Of a stretch of DNA of 64,000 nucleotides, positions 1-64,000 are shown one piece after another. Position 1 is the stretch's first letter. The number at the start of each line of letters is the position of its first letter. Below the pieces are notes generated by a model. It was not told where the DNA came from. It saw only the letters and a list, made by a program, of their open reading frames with translations, and searched no databases. The translations under genes and the position numbers were made by a program. This DNA comes from Candidatus Heimdallarchaeota archaeon (GTDB lineage Archaea > Asgardarchaeota > Heimdallarchaeia > Heimdallarchaeales > Heimdallarchaeaceae): contig JAHLWR010000003.1 in assembly GCA_019057815.1 (NCBI GenBank), forward strand, positions 1-64,000, given 5' to 3'.

Positions 1-83
1 TAATAATTTTGTCGGCACTCAGACCCTAAAATTTTTCGTTATTTCGGAAGTACTATTAAAAGAATTTATCGTTGGATGGAGAA

Positions 84-121
84 AGAAAATTAAAGAAGAA
101 AGAAAAATAAAGAAGAAAAAG
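84..121 (-). terminator. T/C-rich tract, probable archaeal terminator of the ATPase gene
   Basis: A-rich run on + (aaagaagaaagaaaaataaagaagaaaaa) directly after the stop of 122..1654. Confidence 0.45.
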
Positions 122-1654
122 TTATGTTTTCAAGCCTTTTTTAGCTTTTTCTATAGTTCGATCAGGATCAGAGTTATACTCTTGAATAACAGTAGCTACA
201 TCCTCGAAATATCGGATTCTTCGCTTGACCATCCATCTTAGTACTATTTTTCTACGCTCCATTTCATCAAAGATTTCTTGCTCTGTTATACCTGTGCTCT
301 CCATCATTTTCTCTAAAACATAACTTCGTCCGAAATATATGAAATTATCTTCACGAGGAGCCCATTGATAGAGTTTATTGGTCAAGATTTCCTCTGTGAC
401 TGGGTCTAATCCAATTATTTCTGTAATTGTTTGTGTTCTTCTAGCGAATTTTGACTTAATACGGACTTTTCGAATTACATGAATAATGTCCAATGATTTC
501 ATCATTGAACGAGGAATATTCATTGGTTTACTCTCTAATCTATGAATAACTCCTTCTACTGAATCACCATGTATGGTGCCTAATCCTCTGTGACCAGTGC
601 TCATGGCTTGGAACATTGCGTAAGCTTCTTCCCCGCGTATTTCACCAACTATTATATAATCGGGTCTTTGTCTCATAGCAGCTCTTAACAGCTGATACAT
701 TGAAATTTGACCTCTTCGATATCCGGATTCTGAAGTTTCACCAAAACCAGATCTAACAACACTAGGAATCCAGTTTTCATGCGCAAGATTTAATTCTGCT
801 GTATCTTCGATTGTGATTATTTTCAAATCTGGCTTAATCATCATGGAAACTGTATTGAGTAAAGTAGTTTTTCCTGCAGCAGTACCTCCTGCTATAAGGA
901 TACTGATATTGTGCTCCATTGCAAGCCAGTAAAATGCTGCTATATCCAAATCAATAGTATTGTAAAGAATAAGATCGGAAATTGTGAATGGATCGGCTTT
1001 AAACTTACGGATTGTAAAAGTAGAACCTCGTTGTGTAACTTCCGTACCATATGTTAGCTGAACTCTGCTACCATCGGGTAACGAAGCATCTAAAAGAGGA
1101 TTGGCTATGCTTACGTGTCTATTAGCACGCTGGGCAACCTTGATTACAAACGAATCTAACTCGTCTGCTGTGTCTAAAGATATGTTTGTAGCAATAGATT
1201 CATATTTACGATGCCATACGTAGATTGGTATCCCAATACCATCACATGAGATATCTTCAATATTGTGATCTAGCATGAAAGGCTGTATCTTTCCATAACC
1301 GATAAGATCACGTGTAAGATAGTACATTATTTTCTCGAATTGTGATTCATTTAATGAAATTCTATAACGCTTTATAATATCAACAATTTTCTTTTTTAAG
1401 AATTCTTCAGCTTTTGTTGAATCTTTTAAAACTGAAAAATCAACGTCAAGCTCTTCAATCATGATATCTAAAATTTTCTTGCAAATAGCTTGTTCTTTGC
1501 TGTCAAGAGGAATTTCTACTACCATATAAGCTGTTCTTTTTGTAACAGGATCAGTTTGGATTAAAACATACGAGAATGGGGGGCTAACGGGGTAAGTTTC
1601 TTCAAGAATAGGAACAGCTGCTGTATCGGTAAATGAATCGGTTGATTCTTCCAT
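122..1654 (-). CDS. Type II/IV secretion (VirB11/FlaI/archaeal pilus) ATPase
   Basis: Walker A GGTAAGKT, ITIEDTAEL, RQRPDYIIVGEIRG and STGH..GTIH His box; adjacent to pilin genes. Confidence 0.93.
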   Translation of the reverse strand: MEESTDSFTDTAAVPILEETYPVSPPFSYVLIQTDPVTKRTAYMVVEIPLDSKEQAICKKILDIMIEELDVDFSVLKDSTKAEEFLKKKIVDIIKRYRISLNESQFEKIMYYLTRDLIGYGKIQPFMLDHNIEDISCDGIGIPIYVWHRKYESIATNISLDTADELDSFVIKVAQRANRHVSIANPLLDASLPDGSRVQLTYGTEVTQRGSTFTIRKFKADPFTISDLILYNTIDLDIAAFYWLAMEHNISILIAGGTAAGKTTLLNTVSMMIKPDLKIITIEDTAELNLAHENWIPSVVRSGFGETSESGYRRGQISMYQLLRAAMRQRPDYIIVGEIRGEEAYAMFQAMSTGHRGLGTIHGDSVEGVIHRLESKPMNIPRSMMKSLDIIHVIRKVRIKSKFARRTQTITEIIGLDPVTEEILTNKLYQWAPREDNFIYFGRSYVLEKMMESTGITEQEIFDEMERRKIVLRWMVKRRIRYFEDVATVIQEYNSDPDRTIEKAKKGLKT

Positions 1655-1770
1655 AGATTATTATTATAATGGAGTATTTTTAAATGTATTTTTCCTATCT
1701 CATATAAAAAAATAATTTACAAAGTCAATTAAAATAGACAAAATCGGTTAAAAAGGAGTTTTAGAGCGTT

Positions 1771-2235
1771 TTATTCAACTAATTGTATTTGACTAGTACT
1801 TCCGTCGTAATTAAAAACGACTCTTGGACCAGAGCTTGAACTTTGAATTGACCCAGACAATAAGATATTTGATGAATCGATAAAGAGCTTTATGGATATG
1901 CTGAAGTCTGAGTCATCTGTTAGTGTAGCGGTAAGATAATAAGAAGAATCTCTGTCTTCTATTTCAATTATGTATTCTTGGTCGTGTATGTTATTAGGTA
2001 AAGCTATGATAACCTCTATTGCAAAACTTGTCGCACCCATCTCTATTTGTAGACTCCCTTGATATCTTAAATCATGAATTATCTCAGATATTTTCTGCAA
2101 GACATTTTCTAAATTCGTTTCAATGGCTTTATTTTCCATTGTATCATCAATTGCAATAAGCGTAGCTGAAATCCCAGCTATTGCTAAAGTGCCTACCAAC
2201 AAGACTGACATGTACATAATATATTCGCTTGGCAT
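1771..2235 (-). CDS. Minor pilin-like protein
   Basis: N-terminal SEY plus hydrophobic helix, then a beta-rich domain; 7 nt downstream of a pilin gene and upstream of the pilus ATPase. Confidence 0.6.
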   Translation of the reverse strand: MPSEYIMYMSVLLVGTLAIAGISATLIAIDDTMENKAIETNLENVLQKISEIIHDLRYQGSLQIEMGATSFAIEVIIALPNNIHDQEYIIEIEDRDSSYYLTATLTDDSDFSISIKLFIDSSNILLSGSIQSSSSGPRVVFNYDGSTSQIQLVE

Positions 2236-2242
2236 TTTAATC

Positions 2243-3097
2243 CTACTTTACTGTTATATAGATATCAATTTCTATCATTTGTATGTTTAATAAATGTATG
2301 CTGTAATTAGGGTTTACTGGGAAATAGATTGGTCGCTCAGTTTGAGCTTTCCCATAATCATCGAACAGTTGCATTTCTCCATAAATATCATTGTTAAAGA
2401 TAATTGTGCTATATGTTGTTTTTCTAGTTCCATGATATTGTACATCAAGGAAGATATTTTTCTGTGAAACCGGGGTTGATGTTTCGTTTAAGATGAGATT
2501 TACATGAACTATATCCAGCATGTATATCTCAGTCATACCTTCTGTTTGATAATTTATGTTCAAGGAATATCGATAATATAATGATAAATATAGGAAGGAT
2601 GATTCTTCTCTTGTCCTTGATTCATTTAAAACCGAAATTTCATTGTAAAGTTTACTACTTCCATTGATCATTAGATAATCTTGTTTTTCAGGACCTATTA
2701 GGTACTTATGCTCTCCTTGTGAATAATCTGCTGTAGCTGTACTTTTATGTATCACTCTACTTACATTTTGTTGAATACTAAGGTGTTGTTGCTCTTCTCC
2801 TACCTCTCTGATGTAAAAAAACATCAGCCAATTTGAAGCAAATAGAAATGACCCCTCTGATTGTTGGATATATACTTCTCTAGTCAGTGGTGGTGGACTA
2901 TTAATCAGTTCATGAATCGTGTCATCAAGTGAAATGAAATACATGTGATTGCTATTATTGTAACTATTGTCTTTGAATATTGAAAGAGTTGGTCCCATAA
3001 ATGTCAGAGATATAGCTATAGCTGCTAGTATAAGTATAAACATCAAAATAACTGCAATTACTGGAGAGAGAGCTCTTCGATTCTTTAGAAATTTCAT
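2243..3097 (-). CDS. Archaeal type IV pilin-like protein with class III signal peptide
   Basis: MKFLKNRRA/LSPVIAVILMFILILAAI is a classic prepilin-peptidase motif. Confidence 0.85.
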   Translation of the reverse strand: MKFLKNRRALSPVIAVILMFILILAAIAISLTFMGPTLSIFKDNSYNNSNHMYFISLDDTIHELINSPPPLTREVYIQQSEGSFLFASNWLMFFYIREVGEEQQHLSIQQNVSRVIHKSTATADYSQGEHKYLIGPEKQDYLMINGSSKLYNEISVLNESRTREESSFLYLSLYYRYSLNINYQTEGMTEIYMLDIVHVNLILNETSTPVSQKNIFLDVQYHGTRKTTYSTIIFNNDIYGEMQLFDDYGKAQTERPIYFPVNPNYSIHLLNIQMIEIDIYITVK

Positions 3098-3454
3098 CTT
3101 TTGCTTATTTATGACTCTCTCTAATTAAAATCTATCGGCAGTTGTATTCCGATAAAGTTTTTAAAGATGTTAAATACACTTGATGTTCTAAGACAAAAAA
3201 CGTGTTCCTATGAAGTTTCAGGGCTTTAAAACAACGTTCGATTTTTGTCGGGACTAGAATGCTTTAAAAACATGTTAAAGTGCATTCTAACCGTCCTACA
3301 AAGGCTTAAATATACGTTTTCGTGCTTCCATTTAATAATCTGTGGTAGAGTTTTGATGAAACAATCACAAAAAAATAATATTGTCTGGGGGAAGGACTAA
3401 ACTTTGTGTAGTTTATTTAGTAAACTCTATATTAACAAATAAAGGGGAAAATTA

Positions 3455-6400
3455 TTGTCAAAGATTCAACTGTCAAAAAATGCTTTAACAGTGCTAGAAA
3501 AACGTTATCTCTTAAAAGATGAAAAGAGAAAAGTAGTAGAAAAACCTGAAGAACTATTTCAGAGGGTGGCTAATAGTATAGGAAACAATGAAGAGGAGAG
3601 GGAGAAGTTCTATGATTTAATGACTTCATTAAGATTTTTGCCAAATTGCATAACAAAGGATACATTAATACCAACAGATCAAGGTGTTTTCTCTTTAGGT
3701 GATATTCCTGCTGGTAAGACAAATTTCAATGTTTATTCAGACACAGGAAAAGAAACAGCCGAATACTGTTTTGATAATGGCTTCCATGAAATCTCAGAGA
3801 TAGAGACAGAAAATGGTTATTCTGTGAAATGTACCCCTCTTCACCACTTTCGAATTATTGATGAAAATGGTGATTATGTTTGGAGACAAACAAAAGATCT
3901 TCAAAATAATGACTGGATAGCTTTACATAGGGATTTTATAAATACCTATAATACGAAAATTAAATTAAATATTGAATTTGAAACGAAACAAGTGGGAGCT
4001 CCTCCAAAACCAATTACTCTACCAGAATATTTGTCGGAAGAACTTGCAGAATTTCTGGGTTTGTACATCGGTGATGGCTCTTTAAGGGATTATAGTTTGA
4101 GGTTTGGAGTTTTTGGAGAAGACACTGATTTGGTTAATAGAATCTGTAATTTATCCCAAGAATTATTCAACCTAGATCCGCAAGTAAAGAAATTAAGTAG
4201 AGCAAATATGTATGAAGTTTTACTAAATAGTATTCATCTCTCTTCTTATCTACGTAATAACGGTTTAGCTAAGAGTTCATCTTTAGAAGCTAAGGTTCCC
4301 AACCCCATATTGAAATCAAATAATAGAGTTATTCAAGCATTTATCAGAGGACTTTTTGAAGCTGATGGTTCTGTTAATGATAGAGGTATAGAATTTTTTT
4401 CAGCATCAAAACAGATTACAAAACAAATTCAATTTCTCTTACTCGGTCTAGGAATATGCTCGCGTGTAACTAGTAGAAAGGACGGTTACCGATTACATAT
4501 CAAAAATAATAGGGACGGGTTGTTATATAAAGATAAAATTGGTTTCTTAAGTATTCGAAAAACCTCACTTTTATCTCATATAAAACGTTCAAGCAATGAT
4601 TCAACCCATAAAATACCAAATCAGAGAAAGAAACTTCATGAATGGTATCAACATAATAAGGATTACAAACTCTACAAAAAATTAGCTCGTTTCTTGATTA
4701 AAGGTAAATACAAGCAAGAAATTTCAGAAGAAATATTTAACCAGTATTTAAAGGAATTCCCAAGTCTTAAAACACTCCCAATTGTGGAATTAATGGATAA
4801 TGGATTAGTTTTTCAAAAAATAAAAAAAATCACCCATAAAGAAGAAAAAGTCGAAGTAGGTGATCTTATGGTCCCCAATAATCATACCTATATAGCTAAT
4901 GGTTTCGTTAGCCATAATTCCCCTACATTAATGAATGCAGGAACAGACCTAGGGCAGTTATCTGCATGTTTTACAGAAGATCAGATTATAAACACAAGTG
5001 ATGGGAATAAGCACATTAAAAACATAGAAGTAGGTGACTATGTTTTAACTGCAACAGGGAATTACAAAAAAGTTACAGACACAATGATAAGAAAGTCTGA
5101 AGAAAGATATGAAATTGATGTCTGGAAGTTACCTAGTAAAACTCTCTCCGTTACTGAAGAACACCCCATTTTAGTCCTTAAGAATGGTGAAGCTACTTGG
5201 GTTCCTGTAAGAGAACTCAAAGAAAATGATTATGTTGCAATTTCATATCCTTCAAACACTGAAAATATTGAAAATATCAATGTAATTGACTACTTACATG
5301 ATGAAAGATTCTTTGTAGAAAATGGTTTTGTTTATCAATCAAACGTGGATTCTAGACTAAGAAGTGGTACTGTTAGTAACCAAGTCAAGCCAATTAAAAG
5401 CATTATTCCAATCAATCAAGATTTCATGAAATTTGTGGGTTATTATGCAAGTGAAGGTGATTCTAATGACAAAATGGTAAGGTTCACCTTCTCTGACAAA
5501 GAGGTTAAATTCGCTGTAGATATAAAAAATATAGTTGAAACTCTTTTTGGTTTAAAAACCAGAATTGAAGAGTCCTCTAGTGGTAATTGGATTAATATTC
5601 GTTTTCACTCTAAGATGTTTGCTGAATTCATCAAGAACTTATTAGGGACAGGTTTCAATAAGAAAAAACTTCCCAAGTGGATGCTAACACTACCACCTGA
5701 AAAACAAGAAGGATATATCTTGGGGTGCTTTAGAGGTGATAGTACTTTATATTTAAACAGACATATTCACAATGCACGATTAATAATGTGCAACTATGAC
5801 CTTGTTTACGCTGCTTGGGCTATGCTCTTACGAATCGGAATAGTTCCGAATTTAAGTACTTGCACGATGCCTGATATAGGTAATGAGCTTCCTTATTCAT
5901 GCACAATATCAGCTTCTCAAGCTCAAAATATGATGGAGGAAATATACAATACTCAAATTACTGGAATAAAGCAAATTTCAATGCAAAGATTGAAACATGT
6001 AAGCATTAATGGACAACTCTTCTTACCAATTCGAAAAATTGAGAGAATCAAGGAATCATGTGATGTCTACAATTTTGAAGTAGAGGATGAACACACTTAT
6101 GTTGCTAATGGAGTTTCAGTGCACAATTGTTTTGTCCTTCCTGTAGAAGATGATATGGGAGGGATTTTTGAAACTATAAAATCAGCTGCCCTGATTCAAC
6201 AATCAGGTGGGGGAACGGGTTTTAGTTTCTCTCGTTTGAGACCAAAGGGTGATGTTGTCAAAACAACAGGGGGTGTTGCATCGGGTCCCATTAGTTTTAT
6301 GGAAGTTTTCAATGCTGCAACAAATACTATAAAGCAAGGAGGATGTGTCGCTGCAGATAGTTTGATTCGTACTGATACAGGTACCATACCCATTGGTGAA

Positions 6401-9400
6401 CTCCTTAATTGCCCTCCTTTTGGTGAGAATCCTACAAAGTCATTAGTGTATGATGGTGACGACTTTAATCATGCTTACATATCAATGGATAATGGAGTCG
6501 CTGAAGTAATAACGATCACAACTGATCTTGGTATAGAACTTGAACCTACTTATAATCATCTTATTGCTAATGTAAATGAAGAAGGTGATTTAATTTGGAA
6601 GAGAGCTGAGGATCTAAAGGAGGATGATTGGATAGTAGTTGTTTTAGGTGGTCATAGTGGTAATGATTCCTTCTTGCCACCAGTAAAAGAACAACACCCC
6701 AATTCAAACCAAATCTCCCTACCAAAGAAAATTACACCTGAAATAGGAGAAATATTAGGTCTGTATATGGCCGATGGTTGTATCAGCACCCAAGGGCGAT
6801 TGGTATTTAGCTTGGACAATAAGGATTCTGATCTCATTCAAAGAATTCAAGATCTTATGCTGAAATCCTTTGGTCTTTCTGTAGGTACTGTTGACGATAA
6901 GGAGACTTATACAGATTTGTTCTTCTATTCTCGCGATTTATGTGACTACTTTGAGAAGATGAACTGGAAGAAAACATCCTCTTTTGATGCCTTTGTTCCT
7001 CAAATCATTTTCCAATCGTCTGAAGCTGTAGCTAAAGGTTTTATTCGAGGTTTATTTGCTGGAGATGGTGATGTCCATTCTGATGGTTATCCACGTTATT
7101 ATTCGATTTCTAAACAACTGATTAAACAATTACAACAATTACTATTAGGATTAGAAATCGTGTCCTCTATCACAATAAACGAAAAACGTTCAGGGAGTTT
7201 CGGTGATAAACCCATTTATATGCTTACAATCATTCCTGAAAGAAGTTTAACAATTTTTAAAAACGAAATTGGTTTTGCTTCTCAACGAAAGAATGATACA
7301 TTCTTCAAAAGATTTCCAAAGAAAGCTTTTGAATATGTTGACTATATTCCAAACCAACGCTCTAAGCTGAAACAACACTATAATTATGTTGGAACTGGAA
7401 CAGGTAAAGGAAGGACAAAAAGAGGTGCTAACCGTCAGTTCTATATAGCAATATATCATTATATCTTAGATTCTCCAAGCTCTTATAGAAACCTAACAAG
7501 AAAAAGGCTTCTACAATTATTCGAGAAATTCCCATTTTTAGCAGAAGATACCCATTTCAGAGAGATTTCTGACCCAAAGTATTATTTCACTCAAGTTCGT
7601 TCAATAAAAAGAAGTGAAATCTATACAATGGATATCGAAGTATCAGGATCAAATAAGTTCGTAGCAAACGGTGTTTTAGTTCATAACCGTCGCAGGGGGG
7701 CCAACATGGGTATCCTTCGAGTTGATCATCCTGATGTTATGGAGTTCATTACCTGTAAAGAAGATCAGAGTAGATTAACTAATTTTAACATCTCTATAGC
7801 AGTAACTGAATCTTTCATGAAAGCTGTGGAAAAAGGAGAAGATTACGATTTAATCAACCCTCGAACAAAAAAAGTTATAGGAAAACTGAATGCGAAGGAA
7901 GTCTTCAATAAGATAGTGGAACTATCATGGAAAAATGGCGAGCCTGGGATGGTCTTTATTGATAGAATAAACAAAAGCAATCCTACACCAGAGTTAGGGG
8001 AAATAGAGAGTACGAATCCATGTGTAACTGGAGATACACTTATAGCTACTGAAAAAGGATTAATGAGGATGGAGAAACTGGTTGAGCAATATGGTGAAGG
8101 AGGAATACCAATTGCGACAGATAATCGTGTTCCTGTTCAAGTTCCTAATGGTGATGGTACTGTTAGTTTGATGGAAGTTAAAGAAAAAGGTGTAACTCTA
8201 AGACCTATTACAAGAGCTTTTACTACCGGTATAAAAGATGTTTACAAAATAACTACTCAATCAGGGTATGAGCTCAAAGCTACTGCAGATCATAAAATGG
8301 TCACTAATGATGGTTGGATTGAAATTAGGAATATAGACCTAGAAAAACATAAATTACTCTTACAATCAGGAGAAGGAAAATTCAACAAAGATCTATCTCT
8401 TCCCTTTAAGATCCAAAATGAATTCATTGGTAATAATGGTAGAAAATATTCTTTCAACTTTCCATCCCAATGGTCTAAAGAACTAGGTCAAGTCATGGGG
8501 TGGTTAGTTGGTGATGGTTGGTTACGATCGGGAGATAAAAATTGTCGAGTAGGGTTCACTTTTGGAGAAAGAGATAAGAAAATTATGAACTATCTCAAAC
8601 CATTCATTAACAGTTGGTATGGAACCGATATTGAAGCTATAAAAAGGGAGAATGGTGTTTATCACCTTTCATATCACTCGAAATACTTTGTTGATTTCTT
8701 CAAGAAACTTGGAGTTAAACCAGTTAAGGCAGATAAGAAACAGGTACCAGAAACAATCTTTACAGCACCAAAGGAAGCAGTGATAGGATTCCTGCAAGGA
8801 TTATTTACAGCTGATGGTACCGTTGGTGTTAATGAAATAAACAACACTAATTATATTAGGTTAACATCTAAATCACTAAGATTGGTTAAAGAAATTCAGG
8901 TTTTACTAGCTAACTTCGGATTGAAATCCATAATATATGATCGAAGCAGACCGGCTAGGGAAAAACTATTTAAATATATAACTAGAAATGGGGAAACTAG
9001 ATTTTATGGGTCTGATGGTATCTGTTATGAGTTACAAATAAGTCGTGATTCCATAACAAAGTATCTAGATGTATTTGGATTTTTATGCAATAGACACAAA
9101 AAGAAAACCAGAATATTACAAGAGAAACATCTCATTGAAACCAAATATGAGGATGCTATTGTGTCTATAGATTATTTGGGTCAAGAAAGAGTATATGATT
9201 TAACAGAACCAAAAACGTTAACCTTCATTACAGGCGCTCTAGTGAGCGTTGACTGCGGGGAACAACCACTTTTGCCCTATGAGTCTTGTAATCTTGGTTC
9301 CATTAATCTTTCTCGCCACGTTACTAATGGTTCTATTGATTGGTCTCTTCTTGAAGACTCTGTTCGATTTGCTGTTCTTTTCTTAGATAATGTTATTGAT

Positions 9401-10651
9401 AAGAATCGTTATGTTCTTCCTGAAATTGAGGAAATGACTAAGGGTAATCGTAAAATTGGTTTAGGCGTCATGGGTTTTGCTGATTTATTAGTTAAGTTGA
9501 ACATTGTTTATGATTCTAAGGAAGCTTTAACAATTGCTGAGGAAATAATGTCTTTCGTCCAGAAGATTGGTAGAGATGAATCGATCAAACTAGGCAAAGA
9601 GAAAGGAAGTTTTCCCAACTTCAAACATAGTATTTTCAAGGAAAAATATGAAGCCATGAGAAATGCTACTATAACAACTATAGCACCTACTGGGACGATA
9701 TCTCTGATCGCTGGGAATTCAAGTGGTATTGAGCCCTATTATGCGGTGGCTTATACACGTAATGTTCTTGGTGGAGAGAAACTTTTTGATGTTAATCCCT
9801 TATTTGAATCTATAGCAAAAGAAAGAGGTTTTTACTCACAAGAGCTCATTGAAGAAATCGCTTCTAGAAATTCGATTAAAGAAATGGATGAAATACCTGA
9901 GGATGTAAGAAAGATTTTTACTACGTCACATGATCTTACACCTGAGTGGCATATAAAACTTCAAGCAGCTTTCCAAAAACACGTTGACAATGCAACCTCA
10001 AAGACTATCAATTTTCCATCTTCCGCAACCAAGGAAGATATAGCCAAAGCTTACATCTTGGCTTACAAAAACGATTGTAAAGGAATAACAGTCTATAGAG
10101 ATGGATCTCGAAAATATCAAGTACTGAGCACAAAAAAGAAAGAAACGGAAGAAAAACAATCCTTAGAAAAACTTGTTACAGAAGAAAATGGGAGAATTAG
10201 AGGTAGAGTGGAACCAAGAGATAGGCCTAATACAACAATGGGAAAAACACACAAAGTAAAATCTGGGTGCGGTAACTTGTATGTCACAGTTAATAGAGAT
10301 GAGTTTGGAGTGTGTGAAGTTTTTGTTTCTGTAGGAAAATCTGGAGGGTGCATTGCAAGTCAGAGCGAAGCTGTGGGAAGATTAATATCCCTAGCACTAC
10401 GTTCAGGTGTAAAACTTGACTCAGTAGCAAGACAACTTGTTGGAATCAGATGCCCAAATCCTAGTTTCTACGAAGGTAATACGATTCTTTCCTGTGCTGA
10501 TGGTATTGCGCATGTTCTAGAAAAATACATTGATGGTAATAAAATAATCAGACCAAATGGAACAATAGCTTGCCCAGAATGCGGTGGGATGTTAGAAATC
10601 AGCGAAGGATGTTATATTTGTAGAGTTTGTGGTTATAGCAAATGTGATTAA
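3455..10651 (+). CDS. nrdJ: Class II (adenosylcobalamin-dependent) ribonucleotide reductase precursor with 4 inteins; about 728 aa when spliced, with C-terminal TSCPD domain and Zn ribbon
   Basis: After removing inteins: FLPN|SPTLMNAG..QLSA|CFVLP..GGGTGFSFSRLRPKG..KQGG|RRRGANM..STNP|CGEQPL.PYESCNLGSINL..TIAPTGTIS..CKGITVYRDGS; C-terminal KSGCGNLYVTVN and CPECG..CRVCGYSKC; TTG start with GGGG RBS; no ATP cone. Confidence 0.96.
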   Translation: MSKIQLSKNALTVLEKRYLLKDEKRKVVEKPEELFQRVANSIGNNEEEREKFYDLMTSLRFLPNCITKDTLIPTDQGVFSLGDIPAGKTNFNVYSDTGKETAEYCFDNGFHEISEIETENGYSVKCTPLHHFRIIDENGDYVWRQTKDLQNNDWIALHRDFINTYNTKIKLNIEFETKQVGAPPKPITLPEYLSEELAEFLGLYIGDGSLRDYSLRFGVFGEDTDLVNRICNLSQELFNLDPQVKKLSRANMYEVLLNSIHLSSYLRNNGLAKSSSLEAKVPNPILKSNNRVIQAFIRGLFEADGSVNDRGIEFFSASKQITKQIQFLLLGLGICSRVTSRKDGYRLHIKNNRDGLLYKDKIGFLSIRKTSLLSHIKRSSNDSTHKIPNQRKKLHEWYQHNKDYKLYKKLARFLIKGKYKQEISEEIFNQYLKEFPSLKTLPIVELMDNGLVFQKIKKITHKEEKVEVGDLMVPNNHTYIANGFVSHNSPTLMNAGTDLGQLSACFTEDQIINTSDGNKHIKNIEVGDYVLTATGNYKKVTDTMIRKSEERYEIDVWKLPSKTLSVTEEHPILVLKNGEATWVPVRELKENDYVAISYPSNTENIENINVIDYLHDERFFVENGFVYQSNVDSRLRSGTVSNQVKPIKSIIPINQDFMKFVGYYASEGDSNDKMVRFTFSDKEVKFAVDIKNIVETLFGLKTRIEESSSGNWINIRFHSKMFAEFIKNLLGTGFNKKKLPKWMLTLPPEKQEGYILGCFRGDSTLYLNRHIHNARLIMCNYDLVYAAWAMLLRIGIVPNLSTCTMPDIGNELPYSCTISASQAQNMMEEIYNTQITGIKQISMQRLKHVSINGQLFLPIRKIERIKESCDVYNFEVEDEHTYVANGVSVHNCFVLPVEDDMGGIFETIKSAALIQQSGGGTGFSFSRLRPKGDVVKTTGGVASGPISFMEVFNAATNTIKQGGCVAADSLIRTDTGTIPIGELLNCPPFGENPTKSLVYDGDDFNHAYISMDNGVAEVITITTDLGIELEPTYNHLIANVNEEGDLIWKRAEDLKEDDWIVVVLGGHSGNDSFLPPVKEQHPNSNQISLPKKITPEIGEILGLYMADGCISTQGRLVFSLDNKDSDLIQRIQDLMLKSFGLSVGTVDDKETYTDLFFYSRDLCDYFEKMNWKKTSSFDAFVPQIIFQSSEAVAKGFIRGLFAGDGDVHSDGYPRYYSISKQLIKQLQQLLLGLEIVSSITINEKRSGSFGDKPIYMLTIIPERSLTIFKNEIGFASQRKNDTFFKRFPKKAFEYVDYIPNQRSKLKQHYNYVGTGTGKGRTKRGANRQFYIAIYHYILDSPSSYRNLTRKRLLQLFEKFPFLAEDTHFREISDPKYYFTQVRSIKRSEIYTMDIEVSGSNKFVANGVLVHNRRRGANMGILRVDHPDVMEFITCKEDQSRLTNFNISIAVTESFMKAVEKGEDYDLINPRTKKVIGKLNAKEVFNKIVELSWKNGEPGMVFIDRINKSNPTPELGEIESTNPCVTGDTLIATEKGLMRMEKLVEQYGEGGIPIATDNRVPVQVPNGDGTVSLMEVKEKGVTLRPITRAFTTGIKDVYKITTQSGYELKATADHKMVTNDGWIEIRNIDLEKHKLLLQSGEGKFNKDLSLPFKIQNEFIGNNGRKYSFNFPSQWSKELGQVMGWLVGDGWLRSGDKNCRVGFTFGERDKKIMNYLKPFINSWYGTDIEAIKRENGVYHLSYHSKYFVDFFKKLGVKPVKADKKQVPETIFTAPKEAVIGFLQGLFTADGTVGVNEINNTNYIRLTSKSLRLVKEIQVLLANFGLKSIIYDRSRPAREKLFKYITRNGETRFYGSDGICYELQISRDSITKYLDVFGFLCNRHKKKTRILQEKHLIETKYEDAIVSIDYLGQERVYDLTEPKTLTFITGALVSVDCGEQPLLPYESCNLGSINLSRHVTNGSIDWSLLEDSVRFAVLFLDNVIDKNRYVLPEIEEMTKGNRKIGLGVMGFADLLVKLNIVYDSKEALTIAEEIMSFVQKIGRDESIKLGKEKGSFPNFKHSIFKEKYEAMRNATITTIAPTGTISLIAGNSSGIEPYYAVAYTRNVLGGEKLFDVNPLFESIAKERGFYSQELIEEIASRNSIKEMDEIPEDVRKIFTTSHDLTPEWHIKLQAAFQKHVDNATSKTINFPSSATKEDIAKAYILAYKNDCKGITVYRDGSRKYQVLSTKKKETEEKQSLEKLVTEENGRIRGRVEPRDRPNTTMGKTHKVKSGCGNLYVTVNRDEFGVCEVFVSVGKSGGCIASQSEAVGRLISLALRSGVKLDSVARQLVGIRCPNPSFYEGNTILSCADGIAHVLEKYIDGNKIIRPNGTIACPECGGMLEISEGCYICRVCGYSKCD
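3647..4918 (+). mobile_element. Intein 1 (424 aa) with LAGLIDADG homing endonuclease, site FLPN/SPTL
   Basis: Cys1 CITKDT, block B CTPLHHF, LAEFLGLYIGDG and FIRGLFEADG motifs, ends NGFVSHN, +1 Ser. Confidence 0.93.
4967..6127 (+). mobile_element. Intein 2 (387 aa) with LAGLIDADG-type domain, site QLSA/CFVL
   Basis: CFTEDQ start, VTEEHP, FVGYYASEG and YILGCFRGD, ends VYNFEVEDEHTYVANGVSVHN, +1 Cys. Confidence 0.93.
6344..7687 (+). mobile_element. Intein 3 (448 aa) with LAGLIDADG endonuclease, site KQGG/RRRG, non-canonical +1 Arg
   Basis: CVAADS start, PTYNH, ILGLYMADG and FIRGLFAGDG, ends FVANGVLVHN followed by CGT (Arg). Confidence 0.9.
8021..9253 (+). mobile_element. Intein 4 (411 aa) with LAGLIDADG endonuclease, site STNP/CGEQ, C-terminal Asp
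   Basis: CVTGDT start, ATADH, MGWLVGDG and FLQGLFTADG, ends VYDLTEPKTLTFITGALVSVD, +1 Cys (thiyl-radical Cys). Confidence 0.9.
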
Positions 10652-10717
10652 ATTCAACCTTTTCGTTTTTTGAAATATCTCAGAAGCACAAGCTTTTTGA
10701 GGTTATTTCTTAATTCA

Positions 10718-11785
10718 ATGATAATGATAATATGGTTTGATGCGGTTACTTCTAAAGAACCTTTACTCTTCAATGCAATTGCGAAAGAACTGGAGAAAGA
10801 TGGTCATGAAGCGATTTTTACTTGCAGAGATTATGATTATGTTGTAAGTTTATTTGATTTACTTAATCTTGAAGTTAATGTTCTAGGTCGTCATGGAGGG
10901 GGAAAATTGTATGGTAAACTTAAAGCGGGAAATGAAAGAATAGGCCTTTTAGCAGATTTCATTTTTAAATTAGAGAAAAAACCTGATTTTCATATAAGTT
11001 TTGCATGCCCAGAATCAACAAGAGTAGCTTTTGGACTAGGAATTCCAGTTACGATTATTAATGATTCACCTCATGCAAAAGCTGTTGGGAAGTTAACTAT
11101 ACCTTTGTCTAAATATCTTATCTACAGCTCTTGTATAAGCGAAAGATTATGGCTAGAGTTAGGAGCTGTTAAAGAGCAATTAGTACCTTACAATGGTATT
11201 GATGAAGTAGCTTGGTTGAAAGATTTCAATCCTAACTCTGAGGTGTTAGAAACACTTAATTTATCACCAAATGATCGTTTCATTATTGCTAGACCTGAAG
11301 AAAGTAGTGCTGCCTATATGTTAGAAGATGGAAACATTGGTGGAACAAAACTAGAGTTTATCCTAGATGCTATATTTGAGAAATATGATGGAAAAGCCGT
11401 TGTTTTTCCACGCTACGAAGAGCAAAAGCATAAAATGATAGAAACATATGGGGAGAAAATCATTGTCCCTCCTAGAGCAGTGGATACACTTTCTCTCTGT
11501 TACTACTCTGATTTGTGCGTAACAGGTGGAGCTACTATGGCAAGAGAAGCTGCTGCTCTTGGTACACCTTCAATATCCTATTATCCACGACATTTAGACG
11601 TTTTATCATACATCTCTTCTTTAGGGATTCCTTTGTATAACGAGTATTCAATAGATGATGCAATAAAACGTTCTCTTGAGTTAATTAATCATCAAGCTGA
11701 TCGTGTAAATTTAAGGAATAAAACCAAAAAAATCCTGAAAACGCTAGAATCTCCACTTGTTCCAATAACTAAAATTCTTACTTAA
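10718..11785 (+). CDS. DUF354 family GT-B-fold protein
   Basis: IWFDAVTSKE, GRHGGG, NDSPHA, RPEE..AAY, GGATMAREAAALGTPSIS; ATG at 10718 or 10724 is more likely than the TTG at 10670. Confidence 0.8.
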   Translation: MIMIIWFDAVTSKEPLLFNAIAKELEKDGHEAIFTCRDYDYVVSLFDLLNLEVNVLGRHGGGKLYGKLKAGNERIGLLADFIFKLEKKPDFHISFACPESTRVAFGLGIPVTIINDSPHAKAVGKLTIPLSKYLIYSSCISERLWLELGAVKEQLVPYNGIDEVAWLKDFNPNSEVLETLNLSPNDRFIIARPEESSAAYMLEDGNIGGTKLEFILDAIFEKYDGKAVVFPRYEEQKHKMIETYGEKIIVPPRAVDTLSLCYYSDLCVTGGATMAREAAALGTPSISYYPRHLDVLSYISSLGIPLYNEYSIDDAIKRSLELINHQADRVNLRNKTKKILKTLESPLVPITKILT

Positions 11786-11909
11786 ATCTCTTATCTTGTT
11801 ATTGATGTTTTAACATCCATAGTGTTAACATCTGATTTTTTAACCAGAATCACACTTAAAAATAATTATACTTTGAGAAAAAAATAATTGAAAAAAGGGG
11901 ATTAAAGGA

Positions 11910-13226
11910 TCATGCTCTCTCTGGTTGCTTTTTCAAACCCAGAATATCAGCATAGCCTTCCATATCCAAGAAACCATGACCACTCACATTGAAAACAATA
12001 GTTTTTGCTTCATTTTCTTTTTTACACTTTATTGCCTCATCGATGGCACATGCAACGCTGTAAGCTGATTCTGGTGCAGGTATAAAGCCCTCTGATTGTG
12101 TGAAATCTCTTGCTCTCTCGAAAACATACTTCTCATCTGTTGGATAAGCTATTGTGTCTATGTAACCGAGATTTCTTAATAAACTCAGGATTGGTGAACA
12201 CCCATGATATCTAAGACCGTCCCCTCTTATAGGTACCATTGTTATTTGGTGCCCAAGCGTGTACATTTTCAACATTGGAGTCTTTTCTGCGTAATCGGCA
12301 AAATCATACTTATATTCTCCTTGTAGATTAGGAGCTGCTTCGCTTTGTGCCGCAATAAACTGTATTTCCGCTTTCTTTGTGAGGACATCCCCCATGAAGG
12401 GAAGGGCAATACCACCGAAGTTACTGCCTCCACCAAGACACGAAATCACAATATCAGGATATTCTCCAATAAGCTCCATTTGTTTCTGGGTTTCGAGACC
12501 TATTACAGACTGATGTAACATAACATGATTCAACACGGAACCAAGACAATATACAGCTTTTGGGTCATTTTTAGCGTCTTCTAACCCCTCGGAAATAGCT
12601 ATACCTAAAGAACCATTATGGTTGGGGTTTTCTTTGTATAGTTTTCTTCCAAACTCTGTTTGGTTACTAGGTGAAGCATAAACTTCCGCACCAAACATTT
12701 GCATGAATTTTAGTCTTTGTTCTTTCCATCTGTAGACAGCACGAACCCAGAAAACAGTACAATCTAAATCGTTTAGACTTGCAGCATAAGCTAATGCATT
12801 TCCCCATTGACCAGCTCCTGTTTCTGTTGTGAGCCTCTCGAATCCTTGTTGTTTTGCATAGTAGGCTTGAGCAAGGGCTGTGTTTACCTTATGACTGCCT
12901 GTTGGGCTAAAAAATTCTGATTTGTAGTATAATTTGGCAGGAGTTCCTAATTTTTCTTCTAGTTTTTTCGCCCTAAACAAAGGCCTTGGCCTTCCTGCAG
13001 ATAAATACAAATCACGTATTCCCTCAGGAATTGGTATCCATCTCTGATTTGACATCTCCTGTTTTAAACACTCTCCAACGAGTAGGTTTGGCAATTCATT
13101 GACTCTAGAATATCCTTCAGGAGGATCTTTAGGTGGTGGAAGGGGTTCAGGTAAATCTGGGACGATGTTATACCATTTATCAGGTAGTTCATCAGCTTTA
13201 AGAATAATTTCTAAACTTTCATTCAT
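11910..13226 (-). CDS. trpB2: Stand-alone tryptophan synthase beta chain 2 (TrpB-like PLP enzyme)
   Basis: PTGSHKVNTA PLP lysine, TTETGAGQWG, GGGSNFGG, GLRYHG, PAPES, FNVSGHG. Confidence 0.93.
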   Translation of the reverse strand: MNESLEIILKADELPDKWYNIVPDLPEPLPPPKDPPEGYSRVNELPNLLVGECLKQEMSNQRWIPIPEGIRDLYLSAGRPRPLFRAKKLEEKLGTPAKLYYKSEFFSPTGSHKVNTALAQAYYAKQQGFERLTTETGAGQWGNALAYAASLNDLDCTVFWVRAVYRWKEQRLKFMQMFGAEVYASPSNQTEFGRKLYKENPNHNGSLGIAISEGLEDAKNDPKAVYCLGSVLNHVMLHQSVIGLETQKQMELIGEYPDIVISCLGGGSNFGGIALPFMGDVLTKKAEIQFIAAQSEAAPNLQGEYKYDFADYAEKTPMLKMYTLGHQITMVPIRGDGLRYHGCSPILSLLRNLGYIDTIAYPTDEKYVFERARDFTQSEGFIPAPESAYSVACAIDEAIKCKKENEAKTIVFNVSGHGFLDMEGYADILGLKKQPERA

Positions 13227-13359
13227 ATTTTACACCTAAAAGATTCAATACAGATGTCAAATAAATAGTTTTTGTGATTTTAACAACTATAAACCAAGAA
13301 ATGTGGGAGTAGTTCACATCCTTTGCACAAAGTTTAATTGAAATCAAATATTTTCGTGT

Positions 13360-14526
13360 TTGATTAGTATGAGCTTCGTTTCTGAAAAAATGAAGATAGT
13401 TAAACCAAGCGGAATTAGGGAATTATTTTCTAAAGCCCATGGTGTTAAAAATGTAATCTCTTTAGGAATAGGCACTCCAGATATTAAAACGCCTATAAAA
13501 CTTAAAGAAGCTTTAAGACAAGCTGTTTCAAATGATTGCAATAGTTATTCTCAAACGTCAGGTGATGAAGGATTAAGAGAAGCAATAACAACAAAATATA
13601 AACAAGATTATGGTGTGGACTACAACTCTTCTGATGGTGTAATAGTCACTTGCGGAGGATGTGAGTTGATCTATATCACATTACAAACCTATATTAATCA
13701 AGGTGATGAAGTCTTACTCCAAAATCCGAGTTTTCTAACTTACTTAAGACAAATAACTTTAACGGGTGGAAAACCTATCTGGATGCCTTCAGATGAAAAT
13801 CTTGAAATAGATATTGAAAAAATGAAAAATCTCATAACAGATAAATCTAAGGCAATAATTCTTAATTTTCCTTCAAACCCCACTGGAACAGTTATGAAAA
13901 AAGAAAAATTGCAGGCAATAGTTGATTTAGCAGTAGATCACAATTTGCTGATTATAAGTGATGAAGTGTATGAATACATAATATTTGATGACCATAAACA
14001 TGTTCATGTTGGTTCACTTAATGGAGCCTATGAAAGAACGATTACAGTGAATTCATTCTCAAAAACCTTTTGCGTACCTGGTTGGAGAATGGGTTATGGA
14101 GTGTCGTCACCTGAGTTATTAAACCCTATTTTGGTTTACCATTCGTTTGTTGTAGCTAACGCAACTACACCAACTCAAGTAGCTTTAGCACAATATATGA
14201 ATACTCCAGAATCTAAAGACTTTGTAAAAAAAACAAGAATGGAATTCCAGAAAAGAAGAAATATACTCGTTGAAGGATTCAATTCGTTGGCAGGAATTAA
14301 ATGTTTGAAACCTGAAGGTTCGCTTTACTGTTATCCTAATATCAGTGAAACAAAATATCCAAACGATATTGAATTTTCTCAAAAAATATTTGAAGAAGCT
14401 AAAGTTGTATTAGTTCCAGGAACAGAATTTGGACCATCTGGCAGTACTAACATAAGAGCAAGTTTTAGTTCAGCTGATGAAAAAACTCTTAAAGAGGTTG
14501 TGGATAGAATTTCTAAAGTATTATGA
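13360..14526 (+). CDS. PLP-dependent aminotransferase, class I/II
   Basis: NFPSNPTG, ISDEVYE, NSFSKTFCVPGWRMGY. Confidence 0.92.
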   Translation: MISMSFVSEKMKIVKPSGIRELFSKAHGVKNVISLGIGTPDIKTPIKLKEALRQAVSNDCNSYSQTSGDEGLREAITTKYKQDYGVDYNSSDGVIVTCGGCELIYITLQTYINQGDEVLLQNPSFLTYLRQITLTGGKPIWMPSDENLEIDIEKMKNLITDKSKAIILNFPSNPTGTVMKKEKLQAIVDLAVDHNLLIISDEVYEYIIFDDHKHVHVGSLNGAYERTITVNSFSKTFCVPGWRMGYGVSSPELLNPILVYHSFVVANATTPTQVALAQYMNTPESKDFVKKTRMEFQKRRNILVEGFNSLAGIKCLKPEGSLYCYPNISETKYPNDIEFSQKIFEEAKVVLVPGTEFGPSGSTNIRASFSSADEKTLKEVVDRISKVL

Positions 14527-14592
14527 TTTGATTGTGTAGAATAAAAACAATAAATATAAAAACAATAAAAGTAACATAATAAGTGATGATAA

Positions 14593-14778
14593 ATGAGTGA
14601 AGAAGGAACAAAAATTGTGATGTATTGTAAATTCTGTGATACGGACACAGAGCAGAATTTTAAGGGTGCTGATAGATCTGAAGGATTCATAATAACTTTT
14701 TACTGCCCCAAATGTGGAAGTTTTCATACTTTTGAATTCTTTGGTAGCGAATTTCAGCAAGATGCAGAATTGGATTGA
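14593..14778 (+). CDS. Small CxxC..CxxC zinc-ribbon protein
   Basis: YCKFCD and YCPKCGS in 61 aa; own intergenic slot with upstream GTGATG. Confidence 0.7.
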   Translation: MSEEGTKIVMYCKFCDTDTEQNFKGADRSEGFIITFYCPKCGSFHTFEFFGSEFQQDAELD

Positions 14779-14967
14779 TAAAACTCATTATCATTTCTTT
14801 AATTCCAATTACGATTTTTTAAGACCTTTATATATGATTAATAAAAGAATCAAATAGTAAATTTAATCTTTTAGCGAATGACTTTAGACTATAAAGAGAA
14901 AAAGTTCGATTTTTATAGAACAGTATCTTTTTAAGTTAAAATCGCTTAAGTAAATTTAGAACTATAT

Positions 14968-17799
14968 ATGGGGTTCATAAATATGAGAAAAAATATTATT
15001 TTTGGAATTGGCATAATTCTATTGTTATTACCAATGGTTATGCCTACAACAATGATAACATCTCCAAAAGCTTCTATTGAACCTTCGTTACCAATTGGTA
15101 ATACTCTAGATGAAACAACCGCAGGGACTAAATTAACCTACAACATCTCAGAGTTTAATTACGGCGAAGGATTCTTTGATCTATTGGATATGTTATTTGA
15201 TGAAGAGGATATACCAGCCTTTGATACAGGATTAATTGGTTCTTTGGAAGGAACTGAAATATCCTTCTATATAGCTTTAATGCGAGATCTTTACCTATAT
15301 CAATATGACAATGAAACTGAACTGTATGTTAATGAAACACTTCAAACAGCTTTTCAAGCATTACCAATGCTAGAGTTGGGACAAGATATAGGCGCTTATG
15401 TTGACCCTTCTGCATTTACATTTCCCGATGATTTTATAGAGAAAGATATTGATTACTTCTACACATCTTGGCCATTTTGCGATTTCACATTTGATATAAC
15501 AGGTACTGATTTTTGGTATGAGGTGGAAGTTGGTTTTGAAGAATATTTCAGTAACGGTTGGAATGATGCACAATATGGTGAACCTTGGTTCTGGATGGAT
15601 TGGATAGATCCTGATCGTTACGACGAAGAAGAATACATTCAATTTGCATACGAATTTGGATGTTGGCAAGGTTACTGGTTAGGTGCTGATGCATACTGGC
15701 AAAGTGGAGGAAATCCAACTTGGAATGATTATCTTGTCGCATTTTCTGGATATCAGAATGGTTTCCTATTCGGAAGAACTAGTGGTTTTAGTGCAGGACA
15801 AGCAGATTTCCTCGATGATAGAATACCAGATAAAAGTTCTGTTAATCCTTATGACACATCATTAGGAGTCTACGAAATAGGACAACATAAAGGCTATTGT
15901 ATGTCCTATGAGATGTACTATGAATCTGGTTATATATACCAAGGTGCTCAAATAAACTTCAATGATCGTCTTTATTGGAAATTATATAATAGCCAACACG
16001 AATCTTGGATTTCAGGATATATCGATGGCTATGATAACTATTATGGAAATGGTCACGAAGATGGAAGTTATGACAGAGCTTATAGTAATCCTTTCGGAAC
16101 AACCTATGAAGATCCTGAAGACTATGATGATTACGATGAATGGAGTGCAGGATTTAATGTCGGAATGCATGAAGGATATGAAGGTGGCTATTATGATGGT
16201 TTCTATAATACAAATGCAAATGAAGAAAAGCTTCGAGGTATGAGAGATTATCACTATGAACCTTATTTTGAAGGGTTTGCAATAGGAGCTGCAGATAAAT
16301 TAGCTTCTATTCCATATGATGATGTACCTGATTCAACTCCATACTCCCAAGGAACAAGTAATCCTTATGAACAAGGAGCTAATTATGCTTATGAAAATTC
16401 ATATGTTTATGGTTATGAAAACGGTAACAAATATGCAACATTAGTAAGTAGTACAAATGATTTTCTCTGGAAGATTTCAAATGGTCCATTCTATAATATG
16501 AACTTACCCTACATAGAAATCTCACTGCTTGCAGGATCAATATTACCTATTTTCGCACCATTAACCATGTTTACTGATCTCGGATTCAACTCACCTGAAT
16601 ATGAATTCTGGTATGAAGGTCCTCATGGAGATAGTTATGATCCATTCGTTGATATGATGGTGCCCTTCACTTTCTATGGACCTGATTCAAATTGGGTTGA
16701 ACTTGATGGTTTCGATCATATATACAATGCTTCCGAGCCAGAAATACCTGGGATAATAACAACATATGATTCAATAGCTGGAATATTTACCTATGATATT
16801 TATATGAATATGAGTGGAGAAGGAGAAATAGAGTACTTACAAGTATACAATACAACATCTAGCTTATTGACAGATTTTGACTTATCCTTGAGTTTCACGG
16901 AGATGGCTGATGTATGGATAGATGTATCTATTGATTTGATTGAATCAGAAACACAATATACTCCTGTTATGCCAAATCCTAGTACTTGGACATATTCGGT
17001 AAATAACTATGTTTTCTACTTCGAAGCACCTCCTGGAATGGATACTGAAGGACTTGCAGAATGGAAAGAAGATGCGCTTGCTTCCATAGGTAACCCCTTA
17101 GTTACTGTTAACATGCAAGGGTATGATGGATTATGGGCTGAAGCAGATTTAACTTTTTACGATCCTAAAGGAATAGAACCTCCAAGATATAATACAAGTA
17201 TATATCCAATGATGTATCCAGTAGGATTCCAAATTCTACCTGACTGGGAAACTTTAGATGGAATGTGGTTGACAATTGATTCTCTATTTGATAACATAGG
17301 TATAGTTACAGATGTACTCGATGCTCTTGATGCACAAAATATTAATGTTGATTTCAGTAATATGGTCATTCAACCAGATACAGGAAAGTATCTTTACAAT
17401 GATGAAGTGCTGTATTATTACATAACATTGAGTGCAGAAGTTGATGGTCAAATAAGTATGGTTAACGGTGATTACGAATGGGAAACTGACACACTAACTG
17501 GTAACATAAATGCTACACTATGGGTAGCATTTGAAGAAGACAGTGGTGTGTGTGTTGGAACTGGACTACGTGCAGGACTTGATGCAACATTAACTCAAGT
17601 ACCAGATTATGGTAATTCAGGAACACTATCTATATTCTTAGATATGGAGATAGGTGTAGATTATCTACCAATACCTAATATCTATGATCTTGGTCTTGTT
17701 GATCTCCCTGCAGTTCCAGAATTCGGCATTGTTTCTATACTAAGCATTATTGCTTTAGCAGGCATTGCTAGCGCTATAATCACATCTAAAAAGAGATAA
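14968..17799 (+). CDS. Large acidic surface protein with Gly/Tyr-rich repeats and a PEFG-type C-terminal sorting signal
   Basis: Signal peptide MRKNIIFGIGIILLLLP; repeated GYxxGYxxG; ends VPEFG, TM helix, KKR. Confidence 0.8.
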   Translation: MGFINMRKNIIFGIGIILLLLPMVMPTTMITSPKASIEPSLPIGNTLDETTAGTKLTYNISEFNYGEGFFDLLDMLFDEEDIPAFDTGLIGSLEGTEISFYIALMRDLYLYQYDNETELYVNETLQTAFQALPMLELGQDIGAYVDPSAFTFPDDFIEKDIDYFYTSWPFCDFTFDITGTDFWYEVEVGFEEYFSNGWNDAQYGEPWFWMDWIDPDRYDEEEYIQFAYEFGCWQGYWLGADAYWQSGGNPTWNDYLVAFSGYQNGFLFGRTSGFSAGQADFLDDRIPDKSSVNPYDTSLGVYEIGQHKGYCMSYEMYYESGYIYQGAQINFNDRLYWKLYNSQHESWISGYIDGYDNYYGNGHEDGSYDRAYSNPFGTTYEDPEDYDDYDEWSAGFNVGMHEGYEGGYYDGFYNTNANEEKLRGMRDYHYEPYFEGFAIGAADKLASIPYDDVPDSTPYSQGTSNPYEQGANYAYENSYVYGYENGNKYATLVSSTNDFLWKISNGPFYNMNLPYIEISLLAGSILPIFAPLTMFTDLGFNSPEYEFWYEGPHGDSYDPFVDMMVPFTFYGPDSNWVELDGFDHIYNASEPEIPGIITTYDSIAGIFTYDIYMNMSGEGEIEYLQVYNTTSSLLTDFDLSLSFTEMADVWIDVSIDLIESETQYTPVMPNPSTWTYSVNNYVFYFEAPPGMDTEGLAEWKEDALASIGNPLVTVNMQGYDGLWAEADLTFYDPKGIEPPRYNTSIYPMMYPVGFQILPDWETLDGMWLTIDSLFDNIGIVTDVLDALDAQNINVDFSNMVIQPDTGKYLYNDEVLYYYITLSAEVDGQISMVNGDYEWETDTLTGNINATLWVAFEEDSGVCVGTGLRAGLDATLTQVPDYGNSGTLSIFLDMEIGVDYLPIPNIYDLGLVDLPAVPEFGIVSILSIIALAGIASAIITSKKR

Positions 17800-17801
17800 A
17801 A

Positions 17802-17841
17802 TTCTTTTTTTTCTTTTTCTTTTTCTTTTTCTTTTTCTTTT
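17802..17841 (+). terminator. (CTTTTT)n oligo-T terminator tract
   Basis: About 5 tandem CTTTTT units directly after the stop at 17799, between convergent genes. Confidence 0.6.
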
Positions 17842-17882
17842 ATTATTAATCATAAAATTAAGTTCTAAAAAAATGAAAAAAT

Positions 17883-19352
17883 CTAGGCAAATGGATTTTT
17901 CATTAATCTAAGATTGACTAGTAGTTTCATTATTTTCACCCCAAATCTAATTTTGAAGTCCATTTTCTTCGCAGTGACATCTAGAGAAGATACCCTAAGA
18001 TAAGGAACTTCGTTATTTAGACCTTTCTTTCTCTCTTTTGATATGAGGTCTATATCTTTTAACAGCTGCGGGATTGTACCTGATATGGTTATATCTTGGA
18101 CTGGGAACTGAATCTCTCCATTCTTAATATACCAACCCCCACCTGTAACTGAGAATCTTCCGCTACTAAAATCAGACATGTGAATTCCCATGAAGTTTTT
18201 TAGCATAAACCCTTCTCTAGTTTCAGTTAACATCTCATCAAGAGATGAATCACCAGGTTCAATCACTGTTGAATAGGATCCAATTGATGGTGGTGATTTT
18301 ACAGGATTACCTCCAAATAATCCTCCTCCTCGAGTTGCTTTACCATTACTCTCCATATTTAGTTTTCCAGCATAATAGGTGTCTAGATAATATGTTTGAA
18401 GAACCCCTTTGTCGATTAAAGCTGTTTCTTGAGTAGGAATCCCTTCACCATCATAGCTAGCAGAAGGTATCATATCAGGATGATGAGGATTATCGATCAA
18501 ACTAAAATTGTCTGGTGCAATCAATTCACCTATTCTATCAGAATAAGGTGTTTCTCCTCTAAATGCTTTATCTCCGCGTAGTAGAACATTAAGAATCGTA
18601 AATAATCCACCCATAAGCCCATATGAACCGTCAGGAGGGATTATGATAGGATATTTTCCAGCAAGAGAAAGTGTTCGAGGTTTAGCTAATTGTAATGTTT
18701 TATCTATAGCAATATTTCTTATTGAGACACCATCTATATTTCCCCACTTTCTCGCACCCTCAAAATGGAAATCGTAGTTTGGAAATCCATGAACTGATAA
18801 GAATCCAACCCCTCCTCCATACCCTGCATCTTGATCATGAATATCTATTCCTTGAGAATTTTTCAGAAAACTATCTCCTGTTCCTAAAATGCCCATAGCT
18901 TGTAAGAAAAAGAGATTTTTAGGTAAATCTTCTGTTATTAAATCCTCGAAAGCAGAAGCTACTTCTTCATTACTAATGTTGAACAATTTCTCGTCTAGTG
19001 GCAAATCAGAAAGAGATTTTGCTGGAGTTGGAAATTCTTTCAAATCTGAATCAGGTTTTTTTGTTTTAGCATTTTGGATAGCTGAATCAACTGTATGTTT
19101 GATATCCGATTCATTAAAAGAAGATGTGTAAGCAAAACCCAACGCATTATTTGCAATTACTCGAAACGCCATTCCATGTAAGATACCAATATTATGTTTA
19201 GGTAGATTTTTCTCTAATTGGAAATTAAAAGATCGTTGATTGAGTCCAAAAGCTTCACTATATTCAGCGCCAGCTTTCTTTGAGTATTCCAACCCATAAT
19301 TAAGAGCTTTTTCGATTTTTTCACTGATTTCGTCTTTTACCATTATTATCAT
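17883..19352 (-). CDS. pmbA: PmbA/TldE family protein
   Basis: YDGEGIPT, LIDKGVLQTY, FSSGRFSV, ISGTIPQLL; no HExxxH; overlaps the tldD stop. Confidence 0.88.
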   Translation of the reverse strand: MIIMVKDEISEKIEKALNYGLEYSKKAGAEYSEAFGLNQRSFNFQLEKNLPKHNIGILHGMAFRVIANNALGFAYTSSFNESDIKHTVDSAIQNAKTKKPDSDLKEFPTPAKSLSDLPLDEKLFNISNEEVASAFEDLITEDLPKNLFFLQAMGILGTGDSFLKNSQGIDIHDQDAGYGGGVGFLSVHGFPNYDFHFEGARKWGNIDGVSIRNIAIDKTLQLAKPRTLSLAGKYPIIIPPDGSYGLMGGLFTILNVLLRGDKAFRGETPYSDRIGELIAPDNFSLIDNPHHPDMIPSASYDGEGIPTQETALIDKGVLQTYYLDTYYAGKLNMESNGKATRGGGLFGGNPVKSPPSIGSYSTVIEPGDSSLDEMLTETREGFMLKNFMGIHMSDFSSGRFSVTGGGWYIKNGEIQFPVQDITISGTIPQLLKDIDLISKERKKGLNNEVPYLRVSSLDVTAKKMDFKIRFGVKIMKLLVNLRLMKNPFA

Positions 19353-20755
19353 CCTACAACTATATTTTTGACAGCCATCCAACCACCTGAGACACCAACA
19401 GGTGCAGATTGTCCGTCTTTTCCGCAGAAACCGATAGAATCTAGTGGGTCGTCAAATTCAGGTGAAATCCCAGTAATTTTCTTTAAGGTTTCCATTGTGT
19501 TACCTGCTAATGTTGTGGGTCGATATCTTTGACCTATTTCACCATCTTTAATTTCGTAAAGCTCAGCAACACCAAAATTGAAGGTTCCCTTGATTGGATC
19601 AACCTGTCCACCACCACCTTGCATCATAAGATAGCCGTTTCCAGTAAGCTCTAAAAGATCATCAGGTTTCATTGGGTTTGATGCTGGAGCGATATAGGTA
19701 TTTGTCATCCTAACTATTTGAGGAACGTTATATGCTTCAGCTCTGGCATTTCCAGTTGCTTTTAAACCAAAATGCGAAGCTGTTGCTCTGTCTGTAAGAT
19801 ATGTCTCAAGAACTCCATTTTTAGTGATAAATGTTTTTTGACCTAGAACTCCTTCGTCGTCATATTTGAGATAGCCAAAAGTTTTAATTCCTTTCGATTC
19901 AATCATCGACCCATCATCGATAAGGTTGACGTCTGGTGCGGCGATTCGCTTTCCTAATTTGCCACGTAAGACACCTGCTGTTAGAAGAAAATCAGCTTCA
20001 GCTGAATGGCCTGCAGCTTCATGAGAGAAGAGATGATTAAGTGTTCCATCTAGAACAACAGGATATTTTCCAGGTTTTACTTTTGGAGATTTTAGTCCTT
20101 CAAGAGCGCGCTCTTTGGCTTTATCCCCAATTTGTTGTGGTGTTCTAACATCAACGATTTCCACACCTCCCATATGTCCAATTCTGCATCTTCCTTCTAT
20201 AGTGTCATTACCTTCCCTTGCTACAGATATGGAATACATCATAACGTAAGGAACATTGTAATCGATTTTAGTTCCTTCTGATGTTGCCAACGTCATTCTT
20301 CTTAATACTTCACGGTAAACAGTTGTTCTAGACTTAATTTTCTCATCTTCTTGAGCTTTATCAGCTTCAAGCGTCATGTTGATTTTTTCATCAAAACCTA
20401 CATCTTCAATTTTTTTCTTTTGTTCTCCCTCAAATTTATCTAAAACAATTTTTGTCTCTGCAAGATTGAAGTCGATTTTCTTATGTTTTACATTCATTCT
20501 ATTAGCTTGTAAAGCCATTTGAATGATGTCTTCATGTTTTTCTAAAGGACCGTAAGAAAAACCCCAAAGATTATCTTTTAGAATTCGAATGCCAATTCCT
20601 GATTCTATTCCAGTACTGCTTTGTTCAACTTTACCATTAACAGTTCGAATCTGTGTCATTAAAGAGTTCTCTGTTCGAATATCAGAATAAGTGATATTAT
20701 GATTCTCGAGAATTTTGAAAACTTTATTAATCAAGTCTTCTGTCATTTTAATCAT
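19349..20755 (-). CDS. tldD: TldD metalloprotease
   Basis: HEAAGHSAEAD, YDDEGV, TGNARAE..RMTNTY, CGKDGQSAPVG. Confidence 0.93.
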   Translation of the reverse strand: MIKMTEDLINKVFKILENHNITYSDIRTENSLMTQIRTVNGKVEQSSTGIESGIGIRILKDNLWGFSYGPLEKHEDIIQMALQANRMNVKHKKIDFNLAETKIVLDKFEGEQKKKIEDVGFDEKINMTLEADKAQEDEKIKSRTTVYREVLRRMTLATSEGTKIDYNVPYVMMYSISVAREGNDTIEGRCRIGHMGGVEIVDVRTPQQIGDKAKERALEGLKSPKVKPGKYPVVLDGTLNHLFSHEAAGHSAEADFLLTAGVLRGKLGKRIAAPDVNLIDDGSMIESKGIKTFGYLKYDDEGVLGQKTFITKNGVLETYLTDRATASHFGLKATGNARAEAYNVPQIVRMTNTYIAPASNPMKPDDLLELTGNGYLMMQGGGGQVDPIKGTFNFGVAELYEIKDGEIGQRYRPTTLAGNTMETLKKITGISPEFDDPLDSIGFCGKDGQSAPVGVSGGWMAVKNIVVG

Positions 20756-20851
20756 TACAAGCTGAATGTCAAGCTTTTATAAATATATTCAAATAAATAA
20801 ACTTTCATTTTTGAGAAATACATATTTAAAAGGTTTATTCTTTAGTTTCTT

Positions 20852-21658
20852 ATGGATTTAGGATTGAAAAATAAACATATCTTAGTAACTGGGGGAGCAG
20901 GAGGAATCGGTCAATCGATTGTGAACACTCTTGCTCAAGAGGGTTCTAATGTTAGTCTTCACTACAGAACAAGTAAAGAACAAGCTATGAAAATACAAGA
21001 AAAAAACTCTAGAGAGCAAATTTTTACTATATATGCAGATTTAACAGAAGAAGCTGAAGTTCACAAGATGTTTAAGGATACAATAGGTAAATTTGGGCGA
21101 ATAGATGGGTTGGTTGTTAATGCTGGGATATGGTCTCCAGATAGTGCATTAACATCTGAACTAACTTTGGAACGATGGGAGAAAACGTTAAAAGTTAATT
21201 TAACTGGATCTTTTCTTTGTGTTAAAGAATTTTTCATAAATCTAAAGAACCATTCAGATGATTACGGTTCTATAGTTTTAATTGGTTCAACAGCCGGGTT
21301 GTTTGGTGAAGCAGGGTATGCTGATTACTCCGCAACAAAAGCAGCACTCATGTATGGATTGGTAAAAACATGGAAAAATGAAATAATACAATATGCATCT
21401 CTAGGAAGAGTAAATACTGTCGCACCAGGGTGGGTAAAAACGCCTATGGCAGAAGAATCACTGAAAGACAAAGAAATCATTAAGAAAATTCTACAAACTA
21501 TCCCTTTACAGAAAATTGCTTATCCAGTTGATATAGCTGCTCTTGTAACATTTTTACTTTCAGATAAAGTTGCAGGTCATATTTCAGGAGAAACCATTAT
21601 GGTTCATGGAGGAATGGAAGGGCGTCTACTTTTCGATAAGAACGAAATAGATCTCTAA
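20852..21658 (+). CDS. Short-chain dehydrogenase/reductase
   Basis: TGGAGGIG, VNAG, YSATK, NTVAPGWVKT. Confidence 0.92.
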   Translation: MDLGLKNKHILVTGGAGGIGQSIVNTLAQEGSNVSLHYRTSKEQAMKIQEKNSREQIFTIYADLTEEAEVHKMFKDTIGKFGRIDGLVVNAGIWSPDSALTSELTLERWEKTLKVNLTGSFLCVKEFFINLKNHSDDYGSIVLIGSTAGLFGEAGYADYSATKAALMYGLVKTWKNEIIQYASLGRVNTVAPGWVKTPMAEESLKDKEIIKKILQTIPLQKIAYPVDIAALVTFLLSDKVAGHISGETIMVHGGMEGRLLFDKNEIDL

Positions 21659-21733
21659 TATATTCTTAATATCAACTTGTTTTTTATGTCAGTATCGAAA
21701 AGTTTTATCTATATATTTCTTAAGTTTACTTGA

Positions 21734-22459
21734 ATGCCTAATATCTTCAAAGATGTCGACATTGAATCAAATTATTTTTCTGTTATTCAAAAAATAGAAA
21801 GTAGTGCTATAAAGTCTGGAAGATCTCTTGGAGATATTACTTTAGTAGGTATTACTAAAAGAATAGAAAAGGAAAGAATTTTTCCAGTTTTGAAAGTAGG
21901 GCTGAAAAACATAGGTGAAGTTGTTGGCACTGAGTTTAAACGTAAACTTCCAGATATAAAAGCTGTTAGTCCATCAGTTGTAATGCACGTTGTAGGAACT
22001 CTCCAGTCGAATAAAGTAAAATTCGCTGTGACAAACTGCGATATTATACAGAGTGTTAATTCATTAAGAATCCTTAATGCTATAAATAAAAGAGCTAGCC
22101 AACTTGGAAAAATAATCCCTATACTATTACAAGTTGACTACAGCGACTACTCTTATCCAAAAGGATTGAATTTAGGGGAAACGAAAAAAATTCTTCAGAC
22201 GATTAGTGAATCATGTGAGCACGTAGAAGTTAAAGGAATAATGACTATCGCGCCTTTAAAATATGAGAATAATCTAAAAATATTAAGGGGTTTTTTTGCA
22301 AAAACATATACTATTTTTCAAAAAGAAATAATAAAAAATTTAGAAGTAGATATTCCTATACTTTCAATGGGTATGTCTAACGATTTTGAAGCAGCTATTG
22401 AAGAGGGTTCTAATATGGTTCGTATAGGCACAGCTATATTTGGCCCCCGATATAAATGA
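21734..22459 (+). CDS. yggS: YggS/PLPBP PLP-homeostasis protein
   Basis: LVGITK, HVVGTLQSNKVK, GIMTIAP, LSMGMSNDFEAAIEEGSNMVRIGTAIFG. Confidence 0.92.
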   Translation: MPNIFKDVDIESNYFSVIQKIESSAIKSGRSLGDITLVGITKRIEKERIFPVLKVGLKNIGEVVGTEFKRKLPDIKAVSPSVVMHVVGTLQSNKVKFAVTNCDIIQSVNSLRILNAINKRASQLGKIIPILLQVDYSDYSYPKGLNLGETKKILQTISESCEHVEVKGIMTIAPLKYENNLKILRGFFAKTYTIFQKEIIKNLEVDIPILSMGMSNDFEAAIEEGSNMVRIGTAIFGPRYK

Positions 22460-22558
22460 GTTGGAGGATTATTTTTCAAAGAAAAATTGTTAAGCATTGT
22501 TTAGTAGAACTTAAAAAAGAGCAAGTATATTAAGGAATGTAGAGGATATAGTCAAGTA

Positions 22559-23761
22559 TTGGTGTCCATCATGGGAAAATGGCGATTAATAAAAAATTCT
22601 GTCCGCTTTGCTTTTCGCGCAAAGCGTCGTTGGATAACTTTTGTAATAATTTTTGCGTTTTTATCTGCTTTCATCACATTCTTTGCAGGAGTTTTCAATA
22701 TGTACTCCACTGATGAATTGCTTGAACAAAAGGGATTCTACATTAAGGCTAATGGTTATGGTAGTGTTACTGATGCTCAAGCTCAGTCTATTTTTACTGA
22801 TATTTCAAGCTTATCTCAAGTAGAATCAGTAGCGCTCTTTCGTTACTTTGATTTAGGTGATTACATAAGAGTTTTCGGTGTAGATCCAGATTTTAAATGG
22901 GCATTTAGAGAAGCGAAACCCTCCCTTATAACAGACGGACGTTATATACACTCTTTAGGAGATGCTGTTGTTTCTCAAAATGCGACAATAAAAGCTGATG
23001 TAGGGACCTTTCCTGGTAATATTAGTGTTAGTCTACAAAAAGGGGACATTCTACATTTTGAAAACCCAACAACAACCTTTGAACTAAAAGTTGTTGGAGA
23101 AATAAATGATAGAATTGTAGCTCCAGATAAGTTGCGTATCTTCATTACAAATGACGATTTTGAATCTTTACATGCTGATTTTGGAGCAAGTACCCCAATT
23201 TACTGTTACAGCATGGCTGTACTAGTTAAAGGAGATCTCTATGCTCCTTTTAATTCCGATATTTATGATAATATGAATGCTCTAGATGATCCTTCTGAAC
23301 CTCTCTTTCTCTTAACTGAAAATCTTGCGTTTGGCGATTGGTTAGATCCTGATTATGCAATTCCAGATACAGTGAAAAAAGATCGTGCTTCAAGATTTTT
23401 GTATTTTATATTTGGAATGGTAGGAGGAATACTACTAACAATATTGTATAATTTTCTTATAGTTTGGTTCAGGAGAAGAGAAATAGCTGTTCTTAGGGCT
23501 ATGGGATATGAAAAAGGAGAAATACGAATTAATCTACTAGGTGAGTCGCTGACAATTAGTATTGTGGGCTATTTCGTAGGAATATTAGCAATCGTTATTT
23601 ACTTCTGGACACAACAAATGACATTTACTAATCAGCTTCTGAATCTCTGGACACTCTTAATATCGTTTGGAATAGTTGTAGGATTAACAGTGCCAGGTTT
23701 GTTATTATCGAGTTTCTCCTTCGTTAGAGTAAGCCCAGTAATTCTCTTTAAAGCTAGGTGA
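22559..23761 (+). CDS. MacB/FtsX-like ABC permease
   Basis: TM1, large extracytoplasmic domain, then 3 TMs; RRREIAVLRAMG motif. Confidence 0.88.
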   Translation: MVSIMGKWRLIKNSVRFAFRAKRRWITFVIIFAFLSAFITFFAGVFNMYSTDELLEQKGFYIKANGYGSVTDAQAQSIFTDISSLSQVESVALFRYFDLGDYIRVFGVDPDFKWAFREAKPSLITDGRYIHSLGDAVVSQNATIKADVGTFPGNISVSLQKGDILHFENPTTTFELKVVGEINDRIVAPDKLRIFITNDDFESLHADFGASTPIYCYSMAVLVKGDLYAPFNSDIYDNMNALDDPSEPLFLLTENLAFGDWLDPDYAIPDTVKKDRASRFLYFIFGMVGGILLTILYNFLIVWFRRREIAVLRAMGYEKGEIRINLLGESLTISIVGYFVGILAIVIYFWTQQMTFTNQLLNLWTLLISFGIVVGLTVPGLLLSSFSFVRVSPVILFKAR

Positions 23762-23765
23762 TAAA

Positions 23766-24524
23766 ATGGGTGATCAAATAATTAAGACTGAAAAAGTGAC
23801 AAAAATCTATAAAAGAGGAAGATCTGAAATAGTAAGAGCATTAGATAAAGTTTCTCTAGAAATAAATGCTGGAGAAATTCTAATGATTATTGGACCCAGT
23901 GGTTCAGGAAAGACAACTATACTAAATTGTCTCTCAGGTCTTGATACAGTTACAGAAGGGAAAATACTCTTCAATACTTCTCGAGCAGGAGAAGGTTTCA
24001 AAATAATAGAAAACAAGAAAAATAAAGAAGAATCAAGCAGAAAGAAATCGTCAAATTTCATCGATATTACAACATGGAACGAGAAACAGCTTACTGCATA
24101 CAGAAGACATAATATAGGTTTTGTATTTCAAGCTTGGGAACTAATTCCGACATTGAAAGCTGTTGAAAATGTTGAGTCCAGCTTATATACTTCACGAATA
24201 CCCTCCTCCGAGATACGAGAAAAATCTATTAAATTGTTACGTAAGGTTGGTTTAATAGACAAAGAGTATGCTTATCCAGACCAATTGAGTGGTGGAGAAC
24301 AACAACGTGTAGCTATTTGTAGAGCTTTAAGTAAAGAACCACGAATAGTTTTTGCTGATGAACCAACAGGTAATCTTGATAGTGATAGTGGTAATCAGAT
24401 AATGAGGCAAATGAAGATAATCTCTAGAGAAGGAGCAGCAGTGGTCATAGCTACACATAATATGGAATTAAGGAAATTTGCTGATCGAATCATAAAAATA
24501 CATGATGGACAAATAAGCTTTTAG
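23766..24524 (+). CDS. ABC ATPase, LolD/MacB/FtsE type
   Basis: [37 protein letters not shown]. Confidence 0.93.
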
Positions 24525-24535
24525 GAGTTAGTAAA

Positions 24536-26152
24536 ATGCCAAATGAAGTATTTCTGAAATTAGTTAGTTCTGAGTTTTCAGGGGAAGAAGCATCGCAGAT
24601 AGATTATGCTTCCATTGTAGGGTATGCATTAGATAGCACGCCTAAGAAAGCAAAATTAGAAGGGATATATAGCTGTTATGTACCCTTCTTTGCGGTAAAG
24701 ATAAACGAAGGTAATTACCTTGCTATAAATGCACTACAAACACAAAAAAACAAGCTATCAGTTAGTAAAATCCCTGATGTAACAGACATAAAAAAGGTTC
24801 TTAATACAAAATATAACTCTCTTGAAGAACAGTATAGAGCCATAGAAAAAGAAATGACCTCCAAACAAGTATATCATTTAGAAATTAGCGGAGCGCTTGT
24901 TAGCAAATCAATTGAAGGATTAGCAAAACTAATTACTCAACACTCTTCTAGATCAGATTCAAAATATAAGAAAATACATCCTCTAGTAACACGAGAAAAT
25001 ATTAAAAGAGAAATTCAAGCTGTGAGCAAATATGTTGTTACAGAGACTGAACTAGAGTCTTTAATAAATAAAATGATGGATGATATAGGACAATATTTTG
25101 AGAAGGTAATTGTACAGAAGAAGAAAGAAAAAGAGCAAGTTAACACAAAATATCAAGAGATTTTGAAAGAGAGAAAAGAAGAAATCAATGAAAAAATACA
25201 AGAAATAAATAAGGAAGAAGATGCAGAAAAGAAGAAGATCGACCAAAATGCTGCGAATGAAAAAAACGAATTGTTACATAATATAATAGAAAACACAAGA
25301 TGGAATCAGCTCAAAAAAGATTTAGTTTCTCTACAAGAATCATACGATCAACTTAAAGGCAGAATTGATAAAGTCACAACAGTTGATCAAATTGAAGGTA
25401 TTATTAGAACTCTTAGAGATATCCAAGACGATACACAATCTTTTGGTGTGGGTGTAAATTCTACTCTTTCTGATATGGATTATAGAAAATCAGAGTTCTC
25501 TGATATTGGTCAACAATCTGCAGTTGATAAGAGAAATGTTTCTGATAGGATGAGTACATTTAAAGAAGACTTAAAGAGACAAATTCCTGATATTGAAAAT
25601 GAGAAAAACACAGAACTTAGCGAAAAAGAAACTGAAATTCGTGATGCTCAAAACCTCTTAAAAAAATTCAATGCCAATAGAAGCTTATACAAAAAACAAA
25701 TACAAAGCAATTATGTAATCGTTTCTGATTATTCTTTATCTGGGGATTTACTTGGTGCATCTGAAGCTGAAGGAATAGTGACAATCAATGTTCCTGTTGC
25801 AATCTGCAAGTATAAGGCAAGTAATAAATTTTCATATACTATTTTACCACCTTGTTCAATACCAAATAAAATGAAGAAACCACGTTCTCATTCCATTAAA
25901 AGTATGAACGGTAGAATAGGTTTCGATTGTATGGCAATAGAGGTTTTATCTTTTCTCAAGCATCCGCTTGAAACAATTCTTGCTACATCACCCGACTTAC
26001 AAGTAGAAATCCAAGGAGATAACAATGAAATAATTTCTAATGGTGATCTATCTACTTTGAATACTGGGCTTAAACTTCTTGAGCAACGGAAATCTTTTCC
26101 TACAAAGAATGCAGATGCAATTCTAGCTCTTTCCAGGGAATTATTATCTTAA
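24536..26152 (+). CDS. Cytoplasmic long coiled-coil protein of unknown function
   Basis: E/K/Q heptad-rich core of about 220 aa between two globular ends; GGAG RBS 11 nt after the ABC ATPase. Confidence 0.7.
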   Translation: MPNEVFLKLVSSEFSGEEASQIDYASIVGYALDSTPKKAKLEGIYSCYVPFFAVKINEGNYLAINALQTQKNKLSVSKIPDVTDIKKVLNTKYNSLEEQYRAIEKEMTSKQVYHLEISGALVSKSIEGLAKLITQHSSRSDSKYKKIHPLVTRENIKREIQAVSKYVVTETELESLINKMMDDIGQYFEKVIVQKKKEKEQVNTKYQEILKERKEEINEKIQEINKEEDAEKKKIDQNAANEKNELLHNIIENTRWNQLKKDLVSLQESYDQLKGRIDKVTTVDQIEGIIRTLRDIQDDTQSFGVGVNSTLSDMDYRKSEFSDIGQQSAVDKRNVSDRMSTFKEDLKRQIPDIENEKNTELSEKETEIRDAQNLLKKFNANRSLYKKQIQSNYVIVSDYSLSGDLLGASEAEGIVTINVPVAICKYKASNKFSYTILPPCSIPNKMKKPRSHSIKSMNGRIGFDCMAIEVLSFLKHPLETILATSPDLQVEIQGDNNEIISNGDLSTLNTGLKLLEQRKSFPTKNADAILALSRELLS

Positions 26153-26216
26153 TTCCCTTCCCTTATCGCTCAAACAAATTTTTATAACACTAATCAAGAA
26201 CCATTGTTGGAAAGCT

Positions 26217-27143
26217 ATGAAAGGTGATTTGATTCAACATCTTTTTACAACAAGAAAATTATCAAAGCAAGATATAGAAAATCTTTTTGATTTAACGAAA
26301 AAGATTGAGAATAATCCAGATTATTATTCAGAGTTTTGTAAAGGGAGAATTCTAGGTAATTTATTCTTTGAACCCAGTACTCGAACTAGGTTGTCTTTTG
26401 AAAGTGCAATGTTAAGGCTTGGGGGAAAGATACTCGGATTTACTAGTTCAAGGGATAGTAGTGCAACTAAAGGTGAAAGTATTGCTGACACGATAAGGAT
26501 GGTTAATCATTATGCGGATATCGCAGTTGTTAGGCATTATATGGAAGGTGTAGGTGAAATAGCTAAACAATTTGCAACGATTCCAATAATTTCAGGCGGA
26601 ACAGGAACACAAGAACATCCAACTCAAGCACTTTTGGATCTTTATAGTCTTAAGAAAGAATTTGATAAAATTGATGGTCTTAATATTGGTTTTCTTGGTG
26701 ATTTGAAATATGGGCGAACAATACCTTCTTTGCTGTATTCATTAATCAAGTACGATAATGTTAAGATTAATCTAATATCTCCAAAGACTTTACGAATAAG
26801 AAGCAATGTTGAAAATAGATTGAATGATGCAAAGAGTGATTATTTAGTAACAGAAAATCTCCATGAAGTACTTGAAACTTTAGATGCTTTATATGTGACA
26901 AGAATTCAAAAAGAAAGATTTCTTGATCCAATAGATTATGAAAGATTGAAAAATTCTTATAAAATAACTCCCGATACTTTGCAGGATGTCAAAGATCACT
27001 TCATCATTTTGCATCCTCTTCCTCGTGTAGATGAGATCCATTATGATGTTGATAAATTGAAATACTCTCGTTATTTTGAACAGGCGAAAAATGGTGTGTG
27101 GGTTCGTATGGCTTTAATATTGAAATTATTAGGAGTTGAATAA
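26217..27143 (+). CDS. pyrB: Aspartate carbamoyltransferase, catalytic subunit
   Basis: FFEPSTRTRLSFE, HPTQALLD, GDLKYGRT, HPLPRVDEI. Confidence 0.97.
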   Translation: MKGDLIQHLFTTRKLSKQDIENLFDLTKKIENNPDYYSEFCKGRILGNLFFEPSTRTRLSFESAMLRLGGKILGFTSSRDSSATKGESIADTIRMVNHYADIAVVRHYMEGVGEIAKQFATIPIISGGTGTQEHPTQALLDLYSLKKEFDKIDGLNIGFLGDLKYGRTIPSLLYSLIKYDNVKINLISPKTLRIRSNVENRLNDAKSDYLVTENLHEVLETLDALYVTRIQKERFLDPIDYERLKNSYKITPDTLQDVKDHFIILHPLPRVDEIHYDVDKLKYSRYFEQAKNGVWVRMALILKLLGVE

Positions 27144-27628
27144 TGGTGAATGATTCTTCAACCGGTGAGGAGAAAATACTTACTGTGGCTAAAATTGAGA
27201 ATGGCACAGTTATTGATAGAATCCCTCCAGGAAAATCTTTAAGAGTTTTTGAAGTTCTGGGTATCGATTCCAATTATCCATATGTTGTAGCTCTAGCGAT
27301 GAGAGTTCCATCGGTTAAAATGAAAGTGAAAGATGTTGTAAAGATAAAAGGAAAAGCACTAACTTCAAAAGAAATCCAAACATTAACTTTTATAGCACCT
27401 CATTCTACTGTAAATATTATAAAAAATTTTAAGGTTATAAATAAAACAGAGTTAACGATTCCTAACAAAGTAGAAGAAATAATTAATTGCATTAATCCTA
27501 ATTGTGTAACAAACGCACATGAACCTGTTGTATCTTCATTTGATATTATATCAAAAGAACCTTTAGTATTGAGATGTGTATACTGTGATAGATTATTAAA
27601 AGGGGATACTCTACAGAATCAGCTGTAA
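27143..27628 (+). CDS. pyrI: Aspartate carbamoyltransferase, regulatory subunit
   Basis: IENGTVIDRI, CINPNCVT, RCVYCD; TAATG overlap with pyrB. Confidence 0.96.
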   Translation: MVNDSSTGEEKILTVAKIENGTVIDRIPPGKSLRVFEVLGIDSNYPYVVALAMRVPSVKMKVKDVVKIKGKALTSKEIQTLTFIAPHSTVNIIKNFKVINKTELTIPNKVEEIINCINPNCVTNAHEPVVSSFDIISKEPLVLRCVYCDRLLKGDTLQNQL

Positions 27629-27647
27629 TTAACTGATTCACCTTTTC

Positions 27648-30600
27648 TTATTTGTCCTTTGCAGCAATGCTTGGATAATCAGAGATTTTAAACAGAGCTT
27701 CTTTGAAGGTTTCAGTTAGATCTATAATGTTTTTATCACCTTTATCTATAAGATAAACTATAACAGATTTGATTCCATCCATTACTTCTTCTGTATTTTC
27801 TTCAAATTTTTCTCTTGCCACAAATCTAATTACGTCACTCATTACGATTAAGCTATCTCTATATTTTTCCATTTTTTTCCTATAAACAGGTTCTAGAAAT
27901 AACCTAATTTCCCATTTCTTCCCTGATGAGACTACTTTAACTCCTGGAAACTGCATTATTGTTATTACTTCGGTCTTAGTTGAATATAATTCCTTAGGTA
28001 GTAATCCTAGGACTATGTAAAAGCCTTCCTTTGTATTTGAAAGTTCCATGTCATTCTTTATGAATAGTGAACTTATTGTTCGAGCGTAAGCATTAATGAT
28101 ATCAATCAGAGCATTTCCCAAGACTCTCATATTGAGGTAAAGATTTGATTCAAACTCTCTTCTTGATTTACTCCTCATCCAAGCGTTTTTAACAGCATCA
28201 GGTATTTTTTTCTCTTTTGCTATCATCTGAGTATATGATTCATCTATAACATAATCCGGAATTCTACTATACAATAGAATAGATAAGGCTATTCCCATGA
28301 AGTTTTTAGGAAGTTTTTCTATATTTTTTGGAAGACTCTCTTGTACATCGTTGGATATAGCTCTTGAACACTGATTAGTTGAAACGGTAAACTTATTGTA
28401 TTCAAGCTTTTGGATTTTGAATTCATCACCAATCCAAGAAACAATTTTCTTATTAACATCTTCTAAATGTGATGACAAATCGAGGCTAACGGTTTTAGAC
28501 CATTTTTCAACTTCATCTGTAAGAGAAGAGTTGATTTTGTTCCATAGCTTTAGAAGATCTTTCCTGCTTGACTTTAATTCTTTAATTGCTCTGTCATAAA
28601 GCTTCATAGCTTTTTTCTTATAATTAATATCGTTGGAACGAAGCTTAGCAAATCCAGAGAGTAGTTCTTTCATCAAATCATGAATTTTAGGGGCGGTATT
28701 GTTCCAACTAGTCTGAATTTTTTCATGATATTTCTTATCGACAAATCTTTCTGGTATATCTTTAATATTTGTAAAAACTGGAAAAGATTCGTTCACTTCG
28801 GGAATTCTGTGAGCCGGTTTGAGAGTTGATGTAATCTCTCTGTTGAAAACTGTAATTAATTTATCAATTTGTCCTATTATATCCCCTTCAAATGTGAAAA
28901 TTAGTTGAATATATGTTGACGTCATCCGTCGTAGCAGTGCCTTTGCATACGCCCTACGGAGAATTTTTGTGTCAGCAATGCACATACACAGAAATTCTGC
29001 ATCCTGTTCAATATCTCTTAAAGGAACAATTTTGTTATCTATGGTAAGAGTAACTCCATGTTTCTGTAATAATTCAGTTGAAGAAATTGTTCTTCCATCG
29101 AAGCGTAGAACGGATTTGCTAAAGAAACTTCTCTTCAATTGAACAGGAATTGAATTTACATATGCTTTAATTCTACCTTCCTCAATTGCTGATCCCACTA
29201 AATCTTTTGCTCCTAAACTCATATTTTTTGTGGTTTTTAGTTCATTAGAATGTAAATCATTCATCATGTGTGTCAAAATATTACCTAAAACAACTTTAGG
29301 AGCTAGATTCTTGAACGCTAGCATCATATATTTAAAAACATCACCGACTTCAGTACTGAACAATTGATCAGTGATCATTTTCTCCATTGTTGTGATGATG
29401 GCTTGCTCGAGAGAACTAGCGAAAATGACTGACTCTTCAATGTTTGAAATTTGTAACTGTTTGCCAATTCCTGATTCTCTTAATCTTTCAATGAGTTGTT
29501 TTTTCCATTTACTTTCAATTAATGGCAATTTCTTCAATCTCTCTTCTAACAGCTTTTGTTTAGCTTTTATTGCAGGTACATCAGATATTTTCTGTTTTTT
29601 GCTAGAAAATTCTTGAAGAGAATCCTCAGATATGATAGAATAAGTAAAATCTGCAAAAACATTCCAGATACTAGAAGGAAGATTTTTTCCTGTGAATGGA
29701 GTGGTTAGTAGTTTGAAAAACAGTCTAGAACTTTGCATAACTTGAGGAAGTACATCTTCTACTAGGGAATCACAAATTATTGATCCTTGATCTGCCACTT
29801 CTGTTAAGATGCCAATTTCTTTTTGCATGGTTCTGAAAAGGTCTATTCCTCTATAATCAATCAACCCATATATGGGGTTATTCTTTGCAATGTTTAGGAT
29901 AACCTCTTTACACATGTTGTGAGCTATAAAAGAATTTGCAGTATGAATTTGGTCAATAGTTAACATATGAAGGTAAGAATTAACTTTTTTCTCCATTTTC
30001 TTGCCAATATATTCATAAATTATTTCCTCTGGTTTAATAACCTTGGATCTTAAATGTTTTTCAATTTCTAAACGGATTTCTTCTAGAACGTACCTTGGGC
30101 TTTCGAATTCTAAAATAACAAAAGGATCATTAACTATTATCTCAAATAAAATATCTTGTGCTAACATCTGAAGAAGAAGCTGTCTTTTAAAAGGGATTAT
30201 AGTGCCTTTGTCCCAAGATTGTTCGTCCGCACTCAACCATTCTTCTAAATTCTCTAAGTGGACAAGAGTTTGATAGTTTTTGGGATTCTTTTCTGCATCT
30301 AACAACATATTCCTTACTACTTTCAATAAAACGTTGCTGTCCTCTGAAACTGTTGATCTCTGCTTTGCAATGGTACAAGCATTAAGGAATGCTTTGGACA
30401 CAAATTCATGTGAAATCATTCTTCCATGTTCGAGGTTTTCGTAGAAATTTGGAGTTAATACTATGAATCTACTGAATGATAAAGCTAAGTTCTGAACTAG
30501 TTTTTCATCATGTTTATTAATTTCGTTAGCTTGTTCAGATTTAACAATATATTGCACAACAACATTCTGATTTTCTTCATAAGGTAGGGTATATGTTCCG

Positions 30601-30797
30601 AATTTAACGTATTCATTTTCTCCTGACATAAATTGTGAATCTGAAACATCAACCTCTGTAGACATTAATGATTGTAAGGAAAGAAGGATACCTTGCATCA
30701 TGCTAGAATCTTTTGCTAAACGTCCAATAGTGGCAAAACTTATACCTGCATCAGAACCACAACTAATCCAAAGATTATAAGGAAAATGTTTTGACAT
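27648..30797 (-). CDS. 1049-aa helical protein with probable N-terminal longin-like domain
   Basis: N-terminal beta-beta-alpha pattern (LWISC..AGISFA..DSSMMQGILLSLQSLMSTEV) typical of Asgard longin-like domains; the rest is helical. Confidence 0.55.
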   Translation of the reverse strand: MSKHFPYNLWISCGSDAGISFATIGRLAKDSSMMQGILLSLQSLMSTEVDVSDSQFMSGENEYVKFGTYTLPYEENQNVVVQYIVKSEQANEINKHDEKLVQNLALSFSRFIVLTPNFYENLEHGRMISHEFVSKAFLNACTIAKQRSTVSEDSNVLLKVVRNMLLDAEKNPKNYQTLVHLENLEEWLSADEQSWDKGTIIPFKRQLLLQMLAQDILFEIIVNDPFVILEFESPRYVLEEIRLEIEKHLRSKVIKPEEIIYEYIGKKMEKKVNSYLHMLTIDQIHTANSFIAHNMCKEVILNIAKNNPIYGLIDYRGIDLFRTMQKEIGILTEVADQGSIICDSLVEDVLPQVMQSSRLFFKLLTTPFTGKNLPSSIWNVFADFTYSIISEDSLQEFSSKKQKISDVPAIKAKQKLLEERLKKLPLIESKWKKQLIERLRESGIGKQLQISNIEESVIFASSLEQAIITTMEKMITDQLFSTEVGDVFKYMMLAFKNLAPKVVLGNILTHMMNDLHSNELKTTKNMSLGAKDLVGSAIEEGRIKAYVNSIPVQLKRSFFSKSVLRFDGRTISSTELLQKHGVTLTIDNKIVPLRDIEQDAEFLCMCIADTKILRRAYAKALLRRMTSTYIQLIFTFEGDIIGQIDKLITVFNREITSTLKPAHRIPEVNESFPVFTNIKDIPERFVDKKYHEKIQTSWNNTAPKIHDLMKELLSGFAKLRSNDINYKKKAMKLYDRAIKELKSSRKDLLKLWNKINSSLTDEVEKWSKTVSLDLSSHLEDVNKKIVSWIGDEFKIQKLEYNKFTVSTNQCSRAISNDVQESLPKNIEKLPKNFMGIALSILLYSRIPDYVIDESYTQMIAKEKKIPDAVKNAWMRSKSRREFESNLYLNMRVLGNALIDIINAYARTISSLFIKNDMELSNTKEGFYIVLGLLPKELYSTKTEVITIMQFPGVKVVSSGKKWEIRLFLEPVYRKKMEKYRDSLIVMSDVIRFVAREKFEENTEEVMDGIKSVIVYLIDKGDKNIIDLTETFKEALFKISDYPSIAAKDK

Positions 30798-31010
30798 AGT
30801 TAAACCTCAATACATGGAATGCTATTTACACAGTTCCACAAAACAATTGCAAATAGCGTATATTATGTTTTTTGGTACAGTCTATTCGTGCATTTAGTAT
30901 GACTTTTCTTTAATGAATGGAATGTTTTTGTTAAAAATTAATTTTAATCGTGCTATTACAGAAAGCTTAAAAATTGTTAAAGCATAACTTATTTGAATAA
31001 TTAAAATTAT

Positions 31011-31340
31011 GTGAAAAACATGGAGAAATCCTCTAAATCTGCACGAATAAGGAGATTGGTTTTAGACGTTTTGAAAGCTCATCAACCACGTATCGATGTT
31101 CTAGCATTGGAAATAGGAGTGTTAGAAGGCGTAGATTCGGTGAACATCATTAGAGATGAAACAGACAGATCAACTGAGGGTATAATTGTAACTATTGTTG
31201 GTGACAATCTTATCTTTAAAGAAATTGAAGAAATTCTCAGACAATTTGGATGCTCAATACACAGCGTTGATGAAGTTGTAGTCGGTGAGCATATAATAAA
31301 CACAGTCAACTTACCTGAAGAAGAAAAAACTGTATTCTAA
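31011..31340 (+). CDS. DUF211 family protein
   Basis: IRRLVLDVLKAHQP..GCSIHSVDEVVVG. Confidence 0.88.
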   Translation: MKNMEKSSKSARIRRLVLDVLKAHQPRIDVLALEIGVLEGVDSVNIIRDETDRSTEGIIVTIVGDNLIFKEIEEILRQFGCSIHSVDEVVVGEHIINTVNLPEEEKTVF

Positions 31341-31401
31341 GTACAATATCTTTTTCATTTCATTCTTTTTTATTCAGAACATAAGAAGAAACAAAAAAGA
31401 A

Positions 31402-32013
31402 TTAATTAGCTTTCTTCATCGCTTCAATACCTAATTCAAATGCTTTCACGTTTGTCTCAATGTATTTTGAAGGTACTCTAGTTTTTAGTGCACTTTTTAA
31501 TTCTTCGACAGATAAGGGAAAATCTTTGATTTGTGACAAAGCACCCAAGAGTACAATGTTTTGTGCAAGAGCTAACCCAGCTTCTGATGCAAGTTTTTCT
31601 GCATTTATTCTGATTATACGAGCATCAAATTTAGATAGATTCTCATCTATTTTTTCATGAGCTAAAACAGCAGCATTTTTATCTTTTTTCCATGTAACGG
31701 GGTAAAGAACTGTTTTTGATGTAATTACTAGACCCCCAGGTTCAAGGTATTTCATATACCGTAAAGTTTCATTTTCTTCTAAACCAATTAGAGCTTTAGA
31801 ACAACCAACAGGAATTGTTGGAGAATGTAGCTCTTTACCTATTTTGAGGTTTGTAATAACTGAACCTCCTTTTTGAGCCATTCCATGTACTTCTGAACTG
31901 AGAACTCTGAGTCCTTTTTTCTGAGCAGCTATTGCAATAATGTCAGATATCGTTAATATACCTTGACCTCCGACGCCTACTAGAACCATTCTATATTCTT
32001 CTTCCATTTTCAT
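31402..32013 (-). CDS. iorB: Indolepyruvate:ferredoxin oxidoreductase beta subunit
   Basis: VGVGGQGILT, SEVHGMAQKGGSV, NIVLLGAL; start at the TGATG overlap with iorA. Confidence 0.93.
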   Translation of the reverse strand: MKMEEEYRMVLVGVGGQGILTISDIIAIAAQKKGLRVLSSEVHGMAQKGGSVITNLKIGKELHSPTIPVGCSKALIGLEENETLRYMKYLEPGGLVITSKTVLYPVTWKKDKNAAVLAHEKIDENLSKFDARIIRINAEKLASEAGLALAQNIVLLGALSQIKDFPLSVEELKSALKTRVPSKYIETNVKAFELGIEAMKKAN

Positions 32014-33863
32014 CACTCCACCTTTGAGATAGCTCCTGTTGGACATATCTGGGAACAAACAGAACATCCAGTACAAGTTGAAGAATCGATGACTGTATAT
32101 TGTTTACCTTTCGAATTGGTATCAATACTCCATGATATTGCAGGACATTGATATCTCACAATACATGTTCCACAAGCAATACATATTTCAGGATCTGTGT
32201 GGTAAACTTCGATTTTTTCTCCTTTTCTTCTAGTTCGTCTCCACCACTCATTTGCACAGATTTTTCGCATTATTATTACGGTTGGACCTTTATGTTTCAG
32301 AGCTTCCTCAATAGTTTTCTTACCTTTCTCGAAATCATAGGGGTCAAATTCAACTATATATTCAACCCCTAAACCTTTAGCAACATTTTCAATTGGGATA
32401 TCTTCTGTAGGGTTTGGTTGAAATCCTGTCATCGCTGTCATTCTATTATCAAGTATTAAAAGATTAAAGTTTGCTTTGTTATAAACTGCATTAGCTAAAG
32501 CAGGAAGTCCTGTATGGAAAAAGGTTGAATCACCAATTATCGCGAAAATAGGTTTATCTTTTATTACTCGAGAGAATCCGCTTGCCATTCCAATAGATGC
32601 TCCCATGCATACTATAGTATCTGATACCCATGGATCCAATGAATAACATCCAATATCTGAAGCGAAGATACCATCATTTTTCTTAACCACTTTTGAAAGT
32701 TCATAGAATGCAGCTCGGTGTTGACATCCTGCACAAAACAAAGGTGGTCTAAAAGGAATATATTCTTCTGTTTTTGTAACAGCAACCTCAATATCTTTAA
32801 AATCTGCAATTTTGCTACCAAACAAACTTTCTAACCCCTTTGCAACAAGGTACGCATTTAATTCATGATATCTTTTTGTAATTCCATTGCATTTTCCATG
32901 AATTTTTGGAGTAATTCCATTTTGTACAAGTAATGCTGAAATTCTATCCTCAAGGTAAGGGTCAACTTCTTCTATGAAAATAATGTTCTCTTTAGATTTT
33001 GCAAATTTAAGTATTGATTTTTCATCTAGGGGTGAAACTATACCTAGTTTGAGTATTGGGATATCTGCATTTAACATTAGTAGAGCATCTTTAACATATG
33101 AGTAAGAAATTCCTGATGTAATAATACCAAATTGGTTATCCTCTGGTCCTTCAATTCTAGTTAACCCACTCTCAGGAATCCATTCTTTGATTGTCTCATT
33201 TTTCTCTAGTAATTTAGGATGATTAGCTCTTGCAATTCCAGGTAAACACTTAAATCGCGGTGATTTTTCCAGCTCTCCATCTCGATAGGTTGTCTCGAAT
33301 TTGTTGAATTGAACATCAGCTCTAGCATGAGATATCCTAGTAGTTGTTCTTAATAACATTGGTATCTCAAATTTTTCACTTATTTCAAAAGCCATCTTTG
33401 TAAATTCTTTAGCCTCTTGTGGTGATGAAGGTTCTAATATAGGAAAATTAGCTGAAACTCCTAACCATCTTGAATCTTGTTCATTCTGACTACTAAAGCA
33501 GTGTGGGTCATCACCTACTACTGTTACGAAGCCTCCTTTACAACCCATATATAGCGCAGAATAGAATACATCTGCAGCTACATTTAGCCCTACATGTTTA
33601 CACGCAATCATAGATCTTACACCACTGATTGATGCAGCATAAGCTACTTCCATGGAAACTTTCTCGTTTGTACTCCACTCAGCATAAAACCCTAGTTCAG
33701 GAGCAGCTGCAATTAAAGCCATACTTATTTCACTGCTAGGTGTTCCTGGATAAGCAGCAAAAACTTGTACTCCAGCTTCTATGGCTCCTCTAGCTATTGC
33801 TTCATTTCCAAGAACTAAAACTCGTTTTTCCTCATTTTCTATGAGCTCTTCTACCCTTACCAT
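32013..33863 (-). CDS. iorA: Indolepyruvate:ferredoxin oxidoreductase alpha subunit
   Basis: LGNEAIARGA, YPGTPSSE, KHVGLNVA, SSQNEQDSR, RPPLFCAGCQH, GDSTFFH, C-terminal 2x[4Fe-4S]. Confidence 0.96.
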   Translation of the reverse strand: MVRVEELIENEEKRVLVLGNEAIARGAIEAGVQVFAAYPGTPSSEISMALIAAAPELGFYAEWSTNEKVSMEVAYAASISGVRSMIACKHVGLNVAADVFYSALYMGCKGGFVTVVGDDPHCFSSQNEQDSRWLGVSANFPILEPSSPQEAKEFTKMAFEISEKFEIPMLLRTTTRISHARADVQFNKFETTYRDGELEKSPRFKCLPGIARANHPKLLEKNETIKEWIPESGLTRIEGPEDNQFGIITSGISYSYVKDALLMLNADIPILKLGIVSPLDEKSILKFAKSKENIIFIEEVDPYLEDRISALLVQNGITPKIHGKCNGITKRYHELNAYLVAKGLESLFGSKIADFKDIEVAVTKTEEYIPFRPPLFCAGCQHRAAFYELSKVVKKNDGIFASDIGCYSLDPWVSDTIVCMGASIGMASGFSRVIKDKPIFAIIGDSTFFHTGLPALANAVYNKANFNLLILDNRMTAMTGFQPNPTEDIPIENVAKGLGVEYIVEFDPYDFEKGKKTIEEALKHKGPTVIIMRKICANEWWRRTRRKGEKIEVYHTDPEICIACGTCIVRYQCPAISWSIDTNSKGKQYTVIDSSTCTGCSVCSQICPTGAISKVE

Positions 33864-33931
33864 ACAAATCTAATCCGGAATTATTTTTACTCAATAAAAA
33901 AATTGTGTAAGGGAGATTAACTCTTTTTTGA

Positions 33932-35740
33932 TTAATCAATAATGTTACCTGTAATCTGAGTTTGGTAAAGATTGAAATATTTACCTTTCTTCTGTAGTAA
34001 TTGATCGTGTGTGCCTTCTTCCACAATTTTTCCTTCGTCAATAACAATAATCTTTGATGCACTCTTAATTGTGCTTAATCTGTGTGCAATAATGATTGAT
34101 GTTCGATTTTTTAAAATGTAATCAATTCCTTTTTGTATTAAGGACTCAGTGATTGGATCAATACTTGAAGTGCATTCGTCTAAAATTAAAATTCTAGGGT
34201 CTGCTATTACAGCTCTAGCAAGAGAAATTAATTGTCGTTGACCTAAGCTCAAACGAGAACCACCTTCTCTTACATCAGTTTTGTAGCCTTCTGGCATTTT
34301 TGTAATGTAACTGTGCAAACCAAGAGTCTCACAAACGCTGTAGACCTTTTCATCTTTAGCTTTCTTATTACCAAATTTCAGATTCTCGATAATAGTTCCA
34401 GAGAATAGGAACACATCTTGTGGCACTATAGCAATATTTTTTCTCAAATTCGTTAGTTCTATCTCCTTGATATTATACCCATCAACTAGAAGTTCACCCT
34501 TTGAGACATCATAATACCTAGCGAGAAGTTTAGTGATAGTCGTCTTTCCAGCCCCTGTACGACCAACAAGAGCAATGCTTTGACCAGGTTCTATTACAAG
34601 TTGAATATTATTTAAGATTGGAACATCAATATTATAATTAAAATCTACTGACTTAAATTCAATGTGTCCCTTGATGTTTTCTAATATAATAGGATTCTCA
34701 CAATTTTTGATTTTGACGTCTTCGTCAAGAATCTCAAAAATCCTTTCTCCCGCCGCGAATCCCGATTGAATCAAAGTGTAGAAAGTGAAAAGATTCATTA
34801 TTGGATTGAAGAACATACTCGAGTACATGAGGAAAGCGAAGAGTTCTCCATAAGTAATATCACCAAATTTTAGAGCGTAACCCCCATAAATCAAAATGAT
34901 TGTAGTTCCAATTGCTGCAACAACCTGAATTATTGGCATAAATAATGAAGATATTCCTGCAGCTTCAACATTGGCTGAAAAGGTTTCTTTGTTTAGATCT
35001 CGAAATTTCTGAATATTCTCATCTTCTCTGGAAAGTGTTTTTGTAACTTTTGCACTTTGTATTGTTTCTTGAAGATTAGCTGTGACTTTCGCAATTGCCA
35101 CTCTAGTTCTCCTGTATGCTCCTCTAACTCTGTTTTTAAAAACTATAACGACAATAAAAAGGATTGGGACTACGGTGAAAGTGAATAGAGTCATTTTGGT
35201 GTCATAAGAGAACATTATTCCTATAATCCATCCAAGGCTGAATAAATCTGCAAAAATATCAATTATCCCACTGGTTAAAAGCTCCCCAAGAGCGTCAACA
35301 TCATTAGTTACCTTCGAAATTGTTCTACCAGATTCTGTTTCTGTAAAGTATTCCTGACTCTGAAACTGTAATTTGGAAAATACATCATTTCTAATACGAA
35401 AAATTATTCTTTGACCTAATTTTGCAAACATGATACTTCTGGTAAGAGTAAGTACAAAATTAAGTACTATAAAGAGCAAAAAAAGCCCAGCCATTATAGC
35501 TATTTCGGGTTTAAAACCTATATTGTTTGGTTTGATAAATAAATCGATAATTTTCTGAAGGAGCATTGGAACAAGGGTAGCGAAAATGGAAGTTGCGATT
35601 ACAATGAGTAATAAAGAAATTGCTTCTGGTAGATAGTATCTGAAAAGTCCTAAAACCAACTTGAACAAATCTAAATCAGAATACTTCCTATCTCTCTCTT
35701 CTTCTTCTCGTCTCATTGCGCGAAAAGCATGCCAAGCCAT
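33932..35740 (-). CDS. Heterodimeric ABC exporter subunit (TMD plus NBD)
   Basis: GRTGAGKTT, LSLGQRQ, ILDECTSS, IAHRLST. Confidence 0.92.
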   Translation of the reverse strand: MAWHAFRAMRREEEERDRKYSDLDLFKLVLGLFRYYLPEAISLLLIVIATSIFATLVPMLLQKIIDLFIKPNNIGFKPEIAIMAGLFLLFIVLNFVLTLTRSIMFAKLGQRIIFRIRNDVFSKLQFQSQEYFTETESGRTISKVTNDVDALGELLTSGIIDIFADLFSLGWIIGIMFSYDTKMTLFTFTVVPILFIVVIVFKNRVRGAYRRTRVAIAKVTANLQETIQSAKVTKTLSREDENIQKFRDLNKETFSANVEAAGISSLFMPIIQVVAAIGTTIILIYGGYALKFGDITYGELFAFLMYSSMFFNPIMNLFTFYTLIQSGFAAGERIFEILDEDVKIKNCENPIILENIKGHIEFKSVDFNYNIDVPILNNIQLVIEPGQSIALVGRTGAGKTTITKLLARYYDVSKGELLVDGYNIKEIELTNLRKNIAIVPQDVFLFSGTIIENLKFGNKKAKDEKVYSVCETLGLHSYITKMPEGYKTDVREGGSRLSLGQRQLISLARAVIADPRILILDECTSSIDPITESLIQKGIDYILKNRTSIIIAHRLSTIKSASKIIVIDEGKIVEEGTHDQLLQKKGKYFNLYQTQITGNIID

Positions 35741-37557
35741 TAATATTCCTCCTTATGAATATCTTCTTTTTCTATTAGTGTAACTTTCTGGTTATCGTAA
35801 GATTCTGCAAGCGTGGCGTAAATATCTTGATAAAGACCTTTTTGATTTATTAAATCATCATGATTTCCATCTTGTATTATTTCTCCTTCATCAAAAACAA
35901 GTATTCTATCAGCATATTTTACAGAAGAAATTCTTTGACTGATTATTATCGTTGTTCTCCCTTTACTCAAAATATCAAGTGATTCTTGTATCAGAGCTTC
36001 AGTTTCTGCGTCAACAGAAGCAGTACTATCATCAAAAATAAGAAGAGATGGGTCTGTTAGAAGTGTTCGAGCAATGCTAATTCGTTGTTTTTGTCCACCA
36101 GAAAGCGTTATCCCTCTGTCTCCTACTCGAGAATCATAGCCTTCAGGTAATGAAATAATGAAATCATGAATGTTAGCTGTTCTTGCAGCTTTTTCTATTT
36201 CTTCATCTGATGCGTTAGGTTTTCCAAATGCAATATTTTCTTTCATAGAATCATTGAATAAGAAGGTATCTTGTAATACTAAGCCAATTTGTTTTCTTAG
36301 AGGTTTTAATTGGTAGTTTTTAATATTAATTCCATCAATTTTAATTTCACCTTGAATAGGATCATAAAATCGTTGCAATAGACTTACAAACGAACTTTTT
36401 CCACTTCCTGTACCTCCCATGAGAACAATTTTCTGTCCTGATGGTATAACAATACATATATTTCTCAATATTGGATTATTTTTCTCATATTCAAACCAAA
36501 CATTCTCATAGTTAATTTTACCTTGTAATTTAGGTGGAATAATAGCATCGGGGTCTTCTTGGATTTCTCTTTTAGCAGAAAGAAGTTCCATTAAACGATC
36601 TCCTGAAGCTAGAGCTCTTTGGACAACTCCAATTACCATAGTGAGTTGTCTAGTTGGCATAGGTAAAATCATTAAATAAAAAATAAAAGAAAGAAAAACA
36701 CCAAGTTTCATTGTGTTCTCTGCGACTGCAAAACCACCTAGAAACAACACTAGTGATGTTCCTAAACCGATAAGGAGAGTCATCGTTCCAAAATAAATAG
36801 ATCGATAAACTTGAGCCTTTATTCTTAAATTCATGTATTTTTCGTTTTCTGATGTAAATTTCTCAATTTCATTTTCTTCTTGAGCAAATCCTCTAACAAC
36901 ATGTATTCCTGTAACATTTTCCTGCAAAACAGACGTAACAACCCCAAACTGCGTCCTAGACTGATAAAATATTGGTCTTACTTTGTTGGAAAACCAAAAG
37001 ACTAACCAAATAAAAACTGGAAAGAATCCTACCATTATTAACCCTAATTTCCAGCTCATCACAATCATTGCTGTATAACTACCAACAAATAGGATAACAC
37101 CATTGAGAAGAAGGCGAAGAGTAAATGATATGAAACTAGAAATAGCGTTCAGATCAGTTGTTACTCTAGTCATGATTTGCCCAGTACTTTCCTCATCATA
37201 ATATTCCATTGTCAACTGTTGAAGAAGTTCATAGATATCGTCTCGAAGTTCTAAAGTGATTTTTTGGGCTAATAACGCGGCATAATAACGACTAATAAAT
37301 TGCAACAAACCCGCTATAATTGCAACAAGTAGGACACTTAACCCAAGAATCCATAATAAAAACAGATTTCCTTTAGGGATTGCATCGTCGACTATATATC
37401 TGATTAATTGCGGAGTAACAAGACCTATAAGTGCTGCTACAAATGAAACAACTGATACAAATAGTAAAAATAGTGGTCGTTTGAGTAGATACGGTTTAAG
37501 TATTCTAAAGATTTCTTTAGCTGAATGAATCCGTTCACGATTATCAAGCCAAGACAT
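35740..37557 (-). CDS. Heterodimeric ABC exporter subunit with degenerate ATP site
   Basis: GGTGSGKS, LSGGQKQR, IFDDSTAS (E to D), ISQRISS (H to Q). Confidence 0.92.
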   Translation of the reverse strand: MSWLDNRERIHSAKEIFRILKPYLLKRPLFLLFVSVVSFVAALIGLVTPQLIRYIVDDAIPKGNLFLLWILGLSVLLVAIIAGLLQFISRYYAALLAQKITLELRDDIYELLQQLTMEYYDEESTGQIMTRVTTDLNAISSFISFTLRLLLNGVILFVGSYTAMIVMSWKLGLIMVGFFPVFIWLVFWFSNKVRPIFYQSRTQFGVVTSVLQENVTGIHVVRGFAQEENEIEKFTSENEKYMNLRIKAQVYRSIYFGTMTLLIGLGTSLVLFLGGFAVAENTMKLGVFLSFIFYLMILPMPTRQLTMVIGVVQRALASGDRLMELLSAKREIQEDPDAIIPPKLQGKINYENVWFEYEKNNPILRNICIVIPSGQKIVLMGGTGSGKSSFVSLLQRFYDPIQGEIKIDGINIKNYQLKPLRKQIGLVLQDTFLFNDSMKENIAFGKPNASDEEIEKAARTANIHDFIISLPEGYDSRVGDRGITLSGGQKQRISIARTLLTDPSLLIFDDSTASVDAETEALIQESLDILSKGRTTIIISQRISSVKYADRILVFDEGEIIQDGNHDDLINQKGLYQDIYATLAESYDNQKVTLIEKEDIHKEEY

Positions 37558-37736
37558 CTTGGTTCAAGTATTTTTATTAACGATATAAAATTGTTGATAA
37601 ATAAGAAATAACAATGTGAGTGATTCTAAAGATAGTGGGTATATGTTTGACTTAGATAGATTATCGTCAATGTTCAATAATCTTTATAAATGTCAAGATA
37701 GAGGAAGTTTTAAGATACAGATATTGAGGAAACAGC

Positions 37737-38549
37737 ATGAAACATTTCAGAGTACTTGAATTAATTTTAATTTTGATGCTTTTAATGGGAACTTTAGGAT
37801 TTAATACAACATTCGCAGACACAGATGAAGAAGAAATTGATTGGGGGTATACTGGATTAATTAAAACTCAATCAGACAGATTAAAATTAGAAAGTAGTTA
37901 CGATCCATATTGTATACAACTACATCTTTTCTTATTGAATGATACTGAAGAAGAAGAACCAACAATACGTCTAGTAGCAATATATGGCATTCGACCAATT
38001 TGGAATGCTCCTCTCTACTCTGAAAATTTTGATATTACAAGTGCAGGTGCGATATATAAATTCAAACTTCATGCTGATAAAGGAGTTACTTGGACTAATA
38101 TCACAACTTTTGATGTAAATAACACTGAATACAATCCTGATATTGCTCTTTTTATAGAGATAATTCGAATTAGATTATATAAGCATCCTGAATTTTTTGG
38201 TGGGTCAGAAGAAACTATGACTGCAAATTTAACACAAACAATTCATTTAGCAAATCTTACCACAAATGTAGGCGAAGTTGGATTGTGGGAGCAAGTTAGA
38301 AAAGATGGAACAATTATACGAGGAACATTCCATACTTACGGCTATGAAGAACCATTATATGAGGATGAGGAAATCGGTTATAAATGGCCTGATTATAATA
38401 TAACAATTGCCACTGATTTATATCGTTCGTCACTTCCACGTATTCATTCATTTAGAGTAGCATTTCCTTTCCTTTCCTTTTCTTTCGCACTAGGAACAGC
38501 AGCAATATTAATTACACTATTTTCTAACATCAGGAGAAGAAAAAGATGA
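37737..38549 (+). CDS. Secreted, C-terminally anchored surface protein (paralog A)
   Basis: Signal peptide, acidic start, many NxT sequons, C-terminal TM plus RRRKR. Confidence 0.75.
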   Translation: MKHFRVLELILILMLLMGTLGFNTTFADTDEEEIDWGYTGLIKTQSDRLKLESSYDPYCIQLHLFLLNDTEEEEPTIRLVAIYGIRPIWNAPLYSENFDITSAGAIYKFKLHADKGVTWTNITTFDVNNTEYNPDIALFIEIIRIRLYKHPEFFGGSEETMTANLTQTIHLANLTTNVGEVGLWEQVRKDGTIIRGTFHTYGYEEPLYEDEEIGYKWPDYNITIATDLYRSSLPRIHSFRVAFPFLSFSFALGTAAILITLFSNIRRRKR

Positions 38550-39313
38550 AAAAGCAATACCTATACCTTATTACACTTCTTTCTGTAATTTTAGTTGTTT
38601 CCACATCATTTTGCAGTATTTTACCTGTAAATGCAGCTGAAGAAGAAGAAGAAGAATGGGACTTTACTGGAGAAATCAGTATTGATAGTGACATTTTTTA
38701 TAGAGCAATGTATAATCCAATAGAGGACGGAGGTCTAAACGAAACAATTAATGGATATGAAAGACCTGTTATTTTCGTTAAAATCATAGGTTTAGATACT
38801 GATGCTAACGCAAAAATGGATATGTATATTGGGTTATATGGTATAATTACTTACGATGTTGATCATCTGGGATATGAAGAAAATACAGATTTGTTCATTA
38901 TAATAATGGGTACAACATGGAAATTAAGAATCCCTGAAGAATCACCACTTCACTGGGAAGTTCTTTACTACCCAAATCCAGTGTATATGGAAATAAATCC
39001 TAAAAGAAAAATTCCAATCATGTTCATTAATTTGACTAAAAACGTAGGTGTTAATCTAGAATACCAAATAGAGACTGGGAAAACTGCAGAAATTGGCAAT
39101 TTTACAACATTTGGATCAGGAAACCCACTACATCCCGATGTCCCCGCTTTTCCAGAATACAATACCACTGTTGCTCTATATACTGACACAATTCTTATCG
39201 GTGAATATACAAATACAGGATTCTTTGATAGTACATTGAGTTTTATAACTATCATATCTCTATCCTTCGTGACTCTCTATATCTGGAGAAAGAAAAGAAA
39301 AGCAGCAAAATAA
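38546..39313 (+). CDS. Secreted, C-terminally anchored surface protein (paralog B)
   Basis: Signal peptide, shares motifs with paralog A, C-terminal TM plus RKKRK; ATGA overlap. Confidence 0.75.
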   Translation: MKKQYLYLITLLSVILVVSTSFCSILPVNAAEEEEEEWDFTGEISIDSDIFYRAMYNPIEDGGLNETINGYERPVIFVKIIGLDTDANAKMDMYIGLYGIITYDVDHLGYEENTDLFIIIMGTTWKLRIPEESPLHWEVLYYPNPVYMEINPKRKIPIMFINLTKNVGVNLEYQIETGKTAEIGNFTTFGSGNPLHPDVPAFPEYNTTVALYTDTILIGEYTNTGFFDSTLSFITIISLSFVTLYIWRKKRKAAK

Positions 39314-39364
39314 CTTTTCTACCCAAAAAAACTTAATATATTGCAAAGAGCAAGCTACTAATGA

Positions 39365-40105
39365 GTGCTGATGTCAATAATTAACGTTGATATTTATTTA
39401 GCTAGTATATTGCTCACAATAATCAGTTCTCTTATAATACTCACACTCATAATCCCTAATTTCCTTAAGCTTACAAGAAAAACTAAAATATTGATACAAT
39501 CGTTTCTTCTTCTTCTATTTCTTGTAGGTTTAATTTTATTTTCACAAGGAATTAAGGATATGTACTTTTTCCTTGGAGCAGCTTGTGGAATAGGTTTCAT
39601 GTTAAATGGTTTAATACAGAAAAATAATCACAAATATATTTCATTTATCATGTTTTTTATTTCATTTTCATTCGTATTTCTCTCCTTAGGACAGACACTC
39701 CTCTTTTTAATGACGTTAATCTTTTCATATGCTTTATTTATTTCTTTAACTGCTTTTAAATTATTTAAAGAAAGACCTTTAGATATACTAGAGTCAAGCG
39801 AAACGAATTCTATAAAAATCATAAAGTTGGTTTTACTAATTGTTTTTGGGACAATATTCGGATACATTATTAGTATTAATTTCACTGATTTCATTGAAAT
39901 CTTAACGTTAGAGGTCACTGATTTCATTGAAATCTTAACATTAGAGGGACCAATAATCAAACATGTTATCATATATTCCACTTTTTATACTACTGATTTG
40001 TTTATTATTCTAAGCGCATTCTTTCTATTTATATGTGCAACAATTTTTATTGACATTTCTTTAAAAACACGAATGAAAAGGAAGGAAGAGCAATGGTACT
40101 ACTAA
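39365..40105 (+). CDS. Divergent NuoJ-like membrane protein with extra N-terminal helices
   Basis: YFFLGAACGIGFMLNGLIQKNN..FVFLSLGQTLL resembles NuoJ TM1-3; position ahead of K-L-M-N-like genes. Confidence 0.5.
   Translation: MLMSIINVDIYLASILLTIISSLIILTLIIPNFLKLTRKTKILIQSFLLLLFLVGLILFSQGIKDMYFFLGAACGIGFMLNGLIQKNNHKYISFIMFFISFSFVFLSLGQTLLFLMTLIFSYALFISLTAFKLFKERPLDILESSETNSIKIIKLVLLIVFGTIFGYIISINFTDFIEILTLEVTDFIEILTLEGPIIKHVIIYSTFYTTDLFIILSAFFLFICATIFIDISLKTRMKRKEEQWYY
39882..39947 (+). repeat. In-frame 33-nt tandem duplication (1 mismatch)
   Basis: tcactgatttcattgaaatcttaac(g/a)ttagagg twice, encoding TDFIEILTLEV/TDFIEILTLEG. Confidence 0.95.
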
Positions 40106-40371
40106 TTCACCTAATTGCACTAGCTTGCATCAGCTTCATAGTAGGTTTATTTACATTATTATATTCTTCAAACACACTAAAAACCTCTTTTGGTTTTTTA
40201 CTTCTTTACACTTCTGGGATACTTTTTGTATCTAGCTTTTCTATCACTCCACAAATTCTAACGTTCTTCGGTCTTGGATTCTTTACTATATTAATGATAT
40301 TTTACTTCAATTTTCATGATTACTTGATCTTTAGTAATATAAAAAAGGAAAAGGGTGAAACAGATGTTTAA
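40093..40371 (+). CDS. Divergent NuoK/MnhC-like small membrane protein
   Basis: 92 aa, 3 TMs; HLIALACISFIVGLFTLLYSSNTLK resembles the NuoK N-terminus. Confidence 0.55.
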   Translation: MVLLIHLIALACISFIVGLFTLLYSSNTLKTSFGFLLLYTSGILFVSSFSITPQILTFFGLGFFTILMIFYFNFHDYLIFSNIKKEKGETDV

Positions 40372-42337
40372 CTTAGCTTCGCTTCTTGGAATCCAAATAC
40401 TCATTCTTTTTCTTATCCCTTCGTTAAAATGGTTATTATCAAAAATTAGCATTTTAAAGAATGAAAAACCTAAGTTTACTCTTGGAGCTTTTCTTTCAGC
40501 AAACATTGTCTTTACAATTAGTTATTTTATAATCTTTTTAATCAGCTATTTCAAGGGTAACGATCTTATCCTATCGAAATTTGAATGGTTTAAAATAGGT
40601 AACCTTTCCTTTGAAATAGGATTTAATGTTTCATTGTTGCAGATATTGTTTTATTTTGTAATTATGGTATCTGTAAGCATATTCGTAATATATTATGAAC
40701 ATAGATTCCAGTTATGGCAAAGATATTTAGAAGTTAGATTGCCCTATCTTCTGGTAGCTCTAATATTCTTCATTTTCTCTCCAAACATCTTTCAACTTCT
40801 CTTATCTCTGCTAGTGATTGAATCTTTATTAATTGAGGTAACTCGTTCTCGAGATTTGAATAATGAATCTGATACAAATCATAGTATTAGACATACATTA
40901 TTCACATTGATTCTTAGTAATATATTCATTTTTACATCGTCAATACTGTTGCTTTCAAAAATTTTTACATCGTCAATACCGTTGCTTTCAAAAACAATGT
41001 CATTTGATTTTCAGATTATTCAAGCATATTTATCAGCGGAAGAATCCAATCTATATACATCTAATTATTATTCCGTTATTGCCATTCTTTTTTTCATAGG
41101 TATTATCGCTAAAACTTCTCTTTTTCCATTCCATTCATGGAAAAATAAGGTGTGTGCGAGTGAATCTCATGCAAATTTCATATTTTTGATAATTTATTTC
41201 CCTTTAACATTATTTGCTGTATTAAGCACTCCTCTAATTTTTATAATTAAGGTCATTCCCTCGTTTATTACTTGGTATACTATAGTAATTAGTTTAATCC
41301 CAGCACTATTTATTCAGTTTATTCAGGAGGAAAAAGAATTACTCAGATTCGAATCATCTGTTTACATAGGTCTAACTTTTTTCGCTGCGGGAATTGGTAG
41401 CCTAAACTCAGCTTTTCACATGTTACTTGTTTATCCAATTGTTTTTGGCATTATGATTATTTTTTCTTCTCTTAATAATGAAAAACCTTCACAAGTAGAA
41501 AGAACAACAAGAATTAAGTTTTTAGAGACTTTACGGATATCAAACTGGTTTATTGCTTTTATAGTTATTATTGGTGTAGCACCTTTTAATAGTATAATAT
41601 TAGCTGTTTCCCAATCATTGGAAACAACAAAAGTAGCATTTCCTCCTGGCTTATTTGCAATAGGTCTACTACTTTTATCACTATTATTTTCTTCAAATGT
41701 CCATAAGACAAGATCTAAGTTGAAATCACTGAAGCGGATAGATGGCCATCTAGATGTTGTTGTAGTGAGTATTCTATCAACATTACTAATTCTTCTTGCA
41801 TTAATTTTTCCAATATTCAATCTACTTCCACTTTACTCTATTGAGGTAGAAGTTGTACCACATATACTTGCGACAGTTATCTCCCTTGTTATACTTTTTT
41901 TGATTATATTAGTAATGCATGTTATAATACCGAAAAAATTCACTCAACTTACTTCAAGAATGACAAAGTTATCGTTGTCCGTTATAAATTTTATAAGAAA
42001 AGTATACTATTTCGATTTTATGTTTAGATTTTTCAAGTGGTTTTACGAAAAGTCAGTAATTCCATTCTTCTTGTGGGTGAACACAAATATTGTTGAAGGT
42101 TTTATCATAGGTTTTCTCTACATGTACATTTCTGTGTTTTTATCTAATCTAGTAACGACAATAGAAATTTTTCTGATTAAAAGCCTATTCCCCGTGGTAA
42201 AACGATTCTTCATAAAATTTTCAGTGTTTTTACGAAGATTCGAAAAAACTACCATAAAAAACCAGATTCTAGTAATTTTCTCGTTTTTAGCATTAATGAT
42301 TTGTATATTTCTTATTATATTATATGTAGGTGAATAA
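40355..42337 (+). CDS. Divergent NuoL/MrpA-like antiporter-fold subunit
   Basis: FEWFKIGNLSFEIGF, IAKTSLFPFHSW, GVAPF, C-terminal KVYYFDFMF amphipathic helix. Confidence 0.75.
   Translation: MKQMFNLASLLGIQILILFLIPSLKWLLSKISILKNEKPKFTLGAFLSANIVFTISYFIIFLISYFKGNDLILSKFEWFKIGNLSFEIGFNVSLLQILFYFVIMVSVSIFVIYYEHRFQLWQRYLEVRLPYLLVALIFFIFSPNIFQLLLSLLVIESLLIEVTRSRDLNNESDTNHSIRHTLFTLILSNIFIFTSSILLLSKIFTSSIPLLSKTMSFDFQIIQAYLSAEESNLYTSNYYSVIAILFFIGIIAKTSLFPFHSWKNKVCASESHANFIFLIIYFPLTLFAVLSTPLIFIIKVIPSFITWYTIVISLIPALFIQFIQEEKELLRFESSVYIGLTFFAAGIGSLNSAFHMLLVYPIVFGIMIIFSSLNNEKPSQVERTTRIKFLETLRISNWFIAFIVIIGVAPFNSIILAVSQSLETTKVAFPPGLFAIGLLLLSLLFSSNVHKTRSKLKSLKRIDGHLDVVVVSILSTLLILLALIFPIFNLLPLYSIEVEVVPHILATVISLVILFLIILVMHVIIPKKFTQLTSRMTKLSLSVINFIRKVYYFDFMFRFFKWFYEKSVIPFFLWVNTNIVEGFIIGFLYMYISVFLSNLVTTIEIFLIKSLFPVVKRFFIKFSVFLRRFEKTTIKNQILVIFSFLALMICIFLIILYVGE
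40928..40993 (+). repeat. In-frame 33-nt tandem duplication (1 mismatch)
   Basis: atttttacatcgtcaatac(t/c)gttgctttcaaaa twice, encoding IFTSSILLLSK/IFTSSIPLLSK. Confidence 0.95.
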
Positions 42338-43817
42338 TGTGATCGCAGCAACTATAGCAATTCTAATCTTCCTGTTACTTCCCTATCTAAAGGCTTTTTT
42401 CTTCATATTTTATAGAAGAAAAAACATCAGTTTTATCACACTTTTCTTCATTTGTATAGCACAAATTGCTACTTTAACATTTTTATGGTCTTTGTTCATT
42501 ATTTATTTCAATTCAGAATTGATTTCATATGTAATTCCTACCTCTACAAATACAAATTCAGGTTTTGTAATATCTATCAACGCAATGAATTTAATCTTAA
42601 TATCCTCAATTCAAATCGTTATTATTGCTTTCATTTTACAATATAATCCAAAAAGAACCAAGAGCTTTTATGTAAGTTTATTTTTAGCTGAAGCTGGACT
42701 GACTGGTGCTTTAATATCTGCCAATATACTCTTTTTCCTATTTTCGTTGGAAATTCTGCTTATATCTGTCTATTTCTTAATAACTTATAAAAAGAAGGAA
42801 ATGAATATAATATCAACTGGGTATTTTATTTTCTCTCAAGGGGCACTACTTATACTATTTATTACATATATCTATTATTGGTCATTAGCAAGAAATATAA
42901 GTCCTTCAGTTAATTTCTCCAAAGAAAACATCAAACTAGTCTTAAATTATGTAGACGAAATAAAAATTCGACCATCTCTCTATATGTTGGTAACAGGTTG
43001 GTTAATTCTCTTACCCACTTTTCCATTTTATGCTCTGGTTAAAGATAGCGCATCTAAAGGTAACAATATGGGGACATTCATGTTAGTAGGGTGCTTATAT
43101 CCTTCTTTTTACTATTTCTTTTATTATTGGGGTTTTGATTTTCTTCCACTTCTGAAAGAGCATGAACAAGTTAAACTGTACATTTTCATAGTTCAATTTG
43201 TTTCACTATTTCTGTTCCTTTTACTTTCTCTAAAGGAAAGGAGTTTGAAGAAAATTTTCATATATCTGACTTTTATACAAAGTCCTGTCATTTTTTTGGG
43301 CTTTTTTACAGGTACACCAACCGCAATAATTGCAACTTTGTATTATATTCTCTTCTTGCCAATATCGAGAGGTTTAGGTTTTCTTTTCGTTGATGTATTG
43401 GAAACATCGTTTGGAACCACTGATAATGAGAATTTAAAAGGATTATTCAAATATTATCCTGAACTAAGAACTCCAGCTATCATTTCCATTGTTAGTTTCG
43501 TTTTAGTTCCTCTAGTTCCGTTTTTTATCCAGTTACCTATTTTCATTGAATCTATCGTAATAACTGGTCACAATCTTTTTTATCTTCTTTTTGCAATACT
43601 AATATTAATTGCTAATATAGTAAATATTGCTCTGGTTTTCACAAGTATTCAAGATTACTTATCTCACAACATTTCAGATGTAATCATTCAATCCGAGAAA
43701 CTCAGACTAAACAATAAACTTGTTTCTCTCAAAGTAATTGCACTGATTTATATTATTTTGAATATATTTCCATTTATCCTTATAGAGTTGTTAAATAAGT
43801 ATGGAGGTCTTTCATGA
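42330..43817 (+). CDS. Divergent NuoM-like antiporter-fold subunit
   Basis: NILFFLFSLEILLISVYFLI, PTFPF, SLKKIFIY, FGTTDNENLKGLFKYYP. Confidence 0.72.
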   Translation: MNNVIAATIAILIFLLLPYLKAFFFIFYRRKNISFITLFFICIAQIATLTFLWSLFIIYFNSELISYVIPTSTNTNSGFVISINAMNLILISSIQIVIIAFILQYNPKRTKSFYVSLFLAEAGLTGALISANILFFLFSLEILLISVYFLITYKKKEMNIISTGYFIFSQGALLILFITYIYYWSLARNISPSVNFSKENIKLVLNYVDEIKIRPSLYMLVTGWLILLPTFPFYALVKDSASKGNNMGTFMLVGCLYPSFYYFFYYWGFDFLPLLKEHEQVKLYIFIVQFVSLFLFLLLSLKERSLKKIFIYLTFIQSPVIFLGFFTGTPTAIIATLYYILFLPISRGLGFLFVDVLETSFGTTDNENLKGLFKYYPELRTPAIISIVSFVLVPLVPFFIQLPIFIESIVITGHNLFYLLFAILILIANIVNIALVFTSIQDYLSHNISDVIIQSEKLRLNNKLVSLKVIALIYIILNIFPFILIELLNKYGGLS

Positions 43818-45313
43818 GTCACTTTCAAGAAATAATTCTTTACCTTCTGCCTGTTGAGATACTTGTTTTAGGCATTATTATTGTATTGCTCTTTGGATTA
43901 TTTCAAAAAGCATTTTTAACTGTTTTTCCAGTTTATAAGAGTCGAATGAGAATTCTTTATGGATATATTGCTGTTATATTCAATTTAATCTCATTTATTG
44001 CAATGTTCTATATATTGAACCCATTTAATAATCCCAATTTGATATTCTATGAGTTTGATATTTCACCATTTTTCTGCGCTATCTATTCGGTATTTTATGC
44101 TGCAACAACTGTTTTAATATTTCTTTTAATTGTAGAAACAAAGTATAATTCAGAGGAAAGTTACATTGCATTTATTGGAATTTTACTAGTTCAGATCTCA
44201 GGATATTTCATACTAGCTTCCACTTCGTGGATTTTGATTTATTTTGGTTTTTTAGTCCTTTTCATAGGAGTTAATCTTCTTTTGAGATATGTATTCTCTT
44301 TTAAAGAATTAAAAGAAAAGAAATCTCACATTAACTATACATTAATCGGTGGTTTAGCTCTATGTCTCATGTTTTTGGGAATTGCGTTTCAGTATATCGG
44401 TAATGAATCCTTTGAATTGTACATTGCATATGGAAGTCAAGAGATCTGGAATTTTCTTAGTATAGCTTTTATATTCTCATCCCTCTTGATTTTAATTGGT
44501 TGTCCTCCATTTCATTTTTGGTTTTTCAGTATAACGGATAATGAATTTACATCTCTTTCTAACTTACTTCTAATTGTACAAAGAATTCTTCCTATCTCTA
44601 TTCTCTTAAAGTATTCACTTGCAATAAGAAGTGAAGCTTCCGCTTTTTTTATTTTGTTTTTTATAATAATAGGTGGTATCTCTTGTCTATGGGGAGCAAT
44701 TGCATCAATGACCGTTGATAGTATTAGAAAATTGATTCATTATATTAGCTATATCCATTTAGGAATAATGTTTTTGAGTTTCTCAGAGATTTTTTCTGCG
44801 AAAGAAGACCTAGAATTACAGGAAATTCTACAATCTATATCATTTAATATTATTTGGTACGTTATCCTCTTTTCATTAGCATATTCTTCAATTAATGTTA
44901 TTTTTAATCAATACAAAACTGATAAGATTTCTTTATTGAAGGGTCTGGGAAGAAAAGGAGTCTTAAGATTTTCTCTTGTTTTACTCAGTCTATTCTTTCT
45001 TTTTGTCTTTCCACTAACTGAAGTGCTTTTTGCTAGATTTCTTTACTTTCAAATATCATTAACTTTTCAATGGTTTGTTATTATATTTGTCTTGATAATT
45101 ACAATAATACTTTCAAGTGTTTATATTGTACGATATATGAGATTAGCATTTTTAGAACCTCCTGTAACAAGTAAGAAAGCTAAAAATATTGAGATGGGAG
45201 TGAATATGGGATTCTTATTAGCACTTTTCCTTGCTATAGTAACCACGATATTTGCTTTAACAATCTTCGATCTTTGTAAGATAATGGCAGAATCTCTTAC
45301 TCTAAATCTTTAG
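43814..45313 (+). CDS. Divergent NuoN-like antiporter-fold subunit
   Basis: LLPVEIL, GCPPFHFW, DSIRKLIHYISYIHLG, LKGLGRK, YIVRYMRLAFL. Confidence 0.75.
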   Translation: MSHFQEIILYLLPVEILVLGIIIVLLFGLFQKAFLTVFPVYKSRMRILYGYIAVIFNLISFIAMFYILNPFNNPNLIFYEFDISPFFCAIYSVFYAATTVLIFLLIVETKYNSEESYIAFIGILLVQISGYFILASTSWILIYFGFLVLFIGVNLLLRYVFSFKELKEKKSHINYTLIGGLALCLMFLGIAFQYIGNESFELYIAYGSQEIWNFLSIAFIFSSLLILIGCPPFHFWFFSITDNEFTSLSNLLLIVQRILPISILLKYSLAIRSEASAFFILFFIIIGGISCLWGAIASMTVDSIRKLIHYISYIHLGIMFLSFSEIFSAKEDLELQEILQSISFNIIWYVILFSLAYSSINVIFNQYKTDKISLLKGLGRKGVLRFSLVLLSLFFLFVFPLTEVLFARFLYFQISLTFQWFVIIFVLIITIILSSVYIVRYMRLAFLEPPVTSKKAKNIEMGVNMGFLLALFLAIVTTIFALTIFDLCKIMAESLTLNL

Positions 45314-45351
45314 AAAACAATAACTTTTTTTATCAATATGTTTGAAATTAT

Positions 45352-46332
45352 TTGGTATTAGTGACAGAAACGAAATTTGATTTCTCGAGTGATGTAAAAG
45401 AAATTAATGCATATTTGACTAACTTAAGAAATCATGCTCCTTATGATGATGAAGTTAATAATCTTATATATGCTATACTTTATAAAGGTGGTAAAAGAAT
45501 TCGCCCTTTAATCTGTTTGTTATCATATGAAATGATATCTTCAAAACCCCGAGAAGAGCAACATTTCGCTGCAGCCTGCTCTATAGAAATTTTACATAAC
45601 GCTTCTCTTTTAATTGATGACCTTTTTGATAAAGACATTTATAGAAGAAAAGAAAAATCCTTTTATTTGAAACATTCAACATTTGCTGCTTTATCAGTTT
45701 CCTATGCTATGAGCAGTTTAGCCTTGAGTTTAGCAACTCAGACTCAAATTATGCAAATAGTTGAAGAACTTGTGAATGCAATAAAGAAGCTTTCATCATC
45801 ACTGTTCTTAGAGCAAAAGCTCAGGATTGAAGGAAGGGTGATAACAAAGAAAGAAGCTCTACAGCTTATTGATATGAAAACTTCATGTTTATTTGAAGCT
45901 ACTTCTGTGATTGGTGTTATTCTTGGAACAGCTTCTAAAAAAGACCAAGCAAACATGAAAAAATTTGGAAAGATGTTTGGTAGAGCATTTCAGTTGAGGG
46001 ATGACCTTCTATCTTTCACATCAACAACTGAAGAACAAGGAAAATCTGGTGTAGAGACGGATTTAAGTAATAAAATTCAAACTTATATTGTTCTAGAAGC
46101 AATGGAGAACGTCAACGAAGAGGATAAGGTGATTTTAGAGGATTATTATGTTAATAAAAGGAAATATCATGTAACTCGAATTAAAGAAATAATCACAAAT
46201 TCACCAGCTTTAAGGATAGTACAAAAAAAGATGGAAAATTGTATTCAGGAAGCTATAGCAATATTGCAGGAATTTCCTAGCTCAACATCTAAAGATAAAC
46301 TAATAGCAATAACAAATCTTCTTCAAGTTTAA
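45352..46332 (+). CDS. Polyprenyl (trans-isoprenyl) diphosphate synthase
   Basis: GGKRIRP, EILHNASLLIDDLFDKD..RR, KTSCLF, GRAFQLRDD. Confidence 0.9.
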   Translation: MVLVTETKFDFSSDVKEINAYLTNLRNHAPYDDEVNNLIYAILYKGGKRIRPLICLLSYEMISSKPREEQHFAAACSIEILHNASLLIDDLFDKDIYRRKEKSFYLKHSTFAALSVSYAMSSLALSLATQTQIMQIVEELVNAIKKLSSSLFLEQKLRIEGRVITKKEALQLIDMKTSCLFEATSVIGVILGTASKKDQANMKKFGKMFGRAFQLRDDLLSFTSTTEEQGKSGVETDLSNKIQTYIVLEAMENVNEEDKVILEDYYVNKRKYHVTRIKEIITNSPALRIVQKKMENCIQEAIAILQEFPSSTSKDKLIAITNLLQV

Positions 46333-46348
46333 AAGAAGAAAAGTGAAA

Positions 46349-47419
46349 TCATTCTGGTCTTACGCCTTCAATATATTCATTAAACCATTGATTAGCAGTA
46401 TATCTATTGGTTGATATGGGAGGAGCTTTAAATCCATAAGAACTGATTGAAGTCATAGGTCCTCCATGAGCCCTATTTATTGCTAATTTAGTTGCTCTTA
46501 TAACATCTATTAGAGTAGCAGCTCCATTGGGACCATCTAATGTTTCCAATCTCATATCAATTTTCACAGGCATCCCCATAAATCCTTCACCTAATATCCA
46601 AAAGTGACCTATTCTCCTGTTTCCAAGAAACTCTAAATAATCTGAGGTTCCGCTAGCAATGTTTATTTTATTTTGGGTAGCATCTTGAATTGTTCTTTCT
46701 TTTACTTTTCTTTTGTATTGCTTTCGATCATCGTCAAGAGTGTTAAGAGTTTCAAGACCACCAGCAACATCAAGCTGATACGTATCTTTGATAGTTACAC
46801 CTTGTTCTTTAAGTACTTCTAAAAACCCTTTGTGTAGCACTGTACCTCCAGCTAAAGATTGTAAATCGTCTCCAATGAGACACAAATTAGCTTTTTTGAA
46901 TTTCTGAGCCCATTGAGGATTACTAGCTATCAAAGTTGGAGTACAGTTTATAAAAGCTACTTCTGCATCAAGAGCTGCTTGAGCATATGCTTTAACTGCA
47001 AGTTCTGCGCCTGAGGGTAAAGCACAGATTAGAATTTCTGCTTCTGCTTCTTTTAATTTCTTAGCCAAATCCACATGATCTCCCTCTGCTATTTGAATTA
47101 CTTCTCTAAGCGTGTCAGATAAACCATCTAGAACTGGACCTTTACAAACAGAAACGCCATAATTGTCTATTTCTACAAACTTTGGAGTACTATTAATGGG
47201 AGCAAAAATTGCTTCAGTGATATCTTTACCTATTTTAGAAGTATCGACATCAAAAGCAGCAACGATTACAATATCCTTTACTTCATATCCCAAGATAGTA
47301 GGATGAAGTAAAAAATCTTTTTTATTTTCATAAGCTTTTATGTATTCTATGCCTTGTAAAACACCTGAAGCTATGTTTCCTATTCCAGCCAAAGCGATTC
47401 TTATTTCTCTTTCAATCAT
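46349..47419 (-). CDS. Divergent myo-inositol-1-phosphate synthase paralog
   Basis: AGIGNIAS, VAAFDVD..KIGKD, GDDLQS, GTSDYL, DGPNGAA, FKAPP. Confidence 0.82.
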   Translation of the reverse strand: MIEREIRIALAGIGNIASGVLQGIEYIKAYENKKDFLLHPTILGYEVKDIVIVAAFDVDTSKIGKDITEAIFAPINSTPKFVEIDNYGVSVCKGPVLDGLSDTLREVIQIAEGDHVDLAKKLKEAEAEILICALPSGAELAVKAYAQAALDAEVAFINCTPTLIASNPQWAQKFKKANLCLIGDDLQSLAGGTVLHKGFLEVLKEQGVTIKDTYQLDVAGGLETLNTLDDDRKQYKRKVKERTIQDATQNKINIASGTSDYLEFLGNRRIGHFWILGEGFMGMPVKIDMRLETLDGPNGAATLIDVIRATKLAINRAHGGPMTSISSYGFKAPPISTNRYTANQWFNEYIEGVRPE

Positions 47420-47429
47420 TTTCTCATCC

Positions 47430-48512
47430 TCAGTTTGTGATATCTCCTCTAATGAATTTCTCTACCAGTTGGAATGCCTCTGAATCTGGTATTTGTTTAG
47501 GAGGATGTTTGAAGAAATAACTGGAAACACCGACTAAAGGTCCTCCTATACCTCTGTCTTTTGCAATCTTCAAAGACCTTATAACATCTATCATAACTCC
47601 CGCGCTATTTGGTGAGTCTTGAACTGATAATTTCAGTTGTATTTTTAGAGGTTGTTCTCCGAAATTTTTACCCTTCAACCATATATAACAGATTTTTTCA
47701 TCGTTTAGAAATGGAACATAGTCACTTGGACCTATTCTTGTAGGAACTTCATAAGGAATCATGCTTGTTACAGCTTCTGTTTTTGATATCCTTTTAGTAG
47801 TTAATCGGTATTCCTTCTTCATATTCTCAAAATCAGTGTTCCCTCCAATGTTTAACTGAAATGTTTCATCCATTTTAATTCCTCGATCATGAGCTAGACT
47901 AACTAGCATTCGATGTAAAATGGTCGCTCCTAATTGTGATTTAATATCATCACCAGCTAATGGTATTTTCTTATCAGTAAATTTCTGTGCCCACTCTGTG
48001 TTAGAAGCGATAAATGCTGGAATACCATTTGCGAAAGCTACATTTGAATCCAAAGCTGCTTGAGCGTACTTTTGGGTAGCTATTTCACTACCAACAGGTA
48101 AAAAATTGATTAATACGTCAGCTTGTGATTCCTTTAACGCGTCTGCGATATTTACCGAGGTTATTTCCTTAGGATCATAACAGTGGAAAGACTCTTTCAT
48201 ATGGGGTGCAACCCCATCATCAATATGTCCTGGTTGAACAGTGACATCCTTATTGGGGACATCTGAAAATTTCGCACAGCAATTGGGTTTAGCCCATATT
48301 GCTTCTGAGATGTCTTTACCTATCTTTTTAGTACTAACCTCAAAAGCTGCAACAACTTCAATATCTGAAATATGATACTCACCGAATTTTACATGCATGA
48401 TACCAGGAACATAGTCACGTGCATCTGCATTTTTATAGTATTCTAAGCCTTGAACTAAAGCTGAAGCACAGTTACCTAACCCAGCTATAGCTATTCGTAC
48501 TTTTTTAGTCAC
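47430..48512 (-). CDS. ino1: myo-Inositol-1-phosphate synthase
   Basis: GLGNCASALVQG, GDDIKSQLGATILH, QLNIGGNTDFENM, KRISKT, GPSDYVP, DSPNSAG, FFKHPP. Confidence 0.95.
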   Translation of the reverse strand: MTKKVRIAIAGLGNCASALVQGLEYYKNADARDYVPGIMHVKFGEYHISDIEVVAAFEVSTKKIGKDISEAIWAKPNCCAKFSDVPNKDVTVQPGHIDDGVAPHMKESFHCYDPKEITSVNIADALKESQADVLINFLPVGSEIATQKYAQAALDSNVAFANGIPAFIASNTEWAQKFTDKKIPLAGDDIKSQLGATILHRMLVSLAHDRGIKMDETFQLNIGGNTDFENMKKEYRLTTKRISKTEAVTSMIPYEVPTRIGPSDYVPFLNDEKICYIWLKGKNFGEQPLKIQLKLSVQDSPNSAGVMIDVIRSLKIAKDRGIGGPLVGVSSYFFKHPPKQIPDSEAFQLVEKFIRGDITN

Positions 48513-48602
48513 ATTGAGCTCTCCATTGCTATTGTTAAAGAATGATTTATTGAATAAACTTCAATCTACCGGAACAGTAGGCTTTTAAAAAGTTTTACCA
48601 TT

Positions 48603-49532
48603 TTGATATTTATGGAAGAGAAGCTAGGAACAATACTTCTTACTGGAGGATTAGGACAACTAGGTTATTTCACATATCTTAAGTTGAAACATCAGTACAA
48701 TATATGTATAGTCGATGATTTATCCAATGCTAAAGTTGAGCCACCAGAAGATGTACAATTCATTAAGAAAAGATTACCAGATGAAGAAATTTTTGAGAAA
48801 TTACCTAAAATCGATTTCATAATTCATCTTGCAGCTCAAATCAGTATAAAAAAATCAATCGAAAAACCAATTTATGATGCTTATTCTAACATATGCGGAA
48901 CGTTAAATTTGCTTGAGTATGCTAGGAAAAAAAACGTTAAAAAATTCATTTACATAAGTTCCGCAGGCACTTTCGGTAACCCTCAATATTTGCCAGTAGA
49001 TGAAAACCATCCCAGAAACCCTATCTCACCCTATGGATTAAGTAAACTTGTTGGAGAAAATTATGTAAAAATGTATAATGATCTTTATGGTTTAAACACC
49101 GTTAGTTTGATTCCATTTAATTTTTACAGTCCATTGCAAAACGAAAGCGACCCTTATGTAGGGGTAATATTCAAATTTCTTACAGCTGTAAAACGTGATA
49201 GTAATCTAACTATATTTGGTGATGGAGAACAAACTAGAGATTTCATCCATATTAAAGATGTAGCTGAAGCACTAGAATTGGCTCTTATTAAGAAAACCTC
49301 AAGTAAGACCTTCAATATCGGATCAGGGAAAGCTACTTCAATTGTTGATCTTGCTAATATGATTCTCCAAATCAGTAACAAAGATTTAGATATCACATTC
49401 CAACCAGCAATTAAAGGAGAGATTAAGGAAAGTTATTGTACAATTGAAAAAGCTGAAAAAGAATTGGATTTTTCTCCAAAAATATCGCTACACGACGGAT
49501 TAAAGGATATGTATGAAAAAATTATTCTCTAA
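48603..49532 (+). CDS. NAD-dependent nucleotide-sugar epimerase/dehydratase (GalE-like)
   Basis: TGGLGQLG, HLAA, SPYGLSK, IFGDGEQTRDFIH. Confidence 0.9.
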   Translation: MIFMEEKLGTILLTGGLGQLGYFTYLKLKHQYNICIVDDLSNAKVEPPEDVQFIKKRLPDEEIFEKLPKIDFIIHLAAQISIKKSIEKPIYDAYSNICGTLNLLEYARKKNVKKFIYISSAGTFGNPQYLPVDENHPRNPISPYGLSKLVGENYVKMYNDLYGLNTVSLIPFNFYSPLQNESDPYVGVIFKFLTAVKRDSNLTIFGDGEQTRDFIHIKDVAEALELALIKKTSSKTFNIGSGKATSIVDLANMILQISNKDLDITFQPAIKGEIKESYCTIEKAEKELDFSPKISLHDGLKDMYEKIIL

Positions 49533-49596
49533 CTCTCTTTCAAAGAAAGAAAAAGTTACCAAAACATATTAAATCCTCACCCTATTTTTAGAAATA

Positions 49597-51396
49597 ATGG
49601 GAAATTACGTTGTGGATACAAACTTATTTATCACAGGTTTTCAATCTCGCCCTGATACTTTTAAAAAATTTGCTCAAGCCCTTAAGCAATTGAATATTCA
49701 GATATTAATAACAAATGATGTTAAAAACGAGATGCGATATTACTTGCAAAGAGAAATAAAACCCCATGTGAAAATTAGACACATACAAAATGATGATTTT
49801 CAACTGTTTCTCACGAAAATCCATAGGATTACGACAAATCTTCCTCAAAAACCTGATTTAACAGTTATAAGTCTAGCTGATAAGATTCAAGCTACGGTAG
49901 TTTCGAGCGACCTTAAATTGTTGGAAACAGCTGAACTTATAGGTTTGAAGACTTTAACTAACAGCGCATTTGCTAAATTAGTTGCAAAAACAAATCAGGA
50001 TTCTTCTTTAAATTCTTTCTTACATGAGTTAGAATCAAAATTGTTTGCTGAAGAGATACGTTACTCTGTTGCTAGCACTAACAGATATGATCCTGTCAAA
50101 AGAATAAGAAAAATAATGGATTCAGCTATTAGTGTTATTCGTGCAGAATATGAGCAAAAGATGTCTCAAACAATTGTAAGCGACTTGAAACAAAAGGACA
50201 TATTTTCACTTGAAGCATTACAATTACAGGAGCTTTTAGTTGAAATAAGAAGCGATTTCACAACTTTAGAACAAGATTTTCAAGAAGAGAAATACGCAGA
50301 TTTAGAAGAAGAAATTCTAAGCAGAGTACGAGAAATAACTGACTTCATTGTAGATTGGAAGTTAGCTGTTAATATAATAGAAGATCATCCGATTTATAAT
50401 GATGCATTAGTTCTTCTGGGGAGACTACAGTATCTTGCTTGCATATGCTTAATAGAGAACCAAAAAGTGGAACTTGCTCGTGTATATATGGACAAGTTGA
50501 TGATGATACTTTTCCAGAATACCAAAGCTGTAAAAGAATATGGAATAGATGTTCACTTCTTAAGAATGATAATTTTATTGTTGTCAAACCAAATTAACCG
50601 CTTAACTTCTTATTTTACTGTAGCTTTTGAGGAAGAATGTCAGCTATATCAACGATGTGATGTTTCGAATATTATCAGAGCATTGATTTTACTTTCTGTA
50701 GTATTAGGTAAAGAAGGAGTAGAAGATACTTCAGATGTAGGGGATTTTGATAGTATTGAGTTCATTAACCAACTGGGTTTTAAATTCATGCAATTAAAGC
50801 AGCTGAAGAAAGCAAATCTAATGTTTGAACAAACTTTCTATCTATCATTAAATAGTGATAACAAAGGGTTGTGTATAGCTAGTATAGAATATCTAAGTTG
50901 GTTATATTTTTCAGGATTAGAAAGCGTGAAACTCACCATAGAAGAACTCTATGCAAAGTTGACAAAGAGGTACCCAAATATTAAAGCAAGCTATCGATAC
51001 AACCTAGTTATAACCAGTAAAGAAAGTGATCTTCAAAAATATGAAACCACAGATTTTGTGAGCATAGATAAAATCCCTAAAGCAATCAAAGCATCTAATT
51101 ATTGTATTGGTGTCAGGAAAGCTAAAATTAAGAGTAAAACAGTACCTTTAATCAGAGTTATGAATTGGGATATGATGGCTCGTATAGGAATTATAGACGA
51201 ATCTAATGTTTTAGAAGATAAAGCTTCTTTAGGTACGATTATCTATCTCGTAGAAGGTAAATTCAAGATAACAAAAGCTACCAAATATTTCAGAAACAAA
51301 TATGGTATAGAGTTTATTCTGACTATAAACCGTGAATCCTCTCCCCTAGTGATTGTCAGATCAACAAGTGGGTGGGATGCTTCAATATTGGAGTAA
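49597..51396 (+). CDS. PIN-domain protein with helical-repeat middle and beta-rich C-terminal domain
   Basis: VVDTN..VKNEM..KPDLTV..VSSDLKL gives the four acidic PIN positions. Confidence 0.72.
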   Translation: MGNYVVDTNLFITGFQSRPDTFKKFAQALKQLNIQILITNDVKNEMRYYLQREIKPHVKIRHIQNDDFQLFLTKIHRITTNLPQKPDLTVISLADKIQATVVSSDLKLLETAELIGLKTLTNSAFAKLVAKTNQDSSLNSFLHELESKLFAEEIRYSVASTNRYDPVKRIRKIMDSAISVIRAEYEQKMSQTIVSDLKQKDIFSLEALQLQELLVEIRSDFTTLEQDFQEEKYADLEEEILSRVREITDFIVDWKLAVNIIEDHPIYNDALVLLGRLQYLACICLIENQKVELARVYMDKLMMILFQNTKAVKEYGIDVHFLRMIILLLSNQINRLTSYFTVAFEEECQLYQRCDVSNIIRALILLSVVLGKEGVEDTSDVGDFDSIEFINQLGFKFMQLKQLKKANLMFEQTFYLSLNSDNKGLCIASIEYLSWLYFSGLESVKLTIEELYAKLTKRYPNIKASYRYNLVITSKESDLQKYETTDFVSIDKIPKAIKASNYCIGVRKAKIKSKTVPLIRVMNWDMMARIGIIDESNVLEDKASLGTIIYLVEGKFKITKATKYFRNKYGIEFILTINRESSPLVIVRSTSGWDASILE

Positions 51397-51445
51397 TATA
51401 CGTTATCTCCGAAATTCTTTTTATTGGTATTGCTAATAACCAATT

Positions 51446-52165
51446 ATGGAACTTGTAGAAACGGGAATACTAGGATTGGATCGAATATTAGGAGGAGGTT
51501 TCCCCAAAGGGAGAACAATATTGGTCGCTGGACCTGCAGGAGCTGGGAAATCTACATTTGGAATTCAATTCTTATATCATGGAATTCTAACTGGAGGAGA
51601 AAGTGGAATCTTTGTCTCTTTTGATGAGCTCCCAGCTCATGTTAGGGAGGAATGTCTAAACTATGGATGGAATCTAAAAGAATTAGAAGATGATAATCTG
51701 TTAGTTATTGTTGATGGATTTAGCCCTAGGGCAGGTGTTAGCTCAGGAGAAAAATATCAAACTCTAGTAGATGTTGATGAGGTTATAACACAACTGGTGG
51801 AAGTAATTGATAAAACAGCTGCTGAAAGAGTGGTAATAGATTCGATAACAGCATTAGCATTATCAATGGCAAATGAACAACAAATAAGAAGGCAAATTCT
51901 CAAGTTAAGTGCAGTCATGTCTTCACTAGAATGTACAACCATATTAACAAGTGAAATGTCAAGAGGAGAAGTTTCAAGATTCGGTGTAGAAGAATTCATG
52001 AGTCAAGGTGTTATTGTTTTGAATTATGAATTTAGAAACTCAGTGGGAATAAGAAGTTTAAATATAAGAAAAATGAGAGGAATAAAGCACGAAATGATAG
52101 AACGACCATTTTCTATCACATCAAGCGGAATCGAGGTACATTCAGATGAACAGTTTTACTACTAA
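51446..52165 (+). CDS. KaiC/RAD55-family single-domain ATPase
   Basis: TGILGLD.ILGGGFPKG, GPAGAGKS, RVVIDSI, RKMRG. Confidence 0.9.
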   Translation: MELVETGILGLDRILGGGFPKGRTILVAGPAGAGKSTFGIQFLYHGILTGGESGIFVSFDELPAHVREECLNYGWNLKELEDDNLLVIVDGFSPRAGVSSGEKYQTLVDVDEVITQLVEVIDKTAAERVVIDSITALALSMANEQQIRRQILKLSAVMSSLECTTILTSEMSRGEVSRFGVEEFMSQGVIVLNYEFRNSVGIRSLNIRKMRGIKHEMIERPFSITSSGIEVHSDEQFYY

Positions 52166-52243
52166 TATCTACTCTTGTTTAGCAAAATTTCAATCGATTA
52201 ACATAAGATTTAAAATAACAAGCTAAAAAAGAGAATGATAACA

Positions 52244-52462
52244 ATGGGTAATATCCGAACGAGCCAAGTAAAACGTCTTTCAAAACAGATAGTAAGAGAC
52301 TTCCATGACCAATTAAATACTGATTTCCAGAATAATAAGATGGTTGTCGAAGAAGTTTGCTCTCCTATGACAAAAAAAGTTCGTAATCAGATTGCAGGAT
52401 ATGTTACTAATATTATGAGACAATTCAAAGATCAAAAGATTCAGGTCTTAGAAGAATTATGA
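52244..52462 (+). CDS. rps17e: 30S ribosomal protein S17e
   Basis: MGNIRTSQVKR..DFQNNK..KKVRNQIAGYVT. Confidence 0.95.
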   Translation: MGNIRTSQVKRLSKQIVRDFHDQLNTDFQNNKMVVEEVCSPMTKKVRNQIAGYVTNIMRQFKDQKIQVLEEL

Positions 52463-52550
52463 GATTTTTATATGTGGGAATGTTTTAACCATAACATTCT
52501 TCTAAATCTTAAACGAAAAACCTTTTTAATTTCTAGTATTAAGCGCTTAT

Positions 52551-53819
52551 ATGGATTTAAAGTCTAGAATTCCAGGTTTTTATGATAAAACTATAGAAGA
52601 AAGACAAATCATTATTAAAGACCTTCTTAACTTATCTGAAGATGATATTAAGACTCTGGAAGGAAAAAAGATTTCTGAAAAAACACTAAACATCATGATA
52701 GAAAATGTTATTGGGCAAATTCCTCTCCCAATAGGAATTGCAACAAATTTCACAGTAAATAAAAAAGATTATCTTATCCCGATGGTTACTGAGGAATCTT
52801 CAGTTATTGCTGCTGCTAGTAATGCAGCAAAAATCGCTCGTACAAAAGGGGGGTTCAGAGCAGAATATTCAGGATCAAATGTAATAGGCCAATTACAGAT
52901 TTTAAGCAATGAAGATTTTACTCTGATAAAAGAGAAGCTGTTAAATCATAAAGATGAACTGTTGGAAATAGCAAATTCAACTAATGAGATTTTGGTTAAA
53001 CTTGGAGGAGGTGCTAAAGATATAGAAGTTCGCTCTGTAAAAGGGAAGTTACAAAATTACCATCTTCTGCATTTGATAGTTGATACTCTAGATGCTATGG
53101 GTGCTAATGCTATTAACACTATGTTAGAGGCTATTAGCCCAAAAGTAAACGAAATTTCTAATGGAAATGTTTTATTAAAAATTATCTCCAATTATGCTAT
53201 TAAACGAAAAGTTAGCGTAGAAGCTGTTTTTGATAAAGAAGGATTGGGAGGAGAAAAAGTTGTAGACAATATCTTATTAGCTTATGATTTAGCTGATAAT
53301 GATATTTACCGAGCTGTAACCCATAACAAAGGGATAATGAATGGTATAACGTCAGTAATGCTTGCTACAGGAAATGATACAAGAGCTATAGAAGCTGGAG
53401 CACACGCATATGCAGTAAGAGATGGTAGTTACCGCTCTTTAACAAGATACGAGAAAACACAAGAAGGAAATCTAAGAGGAGTTTTAGAAATTCCTATGTC
53501 TGTTGGCATTCTTGGAGGGGCTATTAATGTTCATCCATCATATAAACTATCTCTTAAGATTCTAAATGTTTCTACAGCTGAAGAATTAGCTAAAGTAGCT
53601 GGAGCAGTAGGATTGGCTCAAAATGTTGCAGCATTACGAGCTCTTGTCTCAGAGGGTATTCAAGAAGGACATATGTTGTTACACGCGAGAAATGTAGCTG
53701 TGAGCGCTGGAGCTACTGGTGAAGAAATAGAAAAAATAGCTGAAATAATGATAAGTGAAAAAACTATCAATTACGACTCTGCAAAAAAAGCTCTAAATTC
53801 TGAACTAAAAAAAAAATAA
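52551..53819 (+). CDS. mvaA: HMG-CoA reductase, class II
   Basis: ENVIG, PMVTEESSVIAA, DAMGAN, THNKGIMNG, GLAQN, GIQEGHM.LH. Confidence 0.94.
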   Translation: MDLKSRIPGFYDKTIEERQIIIKDLLNLSEDDIKTLEGKKISEKTLNIMIENVIGQIPLPIGIATNFTVNKKDYLIPMVTEESSVIAAASNAAKIARTKGGFRAEYSGSNVIGQLQILSNEDFTLIKEKLLNHKDELLEIANSTNEILVKLGGGAKDIEVRSVKGKLQNYHLLHLIVDTLDAMGANAINTMLEAISPKVNEISNGNVLLKIISNYAIKRKVSVEAVFDKEGLGGEKVVDNILLAYDLADNDIYRAVTHNKGIMNGITSVMLATGNDTRAIEAGAHAYAVRDGSYRSLTRYEKTQEGNLRGVLEIPMSVGILGGAINVHPSYKLSLKILNVSTAEELAKVAGAVGLAQNVAALRALVSEGIQEGHMLLHARNVAVSAGATGEEIEKIAEIMISEKTINYDSAKKALNSELKKK

Positions 53820-53841
53820 AAAATGAGAAAAAGCGGAATGG

Positions 53842-54948
53842 TCATTCTAGATTATTTTGAATACTCTCGGAATTTTGACCTTGAGTGAGTTTAGGATTTT
53901 TCTTTTCTTTTTCTAAAGCATTAATGTAAGACATAGCCACAATTGGTACAAACAAAACTATTGCACCAACCCATTCTAGTGTTTCTAGTCCGAATCCAAG
54001 GAAATAATAATTAACAAATATTGCCAATAACGGAAATGCTAGTTCAGCTAAACCTGCAATGGAGGCTTTAGTTCTTTTTAAACCAAAATAGTACAAAGAT
54101 AGTGGGAGAACCCCTCCTGTAAATAATGCGAAAAAGAGAATGCAAATAACAACTGGCCATTGCCAGTTCCAAGGTCCAAAAACATTAACTTTAGATCCAA
54201 GCATACTGAAGTACTCTTTATCATAAGTTAAGAGTGCTGCATTAAGGAAAATTAAAAATAAAAATCCTCCAATATATCTGATAAGAGTTAAATCCCAAAA
54301 ATCAACCTTTTTAGTTAATATTCTTCCAAAAACTGTTGATCCTCCCCACAACGTTGCTGCAACTAGTGAGCAAAAAATAGCTATCAACCCTTCATATCTT
54401 TCAGTACCTGAACCTTCAATACTCGTAATTATCGTTGGAGTGGTCATTAAACCAATTCCAACAAGCGCTATAGCTAATGCAAAATAGAAAAATTTGGAAG
54501 GACGTTCCTTTAGAATAAAAAAAGCAAAGATGAGTGTAATTAATGGTTGTGATTTCTGGAGAAGAATAGCTATAGTTGGATTTCCTAAAGAAAACGAAAT
54601 AAGAAAGAAAAATAAACCTAACGCTGATCCTCCAAAAGAAACGAAAATAACAGCAAACCAATCTCTTCTATCGAAACTCTTCATTGATTGCTTTAACTTG
54701 CCAAAACCTCTAGTGAAGCCTAATAGTGGTAATAAAATCAAGATTCCAAAGAGATGTTCTACTAATGCTACAAATGAAGACATTCGTGGAAAAGCCATTG
54801 TTTTTGCTATTCCCTCACTCGCTAAATCAGGTGCCACAAAGAGAACTGGATATCTTGCAGGAGCATCAAAGGCTCGAGCTGCATTAGCTAGAGAAACAAA
54901 GACTGGACCAAAAGGTGAAGTATCTGTAGTCTCTAGTGTATGTGTCAT
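53842..54948 (-). CDS. DMT/EamA family transporter
   Basis: About 10 TMs with internal duplication; QKSQP, LWGGSTVFGR, YYFGLKRTKAS.A.LAEL.FP. Confidence 0.85.
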   Translation of the reverse strand: MTHTLETTDTSPFGPVFVSLANAARAFDAPARYPVLFVAPDLASEGIAKTMAFPRMSSFVALVEHLFGILILLPLLGFTRGFGKLKQSMKSFDRRDWFAVIFVSFGGSALGLFFFLISFSLGNPTIAILLQKSQPLITLIFAFFILKERPSKFFYFALAIALVGIGLMTTPTIITSIEGSGTERYEGLIAIFCSLVAATLWGGSTVFGRILTKKVDFWDLTLIRYIGGFLFLIFLNAALLTYDKEYFSMLGSKVNVFGPWNWQWPVVICILFFALFTGGVLPLSLYYFGLKRTKASIAGLAELAFPLLAIFVNYYFLGFGLETLEWVGAIVLFVPIVAMSYINALEKEKKNPKLTQGQNSESIQNNLE

Positions 54949-55059
54949 GAGAGCTTTTTCTAAAGAATCTTTATATTTTTATGGGTTATGTTACCAAGTT
55001 TTTGGTAATAAAAATCTCTTTGTGAGATATTTTTTTAATTGTATACAGAATTTTAGATT

Positions 55060-55899
55060 ATGGATGAGGATAAAAAAAAGATAGTAGCTGATAAACCAGT
55101 TTTAGAGAAGGGAAAACAATATCACATAAATGCAAAACCTGGAGACATTCTAGGCACAGTTTTATTACCTGGAGATCCAGAAAGATCAAAAAAAATTGCG
55201 GAAACTTGGGATGAATATAAAGAAGTGGCAAAACACCGTCAATATCATTCTTACACGGGGAAATTTGAGGGTATTCCTATCAGTGTTACTTCTACTGGAG
55301 TTGGAACTCCTGCATGTGAAATAGCTTTAACTGAATTAGCTAATATCGGTTGTAATACATTTATCAGGGTGGGTTCAACTGGAGCTATTCAGCCAGGGAT
55401 TGAATTGGGAGATTTAATAATTAGCACTGGGGCAGTGAAACTGGAAGGTTCTAGCATTCATTATGTTCCTAATAGTTTTCCAGCTATAGCTCACCATGAA
55501 ATAATACTTGCACTCATTGAAGCTTGTGAAATCCATGGGTACAGATATCATGTAGGTTTAACAGCTTCAACTTCTAGTTTCTATCTTGGTCAAGGACGAC
55601 CAGGTTACAGTGATTATAAAACTTCTAGAACTGACAATATACTTCCAGATTTGCAGAAAGCTAGAGTTTTGAATTTTGAGATGGAAGCTTCCCACATATT
55701 CACTTTAGGACAAATTTTCGGTCTTAGAACTGGAGCCATTTGTGCAGTTTATGCTAATAGAGTTACAAACGAGTTTGGAACTGTAGGAGAGAAAAAAGCC
55801 ATTATGGCAGCAAATTATGCTGCTAAGATACTATCTGAAATGGATGAGGATAAAGAGAAAGCCGATAAGGAATTCTGGCATAGGAAAATCGCTCTCTGA
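55060..55899 (+). CDS. udp: Uridine phosphorylase
   Basis: LLPGDPER, STGVGTP, IRVGSTGAIQ, FYLGQGR, NFEMEA. Confidence 0.92.
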   Translation: MDEDKKKIVADKPVLEKGKQYHINAKPGDILGTVLLPGDPERSKKIAETWDEYKEVAKHRQYHSYTGKFEGIPISVTSTGVGTPACEIALTELANIGCNTFIRVGSTGAIQPGIELGDLIISTGAVKLEGSSIHYVPNSFPAIAHHEIILALIEACEIHGYRYHVGLTASTSSFYLGQGRPGYSDYKTSRTDNILPDLQKARVLNFEMEASHIFTLGQIFGLRTGAICAVYANRVTNEFGTVGEKKAIMAANYAAKILSEMDEDKEKADKEFWHRKIAL

Positions 55900-55902
55900 T
55901 TT

Positions 55903-55957
55903 GAGAGGGAGGGAGGCCCATCTTGCTACGAAAATCATGAAGATATGCAAGATGGGC
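55903..55957 (-). ncRNA. Candidate small hairpin RNA (alternatively a bidirectional terminator)
   Basis: Perfect 11-bp stem GCCCATCTTGC/GCAAGATGGGC (55916-55926 with 55947-55957); minus-strand TTTATAAA box at 55987-55980; pyrimidine tract after the stem. Confidence 0.4.
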
Positions 55958-55979
55958 GTATTAATTTAAAATTTTAAGG

Positions 55980-55994
55980 TTTATAAATTCTTCG
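55980..55994 (-). promoter_or_regulatory. Putative BRE/TATA promoter pointing at the hairpin
   Basis: Minus strand reads CGAAGAA-TTTATAAA, ending 22 nt before the stem. Confidence 0.35.
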
Positions 55995-56117
55995 ACAGTT
56001 TTTGATATAAAAGCCTTAAAAGTTCTCTTCACAAATAACAATGTTATCTTTTTGTTTATTGAATGACTTTAATAATTGTCAAATTAAGCCTTTAAACAAA
56101 AGAGGGAAGAGTCAGTT

Positions 56118-56864
56118 TTATTCTTGAATCTTGAATATTCCTGGGAAATAATATACACTTGTTTCGTCATCAAGTACCGCTAAACCCATCTCAGACATCA
56201 TTGTTAATGTGGACTGTGACCTTTCAAAAGGCCAACCTAAATGTGATGACACTTGCTCCGCTTTCAAACCTGGAAGACCTGTCGCAAGTTGTAAAATCTC
56301 TTCCAAGTCATTAGAAAGTTCAATTGGTTTGAATCTTATTAACACTTCATCTTCGCCTAAATCCACTTTTGGAGGTATTAATTTCTCTTTTTCTAATTCT
56401 TTAATTGTTTGTAGAATCTCACCTGTTTTAATCTTCCAATTTGGTCTGGTTCTTTTAAAATATTCAACAAAATTAGCAACTGTAATTGCATAACCCATCG
56501 CTTTTAATTCTTCAGTCCCTATAGTTAAAATCTCTCTAGCAAGTTTTTGTCTGTATTCATCTTTTCCGAAAATTACAGGAGCCTTGATTTTTCCTGCTGT
56601 TCCAATGGTTGAAGACATTTCAGCTTTTTGTCTTATCTCTAATAGCTTTCTAACAAGGTTTTTGGAAGATAGAAGTTCTACTTTCGATTTTTTCTCAATT
56701 TCCTCTATCCCTTTCTGAAGAATATCTTTTTTCTTTTCTTTATCTTTCTTTTGAGTTTCAACAATATCTTGTTCAAAAGAGGAGTAAGCTTGTGATAAAG
56801 CTGAACGTGTTAGTGTTTCTTCGCTTTTGTCTTTTTTTTCCTTTTTCTTTTTGTCTTGAACCAT
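56118..56864 (-). CDS. ESCRT-II Vps22/Vps36 (EAP30)-like winged-helix protein
   Basis: C-terminus PIELSND..ILQLA..LGWPFERSQSTL..MGLAVLDD..YYFPGIF matches the Vps22/SNF8 second winged helix; start at 56864 or further upstream, up to 56894. Confidence 0.8.
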   Translation of the reverse strand: MVQDKKKKEKKDKSEETLTRSALSQAYSSFEQDIVETQKKDKEKKKDILQKGIEEIEKKSKVELLSSKNLVRKLLEIRQKAEMSSTIGTAGKIKAPVIFGKDEYRQKLAREILTIGTEELKAMGYAITVANFVEYFKRTRPNWKIKTGEILQTIKELEKEKLIPPKVDLGEDEVLIRFKPIELSNDLEEILQLATGLPGLKAEQVSSHLGWPFERSQSTLTMMSEMGLAVLDDETSVYYFPGIFKIQE

Positions 56865-57067
56865 TATAACCATAGAGAAATGCATTGATTTCATATAAAA
56901 GAGTATTCAAATGATTTAGACTTAATGTTAATCTTGTTTACTCAAATTCAAAGTTATAAGTTGTGAAACAAAAATATCTTAAAGACTAAAAATAAAAAAA
57001 ATAAAAATAAGAAGTAGAATGACAAATTAAGTATTGTATTTTATTTTATTAGGAAAGTGTATAAAAA

Positions 57068-58426
57068 TTGAACAATTTACATATTACAGCATACGGGGCA
57101 ACAGATTTTGTAGGACGAAGTTCCTTTGTTATAGGTGATAAAGACCACAATGTAATGTTAGACTGTGGGATTCAACTGATTCCCAATCAACTCTCTGAAG
57201 CTCCAAAAGGTTTGGAAGAAATAGCTCAAAATTTAGATGCTGTTATTCTTAGTCATGCTCATATAGATCATACTGGGTATGCGCCAAAAATGGTTGATTT
57301 TGGTTTTGAGGGTAATTATTTAATGACTCAACCAACCAAGGATATAGTTTACAGATTATGGATAGATCATCTCAAAATCGAAGGAGAAAGACACTGGAGA
57401 GAAGATGATCTGCATCAAACTTATACGAAAATAAAAACTTTTGAATATAAAAAGAAAATTAAGATAGCTGATGGAATTACAGCAGAGTTCCTGAATGCAG
57501 GTCATGTTTTGGGAGCCACGCAAGTTTTACTAGATTGGGAGGGGACCCTTATTCTATATACTGGAGATATAAACGATAGAGTAACTCCAATGTTTGATGG
57601 ATATGATCTACCTGAAGAAGATATTGACATATTAATAATAGAATCAACTAATGGTGACAGATATGTTCCAGAGAGATACAAAATCGATGTCGGTTTTAGA
57701 ATGATAGCAAAACAAACAGTCGAAGAAGGACATAAACTGCTTTTACCATCATTCGCAGTGGGTAGATCTCAAGAAACACTTATCACCCTTGCTCTTGATC
57801 CAGACTTAGATAATGTTCCTGTATATATTGATGGAATGATTAACGCTATGAACATGATCACAGAGGCTTATTTATCGGAAAAGTGGGTTTCAAAACGCTT
57901 TCTAGATAATTTAAAAGAACGAGGGTTAGTTTCACCCTTTAAGAAAGAAAATTTCATTCCTGTTTCTTCAATATCAGATAGGAGAAATAGAGCAAGAAAG
58001 TACATTGCCACTAGCAAAGAAGGGTTAATAATAGTTACAACTAGTGGAATGGTGATGGGTGGTCCTATTCACTCATATCTAGACTATTGTGGATGGAAAA
58101 AAGAGAACATCATAGGATTTACAGGTTATCAAGTAAAAGGAACAACAGGAAGAGAAATTGTTGATGGTGAAAAGAAAATCAAAATCTTTAGCGATCGTTA
58201 TCATCCGAAAACAATCGATTTAAAAGCACAAATCATGAAATTCCCTTATTCTGGACATAGCTCTGTTGATGGATTAAAACGATATATGCAAGAATCTAAA
58301 GCAGAGAATATTTTCTTAGTGCATGGAGAAAAACAAAATCAAGACTATATAATTAATTTCGTTAAAGATATTGCATCACCAAAAACACTAAATGAACATG
58401 AAAAAACACCTCTAATGGATAACTGA
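57068..58426 (+). CDS. MBL-fold beta-CASP ribonuclease without KH domains (aCPSF2-like)
   Basis: SHAHIDH, NAGHVLG, YTGD, ESTNG, FAVGRSQE, YSGHS, LVHGE. Confidence 0.9.
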   Translation: MNNLHITAYGATDFVGRSSFVIGDKDHNVMLDCGIQLIPNQLSEAPKGLEEIAQNLDAVILSHAHIDHTGYAPKMVDFGFEGNYLMTQPTKDIVYRLWIDHLKIEGERHWREDDLHQTYTKIKTFEYKKKIKIADGITAEFLNAGHVLGATQVLLDWEGTLILYTGDINDRVTPMFDGYDLPEEDIDILIIESTNGDRYVPERYKIDVGFRMIAKQTVEEGHKLLLPSFAVGRSQETLITLALDPDLDNVPVYIDGMINAMNMITEAYLSEKWVSKRFLDNLKERGLVSPFKKENFIPVSSISDRRNRARKYIATSKEGLIIVTTSGMVMGGPIHSYLDYCGWKKENIIGFTGYQVKGTTGREIVDGEKKIKIFSDRYHPKTIDLKAQIMKFPYSGHSSVDGLKRYMQESKAENIFLVHGEKQNQDYIINFVKDIASPKTLNEHEKTPLMDN

Positions 58427-58427
58427 A

Positions 58428-59081
58428 ATGAAGCTCTTAAAACCTCCATACTTACAAATAGCACTAGATTTGGTCTCATATGATAGTTTCATAGAAATTA
58501 TCAATAATATTCCATTTTCAGAAAAGATTCTTATAGAAGCAGGAACTCCTCTAATCAAAAAATTTGGAGCAAAAATTATCAAAGAAATAAAAAAGCCCCA
58601 TAACAAATGCTATGTAATTGCCGACATGAAAACTTTAGATGTTGGTTGGTTGGAGGTTCAAATTGGAGCAGAAGCAGGGGCGAATGCAATAGCCATTAGT
58701 GGGTTAGCTCCAATTGAAACGATTACAAGTTCCCTCCAAGAAGCAGAAAAAAGAGACGTTGATATAGTTTTAGACCTAATGAATGTATCTGAACCTTTGA
58801 CATTGTTAAAATCGTTAGAGGAAATCCCACAAATCATACTGTTCCATAGAGGAATAGATCAAGAAGGGAATAAAGAACATCCTTGGGAGTTAATAACAGA
58901 AGTGAAGAAATCATATCCTGAAGCATTGATAGCAATTGCTGGAGGGTTATCGTTAGAAACAAGTAAAAAAGCTCTAAATAAAGGTGCAGACATAATTGTA
59001 ATTGGTAGAGCAATTACTCAAAAGAAAGATATTTCAAATGAGGTTACTAAGTTTCTAGAAATACTAGATAAAAGAAATTGA
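58428..59081 (+). CDS. 3-hexulose-6-phosphate synthase (OMPdecase/HUMPS family)
   Basis: PYLQIALD, IEAGTPLIK, ADMKTLDVG, FHRGIDQE, IAGGL, IVIGRAIT. Confidence 0.85.
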   Translation: MKLLKPPYLQIALDLVSYDSFIEIINNIPFSEKILIEAGTPLIKKFGAKIIKEIKKPHNKCYVIADMKTLDVGWLEVQIGAEAGANAIAISGLAPIETITSSLQEAEKRDVDIVLDLMNVSEPLTLLKSLEEIPQIILFHRGIDQEGNKEHPWELITEVKKSYPEALIAIAGGLSLETSKKALNKGADIIVIGRAITQKKDISNEVTKFLEILDKRN

Positions 59082-59093
59082 TATGATTCCTGC

Positions 59094-59993
59094 CTAATAT
59101 TCATGTACCGTACCCTTGAGCTGAATTCTTCTGTAAATCTTTTTATGGGTCCAATTGAATAAAAAGTACAAAAAAACAGCTGAAACTATTAAAATAATTA
59201 TTGAAATCCAGACTATTGAATCAGTAATATTTCCTCCTCCAAAGAGGCAGAATCTAATAGCTCTCACAGCATGGGTAAATGGAGAAGTATACGCTACAAT
59301 CTTGAGCCATTGAGGGAACAAGTAAAGAGGAAATATACTTCCACTCAACAACTGCAAAATACCTATAATCACCATTGCAACCTCTTTACCTCTCTTAATT
59401 AATATTGTAAAGTTTGCAGCTAGAAGAGAAAGAGAAAAAAATAGTAATAGTAGAGCAAAAACTAGCAATAGAAGTGTAAGAATTGAGAAGATATTAATTG
59501 TAACATCGTAAAACACATTGAAAATGAAAAATATGGGTATGTTATATACAATAAATAAAACTATAGCGTAAACCATTTCAAAGAATATTTCAGACAAGCA
59601 ATATTTTTTCAGACCAAAAGGTAACGTTGTTAAAGTTTCAAATGTTCCTTGTTTTTGTTCGCTTACAAAACTATTCAGTGATTTCATCAAAATTTTTGTT
59701 GTTAAATCCATAACAAGTGCTCCTGCTATAATGAACGAGAAGCTAGATACTATATACCCATCTGCAGCTATTTCTTCTCCTGGGACAAGTTTTGCAATAA
59801 AAACAGCTAATGAAATATAGATAAAAGTGTTAAAGAATCCAATCAGGAGTATGATTTTGTATTGCATAATTATTTTAATATTTCTTTTAAATGTAGCACC
59901 AACCCCTTTTAGGAAGTTAAGATTGGTTGTTTCTCTATTTACAAAAGATTGAGTGACATCATCCAAACCCGGATTGTTTACCATTAATACCAC
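59094..59993 (-). CDS. ABC-2 type permease
   Basis: EQKQGTFE, LSGSIFP...FPQWL..PFTHAV. Confidence 0.85.
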   Translation of the reverse strand: MVLMVNNPGLDDVTQSFVNRETTNLNFLKGVGATFKRNIKIIMQYKIILLIGFFNTFIYISLAVFIAKLVPGEEIAADGYIVSSFSFIIAGALVMDLTTKILMKSLNSFVSEQKQGTFETLTTLPFGLKKYCLSEIFFEMVYAIVLFIVYNIPIFFIFNVFYDVTINIFSILTLLLLVFALLLLFFSLSLLAANFTILIKRGKEVAMVIIGILQLLSGSIFPLYLFPQWLKIVAYTSPFTHAVRAIRFCLFGGGNITDSIVWISIIILIVSAVFLYFLFNWTHKKIYRRIQLKGTVHEY

Positions 59994-60856
59994 CCTACAC
60001 TCCCTGTTATTTTGGAACGTTTAATACTCTTTGAGACTAAGAAACAGCTTAAACCACCGATGATAATTATGAAACCTAAAAGTATTAGAAAATTGTACAA
60101 AATGAGGTTGAAATTAGCGTCAGAAGCATATAATATCTCATGAATTGATTGTAAACCGTATGTTAAAGGTAGAGTCCTTGATAAAATACCTGTAAAACCT
60201 GTTAACAAGACTATAGGAAAAACTATCCCAGAAAATGTCTTACTCAATCTATAAATCAGAGCAACTAAACCGCTATTTTTCTTGTACCAAATACAGTATG
60301 CACTAAATAACATAGATATAACAATATGTGATAACAGAATAAGAATTAACAATAGAATAATCAAGATTAGTTCTCTAAAAACGAAATGGAATTCTAATCC
60401 TAAAAATAGGGTTCCGATGGATAAAGCTACAAAAATAGAAATTGAAGAAAGAGCGACACCTGCAAGAGAGGTGCCTAATGCGTACTCAACAATATTAAAA
60501 TGAATAAGAATAGATGGCCATGTTCCAGATAAAATTTCGTTGTAAATATTTCCATTAACAGTACTTAGACTAGTTCCTACGACCATTTGAAGAGCTAAAC
60601 CTACAAAAGCAAATTCAAAATATGTAGCGGACATTCCAAAAATTGTCATATCAGGATTCAACCGACTGAAAAAGAAGTACATCAATATAGTCACAAGATT
60701 CAAAGCTATAACCATAAATAAGCTACTTTTGTAACTTAGTGCACTTTTGATTTTCATTGAAAATATCACCGCAATTCTAGTAAAAGAATTACTGTGTGAG
60801 GTCCTATTTTGAAAGGATTCAAAGATTTTTGAAGTCGAATTAGTTATTATAGTCAT
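59984..60856 (-). CDS. ABC-2 type permease
   Basis: EILSGTW, FSGIVFP, LPLTYGL; likely start ATG at 60856. Confidence 0.82.
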   Translation of the reverse strand: MTIITNSTSKIFESFQNRTSHSNSFTRIAVIFSMKIKSALSYKSSLFMVIALNLVTILMYFFFSRLNPDMTIFGMSATYFEFAFVGLALQMVVGTSLSTVNGNIYNEILSGTWPSILIHFNIVEYALGTSLAGVALSSISIFVALSIGTLFLGLEFHFVFRELILIILLLILILLSHIVISMLFSAYCIWYKKNSGLVALIYRLSKTFSGIVFPIVLLTGFTGILSRTLPLTYGLQSIHEILYASDANFNLILYNFLILLGFIIIIGGLSCFLVSKSIKRSKITGSVGWY

Positions 60857-61880
60857 CTCCAAGATATGGTGTAGGAAAGACTTCTTCGACCTGTTTTCGT
60901 TCATTTTCCATAGATAGAAAAGCAAGAAAAGATTCCTTCAAACTAGGAGAATGAGGAGCTATAGAATAGATCTGTCCCTTCATTTGTACTATTAAAATCG
61001 TTAATCTGGCTATTGATTCATTTAGTGAGAACTCTTTTGGCTCAATTCTAGCTTCAAAAGCTCCACGTAAATTATCTCTTTTTTCTATTAAAGATAATTC
61101 CGCCCCAACTGACTCTCTAATAGCATACTTGAAACTGGGCAAATGAAAATCTGACACAGAGAAACTAACAAAAATATGTTTTTTAGCAGTAATTTGTTTA
61201 AATCTTTCAGGAGAACAATCTTTAACTAAACATCCTTTATCGATTAGTAACAACCGATTCGCTAGCTCTTCATGTTCCGTGAAATTGTGACTTGTTAACA
61301 ATATAGTAGTCCCAAATTCATTATTAAGTTCTATTAACAGCTCGTGGGCTTTTACAGAACTTACAGCATCCAACCCAGAAGAAAACTCATCTAGTAAGAG
61401 TATTTTTGGATTAGGTAGTAATGATCTTATCAAAGCTACTTTAGTCTTCATTCCTGCTGAAAGTTTCATGACAAGAGTATCTTTTTTAGAATATAAGTCA
61501 AAATATTTTAGTAATGAAGTAATCCTAGCTTTAGTTTCTTTTTTTGAAACACCTGCTAAAGTAGCATAAAATTTTAGATTGTCATTAACAGATAAGCGAT
61601 AATACAGACTTCTCCCGCTGCTCTCTCCAAAAACAGTTCCTATGATTTTCCTTATTTTTCGATCATTTTTAAGTGGAATATTATCTAAATAGACTTCTCC
61701 AGATGTTGGTAATAAAATTGTAGAAAGTATTTTAGTTAAAGTGGTTTTTCCTGCTCCATTAGGACCTAATATACCTACAAGTTCTCCCTTATCGATATCT
61801 AAAGTTATGTCATTTAAAGCTGTAATTCCTTGTCCTCTTTTATTAAAGATTTTAGTTACATTACGTAGCTCTATTGACAC
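60840..61880 (-). CDS. ABC-2 type ATPase
   Basis: GPNGAGKTT, LSAGMK, LLLDE, TSH. Confidence 0.9.
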   Translation of the reverse strand: MSIELRNVTKIFNKRGQGITALNDITLDIDKGELVGILGPNGAGKTTLTKILSTILLPTSGEVYLDNIPLKNDRKIRKIIGTVFGESSGRSLYYRLSVNDNLKFYATLAGVSKKETKARITSLLKYFDLYSKKDTLVMKLSAGMKTKVALIRSLLPNPKILLLDEFSSGLDAVSSVKAHELLIELNNEFGTTILLTSHNFTEHEELANRLLLIDKGCLVKDCSPERFKQITAKKHIFVSFSVSDFHLPSFKYAIRESVGAELSLIEKRDNLRGAFEARIEPKEFSLNESIARLTILIVQMKGQIYSIAPHSPSLKESFLAFLSMENERKQVEEVFPTPYLGDDYNN

Positions 61881-61893
61881 ACTAAAATTAATT

Positions 61894-62043
61894 CTAAGAT
61901 TCTATATAAACTCCGCAAAAGGAACAAGTAAGTTCGCAACGATGTTAATCAAAGATAGGTTCAGTAGAGTAACATTCAAGACAATGGAAAGTAGCAAAAG
62001 GATACTTGTTGACGAATTGAACACTTTCAGACTAATTTAACAC
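61894..62043 (-). pseudogene. Stop-interrupted TFIIB-type zinc-ribbon small ORF
   Basis: Minus frame reads (M)LN*SESVQFVNKYPFATFHCLECYSTEPIFD*HRCELTCSFCGVYIES*. Confidence 0.55.
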
Positions 62044-62130
62044 TATCTTCAAACAATAATGATTAAAATGAAATATAAAGGATGTAAAAAAGGTTGCAGT
62101 TAGATTGCTGAAAAAGAGAAAAAAAAGCCT

Positions 62131-63922
62131 TTAAGCTTTCTTTCTTTTTCTGAAAATCATAGCGCTAGATACTCCAATAAATGAAAAAATGAAGATTGCT
62201 ATGTTCAACGTTCCAAATTCTGCAACAACTGGTTCTTCACCAACTGTGAAGTTAAATACATCTGAAAATCTTCCTAATGTTGAATGGCCGATGTAAAAAG
62301 CTACTCTCCAATAATATGTAATATCTTCATCCAAAGGAGTGCTTATAGTGTAATTAGTTTCGTGGAAGAAAAGAGATTCATTAAGAATTAGGGTAGTAAA
62401 CGAGGGGGATATGTCCAATTGTAGCAAATATCCATATACCCCAGGCATGTCTTCCCAATCAAAATTAGGTGTATTTTCTTCAATATATGAGTCATGTGTT
62501 GGATATAGAAGTTCCATCTCAACATCGATTGTTACATAATCAAAAGCTAAATTGTATACAACTGGTGTAGTTCCTTCGTCTATTGTGCTTAATTCTGCTC
62601 GCCATCTAAGATACATTCCACTATTTGTAAAAATATGTTCAACTCCAGGTATTATGGATTCCCAGCTATTCCCACCATCAGCGGAAACAAAATAGTTTAT
62701 TGATGTGTCTAGTTCATAATAATCTGAAACAGATAGTGTGACTTTTTCAATTATTTCCCCAGTAGTGGCATAATATATGGTTGAAGATTGTGCGACAGCG
62801 TAGAAATCATATAATTCTCCATAATGAAGACCTGAATCAGCAATTTTCAAGGAATAAAGACCGACTGTTGTTGCAGCAACAAAGGCATAATCGCCTGAAA
62901 CAAAAACATCGTATCCAGAATTTGCCAGATTATAGAAACCTGAGGCTATTGGATTTTCTGGATCGCTTATATCATAAATTCTCATAATTTTAGTGTCAAA
63001 ACTATAACCTGTAACATAAACATAACTTCCCTCTACGTCAACACCACGATATCTTATATTACCATCAAGATGTGCTACTCTTGTCATGTTAGTCGGATCG
63101 GAGACATCTACAATTTGTAAACCACCTAAATCGCATACTACATAAGCATAGTTTCCAGAAACTTCAACTTTGTTAGCATATCCATCTAAATCTACATTAC
63201 TAATGAATTCGGGACTAGCTGGAGTACTAATATCATAAACATCCAAACCAGCATGAGAAACAGCAATATACAGATAATTTCCAGAGATAGCAACACCATA
63301 AGCATCACTTGTAGTTGGGATATATCCACCCTCATCATAGGGGTTAGAAGCATCAGAGACATTTATTACTCTTAATCCTCCCGAATAAACAGGAATGAAT
63401 GCGTGATTATTATGTACTTTTATGTCGCTTGAAACACTGGGAAGATCGTATTCTGAATGTTTAATTGGATTAGCTTTGTCTGTTATATCCAACACTAAGA
63501 GCCCATAATTACCATTTGCTATATAAGCAAGATTTCCCTCTATATAACTTCCATAAATCCAATCTACTTCGACAGCATCCGTATAATTTCCTGTTTGACT
63601 CAAAGAATCAGGTACAGATATATCGATAATAAAGTATCCATTTGAAGAACCAACGTAAGCGTAAGAACCATCAACAAAGACATTATTTGCAATCCCAGTA
63701 GCAATAATATCTTGATAGATAGGATTTTGTCTAGGTAATTCAATTTGACCTTCACCCCAACCAGTAACATTAGTGTTAGAGGTGTCCCTGTAAGTTGTTG
63801 TTGAAAAAATCTTCAAGAACATCACCTGAAGTAGCAGATTGTACATCAGTTGAGGAAATATTTGTCACTAAAAATGACAAAAGCAAAAATATAGTTAAAT
63901 AATGAATATTTTTTCTTTTCAT
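62131..63922 (-). pseudogene. LVIVD-repeat beta-propeller surface protein with AEFG-TM-KK anchor, frameshifted near codon 39
   Basis: Signal-peptide ORF (MKRKNIHY..VLEDF) joins the LVIVD ORF (STTTYRD..) if one T of the T6 run at 63804-63809 is removed; repeats such as GLLVLDITD, GLRVINVSD, GLQIVDVSDP. Confidence 0.8.
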
Positions 63923-64000
63923 AAGTAATCCTCTCATTTCTAACAAAAATACTTCAATATCTATTAAAAATATTCCTAGCAATACATATGAGAGCTTAAA

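Follow-up and report, generated by a model that had tools for sequence, protein, structure and literature searches.

In class 1 protein splicing, a Cys, Ser or Thr as first residue of the C-extein (+1) is the nucleophile of steps 2 and 4, and such a residue is needed by every described intein class (PMC4031507). This +1 rule defines the recognition of inteins in genomes and limits where intein tools apply. Class 2 (Mja KlbA) and class 3 inteins (DnaB-type, Trp/Cys/Thr motif) are monophyletic lineages in which a 'required' nucleophile was lost and the mechanism compensated. They lack the nucleophile at position 1, but still need Cys, Ser or Thr at +1. Type A bacterial intein-like domains (BILs) have a HINT domain, an N-terminal Cys and a terminal His-Asn, but no +1 nucleophile (Amitai 2003; Dassa 2004; Aranko 2013 for CthBIL4; summarised in PMC4031507). 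For their splicing, a route of thioester formation, Asn cyclisation and aminolysis by the alpha-amine was proposed (PMC4031507). These domains are small, carry no homing endonuclease and are found in variable regions of non-essential or non-conserved bacterial proteins.

Here we describe a natural and widespread intein lineage which departs from the +1 rule in an essential enzyme present as a sole copy, the ribonucleotide reductase (RNR) of a Heimdallarchaeota archaeon. In the literature, as far as accessible, we found no account of inteins lacking the +1 nucleophile as a lineage, neither for RNR nor for Asgard archaea; an earlier description is possible. A preprint of 2025 on 'non-canonical inteins' deals with endonuclease architecture and not with +1.

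Results

The window is the whole stretch of DNA analysed, with a length of 64,000 nucleotides; all features given below lie on its + strand. The gene nrdJ (3455-10651) is one open frame according to ORF list and translation. It encodes a class II (B12-dependent) RNR which ends with a TSCPD domain; its 2398 aa comprise four inteins. Pfam assigned Ribonuc_red_lgC (PF02867, 421 bits), Ribonuc_red_lgN and TSCPD; the PF02867 barrel, the catalytic Cys motifs and the homology to T. maritima NrdJ place the protein in class II. The motifs SAC/F and NP/CGE reappear upon intein removal and all catalytic motifs are kept in the exteins. No Rfam family was matched in 3000-11000, hence there is no sign of an intron-type element in this region. 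Intein 1 (3647-4918, 424 aa) and intein 2 (4967-6127, 387 aa) are canonical, with Cys1 and a His-Asn followed by Ser and by the Cys of SAC/F, respectively. Intein 4 (8021-9253, 411 aa) starts with Cys1 and ends with Val-Asp, without penultimate His, before the Cys of NPCGE.

Intein 3 (6344-7687, 448 aa) interrupts the middle of allosteric loop 2 (T. maritima G205↓R206; ↓, junction). The backbone contacts of this loop read effector and substrate, and the loop transmits specificity (residue equivalences from PMC4728125). Extein 3 (6128-6343, aa 892-963, PF02867 profile positions 2-74) ends with NAATNTIKQGG, of which the last residues form the N-terminal half of loop 2, the Gln being T. maritima Gln203. 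Extein 4 (7688-8020, aa 1412-1522, RRRGANMGILRVDHPD...STNP) was aligned with residues 206-321 of T. maritima NrdJ (1xje, E 6e-17). Its first codon, CGT (7688-7690, aa 1412), encodes Arg at +1, corresponding to T. maritima Arg206 and E. coli Val297. The next residue is the essential 'latch' Arg. Since intein-free NrdJ is uninterrupted at this site, intein 3 can be delimited without ambiguity, and the C-extein begins with Arg.

The sequence-only reading had described an intein with Cys1, block B, both LAGLIDADG motifs and His-Asn, followed by CGT, and the translation agrees (TIKQGG↓CVAADSLIRT...FVANGVLVHN↓RRRGANMG). Conservation was assessed on cluster representatives, comprising 31 non-nucleophile inteins and 37 canonical sisters. 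The block A nucleophile Cys1 (TGT, 6344-6346, aa 964) is present in all 31. Block B reads T-Y-N-H (6548-6559, intein residues 69-72), with Thr69 in 31/31 and His72 in 28/31; Tyr70 is specific for the clade, the canonical sisters having Pro. LAGLIDADG motif 1 (LGLYMADGC, 6755-6781, residues 138-146) and motif 2 (GLFAGDGD, 7049-7072, residues 236-243) carry the acidic residues Asp144 (28/31) and Asp241 (30/31). Blocks F and G (YTMDIEVSGSNKFVANGVLVHN, 7622-7687) were compared in an alignment of the clade with the canonical sisters. Intein 3 has the F:4 Asp, found in 27 of the 31 representatives. The block F His is replaced by Asn and occurs in 2/31 clade members versus 29/37 canonical sisters; G:5 is Val, with V/I/L in 31/31 versus S/T/C in 36/37. 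The terminal His-Asn (CAT AAC, 7682-7687, aa 1410-1411, H447-N448) is invariant in the clade, both residues being found in 31/31.

With intein 3 alone, Pfam returned Intein_splicing (47.4 bits, cut-off 35.8) and LAGLIDADG_3 (83.1 bits in two stretches), but no match to Hint_2 or PT-HINT. The AlphaFold2 model (pLDDT 88.9, pTM 0.90) matched best, by Foldseek, the endonuclease-bearing inteins TliVMA (7qss, E 1e-27), PI-PfuI (1dq3, from Pyrococcus RNR) and PI-SceI, with E values of 1e-27 to 1e-14 and TM of 0.5-0.7. They share HINT and LAGLIDADG parts with the model, but have 14-21% identity and other insertion sites. These three inteins use canonical +1 nucleophiles. Structures 7qss and 7qsu were also matched by sequence (E 5e-12). 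Judged from sequence and model, intein 3 has the HINT fold with the splicing blocks A, B, F and G. The inserted part, with two motifs, their acidic residues and a patchy distribution with empty target sites as known for intein-borne enzymes of this type, is a predicted LAGLIDADG homing endonuclease. Intein 3 resembles class 1 inteins in HINT fold, Cys1, block B Thr/His, C-terminal Asn and the existence of empty-site homologues; it differs from them in having Arg instead of Cys, Ser or Thr at +1.

An error or recoding at the +1 codon had been considered, since a single base change converts CGT into TGT or AGT. The source contig has a depth of 39 without variant, and a metagenome contig from an independent study, 96% identical, carries the same CGT. 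Orthologous inteins at the same site in ten Heimdall genomes (56-77% identity) have Arg or Lys at +1 in 10/10, encoded by CGT, CGC, CGG or AAA. Among 53 alleles, i.e. 52 from genomes of other species and the one of this window, +1 is Lys in 31, Arg in 18 and Ile in four. Eleven different codons are used, of which none encodes Ser, Thr or Cys, while 51 of the 53 are one substitution away from doing so. These alleles are distributed over Asgard, DPANN, Methanoperedens, Thermoplasmata and Chloroflexota. With such a spread of codons and two concordant data sets, we regard error or recoding as refuted. The suggestion that Arg is the native host residue was borne out. Intein-free NrdJ reads QGG↓[R/K/T/M/S/A/V/C]RRGA, the intein-free Heimdall alleles read QGG↓R/K-RRGA, and about 38 of 50 related genomes, besides many further ones, have an uninterrupted QGGxRRGA.

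In the tree, the 31 non-nucleophile representatives, with R/K/I/V at +1, lie on one side of a branch (SH-aLRT 100) with one change of state. They adjoin canonical Thr/Ser(+1) inteins of the identical RNR site. These canonical loop-2 inteins (QGG↓T/S-RRGA; P0017, P0019, P0025, P0043, P0068) share site, architecture and length (about 430-460 aa) with the clade, are alignable throughout at 27-40% identity and are nearest on the tree. Cys1, block B T..H, F:4 Asp and the terminal His-Asn are common to both groups. The canonical ones have Thr or Ser at +1 and mostly Ser/Thr/Cys at G:5 and the block F His; the clade has R/K/I/V, V/I/L and nearly always another residue at these three positions. At the N-junction the lineage keeps Cys1 and the block B Thr and His, which serve thioester formation, and at the C-junction the penultimate His and the terminal Asn, which serve cleavage; it lost two residues that its sisters kept. 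A kinship with BILs or Hint domains was rejected in view of the Pfam result and the position nested among RNR inteins. A class 3 intein (Trp B:12-Cys F:4-Thr G:5) is ruled out by Cys1, F:4 Asp and G:5 Val.

For the N-splice, endonuclease and C-splice parts, dN/dS was 0.06-0.31 (endonuclease 0.06-0.19), with dS saturated; the values are read for the intein parts, as in some genomes the flanking extein segments extended into adjacent inteins. Junctions were kept in derivatives whose endonuclease has shrunk (368-384 aa). The lineage is, by these sequence data, under purifying selection, which includes the chemistry at both junctions. A dead allele, proposed as another outcome, is refuted by this selection and by K/R/I at +1 in all orthologues and in the 53 alleles. 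The closest extein relatives (95% and 90% identity) are without intein 3 and more distant ones carry it; an intein-less QGG↓KR allele is present in the same habitat (metagenome X3). This patchy distribution and the intein-less allele indicate that the element is mobile. A scan of the genome contigs with a single protein revealed NrdJ inteins, all of them at nearby positions other than QGG↓x. Altogether, intein 3 belongs to an old, monophyletic, still mobile lineage of class-1-derived LAGLIDADG inteins at QGG↓xRRGA. In one sub-lineage, the block B His is changed to Glu together with F:4 Asp to His.

It had also been asked whether the genome has another RNR. The sole PF02867 match in the source genome is nrdJ and no NrdD was found there. 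A single PF02867 gene without NrdD was the only RNR found in all eight genomes tested, four of them closed: the source genome, the closed PM71 and PR6, three further Heimdall-class genomes, the closed Nanoarchaeota YN1 and a closed Micrarchaeota chromosome. In Culexmicrobium and Methanoperedens hosts NrdD is also present; thus, not every host depends on the intein-bearing nrdJ. Where it is the only RNR, the precursor would have to mature to an active enzyme without the branched ester intermediate.

Discussion

Concerning maturation, splicing comparable to that of type A BILs, with ligation by attack of the alpha-amine, is in our view the most likely route, with about even chances of being correct. 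An N-S acyl shift at Gly(-1)-Cys1 would give the thioester. Cyclisation of Asn448 would then free the alpha-amino group of Arg(+1), which could attack the unhindered Gly thioester directly and rebuild the QGG-RRRGA peptide bond. The RNR barrel, folded by then, and the intein may keep the two loop ends close to each other, so that any +1 side chain would be tolerated. Arg, Lys, Ile and Val have no common reactive group, which suggests a route independent of the +1 side chain. An isopeptide route via the epsilon-amine of Lys was ruled out, as Arg, Ile and Val also occur. Because the lineage falls among the RNR inteins and does not match Hint_2 or PT-HINT, the BIL chemistry is an analogy. Intein 3 moreover differs from BILs in being mobile, in its length of 448 aa and its two LAGLIDADG motifs, and in its location in a conserved loop of an archaeal RNR that is essential. 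Several points count against ligation by this route. Studied inteins normally restrain Asn cyclisation as long as the branched intermediate is absent; in type A BILs the cleavage products dominate over the spliced product (PMC4031507); and one BIL failed to splice before a Cys was introduced at +1. Nor is it obviously favourable that the block F His, a residue usually thought to aid Asn cyclisation, was lost.

The main rival is cleavage of both junctions without ligation, with thioester hydrolysis or thiolysis at Cys1 and Asn cyclisation at the C-end. The intein would leave, and the RNR, nicked in loop 2, would function as two non-covalently associated chains. This needs the same conserved residues (Cys1, block B, His-Asn) and agrees with the prevalence of cleavage in type A BILs. 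An RNR catalytic subunit of two chains, split between barrel strands, is in addition fully active in class Ia NrdA of Aeromonas phage Aeh1 (PMC3045599). That split, however, is at gene level, was caused by a free-standing endonuclease at another position and required acquired tail peptides for assembly, whereas here the ends are the exact native loop sequence. Moreover, a nick would leave the specificity loop with charged ends between Gln203 and Arg207, the latter being essential, and in view of the backbone contacts there it is likely to cost function. The lineage has persisted long as sole RNR with no sign of cost. Thus, we consider cleavage alone rather unlikely.

Ligation by another route, either with a host helper (peptide ligase or transpeptidase) or by other chemistry within the intein, appears improbable. 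It could give a role to the clade-specific conserved residues Arg9, Cys23-Pro-Pro, Asp/Glu28 and Tyr70, and to the paired exchange at block B and F:4 of the sub-lineage. Regarding a helper, the hosts range from Asgard and DPANN (genomes <1 Mb) to Euryarchaeota-like groups and Chloroflexota; a shared partner is unlikely for a mobile element of such breadth, and no candidate was seen. The last alternative is no processing at all. The intein would stay in loop 2 as a domain, or the gene would be non-functional with dNTPs obtained from elsewhere. The missing nucleophile points in this direction, with nothing further in its favour except that DPANN hosts depend on partners. Invariant junction residues and low dN/dS disagree with it, and function is hard to reconcile with an insert of 50 kDa in a specificity loop of 10 residues that lies at the dimer interface. 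As the exteins retain every catalytic motif and free-living Heimdall genomes have this sole RNR, we judge it very improbable. For a conditional switch, also suggested from the sequence, nothing was found beyond the clade-specific Cys23-Pro-Pro loop.

If the preferred alpha-amine ligation occurs, aminolysis of BIL type would be efficient enough for an essential gene. It would explain the colonisation of sites without nucleophile by inteins and offer a starting point for scar-free protein ligation without junction requirement. We tentatively propose, at somewhat less than even chances, a fourth mechanistic class of true inteins. It would comprise mobile, endonuclease-bearing elements that splice efficiently without a +1 side-chain nucleophile, by host-fold-templated attack of the alpha-amine on the Cys1 thioester after Asn cyclisation. 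Residues of the canonical steps (block F His, G:5 Ser/Thr) would have been shed, and the change would have let the lineage invade every archaeal NrdJ with Arg, Lys, Ile or Val at this position. Compared with classes 2 and 3, the situation is reversed, with Cys1 kept and the +1 nucleophile missing. If only cleavage takes place, the RNR that supplies DNA precursors is nicked in loop 2 in many archaea, among them the nearest known relatives of eukaryotes. This outcome would be as unexpected as splicing.

Shifted junctions were also considered for intein 3. No shift yields a nucleophile while the native loop sequence stays, and the nearest Ser, Thr or Cys of the C-extein lies 21-22 residues past the junction. 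In the relative P0016, a junction shift by one residue is combined with a Gly-to-Ser change of the host, an arrangement which is impossible for the intein 3 allele.

Results

Translation of the window revealed a single open frame of 2398 aa on the plus strand (3455-10651), encoding a class II ribonucleotide reductase (RNR) with the Pfam domains Ribonuc_red_lgC (421 bits), lgN and a C-terminal TSCPD. This nrdJ frame is broken four times by Intein_splicing and LAGLIDADG domains. The third insertion, intein 3 (448 aa, 6344-7687, +), starts with Cys1 (TGT, 6344-6346, +) and ends with His-Asn (CAT AAC, 7682-7687, +); the first C-extein residue (+1) is Arg, encoded by CGT (7688-7690, +). The junctions read KQGG/C...VHN/RRRGANMG. 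Their position is unambiguous, since QGGxRRGA is uninterrupted in intein-free NrdJ genes. T-Y-N-H forms block B, and the two LAGLIDADG motifs are both intact. The complete intein with Arg at +1 described in the sequence-only reading was thus found again at the exact coordinates. Taken alone, intein 3 exceeds the Pfam thresholds for Intein_splicing and LAGLIDADG_3. Its fold was predicted with a pLDDT of 88.9 (AlphaFold2), and the closest structures are the endonuclease-bearing inteins TliVMA (7qss), PI-PfuI (1dq3) and PI-SceI.

An error at the CGT codon and a dead allele had been considered in the sequence-only reading. The region 6200-7900 was compared with Logan contigs from four public runs. 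In the probable source sample this region had a depth of 39 without any variant. A contig from another study, 96% identical (63 differences), retains CGT at +1; near the junction, its sole change is synonymous and lies in the Arg codon following +1. A sequencing error is ruled out by these data, its probability being practically nil. Ten of 60 related genomes contain a full-length orthologue of the intein at the same site (56-77% identity), and an eleventh contains an N-terminal fragment ended by the contig edge. At all readable junctions His-Asn is followed by Arg (CGT, CGC, CGG) or Lys (AAA), which rules out a dead allele as well. In a third metagenome from marine sediment (X3), intein-bearing pieces of a close relative occur together with an intein-less allele, which joins 6327 to 7694 via ...CAGGGTGGTAAGCGT (…VKQGG/KR…). 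Thus, the site is polymorphic in this habitat.

No other RNR was found in the host genome, a Heimdall-group Asgard MAG (3.7 Mb, 95% complete), when a second PF02867 gene or NrdD was looked for. Neither a further PF02867 gene nor NrdD was found in five more intein-bearing relatives, two of them closed and apparently Ca. Heimdallarchaeum aukensis PM71 and H. endolithica PR6. Likewise, no other RNR was found in the closed Nanoarchaeota genome YN1 and in a Micrarchaeota chromosome. NrdD is also present in the Culexmicrobium and Methanoperedens hosts.

For the survey of the +1 residue, 1.8 billion cluster representatives were searched exhaustively with HMMER, using the intein with ten flanking residues on each side as query. 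Full inteins at the QGG/x site numbered 68, with Thr/Ser at +1 in 37 and Arg/Lys/Val/Ile in 31. In a tree built by maximum likelihood from the inteins without the +1 residue, these 31 fall together on one side of a branch (SH-aLRT 100) adjoining the canonical Thr/Ser inteins, and one change of state accounts for the pattern. One genome per prokaryotic species was then scanned with the block G motif without the +1 residue, and 52 genomes were found to carry the lineage. These genomes comprise Asgard archaea with the labels Heimdall-, Hod-, Hermod- and Thorarchaeota, DPANN archaea (Micr-, Aenigmat-, Woese- and Nanoarchaeota), further archaea (Methanoperedens, Hydrothermarchaeales, Thermoplasmata/Methanomassiliicoccales, Nitrososphaeria, Culexmicrobium) and bacteria of the Anaerolineae/Caldilineae. 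Their +1 residues are Lys (31), Arg (17) and Ile (4). Cys, Ser or Thr occur neither in the clade of 31 nor in the 53 alleles obtained with the window's own. Eleven kinds of +1 codon are used in these 53 alleles, and in 51 of the alleles a single substitution would give Ser, Thr or Cys. As many bacterial NrdJs accept Thr here, the complete absence of a nucleophile means that the lineage gains nothing from having one.

Locus L139, labelled Acidobacteria, is probably mis-binned, because its extein and intein are nearly identical to those of a series of Thermoplasmata-like soil MAGs (EA_x); locus L127 (Patescibacteria) lies on a contig of just 2.4 kb.

Within the clade, Cys1, the block B Thr, the penultimate His and the terminal Asn are kept in 31/31, the block B His in 28/31 and the F:4 Asp in 27/31; the LAGLIDADG acidic residues are found in 28/31 and 30/31. 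In contrast, G:5, third from the intein end, is V/I/L in all 31 but S/T/C in 36 of the 37 canonical sisters, and the block F His is retained in 2/31 compared with 29/37. Conserved residues of the clade's own are Arg9, Cys23-Pro-Pro, Asp/Glu28 for Trp, Tyr70 for Pro (block B) and Ala75 for Lys/Arg. The Cys-Pro-Pro loop (intein 3 residues 23-25, 6410-6418) is present in 24-25 of the 31 members and absent in the canonical sisters. It is modelled with low confidence (pLDDT < 50); a disulfide between this loop and Cys1, or some other role, is conceivable.

For pairs of Heimdall orthologues, dN/dS was 0.06-0.31 over the N-terminal splicing, endonuclease and C-terminal splicing parts, with dS saturated. 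Intein copies of 368-384 aa, in which the endonuclease region has lost 64-80 residues, namely L094/L119 (Ca. Heimdallarchaeum endolithica PR6), L150, L155 and the cluster representative P0026, all retain Cys1, His-Asn and R/K at +1; here the endonuclease is decaying while the junctions stay. About 12 of 50 related genomes having NrdJ carry the intein. It is missing in the closest extein relatives of the window (flanks 95% and 90% identical) and present in more distant ones. Low dN/dS, preserved junctions in shrunken copies and patchy presence characterise the lineage as a homing element, with selection acting on the chemistry of its junctions.

Discussion

Extein 4 aligns to residues 206-321 of T. 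maritima NrdJ, and intein 3 therefore sits between Gly205 and Arg206. Gln203, Arg207 and carbonyl 208 of T. maritima are equivalent to Gln294, Arg298 and carbonyl 299 of E. coli, where loop 2 comprises residues 292-301 (Zimanyi et al. 2016, PMC4728125). By these equivalences the intein interrupts the flexible specificity loop, two residues past the pyrimidine-selecting Gln and one ahead of the 'latch' Arg, which is essential. E. coli Val297 is the counterpart of the +1 residue, and the natural variability of this position fits the spectrum of R/K/I/V/T/S at +1.

Since steps 2 and 4 of canonical splicing require the +1 side chain (PMC4031507), this route is impossible for intein 3. The conserved residues are just those needed for thioester formation and Asn cyclisation, and no reactive group is common to the side chains seen at +1. 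The reading we favour, with about an even chance, is maturation by a route like the one proposed for type A bacterial intein-like (BIL) domains. A thioester would be formed at Cys1, Asn cyclisation would free an alpha-amine, and this amine would attack the thioester, while the folded RNR barrel would hold both ends of one short loop together. Gly at -1 provides the least hindered thioester, as known from native chemical ligation. The same series of reactions was proposed for type A BIL domains (PMC4031507). The lost Ser/Thr of G:5 and His of block F may be relaxed or retuned residues which once served the branched-intermediate steps.

The main rival, which we consider unlikely but not negligible, is cleavage at both junctions that leaves the RNR as two chains. 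The split RNR of phage Aeh1 is functional and sets a precedent; however, that enzyme required added tails (PMC3045599), and a nick between Gln203 and Arg207 looks costly. Ligation dependent on a helper, or by an otherwise unknown route, appears improbable, and a permanently unprocessed intein 3 very improbable. Intein 3 would either represent an undescribed splicing class or leave the RNR with a nick in the allosteric loop.

Compared with class 1 inteins, intein 3 agrees in all tested features except the +1 nucleophile, which is absent. Its putative mechanism resembles that of type A BIL domains on paper, but it has an endonuclease, occupies a conserved position in an essential gene of archaea, matches no BIL-type Pfam family and falls within the RNR inteins in the tree. 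By these features it is not a type A BIL domain. Class 2 and 3 inteins are precedents for monophyletic mechanistic variants, yet both still need the +1 residue, unlike the intein 3 lineage. A literature search, which was not exhaustive, yielded no description of such a lineage.

Several single alleles deviate from the general pattern. In the sub-lineage of cluster representatives P0020 and P0024 and of locus L149, the block B His is replaced by Glu (TYDE) together with F:4 Asp to His, a joint change that appears compensatory. L149 belongs to YN1, where the NrdJ with the swapped residues is the only RNR found. The representative protein P0016 (1111 aa) is nested in the clade without a nucleophile (starred set of 27 + 1), and its junction reads KQG/C...LLVHN/SFRRGA. 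A junction shift by one residue and a Gly-to-Ser change of the host place Ser at +1, with G:5 still Val; this looks like a re-acquired nucleophile.

Further observations concern the other inteins of the gene. Inteins 1 and 2 are parted by a micro-extein of 16 aa, SPTLMNAGTDLGQLSA (4919-4966). Both are near-identical in L007 (8H_bin2), a relative of the same genus, where site 3 is empty and has Lys. Within 8021-9256, intein 4 ends with Val-Asp (GAC) in place of His-Asn and has no penultimate His; the residue following Val-Asp is the radical-site Cys of NPCGE.

Follow-up and report, generated by a model that had tools for sequence, protein, structure and literature searches.

The five overlapping genes considered here, arranged in the order nuoJ-K-L-M-N, originate from a true membrane arm of complex I, as comparisons of gene order and homology show. 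According to their alignments, the charged proton axis of NuoK, NuoL, NuoM and NuoN has mostly been replaced by hydrophobic residues, with the fold-defining motifs and the strap of L retained. Comparison across genomes further shows that the Heimdallarchaeaceae have lost nuoH at the locus and complex-I-type NuoH from the genome, that most genera no longer have M and one has also lost the pump core of L, and that the remaining genes underwent a burst of divergence followed by purifying selection. Since the docking subunit and most pumping residues are gone and two surface proteins have been gained, the arm is best read as a platform, probably non-pumping, with a presumed structural function (probability about 0.5).

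Gene organization and subunit identity

Seven open reading frames occupy positions 37737-45313 of the window (the whole 64,000-nucleotide stretch analyzed), all on the forward strand: S1 (37737-38549) and S2 (38546-39313), followed by J (39365-40105), K (40093-40371), L (40355-42337), M (42330-43817) and N (43814-45313). Frames overlap by 4 nt (S1/S2), 13 nt (J/K), 17 nt (K/L), 8 nt (L/M) and 4 nt (M/N), and the J/K overlap is kept at all loci examined. The region has a GC content of ~29-31%, and stops make up roughly 8% of random codons, from which the probability that a 660-codon frame stays open by chance is ~1e-24; the arm frames are thus not accidental. A polyprenyl diphosphate synthase gene (45352-46332, forward strand; PF00348, 153 bits) follows N after 38 nt in the same orientation; genes flanking the operon also include two for MIPS and a pair for ABC exporters. 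A Pfam/NCBIfam scan of the neighbors found no nuoA-I, nuoH, hydrogenase or mrpEFG gene adjoining the J-N arm, as the sequence-only reading had stated. Tandem Repeats Finder detected two in-frame forward-strand duplications, each of 2 x 33 nt. The one inside J (39882-39947) is common to metagenome contig L054 and missing from L052, and therefore varies within the genus; the one inside L (40928-40994) lies between TM6 and TM7 and is an insertion relative to all orthologs aligned.

Profile searches and a tree indicate that L derives from NuoL, M from NuoM and N from NuoN. M and N score above the PF00361 threshold at 36 and 50 bits, and L does so when all six frames are searched (25.9 bits against a cut-off of 21.5). 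The first PDB match of the L family profile is NdhF/NuoL (E 1.6e-20) and that of the N family profile Nad2/NuoN (E 1.6e-19); in hhalign, the L family aligns with canonical NuoL over its full length (probability 98.2%), and the best NCBIfam model for M is NDH_I_M. In the tree, N is nested within the NuoN clade (support 100), its stem measuring 2.75 substitutions per site, M clusters with canonical NuoM, its own branch being very long, and L forms a separate clade adjoining NuoL. The C-terminal part of L (41939-42337, forward strand), comprising the lateral helix HL and the last TM helix (TM16), aligns with NuoL both at the 'GFDxxY' motif that opens HL and at the motif that closes HL ahead of TM16.

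K, with three TM helices, appears weakly NuoK-like: hhalign aligns it with canonical NuoK over the full length (probability 61%, E 8e-5), and three of its best five PDB matches are NuoK/ND4L/NdhE, none of the five being significant singly. J, with seven predicted helices, gave no Pfam match and no significant sequence or fold match; NuoJ was the best of five alternatives in hhalign at a probability of only 2.6-4.5%, and E. coli NuoJ was the top Foldseek result at E 0.78. Among 1.84 billion proteins its profile is matched by 16 representatives only, and every naming source calls it a "hypothetical protein" of Ca. Heimdallarchaeaceae/Heimdallarchaeota. Because its similarity to NuoJ is only weak, the label J follows from gene order. 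The five intact overlapping frames in nuoJKLMN order first described for this DNA thus stand as frames and, in homology, for L, M and N; K follows weakly, and J by position only.

Descent from a canonical nuo locus and selection on the arm

In sister families within the order, this locus is occupied by a canonical nuoHJKLMN, beside the same prenyl synthase and a pair of inositol-phosphate synthase genes, which makes the arm a degenerate descendant of that operon. In G030 the order is H-J-K-L-x-M-N-IDS, with Pfam scores of 66-297 bits, and the layout of G032, G029 and G035 is the same; homologs of the prenyl synthase stand beside, or at most 3.5 kb from, canonical nuoHJKLMN in G030, G032, G029 and G025. 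By this synteny the prenyl synthase is an ancestral neighbor; G002 has the arm with no adjoining IDS. The f1 genomes contain hydrogenase-type NuoH only (full-length hits of 197-237 bits), G004 being the exception, and all f2, f3 and f4 genomes have complex-I-type NuoH (280-337 bits; a partial 154-bit hit in the fragmented G037).

Other complex-I-type genes of the source genome lie on two contigs. Contig C43 carries hydrogenase-linked H-A-J-K-L-M together with C-D-I-B and hyp genes, of the group-4 [NiFe] type; NiFe Cys motifs are present in its large subunit, its membrane arm obtains strong canonical Pfam scores (187-235 bits), and nearly all family genomes carry this complex. The hydrogenase pair are the only PF00361 proteins outside the orphan arm, which indicates that the genome has no Mrp antiporter. 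Contig C27 holds a remote orphan nuoB-C-D-I without any membrane gene. This orphan NuoD type is present in 12 of the 31 family genomes and 80-88% identical across those having it, roughly threefold apart in evolutionary rate from the arm (17-38%). Another 17 genomes have the arm and no orphan NuoD, which supports an arm independent of a redox partner. A sole J-N set serving a remote nuoA-I, which the sequence-only reading had named as a case against itself, is not what the genome has: the C43 set exists, and the 17 genomes do without the orphan type.

The arm is intact, with no internal stop, in 29 of the 31 family genomes; a single premature stop, in-frame in J on one metagenome contig, was found in about 33 loci. 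For K, L, M and N, dN/dS is 0.06-0.33 (L 0.18-0.29; N 0.10-0.22; M 0.13-0.24 among intact relatives from metagenomes that are 90-95% identical), compared with 0.04-0.19 in the genes on either side. Constraint is weakest on J (0.20-0.33 in genus g3 and 0.64-0.92 in the source genus, g1), a gene that 28 of 30 family genomes have and 0 of 370 other Asgard genomes. The earlier suggestion that open, coupled frames reflect selection is borne out by these values, which do not fit a decaying pseudo-operon (dN/dS near 1, frequent disruption). Within the family, arm proteins share 17-38% identity, versus 52-85% for flanking genes. Gene content varies as well: among the genera sampled, M is found only in the source genus and is missing from the loci of g2-g5; genera g2 and g5 have J-K-L-N without S1/S2; and in g4 (G004, G007) all that is left of L is a gene of 151-152 aa, corresponding exactly to HL plus TM16, in which the Ser, Glu and Gln conserved across the family are retained, which puts the emphasis on structure.

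Residues of the proton axis

Residues were assigned from HMM alignments anchored on the E. coli subunits, with numbering checked on the MG1655 sequence. K has lost both channel glutamates, the E36 position being Gly/Phe and E72 having no counterpart. L keeps an invariant TM7 lysine (K253) and the PFHxW broken-helix motif, has a hydrophobic residue at the position of the TM5 glutamate (E144) in 17 of 17 family members, and has lost the TM8 and TM12 lysines, with His/Gln in TM8; three residues past the canonical TM5 glutamate, that is one helical turn, the L family has a conserved Asp/Glu (E156 in the window). M keeps its TM5 glutamate and has lost the TM7 and TM8 lysines, His348 and the TM12 glutamate. 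N retains PPFHxW in TM7 and lacks the TM5 glutamate (E133, which is Val/Ile/Leu in 20 of 20 family members), Lys158, the TM7 lysine (K217, replaced by Leu/Gln/Asn/Val) and the TM12 lysine (K395, variable); a Gln-Arg/Lys pair in TM8 is conserved family-wide.

These alignments, which could have restored the axial Glu and Lys residues, show most of them gone, and they agree with the residues read by eye in the source sequence: K without either glutamate (by hhalign against canonical NuoK), L without the TM5 glutamate and with the TM7 lysine, M with the TM5 glutamate and without the TM7 and TM8 lysines and the TM12 glutamate, and N without the TM5 glutamate and TM7 lysine and with arginine in TM8 and TM12. 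They refine that account in two places, by adding the acidic residue of L at E156 and by separating the conserved TM8 Arg/Lys of N from its variable TM12 position. The losses span the whole family rather than the source genome only, and in polar columns invariant in canonical subunits 16-29% identity is left. Losses in L (TM8, TM12), N and K together imply breaks in both the lateral axis and the exit half-channels. Some ion chemistry may nevertheless be supported by the TM7 Lys, TM5 acid and TM8 His/Gln of L and the TM8 Arg/Lys of N.

Surface proteins and candidate functions

S1 has a signal peptide, a beta-rich ectodomain, a C-terminal TM helix and an Arg/Lys tail, and matches no Pfam or NCBIfam family. 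It is a paralog of S2, the second anchored surface protein, with which it shares the motifs W-D-[FY]-x-G, NLT, GNFTT[FY]G and P-x-YN-[VI]-[ST]; dN/dS for S1 is 0.22-0.33. In the AF2 model of S2 (pLDDT 78), a beta domain lies between an N-terminal (signal) helix and a C-terminal TM helix, and the S2 ectodomain has no fold match in the PDB. Two PKD/Ig-like domains (PF22352, 33 bits) are inserted in the S2 ortholog of g4, consistent with an extracellular location. Genomes with S1/S2 proteins encode exactly two of them, in every case next to the J-like gene. They are present in 28 of the 30 family genomes, 0 of 370 other Asgard genomes, and three genera of one family only; this exclusive co-occurrence strongly backs the link of the arm to the upstream surface proteins that had been proposed from the window. 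In G030, whose nuo operon is canonical, nuoL and nuoM are separated by a bitopic gene of 235 aa; hhalign detected no homology between the product of this gene and S1/S2 (probability 0.3%).

The earlier proposal of a repurposed assembly rather than a respiratory pump is supported, and its positive function can be sketched as follows. The products would come together in the membrane as a J-K-L-(M)-N slab with the L helix as its clamp. This slab, presumably no longer a redox-driven or Mrp-type proton pump, could serve as a rigid membrane platform for S1 and S2, two lineage-specific, probably glycosylated, single-pass proteins. Their C-terminal TM helices may pack on the slab like the supernumerary single-TM subunits of mitochondrial complex I. 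The arms of g2 and g5, without S1/S2, indicate that anchoring these proteins is not the only or original role for which the arm is retained.

Several known systems resemble parts of this arrangement. The complex I P-module (NuoJ/K/L/M/N = ND6/ND4L/ND5/ND4/ND2; 3RKO/7NYR from E. coli, 4HE8 from T. thermophilus) is alike in gene order, in subunit-specific homology (L, M and N; K weakly), in the TM7 PFHxW motif and in the lateral helix and TM16 of L, and the arm is the positional ortholog of the sister-family nuoHJKLMN; it differs in that the arm is without NuoH, NuoA and the Q- and N-modules, has its Glu/Lys/His axis and NuoK glutamates mostly replaced, evolves very fast, treats M and in one genus the L core as optional, and has two added surface proteins. 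Mrp antiporters (MrpA-G; 6Z16, 7D3U) likewise combine redox-independent antiporter-like subunits with small NuoJ/K-like ones, and MrpD and MBH subunit H chains are among the weaker PDB matches. However, the arm has no adjacent MrpB/C/E/F/G, its best matches are NuoL/NuoN rather than MrpA/MrpD, and it is missing the conserved Glu/Lys/His residues that Mrp needs. DabB-DabA and the CO2-uptake modules NdhD3/NdhF3-CupA of cyanobacteria also couple an antiporter subunit to a lineage-specific accessory protein for a non-respiratory job, and DabB2 matches the L profile weakly (E 8.8e-6). Those systems keep and use the charged axis and have cytoplasmic carbonic-anhydrase-like partners, whereas in the arm the axis is largely erased and the putative partners are extracellular and anchored. 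The supernumerary single-TM subunits of mitochondrial complex I, bitopic with an outer-face domain and a TM helix on the arm, are analogous to S1/S2; no homology to S1/S2 was found, and binding of the latter to the arm is presumed. In the same organisms, Appler et al. (bioRxiv 10.1101/2024.07.04.601786) described complex-I-like group-4 [NiFe] hydrogenases of Heimdallarchaeia whose membrane arm is short; the source genome has one on C43. In contrast to the separate, degenerate orphan arm, these have catalytic subunits, NuoH and NuoA; we found no mention of the orphan arm in that study and no published description of it.

Among other explanations, a residual secondary transporter or channel, in which L (here with M) would move an ion or small solute in an Mrp-like manner without redox input, seems rather unlikely. 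The invariant TM7 Lys, TM5 Asp/Glu, TM8 His/Gln and PFHxW of L, the TM5 Glu of M, the conserved TM8 Gln-Arg/Lys of N and the lack of an Mrp antiporter in the genome speak for it, but the TM8/TM12 lysines of L, the key residues of N except in TM8 and both K glutamates are lost, g4 drops the whole L core while the rest of the module stays, M is missing in most genera, and MrpB/C/E/F/G-like genes are not adjacent. Less probable again, in our judgment, is that the arm anchors a remote redox module, either the orphan NuoBCDI of C27 or the short-arm hydrogenase of C43. A Q-module would find neither NuoH nor NuoA to dock on, the hydrogenase comes with a separate H-A-J-K-L-M set with canonical Pfam scores, the orphan NuoD type occurs in 12 of 31 genomes with the arm alone in 17, and the rates of NuoD and arm diverge; these points outweigh the conservation of the membrane-less nuoB-C-D-I (80-88%) and the near-universal hydrogenase complex.

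A role in lipid or isoprenoid metabolism, with a sealed hydrophobic fold working alongside the prenyl synthase, inositol-phosphate synthases and ABC exporters, is improbable to only a slightly lesser degree than such an anchor. The co-oriented prenyl synthase 38 nt downstream, the flanking MIPS and exporter genes and the hydrophobic residues in place of the polar axis would fit it; yet the IDS/MIPS neighborhood is ancestral, flanking the fully charged nuoHJKLMN of sister families, and is therefore uninformative on a new function, and the G002 arm does without an adjoining IDS. The faintest prospect is given to a slowly decaying relic, kept open only through read-through to the prenyl synthase or by chance. 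Low arm identity relative to the flanks, the loss of M in most genera and of the L core in one, and the state of J in the source genus (dN/dS 0.64-0.92, one stop, a tolerated 33-nt duplication) would agree with decay. Against this stand dN/dS values of 0.06-0.33 in many independent close pairs, frames of 92-660 codons open in ~30%-GC DNA in 29 genomes with conserved start/stop overlaps, and invariant Gly, Pro and aromatic motifs together with conserved charged residues found only in the family.

Operon layout and identity of the membrane subunits

The orphan arm is encoded on the forward strand by five membrane genes in nuoJKLMN order, J (39365-40105, 246 aa), K (40093-40371, 92 aa), L (40355-42337, 660 aa), M (42330-43817, 495 aa), and N (43814-45313, 499 aa), preceded on the same strand by two ORFs for surface proteins, S1 (37737-38549) and S2 (38546-39313). 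Start/stop overlaps in this S1-to-N operon amount to 4, 13, 17, 8, and 4 nt, and a polyprenyl synthase gene (PF00348) follows 38 nt 3' of N. With a GC content of 29-31%, the S1-N region is richer in AT than any other part of the window, and open frames as long as 660 codons therefore greatly exceed chance expectation. A sigma-70-type promoter/terminator scan returned 43 sites versus 54 expected, the model being uninformative for an archaeon. Divergent from S1, the minus strand (32013-37557) carries two paralogous fused ABC exporters (ABC_membrane and ABC_tran domains) and a gene similar to POR/TPP-type 2-oxoacid:ferredoxin oxidoreductases with a ferredoxin domain, all conserved at 55-79% across the family Heimdallarchaeaceae. 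Tandem myo-inositol-1-phosphate synthase (MIPS) paralogs, the downstream one more divergent than the other copy, lie 3' of the prenyl synthase (46349-48512, minus strand) and are syntenic order-wide.

Orthologs were taken from at least 20 related genomes, and family alignments (A1, A2, A5, and A6) were built. As proteins, M (36.3 bits) and N (50 bits) passed the gathering threshold of PF00361 (Proton_antipo_M). L reached 25.9 bits on the same model in a six-frame genome search (cut-off 21.5), and hmmscan of the L protein found no Pfam entry at E 0.01 or better. Searched against PDB, the N family profile matched best Nad2/NuoN (E 1.6e-19) and the L family profile NdhF/NuoL (E 1.6e-20). In hhalign, the L family aligned with canonical NuoL at 98.2% probability over 618 columns reaching the C-terminus, including the GFDxxY-type start of the lateral helix (HL) and the motif preceding TM16, and thus the L family appears, by alignment, to possess the C-terminal lateral amphipathic helix followed by TM16 that characterizes NuoL/ND5. 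In a maximum-likelihood tree, the N orphans are nested in the NuoN clade (support 100), the window M clusters with NuoM on a very long branch (support 88), and the L orphans form a separate clade beside NuoL; stem branches of the orphans are 2.7-2.75 substitutions per site long, compared to 0.3-0.7 in the canonical clades.

The two small subunits are harder to place, and neither protein matched any Pfam entry, including PF00499 (NuoJ/ND6) and PF00420 (NuoK/ND4L). K is weakly NuoK-like at the sequence level: hhalign aligned it with canonical NuoK over its full length at 53-61% probability (E 8e-5 to about 1e-4), and NdhE, ND4L, and NuoK accounted for three of the five best PDB rows of its family, none individually significant (E 0.85-5.3). 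The name given to J rests on gene position, and homology with NuoJ is not demonstrable by sequence or fold. NuoJ was the best of five alternatives in hhalign at a probability of 0.3-4.5%, and the J family profile found no PDB sequence. The AF2 model of J (pLDDT 70, seven helices) had E. coli NuoJ as its top Foldseek match at only E 0.78 and probability 0.80, the lead in the ESM Atlas scored 0.78-0.80, and VIA-align against 48,161 chains returned generic helical bundles only. Remnants of NuoH or NuoA were also considered for J and rejected (hhalign probability 0.5% or less).

The arm differs from the known systems built on related subunits. In Mrp antiporters, MrpB, C, E, F, and G accompany the MrpA/D-like subunits, whereas the window arm adjoins S1, S2, and the prenyl synthase instead, and none of its adjacent genes matched an Mrp family. 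DAB and NDH-1MS CO2-uptake complexes have a DabA- or CupA-like partner, in contrast to the secreted, anchored proteins without family match found here, and the L profile matched DabB2 only weakly. Group 4 membrane-bound [NiFe] hydrogenases (MBH) are co-encoded with their hydrogenase subunits, which are missing from the window operon; the hydrogenase of this genome, together with membrane subunits of its own, is encoded on a different contig. This complex-I-like group-4 [NiFe] hydrogenase (contig C43, locus L006:4444-16056) comprises nuoH-A-J-K-L-M, hypD and a flavodoxin gene, and nuoC-D-I-B, with hypF/hypE-like and hycI-like genes nearby, and its large subunit carries the NiFe cysteine motifs RACGICS and DPCFSC. 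It matches the short-armed complexes of Heimdallarchaeia described by Appler et al. (bioRxiv 10.1101/2024.07.04.601786).

Descent from a canonical nuo locus and loss of NuoH

The genomic setting identifies the ancestor of the arm. In genus g3 of the same family (about 25 genomes), the locus reads ABC-ABC / S1-S2-J-K-L-N-polyprenyl synthase / MIPS-MIPS, in perfect synteny with the window except that M is absent. In sister families within the order, a canonical nuoH-J-K-L-(x)-M-N cluster with Pfam scores of 66-297 bits takes the place of this locus and adjoins the same prenyl synthase or sits within 3.5 kb of it; in two of these genomes (G030 and G032), MIPS genes are also found near the nuo locus. 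Because position and neighbors are shared, the orphan arm descends by position from a genuine complex I arm, encoded by nuoHJKLMN.

NuoH was lost in the course of this descent. A family-wide search with PF00146 found a complex-I-type NuoH in every genome of the three sister families at 280-337 bits, except for the fragmented G037, in which the match was partial (154 bits). Heimdallarchaeaceae genomes, with the exception of G004, contain the hydrogenase-type NuoH only (full-length matches, 197-237 bits). In the window's genome, the sole PF00146 gene belongs to the C43 hydrogenase cluster and none adjoins the orphan arm, which is left without the NuoH (and NuoA) through which a functional proton-pumping arm connects with its NuoB/D quinone or hydrogenase module. 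The arm is homologous to the complex I P-module but lacks the traits of a functional one. Sources naming proteins of arm-bearing genomes assign the organisms to Candidatus Heimdallarchaeaceae or Heimdallarchaeota.

Two further operons of this order deserve mention. Approximately 80 kb from its orphan arm, G004 carries an extra complete nuo-like operon (C1:2760184-2771433, locus L044) of unusual order, J-K-B-C-D-H-I-M-L-M-N-A, which holds the sole complex-I-type NuoH of the family and could reflect either retention or horizontal acquisition. In G030, a 235-aa bitopic protein is encoded between nuoL and nuoM of the canonical nuoHJKLMN (L028:11213-11920). Its ectodomain, rich in N-x-S/T sequons, is flanked by an N-terminal and a C-terminal TM helix, the latter followed by a basic tail, and the protein belongs to no Pfam family. 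It may represent an accessory subunit of an archaeal complex I particular to this lineage; kinship with S1/S2 was rejected (hhalign probability 0.3%).

Loss of pump residues and purifying selection

E. coli NuoJ-N were taken from MG1655, the key residues were confirmed at their positions in these proteins, and residues were mapped through HMM alignments in both directions (numbering of key residues according to E. coli). In the N family (20 sequences), E133 is replaced by Val, Ile, or Leu in all members, K158 is gone, K217 is replaced by Leu, Gln, Asn, or Val in a register set by the conserved PPFHxW motif, the K247 position is a conserved Gln-Arg/Lys, and the K395 position is variable. The window M retains E144 as its only key pump residue, with K234 replaced by Leu, K265 by Pro, and H348 by Leu, and with no counterpart of E407. 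In the L family (17 sequences), E144 is replaced by Ile, Phe, Leu, or Val in all members, K229 is invariant, the H334 position is Gln or His and in one member Glu, and K342 and K399 are gone. In the K family, aligned by hhalign with canonical NuoK including that of E. coli, E36 is replaced by Gly or Phe and E72 has no acidic counterpart. Most pump residues are therefore lost family-wide. Over all polar columns that are invariant in the canonical subunits, the canonical residue persists at just 20% of positions in the N orphans, 29% in L, and 16% in M, and several buried Ser, Gln, and Tyr positions have become Leu, Ile, or Val.

As judged from these alignments, none of the antiporter-like subunits has the full set of TM5 Glu, TM7 Lys, TM8 Lys/His, and TM12 Lys/Glu that each would carry in a functional proton pump, and the E-channel pair Glu36 and Glu72 of NuoK is likewise missing. 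The sequence-only reading had described the axial residues as mostly erased; HMM alignment bore this out for most of them, but the L family carries a conserved Asp/Glu (E156 in the window) exactly +3 from the canonical Glu position, in a register anchored by an upstream SPN/ADN motif. Since this acid lies close to the lost E144, L may retain a Glu-Lys pair. The same reading had placed Arg at the TM8 and TM12 Lys positions of N: the base at TM8 is conserved family-wide, whereas the TM12 Arg of this genome is not.

The frames have nevertheless been maintained. One intact copy of J was detected by profile in 28 of 30 Heimdallarchaeaceae genomes plus the window's own genome and in none of 370 other Asgard genomes, and only 16 cluster representatives were found among 1.84 billion proteins. 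Nei-Gojobori dN/dS in 12 close pairs, mostly inside genus g3, was 0.20-0.33 for J, 0.06-0.30 for K, 0.15-0.29 for L, 0.10-0.22 for N, 0.10-0.33 for S1/S2, and 0.02-0.22 for flanking genes. Three metagenome contigs of the window's genus (g1) have the same S1-S2-J-K-L-M-N order, with an intact M at 90-95% identity (dN/dS 0.13-0.24) and ratios of 0.19-0.23 for L, 0.17 for N, and 0.17-0.33 for K; J is the exception in this genus (0.64-0.92). Across the family, amino acid identity to the window is 17-38% for the arm compared to 52-85% for the flanks. The overall pattern is a stem burst of change followed by moderately relaxed purifying selection.

Within genus g1, an in-frame stop interrupts the J gene of one of the metagenome contigs (L052:2183-2884, Ga0114920_10003425) at the position of Tyr67 in the window J. 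The stop is either a true nonsense allele or the product of a sequencing error; the other six operon genes of that contig are intact. Unrelated in-frame tandem duplications of 2 x 33 nt occur in the window J (39882-39947) and L (40928-40994). The duplication in J, common to L054 and absent from L052, is thus of recent origin and variable among members of the genus.

Surface proteins and possible roles of the arm

S1 and S2 are paralogs of one architecture, in which a signal peptide precedes a beta-rich domain of ~200 aa and the chain ends in a C-terminal TM helix with a basic tail. Three N-glycosylation-type sequons, NLT, NFT, and YN[VI][ST], are conserved. Neither was recognized by any Pfam or NCBIfam family. 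The AF2 model of S2 (pLDDT 78) had no meaningful Foldseek match, VIA-align rows aligned with its terminal helices only, and the ESM Atlas gave no usable match. The S1/S2 profile found exactly two adjacent copies per genome, always beside the J-like gene; among 400 Asgard genomes, the pair is confined to 28 of the 30 family genomes, in genera g1, g3, and g4. As J-K-L-N occurs in genera g2 and g5 with no S1/S2, the surface proteins depend on the arm, while the reverse is not true. The g4 version of S2 has acquired two PKD/Ig-like domains, in keeping with an extracellular location.

The same genus offers a hint about the arm itself. In the two complete g4 genomes, the L gene encodes only 151-152 aa, corresponding to positions 529-652 of the L-family profile, with the conserved Ser, Glu, and Gln of the family kept; these positions align with HL and TM16 of NuoL. 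Retention of the HL strap where the pump core was discarded points, at the level of sequence, to an architectural role. We consider the arm to be a non-pumping structural platform with a probability of roughly 0.5. The J, K, L, (M), and N products would still assemble as a complex-I-like slab held by HL, which would not pump and would serve as a platform for S1 and S2; in genera devoid of S1/S2, the arm would have an older retained role. In its most specific form, which we advance tentatively, Heimdallarchaeaceae turned the complex I arm into a non-catalytic 'pseudo-pump', an HL-strapped rigid slab of 40 to 60 helices carrying an S1/S2 surface-glycoprotein heterodimer.

Other roles were weighed against this one. 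A residual transporter, for which the TM7 Lys and the nearby TM5 acid of L could allow some ion chemistry, is the less likely reading given the loss of most of the axis, and a lipid-related role for an arm whose next gene is the prenyl synthase seems improbable. The arm might also anchor a remote redox module: contig C27 of the window's genome (L043:7371-9853) encodes an orphan nuoB-C-D-I, flanked by genes for TldD/PmbA peptidases on one side and for an M32 carboxypeptidase on the other, and genes for membrane subunits are absent from its vicinity. The NuoD encoded there is devoid of the NiFe cysteines and, by our reading of the motif, presumably also of the His of the PxxHG loop. However, there is no NuoH or NuoA on which nuoBCDI could dock, and the distributions are uncoupled, as this NuoD, 80-88% identical where present, occurs in only 12 of 31 family genomes and 17 genomes have the arm without it. 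For these reasons, we rate a remote partner low. Nor is the arm the only J-N set of the genome, a situation that might have tied it to a distant nuoA-I, since the C43 hydrogenase has its own H-A-J-K-L-M. The C27 cluster may instead represent what is left of a Q-module, now soluble and repurposed. No flanking genes are shared between the family's orphan nuoBCDI and the A-C-D cluster of G030. Least probable is a relic: with J intact nearly throughout the family and dN/dS of K, L, M, and N well under 1, the arm is not decaying, in agreement with the selection suspected from the open frames.

Complex I, Mrp, and membrane-bound hydrogenases are textbook examples of modular evolution, and to our knowledge all such modules described so far keep the charged axis and move ions. 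The orphan arm is detached from any redox partner and has lost the greater part of this axis in each subunit, yet it is under family-wide purifying selection and has gained its own surface proteins. A structural platform of the kind proposed would be one of the rare documented cases in which an entire bioenergetic membrane module was exapted for a structural or cell-surface function, and S1/S2 on the arm would parallel the accessory single-TM subunits gained by mitochondrial complex I. If the arm assembles, it would constitute an unannotated membrane/surface complex specific to Heimdallarchaeaceae, among the closest archaeal relatives of eukaryotes, as well as a natural 'dead' antiporter scaffold separating residues needed for the fold from those needed for pumping; a strap that outlives the L pump core would also bear on the role of the NuoL lateral helix without coupling. 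Full-text searches returned no account of a complex I arm of this kind, H-less and with erased residues, from Heimdallarchaeia; a survey of Nuo clusters across genomes only counts 'incomplete' sets. Metabolic reconstructions should leave PF00361 matches at this locus out of the tally of complex I or Mrp capacity.

At the C-terminal end of the S1 orthologs (window 38400-38549), a conserved motif, LPR(T)HS-x-x-V-x-FPF, is followed by a TM helix and then by clustered Arg/Lys residues (RRRKR in S1). This layout is reminiscent of an archaeosortase/exosortase sorting signal, and no NCBIfam CTERM model matched it. The sole exosortase/archaeosortase match in the genome (Exosortase_EpsH-like), sub-threshold at 21 bits, is located on contig C11 (470-853).
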